From positions 149,137,804 to 149,201,803 of the forward strand of contig NC_090374.1 of the NCBI RefSeq assembly GCF_036365525.1: a stretch of 64,000 nucleotides of DNA, in the 5' to 3' direction. Positions 1 through 64,000 of this stretch are shown here, in pieces. The position numbers were made by a program, and so were the translations under genes. The notes under the pieces were generated by a model, which saw only the letters and a program-made list of their open reading frames with translations, had not been told where the DNA came from and did no database searches. Position 1 is the stretch's first letter. Each line of letters opens with the position of its first letter. This DNA comes from Heterodontus francisci. Lineage: Eukaryota.

Positions 1-2496
1 ATCACATTCCTCCATTCATTCGACCCCTCTGGAATATATGTCATCCGAGTACCCACTCTGGCCAATTGGCCCTTGAATGCGATAGTTCTATCCTGTGCAT
101 CATGAACATTCACAATACCACTATCCAGCCCTTGATCAACCATATTATGTTCCTCAGAACCTTCATCACAAGCATTTGAGGTACAAGGTGCGTCATTTCC
201 TTCTATCAGCTGTTCAGAGTCTGAGATTTTGTAATTTCTCCCAATTAATCGTAGAAAATGATCCTTAACAGTTTGATTCCCATGTTTGATAACTACTGTC
301 TTACCGTCAGGGCCTATTACTTTACCAGGGCCTTTCCATTTCCTACGACCCTCTCTTTTATAATACACCAAATCTCCTGAATTAAATTCTGTCTCAGATC
401 GTCCCACATGATACCTCAGAGCTCTCCGAAATTTTTTCAAGACCTCAACCTTAATGAAAGCCCGTCTCTCTGCATGTACAACATTCAGATGTGCAGAAAA
501 AAATTAACTCATTGTAGTACCTTCTAGAGTAGGAGGACTATTGCACAGCACAGAAGGCAATTTGAGATTTTGCCCATAGACGAATTGATAGGGCCTATAC
601 CCTCCAAACACCTGAAGTGAATTCTTTGCATGAACTGTGCATACCAGGGAGGTTGTTAACTTGCAGTCTAGTTGATCAGCTAAGATTTTATGCAGCATTG
701 CATCGATCACCACATGATTCCTTTCACAGAGTCCATTGCTGAAAGGACTTTCAGCTGCAGTATTCATGACCATAATGTTCATGTTTTCACACGTCTCTGA
801 ACCCGTCACTCCATTATCAGTCAGAAACTTAGCTGGTGCCCCAATTCCAGTCCCTATTCATTTCTCCATGACTTTGGCTTTAATAAACCTTTTGTCCTTG
901 CAATTTATTATTGTAGATAGACTAAATCTGGTTGCCAGGTCTATAAAACGTAGAATGAAAATATTTCTGTCTTTGTCCCATACATTTAGATCCATGGCAA
1001 CTACTTCATTAAAGTCATGTGCCAACGGTAGGCTTACAATAGGACATGGTGGCATCCTCTGATACTTTTTTACAGATCATTCACTTCTCAGTAATCGCTT
1101 CTATTAGCCTCATATACTCTTCATCAACCACACCTGCATCCTTTTTAATCTCTGACAAGAAGAGTGAGCAAATTGTTTGTGTAACTTTAAGACAATTTGC
1201 TTTTTTTCTCTCTGATTCTTATCACCTGATACCATTAATACTTCTCTAACACTTTGATGAGAAACATCAGGTTTTGTCAAGGGGATACAATAATGTCCTG
1301 ATTGGTTAAACTGCAGATTCACTGACTTTGCAAAAACAATTGCCTTATCACGCTCCATGTCAAATTTCATGTGTGTCTTTTTTCATAGAAGGTTTACTCA
1401 AAAGCAAAGGCATCTCACTGGAGCCTACATCAGTACTAATAAAGTGGCTTACTACAACTATTTTACATGGAATTAGAACACTCCTAATGACCTCAATGTC
1501 TTGTCATACCAAACCTAAAGCAAGTAGTACTTTTATACTCCTTAACCTTGCATCATTACTCACTACTGAGTGAATCTAGATAACATTTTAACCAATCTGT
1601 TCCACATACTGTCGAAGTGTAAGCACTATCTAGCACAGCACAGTTGAATGAGTCCACAACTAACGCATTCATCACAGGCCTAAAACACCTGTGACTAGTA
1701 CAATTTGGTCATATTCATCATTATCTTCATCTTCTGCCTCAGAATTCTCTGTGTTATGTGTCATTTTGAGGACCCTACCTCTCCGCTTAGTGCAGGTCAT
1801 TGCATAATGCTACTTCGAGTCACACCTATTAACTATTCCTTGGGCATTCCTGGGATTTATTTGCCAATAATTGCCGTCCCAATTCTATCTTCTGCTACAA
1901 TAGCTAGATCTGCAAAAGGCGCTTTCATCCTCATTCCACCTGTCTGTAACTCTTCCATTGAACTGATGACTGCATCCAATATCTGGACCATTTCAAAATC
2001 CAGCAATCATTGAGTTCTCTATTCTTTGTGTCACTGCAAAATGTCACATTTTTTCCAGCAAGGCTGCAAGAAATGTTGGTTTCCTCAGGAAACGTTTCAA
2101 GGCAGCAGACATCTGATCTAACAGGGAGTCTCTCTCCACGAACCGAACTCCAGTTAGAGCCAGGAGCCTGTCCATATGCGACACCTCAGCGCAATCCAGC
2201 AATTGAACTGCTAGCACTAAGCCAGGGATCTCTAAATTGAATTTCCTCAATCTTTTATACAGTCTGTTAAAGTCCATATGTTCCTCCATTGAATGACCAT
2301 CTGTTTTCCGAAATCTATCAAAGTGTGACCATGCCTTATCGGCATTTAATAGATCATCTTTCTTGTAAATTTCATCCAAGAATTCTAACAGAGGATTCAA
2401 ACCTTCATCAGTATCTAACTGATGGGCATCCAGCTCACTGAATTCTTTATTTCTGATTTTACTTCTGGTAGGAAGTGACAATACCAAGGCTATACT

Positions 2497-2856
2497 TTTT
2501 ATTTTATTTTTTATTTTATTTACAGATACAGCACTGAAACAGGCCCTTCAGCCCACCGGGTCTGTGCCAACCATCAACCACCCATTTATACTAATCCTAC
2601 ACTAATCCCATATTCCTCCCACATCCCCACCTGTCCCTATAGTTCCCTACCACCTACCTGTACTAGGGGCAATTTATAATGGCCAATTTACCTATCAACC
2701 TGCAAGTTTTTTTTTTGGCATGTGGGAGGAAACCGGGGCACCCGGAGAAAACCCACGCAGACACAGGGAGAACTTGCAAACTCCACACAGGCAGTACCCA
2801 GAATTGAACCCGGGTCGCTGGAGCTGTGAGGCTGCGGTGCTAACCACTGCGCCGCC
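2497..2856 (-). mobile_element. tRNA-derived V-SINE (HE1-like) inserted in Copia gag
   Basis: Near-identical to the copies at 35348-35686 and 39850-40208; tRNA-like head; CR1-type tail gggcctgtttcagtgctgtatc. Confidence 0.85.
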
Positions 2857-3061
2857 TTTGGTTCCTCTTTGGCAGGGACATAACTTGTGTCCACATATCC
2901 ACTTCATTCTTTCACCGGTCATATGGTTCTGACTCCAAGAATATCAGAGGGTAATCTTACCCCAAGAATTTACTCTTATTTTCAGCCATTTCTCACATTA
3001 GCTACTAGGATTGCAGTCTTCCGTCTGAATTTTTTTTAGTTTCCAACCTTCACCTTTAGGC

Positions 3062-3079
3062 AACCATCCTCTGATACCA
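3062..3079 (-). promoter_or_regulatory. Primer-binding site complementary to initiator tRNA-Met
   Basis: Minus strand TGGTATCAGAGGATGGTT matches at 17/18 the complement of the vertebrate tRNA-iMet 3' end (TGGTAGCAGAGGATGGTT); immediately follows the LTR. Confidence 0.9.
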
Positions 3080-3273
3080 TATTATATTCGAGAAAGCCAG
3101 TCGGTGAAGGATGATACAAGAGCCAATCTTTACTCAGTCTTATATTTATTTACAGAGCATATAGCTCCTAATTCAGCCCGCATACAGTTTCAGTCTTTTT
3201 ATGTGTGCTCAAGTAGACCCAATTAATGCCCTCCACCTGCATATAATAAAAAACAATTGATATACAATTAACA
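3080..3273 (-). repeat. 5' LTR (~194 bp) of the Copia element
   Basis: Begins TGTTAATTGT, contains AATAAA, abuts the PBS; homologous to the split solo LTR at 54851-57688. Confidence 0.85.
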
Positions 3274-3279
3274 TCCCCC

Positions 3280-4970
3280 ACTGAAACAGCAATCTTCCAC
3301 CAACCATGCTGCAGCCACTGTGGTAACACTGCATAGGAGCACTAGGACAGGCAAAGGAACCTTCAAGACTGGGACTAAGGAAAAGTATAAAAGTGATTAG
3401 TTGTGTATTGTATGGAGTTTTTGGCATGCTGTTGGATAAAGTTGCCATGGAGTGGTTGTTTTGCGGTCTCTTTTATTTCAGGATTGTGGCAAGGGGACAC
3501 TGTGATGACCCGTCACAAAGGGTTGGTAACCTGGCGAGCTGATGAGCAACGGAGATCTGCAGTTTCATTCAGCGGAACCAAAGACCGATGAGGTGCTCAC
3601 AGACAGCACGTCCATAACATGGGTGTGTCGGCTGCCTCCTCCCTTCCTCCTCTTCCTGAGGTGTTCACCGAACCTGTGGTAGCAAGGGCTGCATCCTCAT
3701 GACGGTCAGGTTGTAGAGGATGCAAAAGACAACTACAAATTGGGACACCCGCTCCGGCGAGTACTTCAGAGGTCCTCCTGAGCAGTCCAGGCAGCAGAAC
3801 CTTTCCTTCAGCACCCCAATTGTCTGCTCGATGATGTGGCAGCACGGCTCTCATTGTATGGGTGCTGGCCACGAATGGTGGGGTTGTGGAAGTAAGTCAT
3901 TAGCCACGTGTATAAAAGATAGCCCTCGTCAACGAGCAGCCACCTGCAGATTTATATGACGGTTGGAAGATTTCTGGCACAGTGACTGGTGCAGGATGAA
4001 CTCATCGTGACTGCTGCCAGGATAGCAGCCATTCACCAGCATGATATACTGGGAATGGCCAAACACCAACTGCACATGCACTTACCATTAAAATGCAGCA
4101 CCTGCCATGGATGTGCAGTCAATGGCACGCTGCACCATGGGGAAACACGTGTACTCCTGCTTCTGTCTCTCTCCTGACATACAGAATCTCTGTGACCTCC
4201 CGGATACAGGGATGGATGGTGAGCTGTTTACTATATTACTTGTTCCAACCTGGAAGGATCCGCTAGCAAAACATTTACGGGGCCACAGTCACCTTGATGG
4301 CCATTGGCAGTACCATCCACGTCCTGCCCTGAGGCTGCAGGTCTGGTTCCAAGTGTTGGCACAGTTCTGTGACCAGGTGAAGCACAGTGCTCCTAGCTGA
4401 GGTGCAGGTTGGAGAAGTGCTCCCCGAGGACCCTAGCTGGGTAAGGTGCCATGATGGGAGCCTTCCTCCTCCTCCTTCTGCAAGCAGTTTGGACTCTTTG
4501 CTGCCTCTGCTCCATCCCCCTCTGATGCTGCACCCCAAGGGGAAAGTATCGTTCCCATTACTGGGAGCTAATTGTGTAGTCGGAGGTTTTCCAGCACCAC
4601 TCGCTATGGACTTTACCAACTTTTCAGAACACTTCCAACAACCCAGTACTGCTATAAACTCTGTTAGAGCCAGTAGATAACAATAAGCAACAAACTTGCA
4701 AGTTGGATGGATCCCTTTAAATAGAGCAGGTGGGTCACTCATGCATGTTCAGCTGTGCATGTTTAAGAGAGGGTGGCAACTAGAGTGGCACGATTACAAA
4801 TGGCAGGTCATGCATCAAATCGTCATCAGATGCTGACTGAAGTCACGATCTGCTTACTCTGCATACGTCTGGCGAACACACGTTAATACCTGCAACGGAA
4901 GTGGTCAAGAGTGACCCCCTGCCATTTTTCACTGTAATTGGCATCCGAAGCACCAGAATTACCATCTACA
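3280..4970 (-). mobile_element. Decayed PIF/Harbinger remnant (HARBI1-like transposase pseudogene ~3690-4400)
   Basis: Minus translation IIEQTIGVLKERFCCLDCSGGPLKYSPERVSQFVVVFCILYNL, and LPMAIKVTVA; paralogous to the transposase at 19.2-20.0 kb. Ends approximate. Confidence 0.75.
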
Positions 4971-5383
4971 GTGCCAAATGTTGCGACCAGAGTCTTCTAT
5001 AGTTCACAACGGCATTGTGAACATAAAATATAAAACTATCCTCTCCTCTCCTTCCACCCAAAGAGCAAATCAGGAACTCAGATTTATCAAGTCAGAAAGA
5101 CTTTCAACAGGCAGCATGTAGCTGGAACAAACAATTCAAAGTGGAAATTATTAGATTCCCTTATCAACCTTCAGATCTGTTTGTTCCCCCTTAGATTCTA
5201 ATGTCAGAGCATATTTAACCAAACCTTTGTATACCAAATTCCATTCCTTTTTCTTTTATAAAGACACACAAGGTCCTTGCAGCCATGATGAGAATACCTT
5301 CTAACATTTTACAGATATAGAACTTGCCAGGAATTTGAAAAACAAAACCACCAGCAACACCTTTTACAGACCATTAGTATAAT

Positions 5384-5530
5384 CTTTCCTTTTGGGCCTC
5401 CTTATCTCGAGAGACAATGGATACGCGCCTGGAGGTGGTCAGTGGTTTGTGAAGCAGCGCCTGGAGTGGCTATAAAGGCCAATTCTGGAGTAACAGGCTC
5501 TTCCACAGGTGCTGCAGAGAAATTTGTTTG
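5384..5530 (-). mobile_element. 147-bp 3'-end copy of the RTE LINE
   Basis: Almost identical to the 3' end of the element at 61044-63724 (FLCSTCGRAC.SRIGLYSHSRRC plus 3'UTR); 10-bp TSD ttagtataat at 5374-5383 and 5531-5540. Confidence 0.95.
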
Positions 5531-5664
5531 TTAGTATAATACAACAGCAAGAAAGAGCTAGAGAGTGGCATAGATAGGTACAGTCAGAGACAGAGGCAGA
5601 AAAAGAGAGAGGCAGGCAGACAGAAAGAAAGAGAGAGAGAGAAAGAGACATTGAGATAGAGAGA

Positions 5665-8242
5665 ATCATAGAAATTTACAACAAAAAAGAAAGCTATTCA
5701 GCCCATCGTGCCTGTGCCAGATGAAAAATATGTATCTAGCCTGATTCCACTTTCCAGCACTTGGTCCGTAGCCTTTTAGGTTATAGCACTTCAAGTGCTT
5801 ATCCAAGTATTTTTAAATGTGATGAAGTTTTCTACCTCTACCACCCTTTCAGGCAGTGAGTCCTAGATCCCCACCACCCTCTAGGTGAAAAACATTCTCC
5901 TCAATTCCTCCCTAATCCTTCTACTAATTATGATCTCTCTGCTAAGGGAAATAGGTCCTTCCTGTCCACACTGCACAGTCCACTAGCGGTGGCCAAACTA
6001 GTGCTTTCTACAGTTCTAGCATACCCTCCTTGCTCTTTTATTCTATGCCTCGGCTAATAAAGGAGAGTATCCCGCAGGCCTTCTTACCCAGCTTATACAG
6101 TCAAATAGTCATTTGCAGCACAGAAGGAGGCAATTCAGCCCATCAAGTCCATGCAGGCTCTCCACGGAGCTATGCAGTCATTCCCACTCCCCAGCTCGAA
6201 CCCCATGTGGCCCTGCAAGTCTATTTCTCTCAGGTGGTCATCCAGCTTCCTCTTGAGGTCATTGATCGTCTTCACTTCCACCACCCTTGTGGGCAGTGAG
6301 TTCCAGATCATTACCACCCACTGCATAAAAAAATGCTTCCTCATATTCCCCCTCCATCTTTTGCCCAAAACTTTCAATCTGTGTCCCCTAGTCCTTGTCT
6401 AATTTATTTAAATCTGTTATAATCATGTACACTTCTATTAAATCTCCCCTCAATCTCCTTTGTTCTAAAGAGAACAAACCCAGCTTTTCCAACCTAACCT
6501 TGTAACTAAAATCTTCCATCCCTGGAACCATTCTGGTAAATCTCCTCTGCACCCTCTCAAGGACCCTCGCATTCTTCCTGAAGTGTGGCGACCAGAACTG
6601 GACACAATACTCCAGCTGGGGCCTCACTAGAGCTTTATAAAGGTTCAGCATAACTTCTCTGCTTTTGTACTCAATGCCTCTATTTATGAATCCAAAGATC
6701 CCAATCGCTTTGCTAACCACTCTCTCAATATCTCCTGCCACCTTCAAAGATCGATACACATGCATCCTCAGATCCTTCAGTTCCTGCAAACTCTTTAGAA
6801 CTGTGCCATTAAGTACATATTGCCTCTCCCTATTCCTTCTGCCAAAATGCATTACTTCACATCTGTCAGTATTAAATTCCATCTGTCACCTCTCTGCCCA
6901 TTCTGCTAGCCTATCATCCTGTTGTAGGCAGTTCATATCATCCTCACTGTTTGCCGCACCTCCAAGTTTTGTGTCATCAGCAAATTTTGAGATTCTACTC
7001 TGCATTCCAAGATCCAAGTCATTTATATATATCAAAAAAAGCAGTGGTCCCAGCACTGACCCTTGGGGAATACCAATGTCGACTATCCTCCAGTCTGGAA
7101 AACTGTCCTTAAGCCAACTTTTTCTGTCCTTAAGCCAACTTTTTATCCAATTTGACACTGACATTCCATGAGTCTCAATTTTTTTAACCAGCCTTTTATG
7201 TGGTACCTTATTAAACATTTCCTTAAAATCCATATAAACAACATCAACCACATTCTCTTCATTAACCTTCTCTGTTATTTCATCAAAAAATTCAATTAGA
7301 TTTGTCAAGCATGATCTGCCTTTCACAAATCCATGCTGGCTGTACTTAATTAACTCAAACCTCTCTTAGTGTCCGTTGATATTTTCCCTGATTACAGTTT
7401 CTAAAACCTTACCCACCACTGATGTTAAACTAACTGGCCTGTAGTTGCTAGGACTGTCCTTATCTACCTGTCCTGCTACCTTCAGGGATCTGTGGACAGG
7501 CACTACAAGGGCCCCCTGCTCCTTTACACTTCTCAGTATCCTACCATTTATATTGTGTATTCTTTTGCCTTGTTTGCCCTCCCCAAATGCATTACCTCAC
7601 ACTTCCCTGGATTGAATTCCATTTGTCATGTTTCTGTCCCACCTGACCAGTCCATGGATATCTTCCTGCAGTCTACAGCTTTCTTCCTAGAAACTGCACG
7701 GTTAATTTTCATGTCATCTGCAAACTTCTTAATCATGCCCCCTACATTAAGTCTAAATCATTGATATATATCATGAAAAGTGAGGGACCCCGTACCGAGC
7801 TCGGCAGAACCCCATTGGAAACAGCCGTCCAGTCACAAAAACACCCATCAACCATTACCCTTTGCTTTCTGCCACCGAGCCAATTTGGATCCAACTTGCC
7901 ACTTTGCCTTGGATCCCATGGGTTTTCATTTTCTGACCAGTCTTTCATGTTGAACCTTGTCAAAAGCTTTTCTAACATTCATGCAGACTACATCAAATGT
8001 GCTACCCTCATCGCCCATCCTGCTACCTCCTCAAAAATTCAACCAAGTTAGTCAGATACGACCTTCCCTTAACAAATCCAGGTTGGTTATCCTTGATTAA
8101 TCTGTGCCTTTCTAAATGACACTTAATACTGTCCCTCAGAATGTGTTCCAATAATTTGCCCACCATCGAGGTTAGAGTGACTGGCCTGTAATTACTTGGT
8201 CTATCACTTTTCCTTTTTTAAAACAACAGTGTAATGTTAGCA
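5665..8242 (-). mobile_element. Decayed CR1 LINE with a second CR1 nested in it (~6097-7458)
   Basis: CR1 RT motifs (PQGSVLGPLLFLIYINDL, SKFADD, YKALVRPQLEYC, LERVQRRFTRM); two 3' tails; outer element resumes at ~7459 with cttat at both junctions. Confidence 0.88.
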
Positions 8243-8274
8243 GAGAAAGGCAAAGAGACAGACAGAGATAGAGG

Positions 8275-8734
8275 TGGGGACTTTAACTTGTCGCCCAATA
8301 GTGTGTGGGAAACCCGGAAGTCAGAGTTTTCCCCGCACATTGTGGAGTTTTAACTCCCCAGTGTAAGTGGGCCTTACTGACATGCTCCCCATCCGGAAGT
8401 CAGCCTAATTGAGAGGCTTGGCTTGCAGTCCCGATTGAGTGGGGCTGGTGGGGGGGGGCGGGGGGGGGTCCAAGCCTGCTTGGAGGAGGGGCAATCCCGG
8501 CTGTTTGGTGGGGCGGGGGGGGAGCTGGATGCGGTGGTCACAGCCTGAGGGAACAGAGGCTTATGGGGGATCTACCCCATGTGGGGAAACCCCAACATTT
8601 GGGTTTTTCACGTAGTACCAGGCACCACAGCACCACCGCGCCCACCAGGTCCACAGCACCGCCCCGCACCAACCACCCCACCCCCTCCCTCCCGCCCCCG
8701 TCACTCCCAGCTGGTCAAACAGTTAAAATCTCCC
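8275..8734. mobile_element. Probable MITE
   Basis: Imperfect terminal inverted repeats GGGGACTTTAACT / AGTTAAAATCTCCC around a GC-rich non-coding core. Confidence 0.5.
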
Positions 8735-8775
8735 TTTAACTCCACACTGCACAACACACAGTTCATATACTCATG

Positions 8776-9480
8776 GGGCTGGATTTTGCAGTCCCGCCGC
8801 CGGGAGCAGGTGCGGAAAATACTGGCCGCTCCGCAGAGCAGCCGCGCCTCCACGATTACGTGGTGGATGGCCACTTAACATATTGACTCCAACAACACCC
8901 CCCCCCCCCCCAAATCATGTGTCGGTGGCAGCATTGGCAACACCGCTCATGACGTCACCTGATGCTGGAGTAGATGCTGCCGCCATTTCTAAAAGGCTGC
9001 CAGCCCTGCAAACAGTTCAAAATCATGCAGAGTTGACCCTGTTCCCCCAACCGCATATCCACAAAATATTGCAGTGTTGCCCCCTCCTCCCCTTTTCCTT
9101 ACATACAATACAGAGTTGACCCCTTCCCCCCACCCATCAATATTCAGAATGCAGCAGAGACTCCTTCCCCTCCTCGGTGGTGCCAGCTTTTCCTGCACAG
9201 GAAAGTAAAGGCACATGAATGCCACACGTCGCGTTGAAGATTGGGAACGGATGGGAAGATTGCAGTGGATGACATGCTAATGTATGAAATATTTAAACCA
9301 GGATCCCGTCGCAGAGCGGCAGAGGGGCCGCCACTGAGCTTCCCCGCCTCCTGGAATTTCGGGCCCGGCAATTCCAGCGTCAGGTTCCGTGGCGGCCACT
9401 AACACTCCGATTCTCTGGTTCTGCCCACCCCTTCACCACGCCACAAAACCCGACGTTGGGCTGAGAACAAAATCCAGCCC
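8776..9480. mobile_element. Harbinger-type MITE
   Basis: Perfect TIR GGGCTGGATTTT...AAAATCCAGCCC; 3-bp TSD ATG/ATG; same TIR as the left end of 16708-20681. Confidence 0.88.
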
Positions 9481-9769
9481 ATGATGTTAAGTATTCGGTA
9501 AAATTGTGAAAGAACCTGGACTTTAAAGGAAATATCCTTGGGAATTAAAATGTTAAAACATCTTCAAGCTACTCAAGTTGTACTATATTTAAAAGCTAGC
9601 ACTGGTATCACAACACTGTCAAAAATCTTGAACTGCAGTGTTGGGTTCTACTTGAAGGAAAATCTCTGTCTGGTGAGGCAGATGAGATGATGCCACAGAG
9701 TGACGTGTTCCAGATTGATTTATATCAGTACATAATTGTTAAAAACAAATAAAGATTTGCTGGCTTTTC

Positions 9770-10262
9770 CCCATTGGCCAATGGGTTTAAGGCCAAAGCA
9801 ATACTAAACAACAGAGGGTCGGCATAGATTTTGATCGCTGGTCTGGGCTGAGTTGGCCGATCACAGGCAGGGCAGCAGTTAAAGCTCTAAAATTGATTTC
9901 CGTGCTCCTGGGCCAGGGAGTTAAAAATCAGCTAGGATTCCTGCTAACCAGGTAATTCTGAAAAGTGTTCGTGCGTAAAAGTCAGGTGGAAACAGGACTG
10001 GGCTCGGCTGTAATTCCCTCCATGGTTAAATAGGCTGACATGAAAACAAGACACGACTAGGCTGTCTGTAGAACCTTACATCATTGATGTCAACCATCAT
10101 GACTAAAACAAATTATATGGTCATTATCTCATTGCTGTTTGTGAGATCTTGCTGTGCGCAGATTGTCAGGTTTCCCACATTATAACAGTGACTATACTTC
10201 AACAAATATTTCAATGGCTGTAAAGCACTTTGCGACATCCTGTGAAGGGGAAAAGTGCTTTC
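9770..10262 (+). mobile_element. Old SINE-like sequence followed by a DeuSINE/L2-type tail
   Basis: Similar to 12785-13100; 3' part matches the tail of the SINE at 48724-49310. Confidence 0.5.
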
Positions 10263-12451
10263 ATCATCATCCCTTCCTGTTTCATTCACCTACCCATTTT
10301 CTTTACTTGGAAATATATGTGAAAGACAGCATACAGACACCTGTAAGTACACTAAGAGAAAGAATGGAAACAATTAATCTTTCCATACATCTCCTGGCAT
10401 GGCCTTATTCTTTGATAAGTTATAATATTTAGCACCTGCTGTTTCTCTGCCTTTTCAAACTATTTTTATTTGTCTCCTCTTTGTCTCTCATACAAAATGA
10501 AGTATATCTCATCTATCCTCTTGACACTTTTGTAGTTTGTGTTATGAATATTACACAAATTAAATTACTTGCATTCTGCACTGTTGTTACCAGACTATTA
10601 TCTATGCTGTTAATTCTCCATGTGTCCTCTCCCGTTTTGTTCACTTGAGCAGTGACAGTATGGTAATGAAGGGAATCTCTAAACTGTCACCCGTGATTGC
10701 CGTAGAAATCATTTCAGATGGTTAAAAACATTAAGAAATAACAAAATAGGACATTTGCAGGGCACCATTTTTTTGATATGCCCCAAACACATAAAATTTT
10801 TTCTACTGAAAATATTTTATGTAATGCCATTTTTTTATTCATATAGCTCCACATTTTTTCATAAAAAAACAGAAAAACAAGTGAAAATGAAAACTTTCTA
10901 ATGAAGCTGAAAGGGACGTCGGAGGAACACAGCAAAGGGCCAGTGGGAATAGCAGACGGGGTTCATTGGATGAAGCATGTCGAAGGAGAAATTGGTCAAA
11001 AGGTAGGTCATTGGTGGAGTTATTGCTTCAAGATAAATGGTCTCAATGCAACCATGTTGGCATGGATCCCAGTTGGAAAGCTAGCTCTAAGTACAGTAGC
11101 CCAGGAGTATAATTACATTATGATCTGGTTTTAACTTTTCACAGGTTAGTAAAAGGGATTTCTGTTACTATTTTTTAAACAGTGAAGGACGTGACATTTT
11201 GTAGAAGCTGACTTTGGATCAAGGAATGATTATACAAAATATACATAGTGACGGGCAGTTACTTCAGGAAAATATCTCCTTCTGTTTTGTTAATTAAATA
11301 TTGAAGGTCAAGCTTTTAATCAAAGTGCGGTAGAGGTTATTGCTGAAAGCACATTGGACAATTGGAATTTATTACTGCTGCATTAAGAAGCAACCAGTAA
11401 TGAAGACAATTCAAAAGTTCATTTGCTTTGTCATTTTTGTTGTCAGGTTGTAATGATCTGCGATATACTGGTCAAAATAACCATTTAATACTGCTCTCCA
11501 TAAAGATTAAAGCTACTAGTAAATTGCCTGTGGTGTTGACTACGGTTAGTTAATAAATATGTCTTTGTTATATTCAAGATGCTGGCAGAGTTGGGAAGAT
11601 GTATTTCAGAAACTTGTTCCATGAAGTCATCTAATGGCCAAGGCCTGTAACTGCATTGTGACAGTTGACATGGCAGAATTGAATGGGAAACTTTGACAGA
11701 AAAATGTGGCCAAAAATCACAACAACAGAAGTAAGGCTTATGAAAAGAAAGTTCAACCATAAGCAAGGTTTTTAATCATTTATAGATTTACACAATACAG
11801 ACCCCTGCGTGGGATGAGAGAAATTCATCAAGCCTGCTCCCTCCACACATTATGGGGCACACTTTACCAATATGAGCCCCTGATGCACAGCTTCCCATTC
11901 CATGGGTACATATAGGCAATTTCAGTGGGGAGGTCAGTAGTCTCTACAAGATATGGTCCATTAATAAGTGGAGGATCCTGTGCAGCCAGCTGGACCCAGA
12001 GCCTGAATTCTTGCTAAACAACCCCAATGTATGAAGTTGTATGCCACGAGCATGCATACACAACAGCTATCCTCATGTACAACCTGTCTTGTCGTGGACA
12101 CTGCAGTTCCTACTTAATCTCCCAAGATACTCACTGGCAAAGCTCCTCTTGCTCCGAGTGGTTCGGTAAAAACATATCAAACATTGACATTACCACAAAT
12201 AGATGCATTCTGGTCAACTTTTTATGACCAAGACTTCGATTGAATGAAAAACCAGTCTTCAGAGCTGGTTTTCAGCCAAAGACATCCCTTTTGCTTAAAA
12301 AGTGCATCCAAATGATATAGCAGTAGCCAGAAAAGGAGAGAAACAGAAAGTAAAACATTTTAAAGGTGCATCTATTTTAAAGGAAAAAGGGTTAAGAGGG
12401 ATTAAAGCATTGTCCCAGCTGTTCAGTAAACTTATCCAGGGAGTATGTGAG

Positions 12452-12781
12452 GTCCAGGACTATGTGCTGAGGGACGCACTAAAGCTTGGGGCAGCCGCAG
12501 CAAAGGCTCAATGGGGAAAGACCACAGTGTAAGGTCCCCCCCACCAAGCTGAACTGAGGGGCTGGATCCATGGGAAACCCCTCGAACTGTATCGGGAAAA
12601 TTTTGTGTGCTGTAAATGTAAAAATGTAATTGGCATGACAATGAAATGGAAGGGTTGTGAGGCAACCCATGATTGTATAGAAGGAAACTGTATTTTTTGA
12701 CTTGATGCTGTTTTAAACTGTTTGGGAATGTATTTTTCACAGATTTTTATGAATAAAGTATATTTTGGAAATTTTAAAAAA
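12452..12781 (+). mobile_element. 3' end of a Tx1/L1-group LINE
   Basis: ORF end VQDYVLRDALKLGAAAAKAQWGKTTV*, 3'UTR, AATAAA and A-tail; gtgag at both junctions. Family assignment from recalled similarity only. Confidence 0.55.
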
Positions 12782-13399
12782 GTGAGTCACAAGGACCAGT
12801 AGGACCCAGGCTTGAGCCTCAGTGTGTGCTGTGTTAGCTGATCTCAGCTGGGTCTGTGCTCAAAACTGTATAACTCATCTCATTAGAGAAGAATGTCAGC
12901 TTCAGTCACTGTTACTAATCAGCAGCCAGGGTCCCCATTGGTAATTGCACCAACAATGGGTTGGGAGAGTGTTGAGCCCGGCTGTGATGGTCTTTGCAGT
13001 CAAATAGCCTACCCACACTCACTGTTATAGGTAAATATCAGCCACTTGGACAAGGTGTCTGGGGCCTGTGGAACCAGACCCTACAAAAAGCAACTGGTGG
13101 AGCTGGGGATACTGTACATTATGTACAATATTGATCTCTAGAGGGGGTCTGTGTCTGTGCTGCCACAGAAAGTGTTGATTTGGCTCTTTATTGGGTGTAT
13201 TTGCCAACATTTTGGAGCAGACTTTTTAATAAATATTTGGTCGTGTTTACACTACTTCATGTGAGGGTACATACCCTGCTGAGCTGAACTGAAAGCCACT
13301 AACACCATTAACAATGTATCCACTTCGAGAACTTCATTTTAAGGAGAAAGCCCACCACCACCTTCTCAGGGCAACTAGAGATGAGCAATAAATGCCCGC

Positions 13400-13505
13400 A
13401 ATGGGATTAGTGTAGGATTAGTATAAATGGGTGGTTGATGTTCGACACAGACTCGGTGGGCCGAAGGGCCTGTTTCAGTGCTGTATCTCTAATCTAATCT
13501 AATCT
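13400..13505 (+). mobile_element. 3' fragment of HE1-like SINE inserted in a CR1-group tail
   Basis: SINE tail ending (ctaat)n; aatgccc on both sides; host tail ttctcagggcaact...cccacatcc. Confidence 0.8.
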
Positions 13506-14489
13506 AATGCCCACATCCTGAGAACAAATAAAAACCAAGTGAGAGTGAACCTAGAAGTGACTTTTGGTGACATTCTTTTGTCTGCTATTTGGTCTGGATA
13601 ATATGTTGATGTTGAAAATAAATAACAGGCTCGTGATACAGTGCTCCCACAGGGAGAGGCTCTCATGGGGGAGCACATCCTGGGAAAACATGGGAATGCA
13701 GCCAACAATTTTACATCCATTCATAACATGCCTGCAATTTCCAGAGATCAATTCCTTGGGAGCATCAGAGCATGGAATCACCCCACTATGTGCAATCATC
13801 TATACTAGCATGGTCCCAAAATATAAAACGAGGGAATACTGCACATATCCTGATATAACCTCTATTATACTCCCCCAAATCAAAGATTTGGTACACTCCA
13901 CATACCCCAGTATACTCTCCACTCTACCTCTTCTAAAAATAAAAAATAGGTATACACCATACGCTGTGGTTTACCCTCCGCCACAGCCTTTCCAAAAATA
14001 AAAAAGTTTACTCCATAGATCCTAGTATACTGCTCTAAAATAAAAAGATAGCACCCACCTATCTGCTCGACACACTCATTGGTCTACTCTCAACCACCAT
14101 CCTGGGGGTAACATCTTGGGGAGGAAATTGGTGAGGACAAATTTAAAAAAAAGAGATATGAGAGGTTAGATTAAAAACGAGTAAAAAATAAAAATAAGAC
14201 ACAGAACATGAGGAAGCAAATGGGGAAAGCAGAGACAAAAAAGTAGGGAGAATTCAAGTGTTTAAAATGTTTTGTTTTTAATTAAAATAATGCAGGAAGT
14301 GTTTGTTCTAACTCCAAAAGCTTTTAATATTACTGCAGTAGAGCTCTCAAATCAGTGTCATTGCTATAACAATAGCCTCCCACTAAGGCCTTATAATGGC
14401 ATAAGCAATATGTCATGCAAAGCATGATATATTATTCTGCTGCACAGGTGAACCTGTGTGTAACCAGCCTATTACTTTAAGGCCAGAAA

Positions 14490-15420
14490 TCTTAACAGCA
14501 ATAACTTGCATCTTTAACATAGCAAAACATCCCAAGGTGCTTCACAGGAGCATAATCAAACAAAAATTGACACCAAGCCAAAGGAGGAGATATTAGGAGA
14601 GGTGACTAAAAGCTTTATCAAAGAGGCAGATTTTAAGTACTGTTTTGAAAGAGAAGACAAAGGATGAAGAAGCGAAGACATATGAGGATGGAATTCCAGA
14701 GATTAGGGCCTAGATAGCTGAAGGCTCATATAAATAAGCATATCTTCAGGTCTGTAAGATCATAAAGGTCCCTCTGTAGATTGGCAGCTGCTTGTAAAAT
14801 CCTGACTACGACACAATATCAGGGAAAACAGTAGTTGACTGGCTTTCTTTCCTAAGATCATAAGCTCATAAGAAATAGGCAAAGCAAGCCATTCAGCCCC
14901 TCGAGCCTGCTCCACCATTCAATAAGATCATGGCTGATCTGATTGTGGCCTTAACTCCACTTTCCTGCTGCCCCCCCCCCCCCCCCCCACCGCCATAACC
15001 CTGGACTCCCCTGTAGATCAAAAATCTGTCTAACTCAGCCCTGAATATATTCAATGACCCAGCCTCCACTGCTCTCGGGGTAAGAGAATTCCAAACTCTA
15101 ATGACCCTCTGGAGAAGAAATTTCTCCTCATCTCCTTCCTCTTTTTAAATACTTTTGATAGTTTGAAGCATGAAATCCCGAAGTATCAATTACACAGAGT
15201 CTACAGCGCAGAAACAGGCCATTCTGCCCAACTGGTCTATGTTGGTGTTTCTACTCCACACAAGCCTCCCCTGACTCTAAACACCTCTTCCCACTCTGCC
15301 CCAGTATCCCTTCTCCCTCATATATACATCAAACCTCGCCCCGCTCCTTAAAAGTGTCAATGCTATGTGCTTCAACCACTTCAAGTGGTAGCAAGCTCCA
15401 CATTCTCAACACTGTCTCTG
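14490..15420 (-). mobile_element. Cluster of LINE 3' fragments (L2-like ~14490-14725; CR1 ~14860-15135 and ~15190-15420)
   Basis: Reverse-complement L2/CR1 3' ends resembling other copies in the window. Confidence 0.6.
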
Positions 15421-15514
15421 TAAAGAAACTAATTGGACTGCAGATAAATTAATGGTTCTGCCAACAAAACTGTATTATCATGGTCTAAAATCAGCTAGCA
15501 CCTTGGTCGATGGG

Positions 15515-15900
15515 GGAGTGAGTCTTTGGCTCAGTGGTAGCATTCCCACTTCTGAGTAAGAAGGTGAAAGTTGAGCCCACCCTAGACAGTCCTGTTAATT
15601 GGGTTAGTATTCCCACATCAGTCAGAAGGGTTGGGTCCAGGGAGCAAGGACTGGAGTGCAGGCTCAGAAGACTGGGTTGACTTGCCTCCAATGTTTGCAG
15701 ATGGAAACCCCACCCTCAATATAAAGGGTGGGTGGGACTCCTCAGCCTAAGTAGCAATCCACCTAGGAGTAGGTACTTCGGGGAGAAACACCGTAAGGAA
15801 GGCAATAAGAAATCACCTCAGCTACGCTTCGCTAGTATGTAGCATAAGAATCTCTCATGTGAGACTTGAGTTAGGACCCGCTGAAGAGGCAGAATACACT
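15515..15900 (+). mobile_element. Old tRNA-headed SINE-like element
   Basis: A-box-like tggctcagtggtag and degenerate B-box; downstream ggaaggcaataagaaatcacctc motif. Confidence 0.45.
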
Positions 15901-16989
15901 TAGTTGATACACAGTTCCCCGTTACAATTTCATGTCTACAACTAGTAATAACCAGTTTCATTTCAATGTTATTATACAAATTGATGCATAAGAAAACTAA
16001 CAGAGGGAATTGTAGTTATAGTTACATAATACTGAACTTCTATGTTGCAAGTTAATTTTGCCCAAAACACAAGCTGCAGTGGCTACCTTTTCTTGTTCAT
16101 TTATGTTGCTCATTGCATCAATGAATAAATGTCTTGGCAGGTGAATTCTGAAGACCCAGTCGGCTCTGACATAGTGTCTCCCCCGTAAGTCAATGAAAAA
16201 AGTTCAGAAGATCGAACAACCATCAACAAACTACACCATTTTTTCAAAGCCATAAAGCTCTTATGTCAGATTTCACTAAGTTCAGGAGTTTCTACTGCCT
16301 GTCTCTGAGCAGCCAGTCGACAGTTTGATCTGGTTGGTCCCTGGTTCTTAATACAAACTGACTCTTAGGGCAGTTAAACTCCAAGCTGGCTGTGGGATTG
16401 TCAATTTCCCCAGTGCTGTATTGGAGAACACAGCTGAAGTGTCAATTTCATTGTCACTTTGTCCTTTCAAACTGACGGGATGGAGCTGAAGTCAGCATGC
16501 TGAGCCAGGGAACTGTATCTGGCAGTAATTAGTAACAATCAAGAGACTAGGAGAGTGCTGACTGCAGCATTTACACAGCCTGCAGGTGTCATTGGCTTGC
16601 AAATGGAAGCAAAGCTTATGAATGCAGCAGGAACTACTAGTTGCTGTGATTCAACCGATTGTCCATTTCTTTCATTCACTAGACAATAGTACAAGTTGAG
16701 ACACTTGGGGCTGGATTTTCAGTCCAGAGTCAGGAACCCAACGCACATATAATTTCCGGGTCCCGACCCCACATCGCGTCAGCATCAGCGATGTGACGCA
16801 ATTTTCATATTCATAGAGGCGAGTTTGGCCTCCAATTAGCAGCGCCAGGAGTGGCCTGAAGGTGGAACCCAGTAACCAAGGGCCCTTCGAAAAGGCAAAC
16901 GGCAGCCATGACTGGGATTGCCATTCTCTGATAAGGTGGAGTAGCAGGAACCTTGGCCCGGCCAGTGCTGGCACAGGCAGGCACCACAG

Positions 16990-18750
16990 TGGCACAAAAA
17001 TTCTCCGATGCCTCCCTGAGGCTTTAACTAATGCAGTGGCAGACAGGACAGAAATCTTGATCCCACTATCTGGAAGAACAAACGCACCTAGAAACACAAA
17101 GAGGGCCTGGATGGAGGTGGTAACAGAGGTCAGAAGCCGAGAAGTGACCAGCAGGACATGAGTCCAGTGTAGAAAGTGATTCAATGACCTGATAAGGTCT
17201 GGAAAGGTGATGGCAAGTGATATCCGGGTGAAAGGTCTTCAACTCTGTATAGATGAGCATGCAGATGAGCTGAGCTGACTGGGTGCCCATAATTCTCCCA
17301 ACATTGTCAGATCAAGTGGCCAGTTGCATCACTGAGCTGTGAGCAACTCTCACATATGGGGCACAATTGAGAAGGGGGCATCACTGAGGAACACAACAGT
17401 TCATGTGAATGTCATGCTGGAATAGATGAATTCCCAGAAATCATTGTCTCCTCATCCTGCACGATGAGGGAGCACAACTCCCGTGAAATGTCTCGGATGG
17501 ATGGTGGTGTGCTGGACCTCCACACTGACCCCAATGGAGGAAGCAGCACTGGAGATTGTGAGGGTGCCACCATGTCAGGCCATGGGCAATAATGAGACGG
17601 GAGGTTGTGAAGTGTAGGGTCATTTGCTAGCTCTATCTTCGGGTGAAGGGTTTGGAGGACACTGCTACCCCTGCGCATGGTGGCTGTACAACCGCTATCA
17701 TCTATAAGGTTGGTTGTACTGAGGCACGTGCTGAGTAGCTGAATTCTCATCACCACCCTCTTGTGTTTCCCACAGGGCCAGTAACGGATGGGAGCAGAGT
17801 GTCCCAGCCCAGTTATCACAGGCCTCCTCGGCAGAGAGAGATGTTCCAGAGCCTGCACCATCACATCATTCCGCCACAACATCCACCAGTGCAGACACAG
17901 TCAACGTGGTTGGACCACAATCAAGATTAGAAGAGGGAGCACTGGGTGAGCAGCACATCATGAGTGAGCAGGAGGAGGAGGGTGAAGCAGAGTCAGCTGT
18001 GGGCCGTCCACCTCGGAGGACGGAGGACAGACACAGCCCTGCTCTGCTGGGCGAAGATGCTGGGCTTTGGGTGTCACCCCCAAGGAGGGTTTTTCTGAAG
18101 CATCAGGGGCAGATGATTTCCCACATGTCGGAGCTCCCTGAGGCATTGTGGAGCCAGGGACAGACAATGGAGGAGGCCACGCAGTGCACGTGCACTGTTA
18201 TGACAGTGGTTTGAGTGCATCAGCTTCTCCATTGAAAGAGTGGCCAACCTCTCAGAGAGCCATATGCAGCACCACTCTGAGTGGGTGCAGGAGCAGTGCA
18301 CTGACATGCACAGGAAGAGTGAGACTCTCTATAGCATTGACTATTCAGTGCCAATGATGGCGCAGAGATGCTTGGAGTGGATGTCAGCTGCGTCCCAGCT
18401 GATGGCCCCATGCAGCATGCAAGGGCACCATGAAAGGGCTGAGGAAGTCGAAGAGGCTGATGAGAGGGCCACCCCTCAGGGGACACTGGCGTCATCCCTC
18501 GCCTCCTCGGCTTCTCAGACTGAGGAACCATCCTTGCCGCAAGGCCCTGTGACAAAGGCTGCCCCTGCAATGATGCAGGTGAGGCAGCCTGTACAGGACT
18601 CCCACAGGCACTTCCAAGACAAGGACAGAAGCCAAGGGCATCTCAGCCGTGAGAAGAGACAAGGGAGCAGGATTCCTCCACCTCATCCTCAGCCACAGGG
18701 GGAGCACCCCATAGGAGCAAACGCAAATGCAAGACGTCACGTCGTTAGTT
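16990..18750 (+). pseudogene. Harbinger Myb/SANT-like DNA-binding protein, spliced, decayed
   Basis: EALTNAVADRTEIL...TKRAWMEVVTEV...RT*VQCRK*FNDL trihelix-like motif; donor after 17206; acceptor ttgtgtttcccacag ending 17775; acidic low-complexity C-terminal part. Confidence 0.75.
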
Positions 18751-19164
18751 GCACTTTATCGGTCACAGTGATGTTTTCTCAATTTGTTTGTTCTTCGACT
18801 TTTACTATAATAATAACTGCTTATGCTTTTGCTCAGACTTGTGTGTTATTATTGCTTGATTTCAAAAGGGAAATGGAGTTTGGGGGTGGGTGAGTGATGG
18901 TGTCGGGGGGTGGGGTGCGGGTACTGAATTTGCTGTAGTGCTTCAGATGTGTGTGTCTGCCGGATGATCTCTTTCTCTGATGGAAGGTGAGCAACAGAGT
19001 CATCTGTCATAAGGGCTGAGCGAAGGTCAAGTGAAACGTTGCTGAATTAGCCACGCCAGCCTGCCCATCGCCTTGAGCCCTGGGATAGCCTTGGTAGTTT
19101 CCCTCCAATGTCTGGGCGCCGGGCACCTCTGGAGCAGGTCCTTTATCCTCCTTCCTCCTCTCAG

Positions 19165-20050
19165 TCCTCCTCCAAGGAAGAGTGGTGTTCCAGGTTCTCC
19201 TCTTTATCCAGCTCCTGGCCTCTTTGTATTGCCATGTTGTGCAGCACGCAGCAGACGACCACAAAATTAGACACGCTGGCTGACTTGTACTGAAGGGCAC
19301 CACCCAAGCAGTCAAGGCAACAGAAGCGCATCTTCAAGATGCCAATGGTCTGTTCAATGCAGCTTCGTGTTAGGAGATGGCTCTGGTTGTCGTGTCTCTC
19401 CCCATCCATGTCTGGGTGCCTGATGGGGGTCAGGAATCACCTTATCCCCCAGCACCCACCCACAGAATAGGGATGTTGGCCTGAAGAGGTGTGGCCCCTG
19501 GGATTCTCGAAGGATAAAGGAATTATGACAACAGGCTGGGAATTGGGCGCAGACCTGCAAGATGCGCTTCCTGTGATCACAGACCAGCTGCTCATTCAAT
19601 GAGGGCGAGTCTTTGCTGTTCAGGAATCTGGCTGGCTGGTCTGTTGGTGCCTTGATGGCTACATAGGTACAAATCGATGACCCCCTGGACCTGGAGGAAT
19701 CCATCGAATGCGGCAAAGTCCAATGCCCTCTGTGCCTGCGCTGGCCCATCTGTCTCAAAATGAATGCAGTTTCCCACCCTCCAGAATAGGGCATCCATGA
19801 CCTGCCTGATGGCATGATAAGCTGCCGACTGTGAGATGCCACCCAGGTCCACTGCTGATCCCTGGAATGACCCGAATGCATAAAAAAGCGATGGTCACTT
19901 TGATGGCTGCAAGTAAGGGACTGCCATGGGGGCCATGAGACATCAGGTCATTGTGGATCAAGGTACAAATCTCCAAGGGCATCTGCCTGGATAGGCGCAG
20001 TCTCAGTCATTTGCAGGTAGCTGACTCTTAGGCGGTACACCTGATGTCTT
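19165..20050 (-). pseudogene. Harbinger (HARBI1-like) DDE transposase, frameshifted
   Basis: DLGGISQSAAYHAIRQVMDALF; GFLQVQGVID.TYVAIKAP; SLNEQLVCDH; GWVLGDK; TRSCIEQTIGILKMRF..L; VVVCCVLHNMAI. Confidence 0.9.
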
Positions 20051-21659
20051 GAGTGGTGCCTTCTTCCCCTTTCAGCCCCTCACTGTGCTCCTCTGGCCTC
20101 CTCATGACCAGGAGGATACATCTGCTGAAGCTCCTCCTCGCTGCTCTGGCCAAAGTCAGATTAGCCTGCTCCCATGTCAACTCCCTCAGCTGGCATTCGG
20201 TCATTCACCAGGGCTTCCTCTGCCAACCTCTGCTGCCCAAGTGATGCCAGCAGCCTCACATCCCTCCCAAGAGTCCTACCACTCACCGTTCACAATTGCA
20301 AGTCTCTCAGCACCAGCGATGGAAACTCTATGCCACTGAGTTGACCAGCTGGGCGTTATTCTCCAATTCTTAAGTACGTTGACCACTAGCATTCATGGTT
20401 TCCTGCGTGTCCATGAGAGCTACACCCTGCCATGTGCCAGACCTCCCAAATGAAAATTTCAAACTGTTCCTCTGAAGCCTTTTAATTACCTCAACAATGA
20501 GCTCAACACCCATTTGATTGGAGGCCTGCAGGTTTCCAGCTCCCCACCCCCACAGCCTTCCCTTTGAAAATCACGTTGCATTCTGGAGGCATCAAGTTCC
20601 AGTGATGCCTTCCAGGAACACAACTTTCAATGGGTGCCTACACCTGCACTTAACCCCCACAGGCAATTGAATATTCAGCCCTTGGTCATTTACAGAGGGA
20701 ATGCTGAAGCTAATAATGCGACATCTTTCAATTTTTAAGATTTTTCACCTCTTACTAAAGAATGGCCGGAATTAAAATTTAAAGGCCAAATATTAGCTAC
20801 TGTAACAACCTCCATACTGGCTGAGCCCTTAAGCTTAAAGTTTTGAGTCTTTTATCTACACCTCTGTGCATCCTTTGCAGTTACTGCACTGCACATGTTT
20901 GTAATTAACTAAGTGTCATTCCGTTTACCATAATATGGCTTGACCTTATGTCATTTTGGGGTCAATTTTAACTTGCTGAAATTGGCATTAATGGGGTGAT
21001 AATGGCCTCAAAACGGGGTCAGTAGAGATATCGCCCCATTAGTGTCAACACTGCATGCAATGCCAGGCATGAAACTGGCAATATTGGGTCTGCACCCATT
21101 ATATGCCTGCCTGATTTTCTTTTCTATTAGGCAGGCATCAAGATCGGCGCAGGCTTGGCGAGCCGAATGGCCTGTTCCTATGCTGTACTGTTCTTTGTTC
21201 TAATCATGGCGGGCTGGGTAACAGGCGGCTGTTTACCATAGCCCATTTTACACCCCGCTAAAGTTGAAAGTTTGGCCCACCATTTTTACAGGGAGCCTTC
21301 CCTTGGTTGGAGGACTGCCCGCCTGTTCCAGGCACAAGGTCCCTTTTAGGAAGCAAACTGGGTTTCTGGAACATACATAATATACATACATAGAACCCCA
21401 ATTGGCACTTCAGCACAGAACTGGTGTGACCATGTGCCTTGCACTCTCTGATCAGTTTCATCGATGATAGAGCTGAAGAGGTAAAGGAAAAGATAAATAA
21501 TAAATAATCTGGGCCACTACTGTCTCCACACGTGTGCACACGTCTGGGGACACCACTTTGGAGCTCTAAGGTCACTACTTGTGCCCAAAACACAGCGCTA
21601 ATGAGCCCAATTTCTCGCTTTTTATCTCTTGGATAACTGCCACTATTTTATCTGTCCGT

Positions 21660-22506
21660 TGTTACAACCCAGTGAGGAAGGTATCCAAGGGTCCCTCTCA
21701 ACCTTCAACTGGTCTTACCTAACAGGGTTTAATTTTAAACACACCGTGCTTTAGCTCCCGCTTGGTGAATCCTTGTTCACCACTTTCCAATTATAAGGCA
21801 AAGAAACTAGCACAAACAGGCTTTCTTAGGTTTAAAGAAGAAAAGTTGACATTTTTTCGACTTGAATTTAAACTCTAATTCGATTGACGTCTTCGGATAC
21901 ACGATACGCCCACTCTAGCATGCATACGCGATACACACATGCAAATAGAGACAGAAAAGAAAGAGAAGAAAAATAAAGTGGAAAAGTTTGAGGCAATATC
22001 TGAAGAGCTTTTGTTATGGTTCTTCGAGCTCACTGTAGAGTCCTTGATTGTAGGTAGATCTTGCTTTTCGTTGGGCCCCAGTATTCTTCTTAAACCTTGT
22101 TCACTGTAGGAGACTTTTCTTTCTCGGGGTTCATGTGGCTTCAGTGGATTCAGAGGCATGTGAGAAAGAGATGGGAGCAGACAGGAGAGATTTTCTCAGT
22201 CCAGGAGCAAACAGTCTTTCTGAGTTCAAATTCACTGTGGCCAGTTCAAAAGAAAACACAGGAACAGCCAGTTAGTCATGTGACCAGCTGGTGTAACCAG
22301 TCCTGGCCCTTGTGGATTCTATCCTCCTTAGCAGGCCCTGGAATATGCTTCTTCACCTTTGATGTCTGTTAGTATCTAAATGTCTTTTTCCAGCCATGGC
22401 TGATCTGTTTAACAAGTCATTTCCTCGCTCCAACAACAGTTAAACATCAATGTTCTTGACAAAATTGATGTGCCTCATTCTTGGCAGGTGGGGGCATGGC
22501 ATGACA
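21660..22506. mobile_element. Probable solo LTR (~850 bp)
   Basis: TGTTACAAC...CATGACA termini, non-coding; no convincing TSD seen. Confidence 0.45.
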
Positions 22507-23149
22507 ATGATGATAAAACAAAACCATACAGAGTGAAATATAGTAAAAGTAAATTCATTTACTGCATTTCCAGTGATCATTGTGTAACGCTCAATGAGTT
22601 TTCTTAGTATCTTTGCCCCTGGTGTCTCTGTGTTCTTCGTGGATATTTAGTGCTGCTAATTCCTCCTCTCCTGGGGAAGTAGCACTGGTAGATGGCTGGA
22701 GAAACAAGTACAGAACGACAGAGATGCTGTGATCCACTGGCTGCATCTGTAACCACTCCTGATCTGACATCAATATCAAGGGACTGAAGCAATGGCAATG
22801 GGCTCACCATGTTCAGAGGTTGAGCTTACTGGCACTTGTGTACAGCTAAGTGATGACACACAACTGTTGCTGGCATGAGTGCCACCCTGCCGATGCCCCT
22901 GTGCTGCTCCACACATGCCACTGCTGGACGTTAAGTCTTCAACATGCCCATTGATCTTTGGGATCTTAGAACAATGGGGCATCAAGCAACTGTTAACTCC
23001 TACCTCAGGCCTACCGTGATTGTTGAAGCCAGCTTGGACACCAAACCCCTCATACGAGTGGAGGCAGCATTCAAAGGAGATGCCCCGCAAAATTGATGTG
23101 GTCACTACAGATTTCACTGGTGTTGCCAAGTGCTTAGCTACAGATTGGA

Positions 23150-24275
23150 GACACTAAGAGGTGAGGCGAGAGTGACTGCCCTTGACATCAAGGCAGCATT
23201 TGACTTGAGTATGGCATCAAGGAGCCTTAGCAAAACTGAAGTCAATGGGAATCAGGGGGATAACTCTCCGCTGGTTGGAGTCATACCTAGCACAAAGGAA
23301 GATGGTTGTGGTAGTTGCAGGTCTATCATCTCAGCTCCAGACATCACTGCAAGAGTTCCTCAGGGTAGTGTCCTAGGCCCAACCATCTTCAGCTGTTTTG
23401 TCAATAGCCTTCCTTCCATTATAAGGTCAGAAGTGGGGATGTTCGCTGATGATTGCACAATGTTCAGCACCATTCATGACTCCTCAGATACTTAAGCAGT
23501 CCGTGTAGAAATGCAGCAAGACCTGGACAATATCCAGGCTTGGGCTGATAAGTGGCAAGTGACATTTGTGCCACACAAGTGCCAGGCAATGACCATCTCC
23601 AACAAGAGAGAATGCAACCATCTCCCCTTGACATTCAATGGCATTACCATCGCTGAATCCCCCACTATCAACATCCTCGGGGCTACCCATTTACCAGAAA
23701 CTGAACAGGAGTAGCCATATAAATACCGTGGCTACAAGAGCAGGTCAGAGGCTAGGAATCCTGCGGCGAATAACTCACCTTCCGACTCCCCAAAACCTGT
23801 CCACCATCTACAAGACACAGGTCAGGAGTGTGATGGAATACTCTCCACTTGCCTGGCATGCAATCCACAAATATTCACTCCCTCCACCACCGACGCACAG
23901 TGGCAGCAGTGTGTACCGTCTACAAGATGCACTGCAGCAACACACCAAGGCTCCTTTGACAGCACTTTCCAAACCCACAACCTCTACCAACTAGAAGGAC
24001 AAGGGCAGCAAATGCATGGGACCACCACCACCTGCAAGTTCCCCTCCAAGTCACACACCATCCTGACTTGGAACTATATCGCCGTTTCTTCACTGTCGCT
24101 GGGTCAAAATCCTGGAACTCGTTACCTAACATCACTGTGGGTGTACCTACACCACATGGACTGTAATGGTTCAAGAAGGCAGCTCACCACCACCTTCTCA
24201 AGGACAATTAGGGATGGGCAATAATTGCTGGCCTAGCCAGCAACGCCCACATCCCATGAATGAATTTAAAAAAAA
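23150..24275 (+). mobile_element. 5'-truncated CR1-group LINE (same family as 35147-38085)
   Basis: ALDIKAAFD, VPQGSVLGPTIFSCF, MFADD; tail cccacatcccatgaatgaa plus A-run. Confidence 0.9.
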
Positions 24276-24689
24276 GTAGTGTGTCCAACCTTAGCCACCC
24301 AGTGAAGTTGCTGCAGATAAAGCATGGGCCTGATACTGAACCATGGTCCATTGGAAATCAACCCCAGTGACAAGATACCCCATAATTCAGGAGGTGCCCT
24401 GCATCAGGTGATCCCTAATCCATTGCCATCACTTCATTCACTCAGGTTTACTCTTCACTTTGGTGTTCTCCTGCAGTGTGTGTATATGTGCTTCAGGTTT
24501 GGGTGGTGGTGATTGGTGCTCAGGTTAGTGGTGGTCTTTGTATACACTGTATTGAACAAGGCAACTCTTTGTTCTATGAAGAGAGCACATAGGATATCAT
24601 GAGTGCATAAGCACACTTATTCATTTGTATACTGTAAGTATATAATGCTTATACATAGACACATTCATTAGATCTGGACAATTTTAAAA

Positions 24690-24930
24690 AGAAAAAGCTG
24701 TCGGATTGTGGTAAAAACCCAACTAGTTCACTACTGTCCTTTAGAAAAGGAAACCTGCCATCCTTACCCGGTCTGGCATGTATGTGATTCCAGTCCCACA
24801 ACAACATGCTTGGTTCTGAAGTGCCCTAACAAACCATTCAGTTGTATTAAACCACTACAAAACTGTCCACTTCTCAATGGCAACTGGAGATAAGCAATAA
24901 ACGCTGACCTTTCCAGCAACACCCACATCT
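24690..24930 (+). mobile_element. Head+tail (bipartite) SINE fragment related to the 35147-38085 LINE
   Basis: Matches the LINE 5' region (aaaaaccca.ct.gttcacta..gtccttt...cagttgtattaaacc) joined to the LINE 3' tail. Confidence 0.75.
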
Positions 24931-26840
24931 AGAGATGATTTTTTTTTTAATTCTCCAATCTTTCACCATAACTCAGAATGCTGACACTACAGATCAGCCT
25001 TGTGACTCTTCTTGCTCTGTCTTCAATGCTTGAATGCCTCCCTTGTGCCTTGGCGACAAGAACTGGACCCAGTGCTCAAGGGGAGGTCTGACCAAAGCCC
25101 TGCACAGTTTAGCATTACCTCTTCTAACTTGTATTCCACTGTTTTGGCTCTATGTAGTTCAATAGCCTATTGGTTTTGTTGATTGCTGCTCTGTGTTGCT
25201 TGGACATTTTGAACATTGAGCCTATTAGACTCCTAGGTCTCTTGCGACCTTCCTTAGGTATTTCAATACCATGGGTACACATTGCCCATTTTTGTTTCCC
25301 ATGTGCACACTTTACATTTATCTGTGTTGGATTTTATCTTACATTGTTCAGGCCACTTGGATATGTTATCCAACTCACTCTGAAAGGTTGTTGTGGCATA
25401 GAGCGCAAATCATAATCATTATTATCATGGCACTTGGCAGTATCTCTGCAAACACTTCCAATTCCTGCACAACACCTTCCATAGTCTCCATCCCAAATAA
25501 TTTAGCCGTTGCTTCCTCATATCCAGTGAGTTGTTTCTGATCGTATCACCCACCACCTGTTCTGGTTACCTGCCTACTTTGGCTTAAACAGAACAGCAGT
25601 GAGATAGAGACAGGGTGATTGGCCCATGGAAATTCCTTCATACAATGTATTTTCTTTCCTATCACAGCCTGTTTAAATTTCTACTACATGACTTGGTACA
25701 TCATTATTAACATTTATCTGTTCGCTCATACAACATTTTTGGTCCATACTTTTAGCAGCCATGACTTTCTTTGACAACTGTTCATGTCCTCTGCTACTAC
25801 TCCATTCATGCTTTACTGTTGTGCCCTCTTTAAGTTACGTGACTTCTTGCAAACTTCCACCAGGTCCTCCTGATCATAGACAACGAGTTCACTCTTTCTG
25901 GGTCATCTCCTTTACATATTTTGTGGGCTCTCATTATCCATCTATAATCAGTGGTGATGCTACATTACAATGGTTACTTGGGCATTGATGGCCTGGTCTC
26001 TAAATTAGACTTTGCTTCCACTTCACTATACCATTCTTCTCCAAATCTGATTTAATGAACTTTGACTCGTACACTGCTTAAAAGTCTCATGAGCTGCTTG
26101 AAGAACATTAAAAAGGTTCATTGTTACAGGTGAGTCTCTCACAAGTCCTTTGTTTTCAAACTCCTCATTCCTGTCACTTCAAGGTCATAATTCATCAAGA
26201 AAAATTGGCATCCTACCCATTCTTTTTTTCAAGTCATGGAAAATATAGCCCAGTGTTTATGCTCCTCTCAAAACGAGAACTCTCAATTTTTTTTTTTAAA
26301 CCCTCTCTACGTCACACATTTTGTACCAGATGGAGTTTACTGTATTAAAATTACTGCAGTGAATGAAGCTCTCAATATAATGCAGACAATGCCACAAGTG
26401 GCACTTCCTATGCATTTTTACGTATTGTGTCAGTGATACTTAACAAGCTGTCTGCCAATTTGACATCTGTGACAACATGCCTGCTGTTAGCACAGTCTAT
26501 AATATTTGTAACCAGCCAATCCTCATGAATATGGTCATAATTTTTCCAGAAGGCAAAAGGGACCAAAGTCCCAAGATCGTCATCCATGCACCTGTCTTAG
26601 GTTTCCTCCCTTCAAATTAGAATAGGGAGTGAATGCAGCACACCTGAACTGATCACTGGGCCAAAGAAGAAAACATTCGGACAGTTGGCCAAAAGTTTGG
26701 TCCAAGAGGTAGGTTTTAAAGAGGAAACAGCAGAGGAGAGATTTTGGGAGGGAAAGACAAGACAGCTGAAGACACTGCACCCAATGGCAGGGCAAAGAGA
26801 GTAGGGGATGGACAAGAGGCTGGAATTGGAGGAACACAGA

Positions 26841-27564
26841 GGCCAGGATTTAACATGAAGGTGGCGGCCCCACCCGCCAGCTGGAAAGTCAGGGGCGAGC
26901 CCGCCTCCGCCTTCCCAGGAAGCCACGAGGCAATTGTGCGACCTCAGGCAATTAGTTGTCTGAGGTCGTAGCTTCCGCCCCCATGAGGCAGGATGCCCCA
27001 ATCAGAGGGCCAGAAACTCTTTAGTCCCGTCAGCACCACCGGGAGTGGTAGCCACTGCAGGGACTGCACTCAGCCCCGGAGTGAGCCAGCAATGGAAGCC
27101 CCGAGTTCAGATAAGTGAGGCAGGCTTGTCAGGGCCAGTCAGGCAAGCCCCGAGGAGAAGGTGAGGGTCGGCGATCGGGAAGCCAGGGAGGGAGGGAGGG
27201 GATCAAGCCAGGGCGGCCTTTTCTGCTGGGGGGTGGGGTGGGGGGGGGGGGGGAGGCCTCTATGGAGCCTAGAGTGATAGGGTGTACAAGCAGGAAGGGC
27301 TCCCCACCACCCCCAGCTGAGCCCGCAATCAGGCCACCAGGGTAAAATACCAGTGGCAGCGAGTAGAGAGCTGTAAGTGGCCATTTATTAGCCATTAATT
27401 AGTCACTTAAGGGCCTCAATTGGCCCAAGGGAGATTGGGCCACCTGACACTTACCCGCCGCTGGTAAAATAGCAGAGGCAAGTAGGCAACATGCATGGCA
27501 CTTCCGCTACCCTGCCTGCCAGCCCGTTCCCGGGTGGGGAAGAGGGGGGCGTAATATTCTGCCC
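26841..27564. mobile_element. Harbinger-type MITE inserted at an L2-like fragment (~26640-26840)
   Basis: TIR-like GGCCAGGATTT / AATATTCTGCCC; TSD AGA/AGA; internal ttaagggcctcaattggcc motif resembles one in 29233-29865. Confidence 0.7.
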
Positions 27565-27599
27565 AGAGTTCCAAGGCACATCAGGTACTGAAAGTGCAA

Positions 27600-28090
27600 C
27601 ATGGAGACTCCAGCCAACACAACCACATTCTGTCTTCAGCCTATAACAGTGTTCCAAGAAAGCTCAATGTAAGCTCGAGGAACAGCACCTCACCTTTCGA
27701 CTAAACACTTTACAGCCTTCCGGACTCAACATTGAGTTCAATAATTTTAGATGGTAAGCCCTGCCCTCATTTTGTCTCATTTTTTTTTTTGCAGGTTTCA
27801 GCACACCTGCCGTAGGTAAATCTTTTGTTTCTTTGCTTCTTCTCTTGCCACATTACCCTTCCCATTGGCCCTGCCCGACTCTCTCCTGTCTTCTACCCTG
27901 CCACAGACTAGACCTTTCCTTTTGTTCTTTTTCTCACCGTCCTCCAAATCACCTGCTAAAAACCTATTACATTTCTAACTTTTGCAAATTCTGATCAATG
28001 ATCACAGACCTGAAGCATTAACATAACTTCTCTCTCCACAGATGCTGCCTGACCTGCTGAGATTTTCCAGCATTTTCTGTCTTTATTCAG
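27600..28090 (+). mobile_element. Penelope-like element 3' fragment
   Basis: KLEEQHLTFRLNTLQPSGLNIEFNNFR and pLTR homologous to 56740-57280; hammerhead core degenerate. Confidence 0.85.
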
Positions 28091-28639
28091 CCACATTCTG
28101 ATTGGACTGTTCTTCCTCTGAGTAATTTAAAGATGCAAAATCTTTGAAACATTTTAACCTACATTTGAAATCTTTAAAACACAACAGTTCCATCCTTACT
28201 TCATTCTGATACACACTGAACCTACTCCACATGTAAATTATTTTTAACTATGCAGTAAACTTTGTGGAAACATACGACAAAGCTACTTTGAATCACTGCA
28301 GCATATTTTCTCAGCCCAGTTTATGGACTGTCCCTTTATTGCAGAAACTTCTAGATTCTCCTTGCACTGGTCAAGTTTTAATCAGACTGAAAGTATCATA
28401 CTAATGTGTATATTATTCCCATGTGTCACTGCCACTGGGTCTATTAGGAGTTTTATGGTTGAGATTTAATAATAATGTAATTCCAGATTCTGTAGAGTAA
28501 TATGTGCCTACTGTGAAACACACAAGCAACATTTTCATGGGATGCGATAGTCCCCGCACCATCCACAAGCTCAGGTATAAGTGAGAATACTTGCCCATTC
28601 TTCACATACTTTGCACAGTTTGCTCTTTTCCACATGCAA

Positions 28640-29232
28640 AAGAGATTGTGTGTCTGTGGGTTTGTGTGTGTGTGTGTATGTGTATGTGTGTGTGTGTGTA
28701 TCTGCCTGTATGTCTGTGCATGAGTGTCTTTCTGTGTCTCAGTGTGTGCGTCTGTGTGTGTGTGTCTCTGTCTGTCTGTGCCTCTGTGCGTGTCTGTCTC
28801 TAACTCTGTGTGTGTGTGTGTGCATCTATGCACCTCTCTGTGTCTATGTGCCTCTCTGCGTCTGTGTGTGAGCGTGTGCGCGCACCTCTGGGTGTTTGTG
28901 TGTCGCTGTGTCTATGTGTGTATGTGTGTGCCTGTCTGTGTCTGTGTGTTTGTGTCTGTGTGTTTGTGTCTGTGTGTTTGTGTCTGTGTGTTTGTGTGTG
29001 TCTCTGTGTCTATGTATGGTGTGTGCTTGTGTGTATATGTGCCTCTGAGTGTATGTGGCCTCTCTATCTGTGTGTGTATGCCTGTGTGCCTCTATGTGTG
29101 TGTGTGCACACTTCTCTGTGTCTGTGTGTGTGCACCTGTGTGCATGTGTGTCTGTGCCTCTGTGTCTGTATGTGTGTGTGAGATTGTGTCTGTGTGTGTG
29201 TGAGAGATTGTGTCTATGTACGTGTGTGTGTG
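28640..29232. repeat. Degenerate (GT)n/(CA)n simple repeat, ~590 bp
   Basis: Directly visible. Confidence 0.97.
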
Positions 29233-29865
29233 AGCCACTTTGCCTCTTTTGGGAAAGGCCTGCCAAATGACAAGCCAATCAGGCACTTCAGAGGCGACCA
29301 GTGGGCCTGTCCCAGGATCAGGATCCCGGGGACGAGACGTTCTACCAGCCAAGAACCGCCAACCAATCAGAAGCTGGCAGATCTTTTGCTCAGCAGTGCC
29401 ACCAGGGAGGTAGTGGCTGCTGCTGGAATGACACCCACTGGAGGCCCAGGATCACAGACTGACCAAGGAGGTAAGTGATGCCGCAGTGGTTTCGTGGGAT
29501 ACGGTCATGGAGGAGCGGGCGGGGGTCAGCAGTAAGGCAGGGAGTGGCTCTCAGCGTGCCCCCCACCTTCCCAATGCCAGGCCCCTCAATCAGGCACTGG
29601 CTCTCTGCAACGGGAAGCCTCAAGCAACCCTGCACGGGTTTGCACGTCATGCCCCCCACATGACGACAGGCCTGCCCGCCACTGGGTTAATACCAGTGGC
29701 GATGGGAAGAGGCCCTTAATTGGGCATTAATTGGACAGCCTTCCTGCCACGGACTTAATCGGGGTGGAGGTGGGAGGTGGCGGGGTCCCCACCTGCCACA
29801 TCCCACCTGATTAAATGCCCTCCCCGCCTCCAAACTTGCCATGGGGGAGAACATAAAATACTGCT
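29233..29865. mobile_element. Partial Harbinger-type MITE
   Basis: Internal similarity to 26841-27564; right end taaaatactgctc resembles the TIR. Confidence 0.5.
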
Positions 29866-30761
29866 CTGAGAGTGTGTCTGACTGTGTGTGTGTTACGGTT
29901 TTCAACTCTAGTTGTACATATTCTTAGAGGTTTCATCACATGACCTCCTGTATCCAATCGCCCAGTCAAACAGCCTATTTTTCCATCTCAAATATTTTTA
30001 TAACTAATAAACAAAACTGTTCGAAAAAAATGAAAAAAAAAACTTTTTTTTAATGTCCAAATTATTTTTCTCCTAATTTGCTCACAGCAGTGTCCAGGAG
30101 ATTTATCTTCAATTCCAGGCAACTCCAGAACAATCCTGGAGGTTTTGCAACCTGAATGAGTGTGAATTTGTCTCTGTCAGTATGCACCAATCCCATTTCC
30201 AAGAAAATGTAAGGAACGCTGCTGTGTAGTTTTAAATTCTATTTGTCAAAAACCCCTCATCACTCCTCCTCCTGCCAATAAAGCAGAATCACCAGGATAA
30301 ACGTCAGCCACGAGTGTCCACCCATGTGTAGGCAATGAAATATTTATCATGGTGAGAGCTACTGCATAGTCCTCATTTCAATATTCAAATGAAGACATGT
30401 TGCATTCTGGGGAACACTTTAGCAGATGAGACCTGTGTGCACTTGTGTGCAGCTTGGTACACGCAGTGACACAAAATTAGAGTTCTTGAATAATCCTTGC
30501 AAATGGAGCAACTTTTTGCAGTGGAAGCAGGTCAGTAGTATTTAGAACCATAGAAAAATTACAGCACAGAAGGAGGCCATTCAGCCCATCGTGTCCATGT
30601 CAGCCAAAAAAACTAGCCGTCCATTTCAATATCTTTATTTATCCAGCCACCCATTCCATATTTCAATACCTTTCTTAGAAAGTCAATGATATCTGAAAAA
30701 TACTGCTGTGCAATCACATGGAAACATTGAAATGCTTCATACCAAGACCAAACCCTCTTAC

Positions 30762-30885
30762 CTGTTATTATAGGGTAAGATTGAGGTCCTGGGACACTGG
30801 GCCCTATGTCAGCTGAACTTGTTAGACTTGACTTCATATCTTCCAGTCCCCCAGCCAGTGACGCCATGGTGGAATACTCTACATT
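30762..30885 (-). CDS. PAX5: Internal coding exon of paired box protein Pax-5 (equivalent to mammalian exon 7)
   Basis: Acceptor ttttttgtatttccag, donor gtaaga; 124 nt, phase 0 to 1. Translates [41 protein letters not shown](G), versus human PAX5 [44 protein letters not shown] (recalled). The MASLAGGL and VPGPQSYP motifs favour Pax5 over Pax2/8. Confidence 0.93.
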
Positions 30886-33468
30886 CTGGAAATACAAAAA
30901 AAGCTTGTCTGTAACTTCCCATGCAAGCACTTTATTATTCAATATACTCCCAGTAACACTACTTGTAGCATTCAACTATTAAGAGTTTGGCAATATTGGA
31001 CTGTAATGAACTAGGAACCTGTGAAGCATAAGGGTGAAAATGCAAATCACAGGGAAAGGAAATAGCTGTGGGTGTTGACTGATATCAACTAACTCAGCAG
31101 AGACTAGGGATGGAACCCAGGGCTTCCTTGGTCTGTAAGTCACAGTACCACACTGTGCAAAAGTTGGGGATGGAGGTGTGGGGAGTGGGTGGAGGGGCTA
31201 CATTTAGTCACTGAACACCCAGGCACATACCTGATTTTTAATCAGTTAACTTTACTCTGGTATGACAGTGAAGCGTGCTACCTCATAGTTGCGGACACAA
31301 AGGAATAGAAAGAATTTGCATCTTTATAGCACCTTTCATGACCTCCAGGCATCGCAAAGTGCTTTACAACCAATAAAGTACTTTTGAATTGTAGTCACTG
31401 GTATAATGTAGGCAAACTAAGCAACCAAATTGCACAAGCAGTCCATTAAAAATAACAGAGATATTTTAATTCCCCACCAAATTTTTGGCCTTCATTGCCT
31501 CTTTTGCATTCCCCCTCTTCAATCACCACCCCTGCACCCCCACATCACTCCAAACCCTGGAACTGACTATGCGACAAGGGTAGGTAGTACAGCCAGGTCA
31601 GGAGGAGTACAGGGACCGAGAGGATCCTCCTAATTGTGCATATATCTCCAATGGTACAATGGAGGTAGCGTACTCTGAGACGGGGCTTCAACAGATTAGC
31701 TCAGGAGGAGGCAGATCAACAGATGGAAAATGGGAACCACAGATCAGGAGTCAAGGCTCAGGAGCAGCAAATGGAGCGTCAACTACTTTCAACACCCAAG
31801 AGCCAAAAGAAAATGAAATTCAAAATAGAAAGAAAGGCTTGCATTTATATGGAGCCTTTCATGACCAGATTAGAGAATTAATCATGTGGCTCAAAGAATG
31901 GTGTGGGAAAAAGGAGTTTCATGGGGCACTGGCACCAGTACTGGGGAAAGAGGGAGTTGTTCCATTGGGATGGGCTCCACTGAAACCAGGCTGGGATCAG
32001 TGTCCTGGCAAATAATATAACTAGGGCTTTAAACTAAAAGTGGGGGGGAGGGTTCAGGTGAGGGGAGATTTAGAAATCTAAAGAGAAAAGTTGAGGCAAT
32101 AGAACATTGTTCTTGTTCTAGCCATAGTCCCAAAGGAATCTCTCTCTATTACAGAGAGACAGTTGATAATGTATAGCTCGAGGGCACCGCACGTCAAGCA
32201 TGAGACAAAGCAAGGAGCCAGGCCTCCATAAACTACCACAGTGGTAGGGTGATTGAACCTACGCTGTTGGTGTCTTTCTGCATCACACTGTAGCTGTCTA
32301 GTCAACTGAGCAACTGGCCCGCACTGCACGCCCCCCCCCCCCACCCCCCATAGAACACTGTGGTGATTTGAGTAAAGTCAAGCAGAGTGGGAGAGTAAGG
32401 AACAGCGAGTTTAGCAATAATAGTGCATCAGCAAATACGGTCCAAGCAAATAAAAGTAGTGAAAAAAATACAATTCCAGGCTCTTTATCTGAATGCGTAA
32501 AGCATTCACAATAACATAGATGAACTAGCAGCACAAACAGTGATAAATGGTTTAGATCTAATCACCATTACAGGGACATGGTTACAAGGTGACCAAGTTT
32601 GGGAAATAAATATGCCAGGGTACAAACATTTTGAAAAGACACACAGAATGGAAAAGGAGAAGGAGTAAAGTAAAGGATACATAAGGACAGTGGTGAGAAA
32701 GGACTGTGGCTCAGATAATCAGGAAGTAGAATCAATATGGGTGGAGATGAGGAATTATAAGGGTCAGAAAACACTGGTTGGAGTAGTTTATAGGCCCCCT
32801 AACAGTAGTTATACTGTTAGACAGAGCAAGAAATAATTGGAGCTTGTAACAAAAGTTAATGTAATAATTCTGGGGGACTTAATCTCCATATACACTGGAC
32901 GATGAGTTTGTGGAATGCTTTCATGACAGTTTCCTGGAACAATATACTGTGGAACCAACTAGAGATAAAGCTATTTTAGATCTAGTATTGAGGCAGGGTT
33001 AATTAGTAATCTCATAGTAACAGATCTGCTGGGAAAAAATGACCATAATACAATTGAATTCCATATTAAATTTGAAAGTGACATACCAACAAGAATCTTA
33101 AACTTAAACAAAGCCAATAGGTATGAGGGGAGAGCTGACTAAGGTTGATTGGGTAAATAGACTAAAAGGTATGGCAGCAAATAAACAGTGGGAAACATTT
33201 AAAGAAATAATACAAAATGTTGAACAAAAGTACATTCCATTAAAAAACAAAAACTAAGCAAGAGATATCCATCCCTGAATTACTAGGGAAGTTAAGAATA
33301 GTACTAGAGTAAAAGAGAAGCTTATCATGTTGCAAAAAATAGTAGTAAGCCTGAGGATTGGGACTGTTTTAGAAAACAGCAAAGGGCGATCAAAAAGTTG
33401 ATAAAAAGGGAAAAAATAGATTATGAGAGTAGACTGGCCAGGAATATAACCAGCCAGATTGTAAGAAG

Positions 33469-33830
33469 GGAAGATGGTGGTAGTGGCAATGCCACTGAAC
33501 TAGTAATCCAGAGGCCCAGACTAATGCCCGAGGTACACTGGTTCAAATCCCACCAAGGCAGCTGGCAGAATTTAACCTCAATTAATTAATAAATTCAATT
33601 AATTAATAAAAAATCTGGAATTGAAAGCTAAACTCAGTAATGGTACCATGAAACTATCAATTGTCGTAAAAACCCATCTGGTTCACTAACGTCCTTAGGG
33701 AAGGACATCTGGACCCTCAATTGCCCTCTGAAATGGCTTAGCAAGCCACTCAGTTGTCAAGGGCAGTTAGGGATGGGCGATAAATACTGGCCTTGCCAGT
33801 GATGCCCACATCCCATGAAAGAATAAAAGA
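33469..33830 (+). mobile_element. tRNA-headed bipartite SINE (head and tail of the 35147-38085 LINE family)
   Basis: B-box ggttcaaatcc; body homologous to 37780-38085 (minus); tail cccacatcccatgaa; aagaag on both sides. Confidence 0.85.
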
Positions 33831-35146
33831 AGCTTTCACAAGCATATAACAAGGAGGGTAGCTCAAGTAAACGTTGGTCCCTTAGAAGCAGAGGCAGGAG
33901 AAATTATCATGGAGAATGAGAAAATGGCAGAGACATGAAACAAATACCTTGTGTTTGTCTTTACAGTAGGAGACACAAATTACACCAGAAATAAAGGGTA
34001 ACCAAGGAGCCAATAAGAGCGAGGAACTGAAGGTAATCAACATCAGCAGAGGAAAAAGTATTGGAGAAACTTAACGGACTAAAAGCTGACAAATCCCAGG
34101 ACCTGATGGCCTACATCCTAGGGTTCTAAGAGGTAGCTGCAGAGATAGTGGATGCACTGGTTACAATTTTTCAAAATTCTAGAACAGTCCCAGCGGATTG
34201 GAAGCTAGCAAAAGTAAAACCGCTATTCAAGAAAGGAGGGAAAGAGAAAACAGGGAACTACCAGCCAGTTAGCCTGACATCAGTCATCAGGAAAGTGCTG
34301 GAATCTATTATAAGGAAGTCTTAACAATGCACTTAGGAAACAATAGTATGATCAGACAAAGCCAACATGGTTTCACGAAAGGGAAATTGTGTTTCACAAA
34401 CGTATTAGAGTTTTTTGAGAATGTAACCAGTAGGGTAATGGGGAACCAGTTGCTGTAGTGTACTTGGATTTCCAAAATGCATTTGATAAGGTTCCACACA
34501 AAAGATTAATACACAAGATAAGGGCTCATAGAGTTGGGAGTAATATATTAGCATAGATAGAGACTGGTTAACGGACAGGAAACAAAGAGTAGGGATAAAT
34601 GGAGCATTTTCAAGTCGGCAGGCTGAGACTAGTGGTGTGCCGCAAGGATCAGTGCTGGGGACTCAGCTAGTTACAATCTATATTAATGACTTAGACAAAG
34701 AGACAGAGAGTAATGTACCTAGGTTTGCTGATGATACAAAGCTAGGTGGGAATGTAAATTGTGAGGAGGAGGCAAAGAGGCTGCAGAGATATAGACAGGT
34801 TGAGTAAGTGGGTAACACGGTGAATGATGGAGTATAATGTGGGGAAGTGTGAGGTTAGTCTATTTGGTAATAAGAATAGAAAAGCAGGATATTTTTTAAA
34901 CAGCATGAAACTTGTAACTCTTGATGTTCGGAGAGTTTTGTGTGCAATTGTACAAGGAAATGTTAGCATGCAGGTACTGCAAGCAATTAGGAAGGCAAAC
35001 GTCATGATGGCCTTTATTGCAAGGGGACTTGAGTATGAGAATAAGGAAATCTTGCTACAAATTTGGTCATATCTAAGGAAGGATATGCTTGCCATGGAAG
35101 GGGCACAGTAAAGGTTCATTAGATTGGTTCCTGGGATTAGAGGCTT

Positions 35147-38085
35147 CTTTTTTCTTTTATTCATTCATGGGATGTGGGCGTCCTGGCTAGACCAACATTT
35201 ATTGCCCATCCCTAATTGCCCTTGAGAAGGTGGTGGTGAGTTCCAAGAACTGATGCAGTCCTTGGGGTGTAGGTACACCCACAGTGCTGTTAGGAAGGGA
35301 GTTCCAGGATGTTGACCTTGTGACAGTGAAGGAATGGCAATATATTTATTTATTTTTATTTTTAAATTTTTTTTATTAGAGATACAGCACTGAAACAGGC
35401 CCTTCGGCCCACCGAGTCTGTGCCGACCAAGAACCACCCATTTATACTAACCCTACAGTAATCCCATATTCCCTACTACCTACCTACACTAGGGGCAATT
35501 TACAATGGCCAATTTACCTATCAACCTGCAAGTCTTTGGCTGTGGGAGGAAACCGGAGCACCTGGCGAAAACCCACGCGGTCATAGGGAGAACTTGCAAA
35601 CTCCGTACAGGCAGTACCCAGAATCGAACCCAGGTCCCTGGAGCTGTGAGGCTGCGGTGCTAACCACTGCGCCACTGTGCAGCCCGGGTGGTGTGTGACT
35701 TGGAGGGGAACTTGCAGGTGGTGGTGTTCCCATGCATCTGCTGCCCTTCTCCTTCTAGGTGGTAGAGGTCACGGGTTTGGAAGGTGCTGTCAAAGGAGAC
35801 TTGGCGAGTTGCTGCAGTGCATCTTGTAGATGGTACACACTGCTGCCACTGTGCTTCATTGGTGAATGGGGTACCAATCAAATAGACTGCTTTATCCTGG
35901 ATGGTTTCGACTTCTTGAGTGTTGTTGGAGCTGCACCCATCCAGGCAAGTGGACAGTATTCCATCACACTCCTGACTTGTGCCTTGCAGATGCTGGGCAG
36001 GAATTGGGGAGTCAGGAGGTGAGTTACTCGCCGCAGAATTCCTAGCCTCTGACCTGCTCTTGTAGCCACAATATTTATGTGGCTGATCCAGTTCAGTTTC
36101 TGGTTAATGGTAACCCCTAGGCTGTTGATAGTAGGGAATTCAGCGATGGTAATGCCACTGAACATCAAGGGGAGGTGGTTAGATTCTCTCTTGTTTGAGA
36201 TTGTCATTGCCTGGCACTTGTGTGGCGCGAATGTTACTTGCCACTTATCAGCCCAAGCCTGGATATTATCCAGGTCTTGCTGCATCTGGACATGGGCTGC
36301 TTCTGTATCTGAGAAGTCACAAATGGTACTGAATATTTTGCAATCATCAGCGAACATCCCCACTTCTGACCTTATGATTGAGGGAAGGTCATTGATGAAG
36401 CAGCTGAAGATGGTTGGGCCTAGGACACTACCCTGAGGAACTCCTGCAGTGATATCCTGGGACATGATTGACCTCCAACAACCACAACCATCTTCCTTTG
36501 TGTTAGGTATGACTCCAACCAGTGGAGAGTTTGCCCCGATTATCATTGACTCCAGTTTTTCTAGGGCTCCTTGATGCCATACTCGGTCAAATGCTGCCTT
36601 GATATCAAGGGCAATCATTCTCACCTCACCTCTGGAGTACAGCTCTTTTGTCCATGTTTGGACAAAGGCCGTAATGAGGCAAGGATCCGAGTGGCCCTGG
36701 CGGAACCCAAACTGAGCATCAGTGAACAAGTTATTGCTGAGCAAGTGCTGCTTGATAGTATTGTCGCCGACCCCTTCCATCACTTTGCTGATGATCGAGA
36801 GTAGACTGATTGGGCGGTAATTGGCCGGGTTGGATTTGTCCTGCTTTTTGTGTACAGAACATAGCTGGGCAATTTTCCACATTGCTGGGTAGATGCCAGT
36901 ATTGTAGCTGTACTAGAACAACTTGACTAGGGGCGTAGCTAGTTTTGGAACACAAGTCTTCAGTACTATTGCTAGAATATTGTCAGGGCCCATAGCCTTT
37001 GCAGTTTTCAGTGCCTTCAGCCGTTTCTTGATAGCACGTGGAGTGAACCAGATTGGCTGAAGACTGGCATCTGTGATGCTGGGGACCTCAGAAGGAGGCC
37101 GAGATGGATCATCCACTCAGCGCATCTGGCTGAAAATGGATGCAAATGCTTCAGGCTTGTCTTTTGCGCTGAAGTTCTGGGCCCCCCCCCATCATTGAGG
37201 ATGGGGATATTTGTGGAGCCTCCTCCTCCTGTTAGTTGTTTAATTGTCCACCACCATTCACAACGGGATGTGGAAGTACTGCAGAGCTTAGATCTGATCC
37301 GTTGGTTATGGTGGTGGGGGGGGCGGGGGGGTGCATGGGGGGGAGGGGTTAGGTAATAATCAGTAGGAGATTTCTTTGCCCATGTTTGACCTGATGCCAT
37401 AAGACTTCATGGGGTCCAATGTCAATATTGAGGACTCCTAGCACAACTCCCTCCCAACTGTATACCACTGTGCCGCCACCTCTGGTGGGTCTGTTTTGAC
37501 AGTGGGACAGGACATACCCAGGGATAGTGATGGTGGTGTCTGGGACATTGTCTGTAAGGTATGATTCCGTGATTATGACTATGTCAGGCTGTTGCTTGAC
37601 TAATCTGTGAAACAGCTCTCCCAATTTTGGCACAAGCCCCCAGATGTTAGTAAGGAGGCAGGGTCAACGGGGCTGGGTTTGCCATTGTCGTTTCCAGTGC
37701 CTAGGTCGATGCCAGGTGGTCCGTCCGGTTTCATTCCTTTTTTTAGACTTTGTAATGGTTTGATACAACTGAGTGGCTTGCTAGGCAATTTCAGAGGGCA
37801 GATAAGAGTCAACCACATTGCTGTGGGTCTGGAATCACATGTCGGCCAGACCAGGTAAGGACGGCAGATTTCCTTCCCTAAAGGACATTAGTGAACCAGA
37901 TGGGTTTTTAACAACAATCGACAATGGATTCATGGTCACCATTAGACTAGCTTTTTTATTCGGATTTATTAATTGAATTCATATTTCACCATCTGTCATG
38001 GTGGGAATTGAACCCATGCCCCCAGAGCATTATCCTAGGCCTATCACTAATCTAGTGATATTACCACTACGCCTCTGCCTCCCCA
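35147..38085 (-). mobile_element. CR1-group LINE with tRNA-like 5' head, APE + RT, no visible ORF1; internally deleted and decayed
   Basis: Head with A/B boxes at ~38000-38085; APE LLTNIWGLVPKLGEL..QPDIVIITESYL from ~37660; RT ORF 35878-36882 (NYRPISLLS, LDIKAAFD, PQGSVLGP, FADD); 3' tail at ~35150-35230. Confidence 0.9.
35348..35686 (-). mobile_element. HE1-like V-SINE nested in the LINE
   Basis: Full copy of the family seen at 39850-40208. Confidence 0.9.
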
Positions 38086-38529
38086 ATGTCTTATGGTGAG
38101 AGGCTGAGTAAATTGGGCCTATACTCTCTGGAGTTTAAAAGAATAAGAGGTGATCTCATTGAAACATACAAGATTCTGAAAGGGCTTGACAGGGTAGATA
38201 CTGAGAGGTTGTTTCCCCTGGCTGGGGAATCTACAACACAGGGGTACAATCTCAGGGTAAGAGCCTGATTATTTAGGACTAAGATGAGGAGAAATTTCTT
38301 CAAAGAGTTATGAATCTTTGGAATTCTCTATCCGAGCGGGTTGTGGATGCTCCATTGTTGAATAAATTTTAGGCTGAGATTGACAGATTTTTGGTCTCTC
38401 AGGGAATCAAGGGATGGGGGAGCGAGCAGGAAAGTGGATTTGAAGCCAAAGATCAGCCATGAGCGTATGGACTGATAGAACAGGCCATATAGGCTACTCC
38501 TGCTGCTATTTCCTATGTTCTTTTGACCA

Positions 38530-38930
38530 CCGGACATCTCAAAGTGCTTTAAAGCAAATGAAATACTTAATCACTGTTGTAATATAGGAAACACAGGAGT
38601 CAATTTGTGCACAGCAAGCTCCCACAAACAGCAATGTGAATATGACTAGATAATCTGTTTTTGTGATATTGATTGAGAGATAAATATTGTCCAGGATACC
38701 TCCCCTGCATTCTCCAAAATTGTGCCTTGGGATCTTTTACATCCACCTGAAAGGGCAGATAGGGCCTTGGTTTAACATCTCATCCGAAAGATAGCACCTC
38801 CAACAGTGCAACACTACCTTCACTACTTCAGTAGAATGTCAGCCTTGAGTTTTGTGCTCAAGTCTTGAAGTGGGATTTAAACCCACAACTTCTGACTCAG
38901 AGTGCTACCAGCTGAGCTATAGCTGACACG
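38530..38930 (-). mobile_element. DeuSINE-like (SacSINE1-type) SINE
   Basis: Reverse-complement homology to 48724-49310. Confidence 0.7.
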
Positions 38931-39744
38931 CAGTACATAAAGAAAATAAATCTGACCGCTACCAAGGTAGGCCATTGCTTATTTATCCATCAGCAGAATG
39001 ACACCAACTGTAAGTCCATCCAAGTGGCCAATGTCAGGGATAGATACTCACATGGTAGGCCTCAAAAAATCATTAACAAAGCCCTAGATAAATGGCCAAG
39101 CTGTGGAAATCGAACAAAATACAAACCAGGCCCCTGACACAGAGGAGGCATCCACAGAGAAAAGCTGTCGAAGATATTTATAAAAGTCTATGGGTATGTT
39201 AGTGTTCATTTATTTAACTGCTTTGTAAAGGCTTAAAACTTAACTATTAAGTTAAAGATTGCTGATTGCCACTAAGGAAAACATTGAGCAATTTGATTTG
39301 TTGGTTTTCGACTGACTGGTAGTCTTTTCTTTCTACCTTTTTTTGACTGGCTCAACTATCCAACTGACTAAATGCAAACCAATCAGCATGATCAACTTTA
39401 CAGCTGGTGGTTATTTCAGCCAATCACAATTTTTTGCCCATGGACATTTGGCATCTGAGAGGTGAGACACTATAGAAGCATGCTAGATATTAACTTTTAA
39501 TTATACTGAAGGCCATACTGATGAGGGTCAATCTCCCTCTCCTAGTCCAAGAGCTGAGCCTCTGAACTTGCTGCCAGGCCTTATTAATATAAAGGAGGTA
39601 CCACAGGAGTGCACAAGGGCGCACACACCGTCCTAACAGAACAGGAAGTGTGTGGACACCTTGGGGTCCTTAAGGCTATCAGCACCTTTAGTGGGGAAGG
39701 TGCTGTTAAAGTCCCAGGAGAGAGTAAGATGAATTTTTTTTTCA

Positions 39745-40660
39745 GGTAATCACAGAATCTTTCAGCACAGAAAGAGGCCGTTCGGCCCATCATCCCTTTT
39801 TGAATGAACTGTCCAATGTTGTCCCCCACCCCACAGTTTTGTCCTCATAGGGGCGGCACAGTGGCGCAGTGGTTAGCACCGCAGCCTCACAGCTCCAGGG
39901 ACCCGGGTTCGATTCCGGGTACTGCCTGTGTGGAGTTTGCAAGTTCTCCCTGTGTCTGCGTGGGTTTTCTCCGGGTGCTCCGGTTTCCTCCCACAAGCCA
40001 AAAGACTTGCAGGTTGATAGGTAAATTGGCCATTATAAATTGTCACTAGTATAGGTAGGTGGTAGGGAAATATAGGGACAGGTGGGGATGTTTGTTGGGA
40101 ATATGGGATTAGTGTAGGATTAGTATAAAATGGGTGGTTGATGTTCGGCACAGACTCGGTGGGCCGAAGGGCCTGTTTCAGTGCTGTATCTCTAATCTAA
40201 AAAAAAAACCCTGCAAATTAGTCCTCTTCAAAACCAAGTCCAATTGCCTTTAAAAGTTCCTACTGAATCTGAACGCACCGCCATTTCAGGTACTTCGTTC
40301 CAGATCTTAACAACACTCTTGTGTGAAGAAATTTACCTCATTTCCACTCCAGTTCTTTTGCTAATTATCTTAAATCTATGACCTCTGGTTGCTGACCCAC
40401 TTTCCAGATGACACAGTTTCTCCCTACTTGCTCTATCAAAACCTTTCATAATTTGGGATATCTCTATTAGGTCTTCCCTCAACCTTCTTTGCTCTAAGAA
40501 CAATCCAAGCCTCACCAATCTCTCCACATAACTAACATTCATCATCCTTGGTATCTTCCTAGCAAAACTCCTCTGTACCCTCTCCAGGGCCTGATATCCT
40601 TCCTATAGTGTGGTGCCCAAAAATGTACACTGTCCTCCAACTGAGGCCTAACCAGATATT
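39745..40660 (-). mobile_element. CR1 3' fragment interrupted by a SINE
   Basis: SYVERLVRLGLFLEQRRLREDLIE..TRGHRFK; 3' tail at ~39750-39790. Confidence 0.85.
39850..40208 (+). mobile_element. Full-length HE1-like V-SINE
   Basis: A box tggcgcagtgg, B box ggttcgattcc, V-domain-like gggtgctccggtttcctcccaca, CR1-type tail. Confidence 0.9.
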
Positions 40661-42590
40661 TGTAAATATTTGACAGTATCATTTCTGGATACTGGTGAAA
40701 AATGGTACAATTTTAAATCAATCTATGTGTGCTAGAAGCTGTGAATTGCATGTTGAAGGTCTATATTTAATGGTTCCACCTTCCATAAATGACTGTGTGT
40801 GGCTGTACCATGACTGGGTTGGCAAATGCAACTAAAGCAGCAGTTCAGATCCCACACAGTCTGCCAATGGAGGGAGCTGGTAAAAGGGTGGTACCATGGT
40901 GCCTAGAAGTAGGTGCAGGAACAGTGAAACCAAGAGTGGGTATGAAGAATGATGACGTGGAGTAGGTGGAGGGAGTTGTATTGACTAAAGCTTTCCTTTT
41001 TATTTCAGGTGGTGTGAAGTTGGGAGTAGGAGAGTAAGATTGCTACCCCAGGGAAAGGAAACAGCTGTTTGTGGAGATGGCCCAGCAAATTACTTCAGCA
41101 GCTGTCAAGGGGGCTTCTTGATGTTTCCACCTCATCTGCCTCCAAATAAGCCACACAATGGGCTGGCACGGCACTAAACACAGCCTCCACCTCTATCCCC
41201 ATGTGTAAAGGACTAATTGCATTCTGCAGTAAGTGCAGAAGCTGCAAAACCATTTTATATTTAGAGTGCAGAGATCCTGAACTGTCCCCAGTGCGATTAA
41301 AGGAGGTTACAGTGCAGAGGCCTATGACATTTATTTGTGTGCAATTTACTTCATAGTGCCCTCTTCAGGGACAGTGAGGTACAGGATGTAAAGGAAGTTT
41401 GTGTGCAGTGCTGTTCAAGAACAAAATAGAAGCAAAGAATAAGCACCCATTCTTCCGCCACACATTACACCCATTTTTTGGCAGTAAATGTAGAAGGGCA
41501 GGAAAATCAGCCCCCTGGTCTCTAAATCCTTTTACTGTGAATCATTTCACTCATTGTTGGATAATGATTAGAACAAACCACAAGGGTCATTTTCAACTTC
41601 TCTCCGAGGGGTAATCTGGTCGAGCCGATTGTCCGCCCTTCATATAGAACCCATATGACGACTGCAAAGGAACCAAAATTGGGTGGGTTCTAAAATGGGT
41701 GGGATCTAAAATGGGTGGGAAATCCACTCCTGCTGGTTACCACCTAAAGACAAAGTTCAAAATGAACCCACCCCCACCCCACCATTCTAAATTTGCGCTT
41801 AAGCTGCGTTTCATGTTAGTATTGTGGAGTTTATGCTCTGAATAGCTTTTAATCTGTTAGATGTGGACATCATTTGATTGATGCAACAAAGTCCAGTTAA
41901 AGTTAGTGGCATGCATATGCTCTTATAAACTATTATTGATAATTAGTTTTAACTGGATTAACTAACGAACAGAAAACCTTGCACCAATAAATTTATGGTA
42001 ATGGTTAAAGTGGCAAACATGCCAACTCTACAATGAACTAAGGGGTTTTGGTGAATGGAAATTTCTTATGAATTGCAGCAAACAGTTAATTATTGCTTAA
42101 TAGAGGCAGCTCCTTTGGCACCTGTCCCTTTAAGGTAGGTCTCAAAATTAACCAGAACCTGTAAGATTAGCTCAAGAACCTTCATTTAGCTCCTGTTCAA
42201 ATCAGATTCTAAAATATTCTAATGCACATTTTCTCCCTGTAAACATTTCTGCCACTTCCCTGAGTGCCAGCTCCTGCTGGTAGCTCACAGTGGAAGGGCC
42301 CCTGGGAACAAAGCTTAGATTTTCATGTCAAACATCTCCACATTGAAGCGATGCTTCAAGGAGCTGTTGTCAAATAATGATTGGTCTGAGTCGCATGTCT
42401 AATCACCCCCATGGCATCATTAGTTTCACTTTTATACGCCATTGAAATGTTCACTCAAACTTTTCCCTGCAAGATTATTTCATCTGTGATATCTCTGATC
42501 ATTTAATCAGTCAGGAACAAAGAGGGGCGGCGGGTTGAAATTCTGGGATCCCTGTTCCCACTGTGAATTTCAAGACTTTTGGCTGCCCAC

Positions 42591-42754
42591 CAACGTTCCC
42601 TCTAATTTTTTTTTGTAGTGTGTCTGTGATTTGTTTAAGTGCGCAAACCCTTTAAATTTTCTTGCATGGCCCCACACACGCAGTAACTTAAAGGGGTCTA
42701 CATGTGCACGGCCTGCATGGCAACTTTCGGGTTGTTCAGATTAGGGGGACATTG
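42591..42754. mobile_element. hAT-type MITE (164 bp)
   Basis: TIR CAACGTTCCCTCTAA / TTAGGGGGACATTG; 8-bp TSD ctgcccac / ttgcccac. Confidence 0.8.
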
Positions 42755-43467
42755 TTGCCCACTCTAATGGCTAACAATCCCATCCCAATCCCAAGGATGG
42801 GGTAATTTGAACAACAGGGGCAGTGAGCACATGCTTATACAAATGGCGAATTATCATTTAATATTCCTTCCCACAGGGTTTAGGAATTTCAGCACAGTGA
42901 GATAACTGATCCCATTTGGGATCGAAGGCCTTGACTCCCTCTGATGTCTGGGGCCTTATAAGACCCAGTTCAGAGCCCACCCTTGCTCCCTGCAGACCTG
43001 GCTTCCCTTGGAACTAACTAGGGTGTGCTAGCTGTGGGTTTCCCAGCAATATCCCACACATACACCCCCAAGTTGGATGAGGGTGCAAAGTGGGGAAAGA
43101 GCGACTGAAGCATCTCCCTCCAGACACAGTGTAAATGGGATGGAATTCTGGAAGGTCTGGATTGCACCCCAAACTTCTGCACCCTCCCTGCAGAAGATAC
43201 TCCAGTCCTAGGACATTGGCCAGTTTGAATTAACACATTTTTACTATGTTTTGGAAAGACAGCATTGAAGAGCAGATGTCTGATGGATCACCTGGATAAC
43301 TAGAGTGCACAGATTTAGGGTTTTCAACAGTCTTTAGCGTCAGTTTTATTGGGTAGAGGCAACCAGTTAATGGGGAATGTCTCCCAATCACTAGGGCACT
43401 GTAATAAATAACCTCTCTGTTACTGTTCAAAGCACCCACCCCATATCTTGTTTTCCTTTGTTGCTTA

Positions 43468-43698
43468 GTTTCCTCCCATCACCAAAAGACTTGCAGGTTA
43501 ATAGGTAAATTGGCCATTATAAATTGCCCCTAGTATAGGTAGGTGGTAGGGGAATAGAGGGACAGGTGGGGATGTGGTAGGAATATGGGATTAGTGTAGG
43601 ATTAGTATAAAATGGGTGGTTGATGGTCGGCACAGACTCGGTGGGCCGAAGGGCCTGTTTCAGTGCTGTATCTCTAAATAAATAAAAAATAAATAAAT
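43468..43698 (+). mobile_element. 5'-truncated HE1-like SINE
   Basis: Near-identical to the 3' two-thirds of 39850-40208. Confidence 0.9.
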
Positions 43699-46600
43699 TA
43701 GAATTTTGGAATGCTCATCGATAGGACGATAAGTCATTGTTCTCTCTCCATTTTTTCTTCTTAGTGAGATTAGTCTGAAGCGAGTCTGGCGGAGGAAGGA
43801 ATGTAAAACTAGTGCTGATAAAGGGCATGGAATCCAAAGTGGATCTCCCTATACCATTACTTTGGTTAGCAGTATAGGGGTGGATAGTAGGCCCTACTCT
43901 CCTCCTGTTCCATTTAGAAGTCTGGGCTGGTATCACTTCACTGGAGCTACTGACTGATTAATCAAACTCGTTAGCACAGATTACAGACGTGTGCTCCAGT
44001 GTCAGGGCAGCGTTTTTGCCGCAGGGTGGCCTAGCTCGATCAGCAGCCGGCTCTGAACCGACCAAACTCATCACACAGGTGACTGCAGACTGACCCTGGC
44101 CTGTGCAATTTATACCAATCTCTGCTCCATGATGTGTGAGCAGAGTGATTTACTGCCACACTGTCCCATTGCACGATACACTCTCCGAGAGGTATGTCTA
44201 TATAACCCTTATGTCAAGATCACAGCATAATAATCTCCGATATTTATCTGTGGCAACCAATAGAGAAATTGGTTGAAACTAAAGGACACACACCAATATA
44301 TTCTTCTGCTTAAGGGCAATGGAGCAGAAAAAAAGTATTTTTTTTCTCTCTCTCTCTCAAGGCTTCTAAGCCCAAACCTTGTATTTTTTTTTTCTCCTTT
44401 ATTCTCTGTCACATAAACAGCTGTATTTTTTCTGTAGCCCTCTCCCTTTCTTTCCTCATTTCCATCTCTCTGTAATGCCGACATGTAAATGTCTGAAAAT
44501 AGCAGCGGTAATTGAAGATTATGAAGTATGACCAGGTTTTGACAGGCCACTAAGGAAGATGGATTATCCTCATTTTTCTGTAAATTCTGTCAATTTTGGA
44601 ATTCATAAGCTATCAACACTGATACAAATGTGACTCCCCAGCTGCGTAAGGGATGACGTGCAACTTATCCTGGAGTCTATTGGCTTCCAATCCCCTTTGA
44701 TAGTATCTGAAATCTTGCCAATTTATTTCTGATAAGATTGAGCTAATTTCAAGCAAACTGATTCAAATGGGCCTCTGCGAGGGAATATATTTTCTCTTAT
44801 TTACCTCTCACTGCTGTACAAGATGGCTATCTGGACTTCTTTGTAAGATAAATTTCCGCAGGACAATCACAGTCTAGTTGCAGCAATTGTTTTGCCTTTT
44901 CCTTTCCCATTTTCCTATTACTGGGAGTAAATACTGCTGGGACTGTTTAATAGCCCACTGCAGCCCATACCGATAACAGATGAGGTTTAATCGTCCAATA
45001 CAAAAATTATTTAGCCTCAGTAAGGACATTCAATGTCATTTGCATAATGACATTTCCATCTCACACACCAAACATGGTTGCACATAAACAAGTCGTGGGA
45101 CCATAAATAATAATAAATCGCAATGTCTGTGTTCTCTTCTCAGTAATAGGAGTTGCTCTTGTAGAAATTATTTCATTGGAAAATGGGGCTATAACTCTGA
45201 AGACGTGTGCCCCAGTTTATTCCACTGGACTCAACACCACAAACAGCTGCAACCTGCGTGTATTATTTTTGGCATTCATCAATCGATCAGAAGAAATTTT
45301 TATAGAAAAATTTGATAACAATTTATATACAACAAAACATTATACAAAAACCTCAACTCTTGTTTTAAAATTATGCAATTATATTTTAATAAGATCATTT
45401 TAGATTTGGAAAGGAGATTAAAAAAACAACTGTGGGTGCATTTCCAATTAAAAATGTGCAGTGAAAGCTGTTTGGTGCTCCCTATACCACAGGCTCCTTC
45501 GCACTTTGAGAGTTGCAGGTCTGAGTCCTGAGGAGGTCAGTGCTGGGCTGCAATCATATGCATGATGAGTCTGTCAGTTCCTCAATAATTGCTTTTTGAG
45601 AGGGAACCTACCTGTGATAAACTAACATCTCTGGCCCCCTGACAGAAAGAAAGCTCTTCCCCACCATACACAACACCCTCTTTATTTTAATTCCAGGCTT
45701 CGAGGAGGTCTACCATCCACATGAAAATATGTCGCCCACCACAGACAGCAGGGTAGGCAGTGTGTGTTTTGTTGGATGAAATATCCACTGATCTGTATTC
45801 CAAACAGAAATGCTGCTGATTCCCCCTGCAGTTCTGAGGCTGAAAGCCTTTGTGTGTGAGAAGAGACTCTATGAAAATGGATGTACTTAATTTCTGCATA
45901 AGACTATAAATAAGCGCCTTTTAATTTATTTCGTTTTTCTTTGTCATGAAAAGCTTTGTATCATTTCAGATGTACAGAACGGTGCTGAGAACAAGCTGAA
46001 GCTTAAGAAAGTTTTACATTTCTGAAGATAAATTCGAGAGAAATAATCACTTTTTGTAGAATCTCACACAGCCCATACACCAGTAGTATAAACAGTGCAG
46101 TATTGATAATGTGCCCCTGCCCCAATAGTAACTTTGAAAAAAATAAATTTTTAAGCATTTTTAGCTTTGAAAAAATTACCTTTTATATCTAAAAGAAATT
46201 TTGAAATGAGGAATTAGATTTGATTGGTGCAAGAATGTAATCAATTACAATTCTTGAGGAAGGCAGTTCCTATTGAGGGCAACTTTCCTCTCGAATGACC
46301 TTCACTGGGGTTAAAGCTCTCACGTGCCCTCTGAACTCTGAGCATGGAGACGGTAAATAATGCCTGCTTTTATCACTCTGCCGAAGCTCAGTTTCCCCGG
46401 CCCCAGCTCTGGATTTCCAGGCCTTTTCATTTTGTTTTGGTATTGATCTTTTGGCAGCAATGGGCTGGGTAATTAGCCAGAAATTAGGGTTTCTATTACA
46501 CAGGGATGACTGGCCCAGCTGATTTATCACCTGAATAATTTACTGTGATTGAAAGGAAATTAAAATGAACTCTATTTGACAACTGTGTGATTTTATGGGT

Positions 46601-46839
46601 TTTAGTGAAGAGTCAGAAACCAAATTAATAGCCTCATGTTGTTTAATAGTCTGCTGAAGGTAAATATGGGGCAGGCTTCCCCTGCTGGAAGCCATTCTGA
46701 ATGCTCCGGTGCTTGGTTTAGATTTCTACCTCACTTAATAAATCTGCCTCACATCAGACTAGATTCAAAGATGGTATTAGCTAGTGGATAAAGTCCAAGT
46801 CAGACTATAACAAATCCTCATATCCTGAAATCAATCTAG

Positions 46840-47670
46840 GGAAATACGGACAGATGATAACACCCAGACAGCCACAGCAGATAGCTGAACAGGCACAGCG
46901 TTTGGATAGATCCAACAGATAGAAAGATTATAGGTGAGGAGATAGAAAATGGCCGATAAATGTATAATCAGAAGGATACATTAGATAGATGGACGAAATG
47001 GACATAGCGATATATAGTGTACAAACAGCAGACTGTTGGAGATAAATAGATATAAAGTGTAAAAGATTAAAACATGAAACACATTTTGTCCCTATTAGCA
47101 TAATAAATGTGATACATGCAAGCAGTATATAAAAAGCTACATAACTATATATTTACCTATATAGATAGGGTTAATGGTACAAAAATAGGGCAGTATAGTG
47201 TATTGACGGGTATCACAAACAGAGAAAGGGAGTGGGGAGATAATGGACAGTTGGATATAGTAGCCAGATGTACAGGTACAGTATGTGGAGACACAACTCA
47301 AAGAATAGATACAACTAATAGCTGGAGAATAGATTAAACATACACAAAAAATAGAAATATAAAAGAGGAAAGCATACAGATAACTCATAAATGGAATTAG
47401 TAGCAGATCGATAAAATAGCTGAAGGGATAGATATTTAGCTAAACAAAATATCTTGGGTTATCTTGATAGGTAGATAAATAGGTCAACAGGGATATAAAG
47501 ATATAATAAACAGCAGTACAGGAAAAAAAGGTGAACACATGGAGATATATATAGTAGGAAAAAATATAAAGTAGAAAGATAGACACATCGGACAGATAGC
47601 CATGGTAGGAAGATAGACTAGTAGACATATCTGGTAGATAAACTTGTATAGATTAAAAAGATAATATAAA
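46840..47670. repeat. Highly degenerate GATA/AGAT-rich low-complexity tract
   Basis: Purine-skewed; recurring gata/taga/caga words. Confidence 0.7.
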
Positions 47671-48951
47671 ATTGGATTTTCAATTATATTGTTCAATTAT
47701 TGGCTCTTAACTAGGCATTTGTCTCATGTTACAGCTGAAAGGAGGAGCTCAATTAACTCCATTGTTGGTGGATGACTTTATGTTTAAATGAAAGTGAAGT
47801 CAAGGCCTATGGTTGATATCAAACAAGCAGCGCACAGTAAGCACATACACTCCTGCCCAATAAATGACTTTTACTGAAGCTATGCAGATTGCCCTGGTAT
47901 ATCTTAGCCTTTGGCACCACTTGTGCATGAGATCCACAGTCGATCTGAAAGTTACATCAATATTGTTTCCTGTCCTTTCCAACTGGATTTGTAATGAGAT
48001 ATTTTAAAAACAATGGGAGAAATTCAAACTCTTTTGCTGATCCTGAACTGATAATTTTTCTGATGGGTGAATTGTGTGGATTAGCCTGTTACATTATACA
48101 CTCTTGGGCTGAAGTTTGGTTAAAGATGTGTGGGGGGGTTAGATTTTAACTCTCGCAATGGTGAATAAAGGGCTTCAATGGATCAGTTGCCGACAAAAGC
48201 CCCGAAGGAAGATTCCAGAAGTGGGTGCACAATGGGCAGCCAATCCACTGCCGGGGAGTGTAATATCAGTGAATTTCCTCTCTATATTTCTTACTGGTTT
48301 GTCCTATTTGAATTCTCTGGACCTAGAGGTTTGGAAAGGGGTTGTTATCTCCAGAGTGGATAAATAGTAAAATAAAAATGGAAAGATCTGTTAGTGTGCA
48401 CACATTGAGGTAGATGCAGATCGATGGTGACATGGATCTCAAGTTTATATGTAGCACCAAGACTCTGGTATTCACCAAAGCAGGAGCCCACAAAGACAAA
48501 AACACTTCACACCCTCCTAGCTGAAGACACAGTGCTACTCTTAACAATTTCCTTCAAGTGACATCTGTGACTCACCATCAGTAAGCAATGAGAGAAGCAA
48601 TAGAATAGACACTGCTACCTACAGCTGTCATAAAGGTAGGCCTCGTCAGGAGGAAGATAATTTAACATGGTAGATCACTGCTCACTGAAGATGGACCATT
48701 GGGCTGGGGAATCCTTTACACTTCGGCTGTGGCTCAATTAGTAGCACTCTTGTCTCTGAATCACAAAATTCCAGGTTCAGAGTTTGAGCACAAAAATCCA
48801 GGCTGACACTCCACTGCAGTACTGAGGGAATGCTGCACTATTGGAGGTGCTGCCTCTCAGATGAAATGTTAAATTGAGGCCCCAGATGCCTGCTTGGATG
48901 GATATAAAAGATCCCATAACACTATTTTGAAGAACAAGAAGGGAGATATCT

Positions 48952-48984
48952 CTGATGAAGGGTCACTGACCCGAAACATTAACT
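48952..48984 (+). ncRNA. Minimal hammerhead ribozyme core
   Basis: CTGATGA-a-GGGTC/act/GACCC-GAAAC; the 5' strand of stem I is missing because of truncation. Confidence 0.7.
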
Positions 48985-49088
48985 CTGCTTCTCTCTCCAC
49001 AGATGCTGCCAGACCTCCTGAGTATTTCCAGCATTTCTTTTTATTTCAGATTTTCAGCATCTGCAGCATTTTGCTTTTATTATTATAT
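48953..49088 (+). mobile_element. 136-bp Penelope pLTR 3' insert
   Basis: Homologous to 57177-57306; 14-bp TSD aagggagatatctc (48939-48952 / 49089-49102). Confidence 0.92.
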
Positions 49089-50749
49089 AAGGGAGATATC
49101 TCCATTGTCCTAACCAATATTTATCCCTCAATAAACATCACACAAACAGATTATCCAGTCATTATCACATTGCTGCGTGTGGGAGCTTGCTGTGCGCAAG
49201 TTGGCTGCTGTATTTCCTACATTACAACAGTGACTTCAAAACTACTTCACTGGCTGTAAAGCATTTGAGACGGCTGGTGGTCATGAAAAGCACTATATAA
49301 ATGCAAGTTTTTTTTTCTTTAATCTGTGTTCCTGCTGTTACTGATGGTGGGGACACAGGATCTGCAGAAATGCTTTTTCCAGTTCCTCTCATTGTCAGTC
49401 CATGTTCTTGACTTTTTTTTTCTCTTTAAGCAGATTTTAATCGAAGAACCTACAAACAAAAGTTGAACTGCAATCTTCAGGTTCCAATGTGAACAGTTGA
49501 CGTTGGCCTATTTATCAATTTTGAGTTAGTTAACATGAGTGCAAAGTCTCTTATTGTGGACTGGCATAAGCTAAGAAAAGCCTGGGATATTATTGTGTGA
49601 GCATTTAACACTCATGATATTCTTCTGTCTGCTCTCTTAATGGAAGCCATTAACCCATTTATTTGAAAAGTATTAACTGTCCATGTAATAATATTGCAAA
49701 TTTCTTGACCATTTGTCACTAAATTGCTAACATGCTCTCTTACTTTAACCAATTGAAAACACACCAAAATATTTCATCTTTGATCTGGACAGGCAGTAAA
49801 TAATTAATGCCGCAGCATATCTACTTTGCTCTTAAGTGAAACTGTTTTAATATTCATAATTGTCATGTGGCTCCTAAAAAGCTGTATTTTCCTCAGCTTG
49901 CTAACATTGATGTGAGCATATAGTCAGGGGTGCACAATGTTGGACACTCTCAGCCACCAGTTAGTTGAGTTAGTTAAGTGAGAAAGATATCTCCCAAAGT
50001 GGTGAACACTCACAGTTGAAAACAGGAGGAAGGGGTGGTCACTCCAGTGGCAGGATACGGAAGAGACTGGGGGAGAAAACCACTGTAGCTCCTCGTTTGA
50101 TCCTGAACAGTCAGAGAGTGGGGTATAGAGGGCAAAATGGGTTCACCTCAGACAGGCCTGTTAGATACACTGCAAAGTAAGGTGGTATACTTAACGCCTA
50201 TGGGAAATTGCATCTGAGCTGCAACCTAGCACTGGATTAACTGAAAATAAGCAGTGAGAAGTTCACCCTGATAATTGGAAATAAAAGTAAAATATTTGAC
50301 CTCATAATTTGGTTGTAATCGCTCCCTATATTGGACTAATTTTTGAACCCAGATCCCATGGCACACCAAACTCTGTCTGTACAGAACTAACTGCATCATT
50401 TACCACTTTAGCTCCTTTGGATAAGAACAATTCTTTTGGGCTGTGTATTGTATCAACTCATTAAAGTTCATCACAAATAAAGCGGAATTTAACTCAGTGA
50501 TTTTTCTTTCTTGCTTAACAGGACCATGGCTTTGAGAAAAAGAAAAATGGTATAGCAATCAATTGGCCAATCAATACAGACAGATAGTCAAGGGTGAAGG
50601 ATGAAGCCGAGTTCACTGATAATGGGCACTTCCTTCATTATCAATACTTGTAATAAAATAATAGAAAGGCAACAACTTACTAAAAACCGATCAATCCAGG
50701 GAATCATTCAGTCTTGCAGTTTCTTAACCTTACTGTACAAGATGCGCTT

Positions 50750-51172
50750 CCGGCCCCATATCCTCTCCATCATCAAGACTGCCTACTCCACCTTTGTAAC
50801 ATTGCCTACCTCCGCCTTTCCTCAGCTCACCTGTAACTGAAATTCCCATCTATGCTTTTGTTACCTCCAGACTCGACTATTCCAATGCACTCCTGGCTGG
50901 CCTCCCACCTTGCACCCTCTGTAAACTTCTGCGCAACCAAATCTTTGCTGCCTGTATTATAACTTGCATCGGATTCTGTTCACTCATCACCCCTGTGCTC
51001 ACCGCCTTATATTGGCTCCCAGTCTGGCAACATTTCGATTTTAAAATTGTTCAAATCCTTCAATGGCCTTATCGCTCCCTATCCCTGTAACCTCTTCCAG
51101 CCCTACAACCCTCCAATTCTGACTTCTTAAGCATCCCCAATTTTCACTGTTCCACCATGGGCAGCTGTGCCT
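50750..51172 (+). mobile_element. L2 LINE fragment
   Basis: IYAFVTSRLDYSNALLAGLP..; ITPVL..L.WLPV. Confidence 0.8.
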
Positions 51173-51844
51173 AACTGCAATCACCTAAATCATCTTAGTG
51201 TACAATCACCATCATATTACTACAATGTTACTTTATAATCACCATCATCTACTGCACAATTGCCATCATCTTACTGTACAATCATATATTTTAAATTTGT
51301 GTACAATCACACACATAATCGTTACTGTAAAATGACTCACCTCATCGTGTTATACAATTACTGACCTCTAACTGTACAAACAATTTAACACATTTTACTG
51401 TACACGCACATCATCTAACCTTACAATGACCATCATCTTATTGTACAAGCATAGACATTTTACTGTATAAACATGTAAGTTCTGCTGTACACAGATCGTA
51501 CTGTAAAATCACCTTATGGCATAAGTGCCTACCTGCTACTTTACAATTACTGATTTCATCTTACTGTACAGTGCCCATCATCTTTCTACAATCATCTCAT
51601 TATATAGTAGGATGCAGCCACTTGTACAATCACTCACATCTTACTGAACAATCACTCACACGCTACTGTACATCATATTCCATCATATTTTGTTTTATAC
51701 TGCTCCTGTGAAGCACCTTGGGACTTTTTACTACATTAAAGGCACTATATAAGTTGATGTTGTCCTGTACTGTCACTCACATCTCTCTGTACAATCACCA
51801 TCATCTTACTGTACAATCATTTACTTCAGGACATATAGTATTAG

Positions 51845-52180
51845 CAGTGGCTCAGTGGGCAGCATACTCGCCTCTGAGTCAGAAGGTTGTAGGCTATAGT
51901 CCCACTCAGAGACAAGCATATATAATCCAAGCTGATGCCTCAGTGCAGTACTAAGGGAGTGCTGTACTATTGGAGGTGCCGCCTTTCTGATAAGTTAAAG
52001 AGAGGGCCCAGCTGCTCTCTCAGGTGAAAGTAGCAAATCCCTTGGCACTATTTCAAAGAACGACAGGGCAGTTCTGCCTGGTGTCCAGGCCAATATTTAT
52101 CCCTCAAAAACCTAAAAATAGATTATCTGGTGCTAATCTCATTGCCGTTTGTGGTATGCAAATTTGCTGCCACTTTGTCA
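51845..52180 (+). mobile_element. DeuSINE-like SINE
   Basis: Homologous to 48724-49310. Confidence 0.7.
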
Positions 52181-52279
52181 TTGCAACTGTATTGTTACTG
52201 TTGTCTCACTGTAAAATCACCAGCATTTTATTGTGTAATAGCATCATCTTATTGTAAAACCATCAGCATCCTACTGCAT

Positions 52280-53585
52280 TTATTTTTATTCATTCATGGG
52301 ATGTGGGCGTCACTGGCTAGGCCAGCACTTACTGCCCATCCCTAATTGCCCTTAAGGTGCTGGTGAGCTGCCTTCTTGAACCGCTGCAGTCCATCTGGTG
52401 CGGGTACACCCACAGTGCTGTTAGGGAGGGAGTTCCTGGATTTTGATCCAGCAATAGTGAAGGAAGGGAGATATATTTCGACGTCAGGCTGGTGTGTGAC
52501 TTGGAAAGGAACTTGCAGGTGATGGTGTTCCCATGCAACTGCTGCCCATGTCCTTCGAGGTGGTAAAAGTCATAGGTTTGGAAGGTACTGTCAAAGGAGG
52601 CGTAGTAAGTTGCTACAGTGCATCTTGTATATGGTACACACTGCTGTCACTGTGCGTCAGTGGTGGAGGGAGTGAAGGTTAAAGGTGTTGGATAGATTGT
52701 CGATCAACTGAGCTGCTTTATCCTGAACAGTGTCAAGCTTCTTGAGTGTTGTTGGAGCTGCACTCATCCAGGCAGGTGGAGAGTATTCCATCACAATCCT
52801 GACTTGTGCCTTGTAGATGCTGGACAGGGTTTGGGGAGTCAAGAGGTGAATTACTTGCCTCAGAATTCCTAGCTTCCGACCTGCTCTTGCAGCCACAGTA
52901 TTTATGTGGCTGGTCCAGTTAATATTCTGGTCAATGGTATCCCCTAGGATGTTAATGGTGGAGGATTCAGTGATGGTAAAGCCATTGAATGTCAAGGGGA
53001 GATGGTTAGATTCTCTCTTGTCTGAGATGGTCATTGCCTGGCACTTGTGTGGCGCGAATGTTACTTGCCCCACTTATCAGCCCAAGCACGGATGTTGACT
53101 AGGTCTTGCTGCATGTGGAGACAGACTGCTTCAGTTTCTGAGGAGTCGCAATTGTACTGAACACTATGTAATCATCAACGAACATCCCTTCTTTTCACCT
53201 TACAATGGAGGAAAGGCCATTGGTAAAGCAGCTGAAGGTGGTTGGGCCAAGGACACTACCCTAAGGAACTCCTGCAGTGATGTCCTGGGGCTGAGATGTT
53301 TGGCCTCCAACAACCACAACCATCTTATATAGTAAAATAAAAGCAAAATACTGCAGATGCTGGAAATCTGAAATCTGAACCATAACCATCTTCCTTTGTG
53401 CTAGATATGACTCCAACCAGTAGTGAGTTTTGCTCCTATTCCCATTGACTTCAATTTGGCTAGGGCCTCTTGATGCCACACTAGGTCAAAAGCTGCCTTG
53501 ATGTCAAGGGCAGTCACTCTCATCTCACCTCTTGATCAGCTCTCTTGTCCTTGTTTGGACCAAGGCTGTAATGAGGTCTAGAGCC
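52280..53585 (-). mobile_element. 5'-truncated CR1-group LINE (35147-38085 family) containing a 51-bp Penelope 3'-tip insert at 53327-53377
   Basis: RT C-terminal ORF 52657-53073; insert flanked by aacca(c/t)aaccatctt. Confidence 0.88.
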
Positions 53586-54937
53586 GATTAGAATCAGCAC
53601 CTTACTGTATAAACACCAGAATCCTACTCTGCAATCAGCATCATCCTACTATAAAATCAACAGCATCCTACTGTATAATTTCATTATCTTACTGTATCAT
53701 CACCAGCATCCTACTGTACAAACAGAAACAGCCACAGATGTGAATCCAGGATGTTATGTTGCCTCCCTAGTGCCTGGACCAAGGATGTCACTGAGCAGCT
53801 ACAGAGCACCCTGGTGGAAGGGTGAACAGTCAGAGGTTGTGATCCATATCAGAACCAAAACCATAAATAGAAAGAGGGATGAGGTTCTACAGGTAGATTT
53901 TAGGGAGCTAGGAAGACGACTAGCCTGCAGGGCCTCAAAGGTTCTAATCTCCAGGTTACTCCTGATGCCACGTGCTACTGTTTTTGGGGGAGATGGGACC
54001 TGTACAAGCCAGATGGGTTGCACCTCAACAGAGCTGGGTCCATTATCTTCACAGCGCAGTGCTGTTGGGGTGGAATTAAACTAATTTGGCAGGAAGATGA
54101 GAACCAGGATGTAGCATTAGAAAGCAGAATCAAGGTGCACAAAGGATTGGGAGACACAGACAGCACTAAAGTAAGAAATGGTAGGCTTTAGGTGGGGCAG
54201 ACTAAGAGGGAATGCACTAAGGTTGAGGTTAAGTTTGCAGTGCATGTATGTAAACACACAAAGCATAGTAAATAAGGTTGGTGATGTACAGGCTCAGATA
54301 GCCACATCGGAATATGTTGTTGTGGCAATAATGTAGATCAGGTTCAAAGAAGGGCCGGATTGAGTACCAAATATTCCTGGATGCAAGGTGTTCAGGAAAG
54401 ATAAGGAAGGAAAGAAAGCAGGACTATTGATTACAGTACTGGAAAGAGAGGATGTCCTGGAGAGGTCAAGAACAAAATCGCTTTGGTTAGCGTTAAACAA
54501 CAGAGATACCATTACACTCGGGTGCATTCTATAGGTCAGCAACTAGTGGAAAAGATATAGAGGAGCAAATTTGCAGGGAAATTACAGAGAGGTGCAAAAA
54601 CTATAGAGTAGTGATAATAGGGGATTTTAAATATCCTAATATAAACTGGGATAGTAATAGTGTAAAGGGCAGAGAGGGGGAATAGTTTCTGAAGTGTATT
54701 CAGGAGAAAGTTTTGATCAGTACATTTATAGCCCAATGAGGAAGGAGGCATTGCTGAATCTGGTTCTGGGGAATGAGGTGGGTCAAGTGGATCAAGTGTC
54801 AGTAGGGAAAGATTTCAGGAAGAGTTATCATAATATCATAAGGTTTAGGTTGTTAATTGTGTTTAATTGTATGCAGGTGGTGGGCATTAACTGGAAATTC
54901 ACATGTACCCCTTTAATAAGCACGACTAAAACTGTGG

Positions 54938-57306
54938 CTCACAAACAAGAAATGCTGGAAATACTCAGAAGGTCTGGCAGTATCTGTGGAGAGAGAAGCA
55001 CAGCTAACATTTCAGGTCAGTGACCCTTCATCAGAACTGGCAGATATTAACAATGTAAAAGGTTTTAAGCAAGTAAAGCGGGGGTGGGGGGGTGTGAGGG
55101 GCAAGAGATAACAAAAGAGAAGGTGTGGATAGGACAATGTCACAGAAAATAACTGACTAGAAGGTCATGGAGCAAAGGCAAACAGTATGTAAATGGTGTG
55201 CTCAAAGACAAAGCATTAGTGCACATAGGGTGTTAATGGACAGAAAACCGAGCACCCTGGACAGCCCGCTTCTACCTCCTTTCCAAAATCCACAAACAGG
55301 ATTGTCCCGGCAGACCCATTGTTTCAGCCTGTTCCTGCCCCACTGAACTTATTTCTTCCTATCTTGACTCTATTTTTTCTCCCCTGGTCCAGTCTCTTCC
55401 CACCTCCGTGACTCTTCTGACACTCTACGTCATTTTGACAATTTCCAGTTTCCTGGCCCCAACCGCCTCCTCTTCACTATGGACGTCCAATTTCTCTACA
55501 CCTCCATTCCCCACCAGGATGGTTTGAGGGCTCTCTGCTTCCTCCTTGAACAGAGGCCCAACCAGTCCCCATCCACCACCACCCTCCTCCGCCTGGCTGA
55601 ACTTGTTCTCACATTGAACAACCTCTCCTTCAACTCCACTCACTTCCTTCAAGTAAAAGGTGTTGTTATGGGTACCCACATGGGTCCTAGGTATGCCTGT
55701 CTTTTTGTGGAATACATTGAACATTCCTTGTTCCAGTCCTACTCAGGCCCCCTCCCCCACCTCTTTTTCCGGTACATTGATGACTGTATCGGTGCCCTTT
55801 CCTGCTCCTGCCCGGAACTGGAAAACTTTATCAACTTTGCTTCTAATTTCCACCCTTCTCTCACCTTTACATGGTCCATCTCACACACTTCCCTTCCCTT
55901 TCTCGACTTCCTTGTCTCCATCTCTGAGGATAGGCTGTCTACTAATATCCATTATAAGCCCACCGACTCCCACAGCTACCTCGACTACACTTCTTCACAC
56001 CCTGCCTCCTGTAAGGACTCCATTCCATTCTCCCAGTTTCTCTGTCTCTGACACATCTGCTCTGATGATGCTACCTTCCATGACAATGCTTCTGATATGT
56101 CTTCCTTGTTCCTCAACCAAGGATTCCCCCCACTGTGGTTAACAGGGCCCTCAACCGTGTCCAGCCCATTTCCCCCACCTCTACCCTCACCCCTTCCCCT
56201 CCCTCCCAGAACCGCGACAGGATTCCCCTTGTCCTCACTTTCCACCCCATCAGCTTCCACATCCAAAGGATCATCCTGCGCCATTTCCGCACCTCCAGCG
56301 TGATGCCACTACCGAATGCATCTTCCCCTCCCTTCCCCTGTCAGCATTCCGAAGGGATCGTTCCCTCTGCGACACCCTGGGTCCGCTCCTCCATTACCCC
56401 CACCACCTCGACCTCTTCCCACGGCACCTTCCCCTGCAATCGCAGGAGGTGTAATACCTGCCCATTTACCTCCTCTCTCCTCACTATCCAAGGCCCCAAA
56501 CGCTCCTTTCAGGTGAAGCAGTGATTTACTTATACTTCTTTCAATGTAGTATACTGTATTCGCTGCTCGCAATGTGGTTTCCTCTACATTGGGGAGACCA
56601 AATGCAGACTGGGTGACCACTTTGCGGTACACCTCCACACCTCCACTCAGTCCGAAAGCATGACCTCGAGCTTCCGGTTGCTTGCCATTTCAACACTCCC
56701 CTTTGCTCTCATGCTCACATCTCTGTCCTTGGATTGCTGCAGTGTTCCAGTGAACATCAACGCAAGCTTGAGGAACAGCATCTGATTTACCGATTAGGCA
56801 CACTGCAGCCTGCCGGACTGAACATTGAGTTCAATAATTTCAGAGCATGACGGGCCCCCCTTTTTATTTTTAGTTATTTTTTTCTTTTTTTGTGTGTGTT
56901 TATTTTATTTTTGTTTGTTTCTACTGTGCCTACCCACTGTATTTTTTCTTGTTTGTGCTTGGGGCCAGGCTGCTCAGTTTTCTGTCCATTAACACCCTCT
57001 CTGTACTAACTATTTGTCTTTCAGCACACCATTAATATACCATTTGCCTTTGCTGCATGACCTTCTGGTCAGTTATTCTCTGTGACCTTGTTCTATCAAC
57101 ACCTCTTTTGTTATCTCTTGCCCCACTCCCGCTTTACTCGCTTGAAACCTTTTACATTTCTAATATCTGCCAGTTCTGATGAAGGGTCACTGACCTGAAA
57201 CATTAACTCTGCTTCTCTCTCCACAGATGCTGCCAGACCTGCTGAGTATTTCCAGCATTTCTTCTTTGTGTTTCAGATTTCCAGCATCCGCAGTATTTTG
57301 CTTTTA
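54938..57306 (+). mobile_element. Penelope-like retroelement: 5'-truncated RT + GIY-YIG, with inverted 5' pLTR copy
   Basis: [38 protein letters not shown]; C..RRCNTC; VVYCIRCSQCGFLYIGETK; stop at 56850. 54941-~55250 is the reverse complement of ~56970-57270. 11-bp TSD taaaactgtgg. Confidence 0.95.
57172..57208 (+). ncRNA. Minimal type I hammerhead ribozyme in the pLTR (inverted twin at ~55003-55038, minus)
   Basis: agtt-CTGATGA-a-gggtc/act/gacct-GAAAC-att-aact: stem I agtt/aact, stem II, vestigial helix III, as known for Penelope pLTRs. Confidence 0.8.
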
Positions 57307-57427
57307 TAAAACTGTGGTTGTTGGGTTCAGATGTTTGTAATGTATAACTCTGTAAATAAATGCTTATAAAGGTGTGTAAAGATTGGTTCCAGTTCTATCC
57401 TTTACCAACTGGCTTTCTGGAGCATAA

Positions 57428-57670
57428 AAACAGAAAATACAGCAAATACTCAGGTCAGGCAGCCTCTGGGGAGAGAGAAGGAGTTAACATTTCAGATCAA
57501 TGGCCTTTCCTCAGAACAAAGGTGTAACATTTGCAGCTTGTTCAGATGAAAGGTCATCAACCTGAAATATTAACTCTGTTGCTCTCTCCACAGATGCTGC
57601 CTGACCTGAATAGTTCTAGCGTTTTCTGTTTTTATTTCAGATTGCCAGCATCCACAGTATTTTGCTTTAG
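57428..57670. mobile_element. ORF-less Penelope remnant: two inverted pLTR pieces
   Basis: 57428-57517 is the approximate reverse complement of 57540-57632. Confidence 0.8.
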
Positions 57671-57891
57671 CGTTTCTACAGTATAACATAGATTAACTAT
57701 GTAAAATGACAAGCAGCATCCTAGAGTAAAAATATTTAATTGGAGAAGGGCCGATTTCGGTGGAATGAGAGCAGATCTGTCTTAGGTAAATGTCTTTAAA
57801 GAGGATATCATTCAGGCACAGTTCAGGAGCATTCTCACGAGATGGGAAGGTAGGGGAAACAAAGCCAGAGCTCCCTGATGATGAAAGAGAT

Positions 57892-58530
57892 ATGCCGAAG
57901 TGAATAACTTCACACTTCCCTATATTATACTCCATCTGCCATCTTGTTGTCTATATCACTTTGCAGCCTCTCTGTGTCCTCCCCACAGCTTACCTTTCCA
58001 CCTATCTTTGCATCATCGGCAAACTTAGATACATTACTCTCTGTCTCGTTATCCAAGTCATTGACAGAAATGGTTCCAGGGATGAGGGACTTCAGTTATG
58101 TGGATAGCTAGAGAACCTAGGGCTGTTCTCCTTAGATAAGGTTGACAGGAGATTTGATCTAGAGGTTCAAAATCATGAGGGGTCTAGACAGAGTAGATAG
58201 AAAGAAACTGTTCCCATTGGTGGAAGGATTGAGAACCAGAGGACACAGATTTAAGGTGATTGGCAAAAGAACTGATGGCAACATGAGGAAAAACTGTTTT
58301 ACGCAGCAAATGGTTAGGATCTGACGTGTACTTTCTGAAATTGTGATGAAGGCAGATTCAACTATGGCTTTCAAAAGAGAATTGACTAAACACCTGAAGA
58401 GAAAAAATCTGCAGGGCTATGGGGAAAGGGCAGGGGAGAAAGACTAGCTTAGTTACTCTCACAGAGAGTCAGCACAGACACGACGGGCCAAAAAGCCTCC
58501 TTCTATACTTTAACCATTCTATAATTCTAT
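57892..58530. mobile_element. CR1 fragments (minus ~57892-58062; plus-strand 3' end ~58065-58530)
   Basis: SKFADD / MEYNIGKCEVIHFG on minus; CR1 3' end with (attct)n-like tail on plus. Confidence 0.75.
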
Positions 58531-61043
58531 AATCAGCATCATTTTACTATGAAATCACCAGCATCCTGATGTACAAACAGCATCACCTCACAGTATAATC
58601 TTACTGTATGACCATCATCTTACTGTATAACCAGCATAATTTAATGTAAAATCCCCAGCATCCTACTGTATAAACAGCGTCATCTTACAGTAAAAACACA
58701 AGCATCCCATTGTACAATCAGCAACACAGCACGGTAAATCATCAGCATCATTGAATATCAGCAGCCTTTTACTGTGAAATCAGCATAATTTTAGTGTATA
58801 ATCACAAACATCTTACTATATAAGAATCATTTTACTGTAAACTCACCAGCATCATACTGTATAATTACCATCATCTTGCAGCAAAATCACCAGCATCCTA
58901 CTCTGAATCCCCAGCATGCCACAGTAACTAAGCATCATTCTACTCTAAAATCAGAAGCAGCTTACTGTACAATCAGCACCATCTTACTGCATAATCAGTA
59001 TCATCCAACTGTGATGGTAGTGAATTTCTTGAGTGTGTCCAGAATTGTTTTCTGCAAGAATATATCTGAGAACCAATATGGGGTAGGCCATATTAGATTT
59101 AGAAATGAGGAATGGGCCAGATTTAGATATTAGACTAAAGCTGCTAATAGTGATCATAATATGGTTTAGTTCAACATAGCATTTGAAAGGGAGAAACATG
59201 AAGCAGCTACTAAGGTTCTAGATTTAGGTAAGGCTGACTTCACTGCTATGAGGCAGAGACTGTCCACTGTAAACTGGACAAATCTGTTAATGGATAAAAT
59301 GGCAGAAGATCAGGTAAAGATGTTCAAAAAAGAACCAGTATATACTCCTAATGGGCAAGAGATTTACTTGCCAAAAAATACAGCCGTGGATCACTAAAGT
59401 GGTCACAGACATAAAAGTAAAAGAAAAGGTATAGAAAAATGCAAAAAAAAGGGCAGATTCTGGTGAATAAAAAAAATACAAAGAGCAACAATGGGTGAAA
59501 AGCGGATAGTAAGAACTACAAAAAGGAAATATGAAAAGAAACTTGCAAGGAATATCAAAATCAACATTAAAAAACTTTTACAATTACATTAGGAAAAAGA
59601 GGGTGGTCAGAAGCAATGAGGGCCCCTTGAAAACTGGTAAGTCATCAATAAAAATAAGGAAATGGCAGACACACTGAACAATTAGTTTGTTTCAGTATTC
59701 ATAGTACAGGAAGAGGGCAGCATGCCAGACATCTGAAGGAACATATTATTGAATCTGGGACAGGAACACAACAAAATTAACATAAGCAAGATAACAGAAA
59801 TGGAGAAATTGATGGAGCTAAAGAGCAACAAATCCCCAGGACCAGATGGTTTCCTCCAAGGGATATAAAAGAAATAGGTGAGAACATTGCAGATGCCAGA
59901 AATATAATCTTCCAAAGTTCTCGCAATTTGGGAACTGTTTGTTTAGATTGTAGAATTGTGCATGTCACTCCGCTATTTTTAAGAAAGGTGACACAGGGAA
60001 ACCAGGGAATTATAGACCAGTTAGCCTAACATTTGTTGTAAGGAAATAGCTTGAGTCTGTAATTAAGGATAGGGTGACTGAACACCTTAAACATTTTCAG
60101 CTGATCAGAGAGAGCCAGCATGGATTTGTAAAGGGTAGGTCATGTCTGACAAATCTGATTGGTATTTTTTGAAAAGGTGACTGAAGTAGCAAACAGGGAA
60201 ATGTCTATGGATGTTCTTTATATGGATATCCAGAATACATTTGATAAAGTCCCTCATAAAAGACTATCAGCTAAAGTTGAAACTCATGGAATTGAAGCCA
60301 AATTATTGACCTGATTAGGAAATTAGCTGAGTGGAAGGAGACAGAGAATAAGGATAATGAGCAGGTTCTTTAATTGGCAGGATGTGACTAGCGGCATCCC
60401 ACAAGGATCTATGTTGGGGCCTCAACTATTCACTGTAATCACTGACGATTTTGATGATGGGATAGAAAGCCACATATCCAAATTTGCTGATGGTACAAAG
60501 ATAGGTGGCATTGTAAGCAGTGTAAATGGAAGCATAAAGATTAAGTGTATGGGTAAAAATGTGGCAAAATGGATTTCAATGTAGGCAAATATGAGGCCCT
60601 CCACTTTGGACATAAAAATAACAGAACAGGGCATTTTCTAAATGGTGAAAAGCTAGAAACAGTAGAGGTGCAAAGAGACTTCGATGTCCGGTACACAGAT
60701 CATTAAATGTCATGAACGGGTACAGAAAATAATCAAAAAGCCTAATGGAAAGATGTCCTTTATATCTATAGGAATAGAATGCAAGTGAGTAGAAGTCATT
60801 CTGCAGTTATACAAAGCTCTCGTCAGACCACACCTGTGAGCAGTCCTGGACACCACGCCTTAGAAAGGATATATTAGCGTTGAGGAGGGGGGTCAGTTGG
60901 GGGGGGGGGGGCAGAGTGCTGTATACATTTACCAGAATGATACCTGGATTCCAAGGGTTAAATTATGAGGAGAGATTACACAAAAATCCCTGGAATTTCA
61001 AAGGTTAAGGGGTGATTTGATCAAAGTATTAAGAGGATTAAGA

Positions 61044-63665
61044 GGGCAGAGACTGCTTGAGTTGTGTACCTATCATAACCTCTGCATCACCAACTCGTTC
61101 TTTCACACTAAACCCTGTCACCAGGTTTCATGGAGGCACCCAAGATCACGTCGTTGGCACCAGCTAGACCTCATTGTCACAAGGCGAGCCGCCTTAAACA
61201 GTGTTCAAATCACACGCAGCTTCCACAGTGCGGACTGCGACACCGACCACTCCCTGGTGTGCAGCAAGGTTAGACTCAGACCAAAGAAGTTGCATCATTC
61301 CAAGCAGAAGGGCCACCCGCGCATCAACACGACCAGAATTTCTCACCCACAGCTGTTACAAAAATTTCTAAATTCACTTGTAACAGCCCTTCAAAACACT
61401 CCCACAGGGGATGCTGAGACCAAGTGGGCCCACATCAGAGACGCCATCTATGAGTCAGCTTTGACCACCTACGGCAAAAGTGCGAAGAGAAATGCAGACT
61501 GGTTTCAATCTCATAATGAAGAGCTGGAACCTGTCATAGCCGCTAAGCGCATTGCACTTTTGAACTACAAGAAAGCCCCCAGCGATTTAACATCCGCAGC
61601 ACTTAAAGCAGCCAGAAGTACTGCACAAAGAACAGCTAGGCGTTGCGCAAACGACTACTGGCAACACCTATGCAGTCATATTCAGCTGGCCTCAGACACC
61701 GGAAACATCAGAGGAATGTATGATGGCATGAAGAGAGCTCTTGGGCCAACCATCAAGAAGATCACCCCCCTCAAATCTAAATCGGGGGACATAATCACTG
61801 ACCAACGCAAACAGATGGACCGCTGGGTTGAGCACTACCTAGAACTGTACTCCAGGGAGAATGCTGTCACTGAGACTGCCCTCAATGCAGCCCAGCCTCT
61901 ACCAGTCATGGATGAGCTGGACATACAGCCAACCAAATCGGAACTCAGTGATGCCATTGATTCCCTAGCCAGCGGAAAAGCCCCTGGGAAGGACAGCATT
62001 ACCCCTGAAATAATCAAGAGTGCCAAGCCTGCTATACTCTCAGCACTACATGAACTGCTATGCCTGTGCTGGGACGAGGGAGCAGTACCCCAGGACATGC
62101 GCGATGCCAACATCATCACCCTCTATAAAAACAAAGGTGACCGCGGTGACTGCAACAACTACCGTGGAATCTCCCTGCTCAGCATAGTGGGGAAAGTCTT
62201 TGCTCGAGTCGCTCTGAACAGGCTCCAGAAGCTGGCCGAGCGCGTCTACCCTGAGGCACAGTGTGGCTTTCGTGCAGAGAGATCGACTATTGACATGCTG
62301 TTCTCCCTTCGTCAGATACAGGAGAAATGCCGTGAACAACAGATGCCCCTCTACATTGCTTTCATTGATCTCACCAAAGCCTTTGACCTCGTCAGCAGAC
62401 GTGGTCTCTTCAGACTACTAGAAAAGATCGGATGTCCACCAAAGCTACTAAGTATCATCACCTCATTCCATGACAATATGAAAGGCACAATTCAACATGG
62501 TGGCTCCTCATCAGAGCCCTTTCCTATCCTGAGTGGTGTGAAACAGGGCTGTGTTCTCGCACCCACACTTTTTGGGATTTTCTTCTCCCTGCTGCTTTCA
62601 CATGCGTTCAAATCCTCTGAAGAAGGAATTTTCCTCCACACAAGATCAGGGGGCAGGTTGTTCAACCTTGCCCGTCTAAGAGCGAAGTCCAAAGTACGGA
62701 AAGTCCTCATCAGAGAACTCCTCTTTGCTGACGATGCTGCTTTAACATCTCACACTGAAGAATGCCTGCAGAGTCTCATCGACAGGTTTGCGTCTGCCTG
62801 CAATGAATTTGGCCTAACCATCAGCCTCAAGAAAACGAACATCATGGGGCAGGATGTCAGAAATGCTCCATCCATCAATATTGGCGACCACGCTCTGGAA
62901 GTGGTTCAAGAGTTCACCTACCTAGGCTCAACTATCACCAGTAACCTGTCTCTAGATGCAGAAATCAACAAGCGCATGGGTAAGGCTTCCACTGCTATGT
63001 CCAGACTGGCCAAGAGAGTGTGGGAAAATGGCGCACTGACACGGAACACAAAAGTCCGAGTGTATCAGGCCTGTGTCCTCAGTACCTTGCTCTACGGCAG
63101 CGAGGCCTGGACAACGTATGCCAGCCAAGAGCGACGTCTCAATTCATTCCATCTTCGCTGCCTTCGGAGAATACTTGGCATCAGGTGGCAGGACTATATC
63201 TCCAACACAGAAGTCCTTGAAGCGGCCAACATCCCCAGCTTATACACACTACTGAGTCAGCGGCGCTTGAGATGGCTTGGCCATGTGAGCCGCATGGAAG
63301 ATGGCAGGATCCCCAAAGACACATTGTACAGTGAGCTCGCCACTGGTATCAGACCCACCGGCCGTCCATGTCTCCGTTATAAAGACGTCTGCAAACGCGA
63401 CATGAAATCGTGTGACATTGATCACAAGTCGTGGGAGTCAGTTGCCAGCATTCGCCAGAGCTGGCGGGCAGCCATAAAGACAGGGCTAAATTGTGGCGAG
63501 TCGAAGAGACTTAGTAGTTGGCAGGAAAAAAGACAGAGGCGCAAGGGGAGAGCCAACTGTGCAACAGCCCCAACAAACAAATTTCTCTGCAGCACCTGTG
63601 GAAGAGCCTGTCACTCCAGAATTGGCCTTTATAGCCACTCCAGGCGCTGCTTCACAAACCACTGA
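61044..63665 (+). CDS. RTE polyprotein: partial APE endonuclease, RT and C-terminal C2H2-like finger; uninterrupted but lacking its N-terminus
   Basis: GQRLLELC..WRHPRS..LDLI..DTDHSLV; NYRGISLLS; FIDLTKAFD; GVKQGCVLAPTLF; LLFADD; FTYLGS; RRLRWLGHV.RM; CSTCGRACHSRIGLYSH. The called start at 61017 lies in flanking CR1 DNA. Confidence 0.95.
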   Translation, partial: GQRLLELCTYHNLCITNSFFHTKPCHQVSWRHPRSRRWHQLDLIVTRRAALNSVQITRSFHSADCDTDHSLVCSKVRLRPKKLHHSKQKGHPRINTTRISHPQLLQKFLNSLVTALQNTPTGDAETKWAHIRDAIYESALTTYGKSAKRNADWFQSHNEELEPVIAAKRIALLNYKKAPSDLTSAALKAARSTAQRTARRCANDYWQHLCSHIQLASDTGNIRGMYDGMKRALGPTIKKITPLKSKSGDIITDQRKQMDRWVEHYLELYSRENAVTETALNAAQPLPVMDELDIQPTKSELSDAIDSLASGKAPGKDSITPEIIKSAKPAILSALHELLCLCWDEGAVPQDMRDANIITLYKNKGDRGDCNNYRGISLLSIVGKVFARVALNRLQKLAERVYPEAQCGFRAERSTIDMLFSLRQIQEKCREQQMPLYIAFIDLTKAFDLVSRRGLFRLLEKIGCPPKLLSIITSFHDNMKGTIQHGGSSSEPFPILSGVKQGCVLAPTLFGIFFSLLLSHAFKSSEEGIFLHTRSGGRLFNLARLRAKSKVRKVLIRELLFADDAALTSHTEECLQSLIDRFASACNEFGLTISLKKTNIMGQDVRNAPSINIGDHALEVVQEFTYLGSTITSNLSLDAEINKRMGKASTAMSRLAKRVWENGALTRNTKVRVYQACVLSTLLYGSEAWTTYASQERRLNSFHLRCLRRILGIRWQDYISNTEVLEAANIPSLYTLLSQRRLRWLGHVSRMEDGRIPKDTLYSELATGIRPTGRPCLRYKDVCKRDMKSCDIDHKSWESVASIRQSWRAAIKTGLNCGESKRLSSWQEKRQRRKGRANCATAPTNKFLCSTCGRACHSRIGLYSHSRRCFTNH

Positions 63666-63724
63666 CCACCTCCAGGCGCGTATCCATTGTCTCTCGAGAT
63701 AAGGAGGCCCAAAAGAAGAAAGAA
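61044..63724 (+). mobile_element. Young 5'-truncated RTE-clade LINE
   Basis: TSD attaagagga at 61028-61037 and 63725-63734; short 3'UTR with a (gaa)-type tail. Confidence 0.95.
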
Positions 63725-64000
63725 ATTAAGAGGAACAGATAGGTAGATAGAGAGAAATTATTCCCACTAGTTGGAGAGTTTAATTAATCAAAAAAATTAG
63801 AGCCAGACCTTTCAGGAGTGAAATTAGGAAATAACTCTTCTGCAAAAGGTGGTAGAAGTTTGGAACCCTCATCTGCAAATGGCAATTGATGCTAAACCTG
63901 CAGTTAATTCTAAAACAGAGATGGTCAGCCAAAGGTATCAAAGAATATAGGGCAAAGGTGGGTAAATGGAGTTAGATCATTGATCAACCTTGATCTCATT

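Follow-up and report, generated by a model that had tools for sequence, protein, structure and literature searches.

The textbook assigns RNA polymerase II (Pol II) to LINEs and RNA polymerase III (Pol III) to SINEs. A LINE carries its own promoter, and where its RNA began can be read from full-length copies; the uncapped RNAs made by Pol III are poor mRNAs. R2, a single-ORF LINE, lives on uncapped non-Pol II RNA through co-transcription with rRNA, for which it needs host Pol I and a ribozyme, and its translation from uncapped RNA offers an analogy for the element described here. Cassandra and the TRIMp3 elements carry a Pol III promoter within a retroelement, as we propose for a LINE, but TRIMp3 encode no protein. 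In bipartite SINEs, Bov-tA and SINE2-1_ACar among them, a tRNA head is joined to a LINE 5' part and a LINE 3' part (Kojima 2018, PMC5786205); there the head sits on a non-coding, deleted LINE (RTE or Vingi), whereas in the shark element it sits on a coding one. RTE-1_DAn and elements related to it are LINEs in which a tRNA-like sequence is said to lie, with position and role not given (PMC5786205). They belong to the RTE clade, unlike our element, and as a precedent they limit its novelty.

The closest described elements are the Zenons of the CR1 group, reported from five elasmobranchs and described there as universally without ORF1 and with a poly-A tail (Stuart et al. 2026, PMC13343379, main text and supplementary tables). 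The top insertions in the main Zenon families of four sharks measure 3.2-3.3 kb, and shark and ray genomes hold hundreds to thousands of long copies each (denominators 59-2,313 in Table S3 of that paper). Few of them keep an intact ORF2: 3 of 612 in stingray and 1 of 1,419 in whale shark. Zenons of hagfish, coelacanth (CR1-5_LCh) and Lepidoptera, and two metagenomic loci retrieved in our scans (L001 and L082), share the single ORF and the lack of ORF1 with our element; unlike it, they have no tRNA-like head that we could see. Persaeus, a short element of a lepidopteran Zenon, represents repeated 5'-plus-3' deletion products with direct repeats at the breakpoints (PMC6740152). Persaeus is reported there to be without tRNA homology or a Pol III promoter, whereas the putative shark deletion products described below inherit a candidate promoter.

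Here we analyze a window of 64,000 nt from the shark Heterodontus francisci that holds one copy of a tRNA-headed coding LINE, and we find this architecture to be real and family-level. Sequences of headed Zenons are already in print, as the original prediction had allowed when it supposed that a repeat library might hold the element without a Pol III reading; the consensus set of PMC13343379 does. The reading itself has apparently gone unremarked: the main text of PMC13343379 has no match for tRNA or promoter and, as far as that source goes, no mention of the head, its boxes or short derivatives, and in the text of a whale shark preprint CR1-Zenon is named a single time and tRNA finds no match. 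Our literature search, with most subscription papers, Repbase and Dfam outside it, returned no tRNA-headed Zenon and no Pol III-driven autonomous LINE. If true, an abundant LINE running on a tRNA promoter would break the division between LINE with Pol II and SINE with Pol III, would represent a natural 3.3-kb Pol III RNA that has to be translated, and would give SINEs with LINE-derived bodies a direct origin, reversing the usual model.

Head, ORF2 and tail as a single insertion into an older CR1

The focal LINE spans 38084 to 35147 on the minus strand. It opens with a tRNA-like head with type-2 Pol III boxes (37995-38084), followed by a 5' UTR body (37765-37994) that is common to short SINE-like copies and holds no Deu domain, an A-rich linker with an Arg-rich extension of the ORF2 frame (37658-37764), the N-terminal part of an APE endonuclease (37352-37657) and the remainder of ORF2, comprising a linker, the RT and the beginning of the C-terminal part (35686-37307). 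Past a nested SINE, ORF2 runs on to a stop near 35213 and is followed by a short 3' UTR and an A-rich tail (35147-35347 in all). The RT is recognized by Pfam RVT_1 (E 5e-32) and by tblastn with proteins P0005 and P0013. The APE, which starts at 37657, is recognized by protein matches and by Pfam Exo_endo_phos at E 0.005, under the curated cut-off; the APE search gave four matches, one of them a Scyliorhinus protein. Given that the APE begins about 110 nt past the end of the body (~37765; ~120 bp in the original prediction), the element has no space for an ORF1, as had been claimed. About 430 nt lie upstream of the APE, and ~320 nt of these are head and body.

The copy is dead and decayed, but was once full-length. 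Some 700 nt are missing between APE and RT (residue 104 to 341 of P0005), and the ORF2 remainder carries stops, frameshifts and small deletions, with joints near 35829-35938 in contigs of the sequencing runs. A C-rich run at 37340-37310 coincides exactly with the ~700-nt deletion. Two predicted shark proteins, P0001 (RGM-family domain) and P0004 (SLC6-type transporter), contain a piece of the focal APE, which reflects either a gene-model artefact or exonisation.

The head carries an A-box-like AGGCGTAGTGG at 38074-38064 and a B box at 38014-38004, 49 nt after the A box, both on the minus strand. The LINE begins 10 nt upstream of the A box, which puts that box at +11; this is type-2 Pol III spacing (A box near +8, B box 30-60 nt later). 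A tRNA-like head at the start of the minus-strand element, part of the original prediction, is therefore present. Its likeness is presumably to tRNA-Thr(AGT). ARAGORN calls no tRNA at the head of this decayed copy, and the Rfam tRNA model recognizes there just 15 nt of T loop at E 0.17, which is under its threshold. SINEBase asks 60% identity or more with a tRNA across 60 nt before a head counts as tRNA-derived, and cautions that A and B boxes give an indication and no proof. A scan of the window for paired A and B motifs gives seven matches in five places. The focal head and the short copy at 33477 account for two of these places, and a different SINE family, in three copies, for the rest.

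Both flanks of the element belong to a CR1 on the plus strand. Its left half (34130-35146) is interrupted within ORF2 at the tail of the focal element, and in its right half (38085-38490) ORF2 continues about one codon later; with another CR1 of the window as query, the left flank stops at about residue 124 and the right flank restarts at residue 127. Because the flanks are one ORF2 split at one codon, head, ORF and tail entered together, so that head, APE, RT and A-rich tail are a single insertion into an older CR1. A search for a target-site duplication of the focal element found none that was convincing.

Logan contigs matched to the focal element at 80% likeness cover all 30 of its bins in each of four sequencing runs. 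Contigs that bridge APE to body occur in two other organisms (run X5 record 30, 37503-37833; run X10 record 14, 37550-37808); they are at least two among the matches listed, which are 32 of nearly a million pieces, and speak for presence only. Reads cover the head 10-70 times less deeply than the body, so either heads vary beyond the 80% threshold or most or many copies are without the focal head. We considered the coverage of all 30 bins in run X15 as a sign of expression and rejected it: the RNA nature of that run is a guess, and neither strand nor start is visible.

A tRNA-like head shared by shark and ray Zenons

Comparison with Table S2 of PMC13343379 covered the first 400 nt of each of 1,003 CR1-group consensuses. 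Two short words of the window body, an 11-mer and a 17-mer, match six rows each, and jointly exactly seven elasmobranch Zenons: CarCar, RhiTyp, ScyCan and HypSab Zenon-1 and SquAca Zenon-1, -2 and -3. In these first 400 nt, head and body open all seven consensuses, and by eye the same linker follows. By eye also, the A box is intact in all seven, beginning 6-11 nt from the 5' end, and the B box in six, the stingray's looking degraded. Six B-box variants match six rows among the 1,003, all elasmobranch Zenons. Across these consensuses of sharks and a ray the boxes are kept while the intervening sequence drifts. The head is absent from the first 400 nt of two hagfish and one coelacanth Zenon consensuses. 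The head is thus a family trait of shark and ray Zenons and no chance adjacency. That head-then-ORF2 might be the common 5' structure is borne out by the split CR1, by the bridging contigs and by these seven consensuses.

Could a chance SINE lie beside a truncated LINE, or the shared start be an artefact of consensus extension, and no family feature exist? Only one of the three window copies of the LINE reaches the 5' end, and two bridging contigs stand among the matches listed. Against this stand the host CR1 split at one codon, the identical junction in the consensuses of five species and the 3.2-3.3 kb top insertions reported for four sharks, and we consider such an origin very improbable. 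The other two window copies of the same LINE are both 5'-truncated; they lie at 23157-24275 on the plus strand (87% to the focal copy) and at 52284-53613 on the minus strand (85%).

On sequence grounds the focal element is an elasmobranch Zenon LINE, a single-ORF element of the CR1 group. It has a single APE-RT ORF and no ORF1, and A-rich ends are found on all three window LINE copies and on the short copy at 33831. As far as the source shows, it shares with the elasmobranch Zenons of PMC13343379 the 5' 400 nt, judged by eye and from exact motif matches, the lack of ORF1, APE and RT, an A-rich tail and a length of ~3.3 kb, and differs in being a deleted, decayed copy that bears a SINE. It is no SINE in the sense of a short, non-coding element, given its coding APE and RT; only the derivatives at 33475 and 24699 are of that kind. 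Nor is it a canonical CR1, for which an esterase ORF1 is typical, and the canonical CR1 of the window falls outside the clade of the focal RT. The best relatives of the focal RT are proteins 41-46% identical to it, of ~930-990 residues, many encoded on contigs of 3.1-4.8 kb. An RT tree was built from 133 rows, taking the 70 best of 120 proteins, the 60 best of ~160 loci and three sequences of the window. In it the focal RT stands on a long branch of its own within a 76-row clade (SH-aLRT 99) that includes L001 and L082; no row is labelled Zenon.

A loss of ORF1 through capture of the head finds no support, since Zenons are universally without ORF1 and the headless relatives L001 and L082 also lack one; their ~1 kb of 5' sequence contains no ORF above 55 codons and no tRNA. 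The missing ORF1 is ancestral or general to Zenons, and head capture is not its cause.

Scans of metagenomes and genomes gave 160 loci at 26-41% identity, with no shark copy among them. Head and body compared with these 160 loci yield only two 21-nt matches at chance level (E 0.18), an A/B-like pair is found in one (L063) of the 97 loci with a long upstream region, and ARAGORN finds nothing in the 17 loci that it scanned. DNA patterns and the RT alignment have no matches in viral contigs. By eye, distant Zenons seem to share short 5' UTR motifs unlike the shark head (L001 400-480, hagfish Zenon-2, L082 540-600), and the motif in L001 400-480 appears as a repeated unit. Loci L081-L160 include many bacterial and archaeal MAGs with intact eukaryotic LINE ORF2s, which are likely to be host contamination.

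Oligo-T content, polymerase and start of translation

The original prediction counted a single T4 run in the sense strand outside the nested SINE, near 37133, and we find it at 37136-37133, the only one in 2,583 nt of the focal copy. Against 5.0 expected from mononucleotide shuffles this is low (p 0.037); against 3.2 expected from dinucleotide shuffles it is less so (p 0.13). Runs of T3 or longer number 10, compared with 22.4 for mononucleotide shuffles (none of 300 as low, p < 0.004) and 16.8 for dinucleotide shuffles (p 0.007), and the observed/expected ratio for TTT is 0.55. Runs of A are normal. Among 107 fetched LINE ORF2s of at least 1,800 nt, one has an observed/expected ratio as low for T3 and two for T4. 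For five-mers with four T the focal copy shows no depletion (10, with 13.4 expected, p 0.20), with p 0.09 and 0.04 in the other two LINE copies, and use of Phe codons does not differ significantly between the focal LINE and the window's RTE (p 0.12). The six T4 runs of those two copies are all private to single copies, and the three-copy majority has none against 1.5 expected in 1,228 nt; the copy at 52 kb alone has five T4 runs, three of them inside an inserted stretch.

The neighbouring elements had been described as richer in T4. This is so for the four CR1 pieces of the window (4.8-7.3 per kb), but the RTE, at 1.5 per kb, carries what its composition predicts (4 against 4.3). Among relatives, L083, a GC-rich member of the Zenon clade with its 5' end missing, is as T4-poor as the focal LINE; L001, L082 and other headless Zenons have normal T-run density. 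By eye, none of the seven elasmobranch Zenon starts carries a T4 run within its 400 nt, and the hagfish and coelacanth starts carry T4 or longer. The proposed purging of terminators has partial support, in that the TTT deficit is clear but the T4 deficit borderline, and we regard purging of T runs in the lineage of the focal LINE as suggested by these counts.

Is the head, then, a working promoter for the whole element? Since the LINE begins with a tRNA-like promoter piece, transcription by Pol III is likely, and we lean towards the head serving as the internal Pol III promoter of the entire 3.3-kb element, Pol III initiation being the simplest account. Backing for this candidate role comes from the 5' end at a tRNA-like distance before the A box, from the retained boxes and from the few T runs. 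Weighing on the other side are the T4 deficit, which is not significant against dinucleotide shuffles, the equally T4-poor L083, the lack of an in-frame AUG, the degraded B box of the stingray and the low depth of the head.

Rather unlikely, in our estimate, is that the head forms the family's 5' end while Pol II produces the coding RNA, starting either at a promoter within the body or as read-through from the host, with the boxes kept as an open, TFIIIC-bound start region or solely for short derivatives. LINEs are regarded as Pol II units in the literature, a cap would solve translation, the moderate T-run deficit may reflect composition, as in L083, and the body may be a native Zenon 5' UTR. 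However, in their published starts the consensuses of five species terminate shortly ahead of the A box, in the manner of a tRNA gene, whereas Pol II read-through would leave ragged or extended 5' ends. The same consensuses show the boxes persisting in LINE master lineages despite drift between them, and even in a capped RNA the sole AUG beside the APE is out of frame.

That AUG, at 37734 in the linker, opens a 44-codon upstream frame shifted one base from the APE frame, and by eye the stingray Zenon consensus has the same offset within its published start. No AUG in the APE frame occurs between the last in-frame stop and the APE. An Arg-rich stretch stands in the ORF2 frame upstream of the APE, as in relatives, and in L001 and L082 a Met in frame stands 22-23 residues upstream of the APE motif. 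To judge from the reading frames, translation of ORF2 would need a non-AUG start, a frameshift or reinitiation under either polymerase; translation is the chief obstacle to the Pol III reading. UUG as a general start was rejected: it is in frame at the 3' end of the focal body and, by eye, out of frame in the published starts of the whale shark and dogfish consensuses. Folding of head, body, linker and tail gives no significant structure (z -1.25 to +0.39), so an IRES-like or frameshift structure is without support, and our literature search on translated Pol III RNAs returned nothing relevant.

With Pol III as the polymerase, we envisage the following course. A single joining event, probably a template switch, would have given a tRNA-derived head to a Zenon that already lacked ORF1, no later than the ancestor of sharks and rays. 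The boxes would be bound by TFIIIC, and the body, poor in T runs, would let Pol III pass; the uncapped Zenon RNA would have its ORF translated with no in-frame AUG to start from and would serve as template for target-primed reverse transcription, and internal deletions of the headed LINE would yield ready-made SINEs. Taken whole, as a history across sharks and rays of an autonomous LINE transcribed end to end by Pol III, under selection against oligo-T, with an ORF2p made from AUG-less uncapped RNA and SINEs arising by deletion, this is a tentative scenario that we hold possible rather than probable.

Short SINE-like copies and neighbouring repeats

Two short SINE-like copies, probable derivatives of the LINE, lie in the window on the plus strand: one with head, body and tail and a first type of junction (33475-33831), and one that is 5'-truncated, with a second type of junction and ~20 nt of LINE linker kept (24699-24930). 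The focal body matches them at 33480-33757 and 24699-24861 with 68-76% identity. Both share body and tail with the LINE, the copy at 33475 also the head, and their tail begins a few codons before the ORF2 stop. Similar 12-mers flank the deletion gap, junctions are of at least two types, and contigs of the sequencing runs show joints of 37757-37803 to 35222-35288. The short copies look like internal deletions of the focal LINE; the differing junctions, the linker remnant, the bordering 12-mers and the joints fit repeated internal deletion better than capture of a whole SINE. On this basis we infer the order of events between LINE and short copies.

The original prediction had the LINE capture a SINE/tRNA promoter. 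That the LINE carries a head throughout its family stands, but capture of a whole SINE is doubtful because the short elements look LINE-derived. An existing SINE of head and body might nevertheless have become attached to a Zenon truncated at its 5' end; the short copies would then be that older SINE, and either polymerase would be possible. The body is commoner than the APE in four runs, template switches between SINE and LINE are documented, and nothing like head and body stands within the first 400 nt of other Zenons' consensuses. Yet the junctions are of at least two types, one with ~20 nt of LINE linker, similar 12-mers border the deletions, and Zenons repeatedly spawn internal-deletion derivatives, as the Persaeus account reports (PMC6740152); we hold a SINE-first fusion to be unlikely, though not negligible. 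Annotation is affected as well: in shark repeat libraries the short derivatives and the LINE will be mistaken for one another, their 5' ends being common to both.

A different tRNA-headed SINE with a Deu-like centre lies at 38920-38525 on the minus strand, 440 nt upstream of the focal element, with similar copies near 10090-10244, 49115-49283 and 51872-52154; it is probably SacSINE1. SacSINE1 and the DeuSINEs are tRNA-headed shark SINEs, and the Deu alignment resembles this stretch without likeness to the focal body. The body had been considered as a Deu domain or SacSINE1 and was rejected, being by eye unlike the alignment published in Fig. S4 of PMC7245038. A Deu 14-mer has one exact match in the window, at 38778-38791 (chance expectation 0.53 at two mismatches).

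The SINE nested in the focal LINE (35348-35685, minus strand) is tRNA-headed, has its own A-tail and is unrelated to the LINE; we take it to be V-SINE/HE1-like. It is 80-94% identical to four other window copies (39851-40206, 2496-2853, 43468-43693 and 13353-13493). It is absent from the LINE copy at 23157-24275, and the joint 35317-35689 occurs in all four runs. Coverage of its family is deep in X1 and X15 and the middle is nearly absent in X5 and X10, so the family is lineage-restricted and younger than the LINE.

Elsewhere in the window, an RTE-type ORF of 898 codons (60969-63662, plus strand) has no stop, which marks its LINE as young and possibly intact; close to its end, 152 nt are 98% identical to 5383-5532. 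Judged by eye, Penelope-like RT fragments, labelled from their translation, lie at 55368-56521 (plus strand), integrase-like and gag-like ORF pieces at 3-857 and 2047-2547 (minus strand) belong to a probable LTR element, and ORF pieces at 16817-18890 (plus strand) resemble the Myb/SANT protein of a Harbinger-type transposon.
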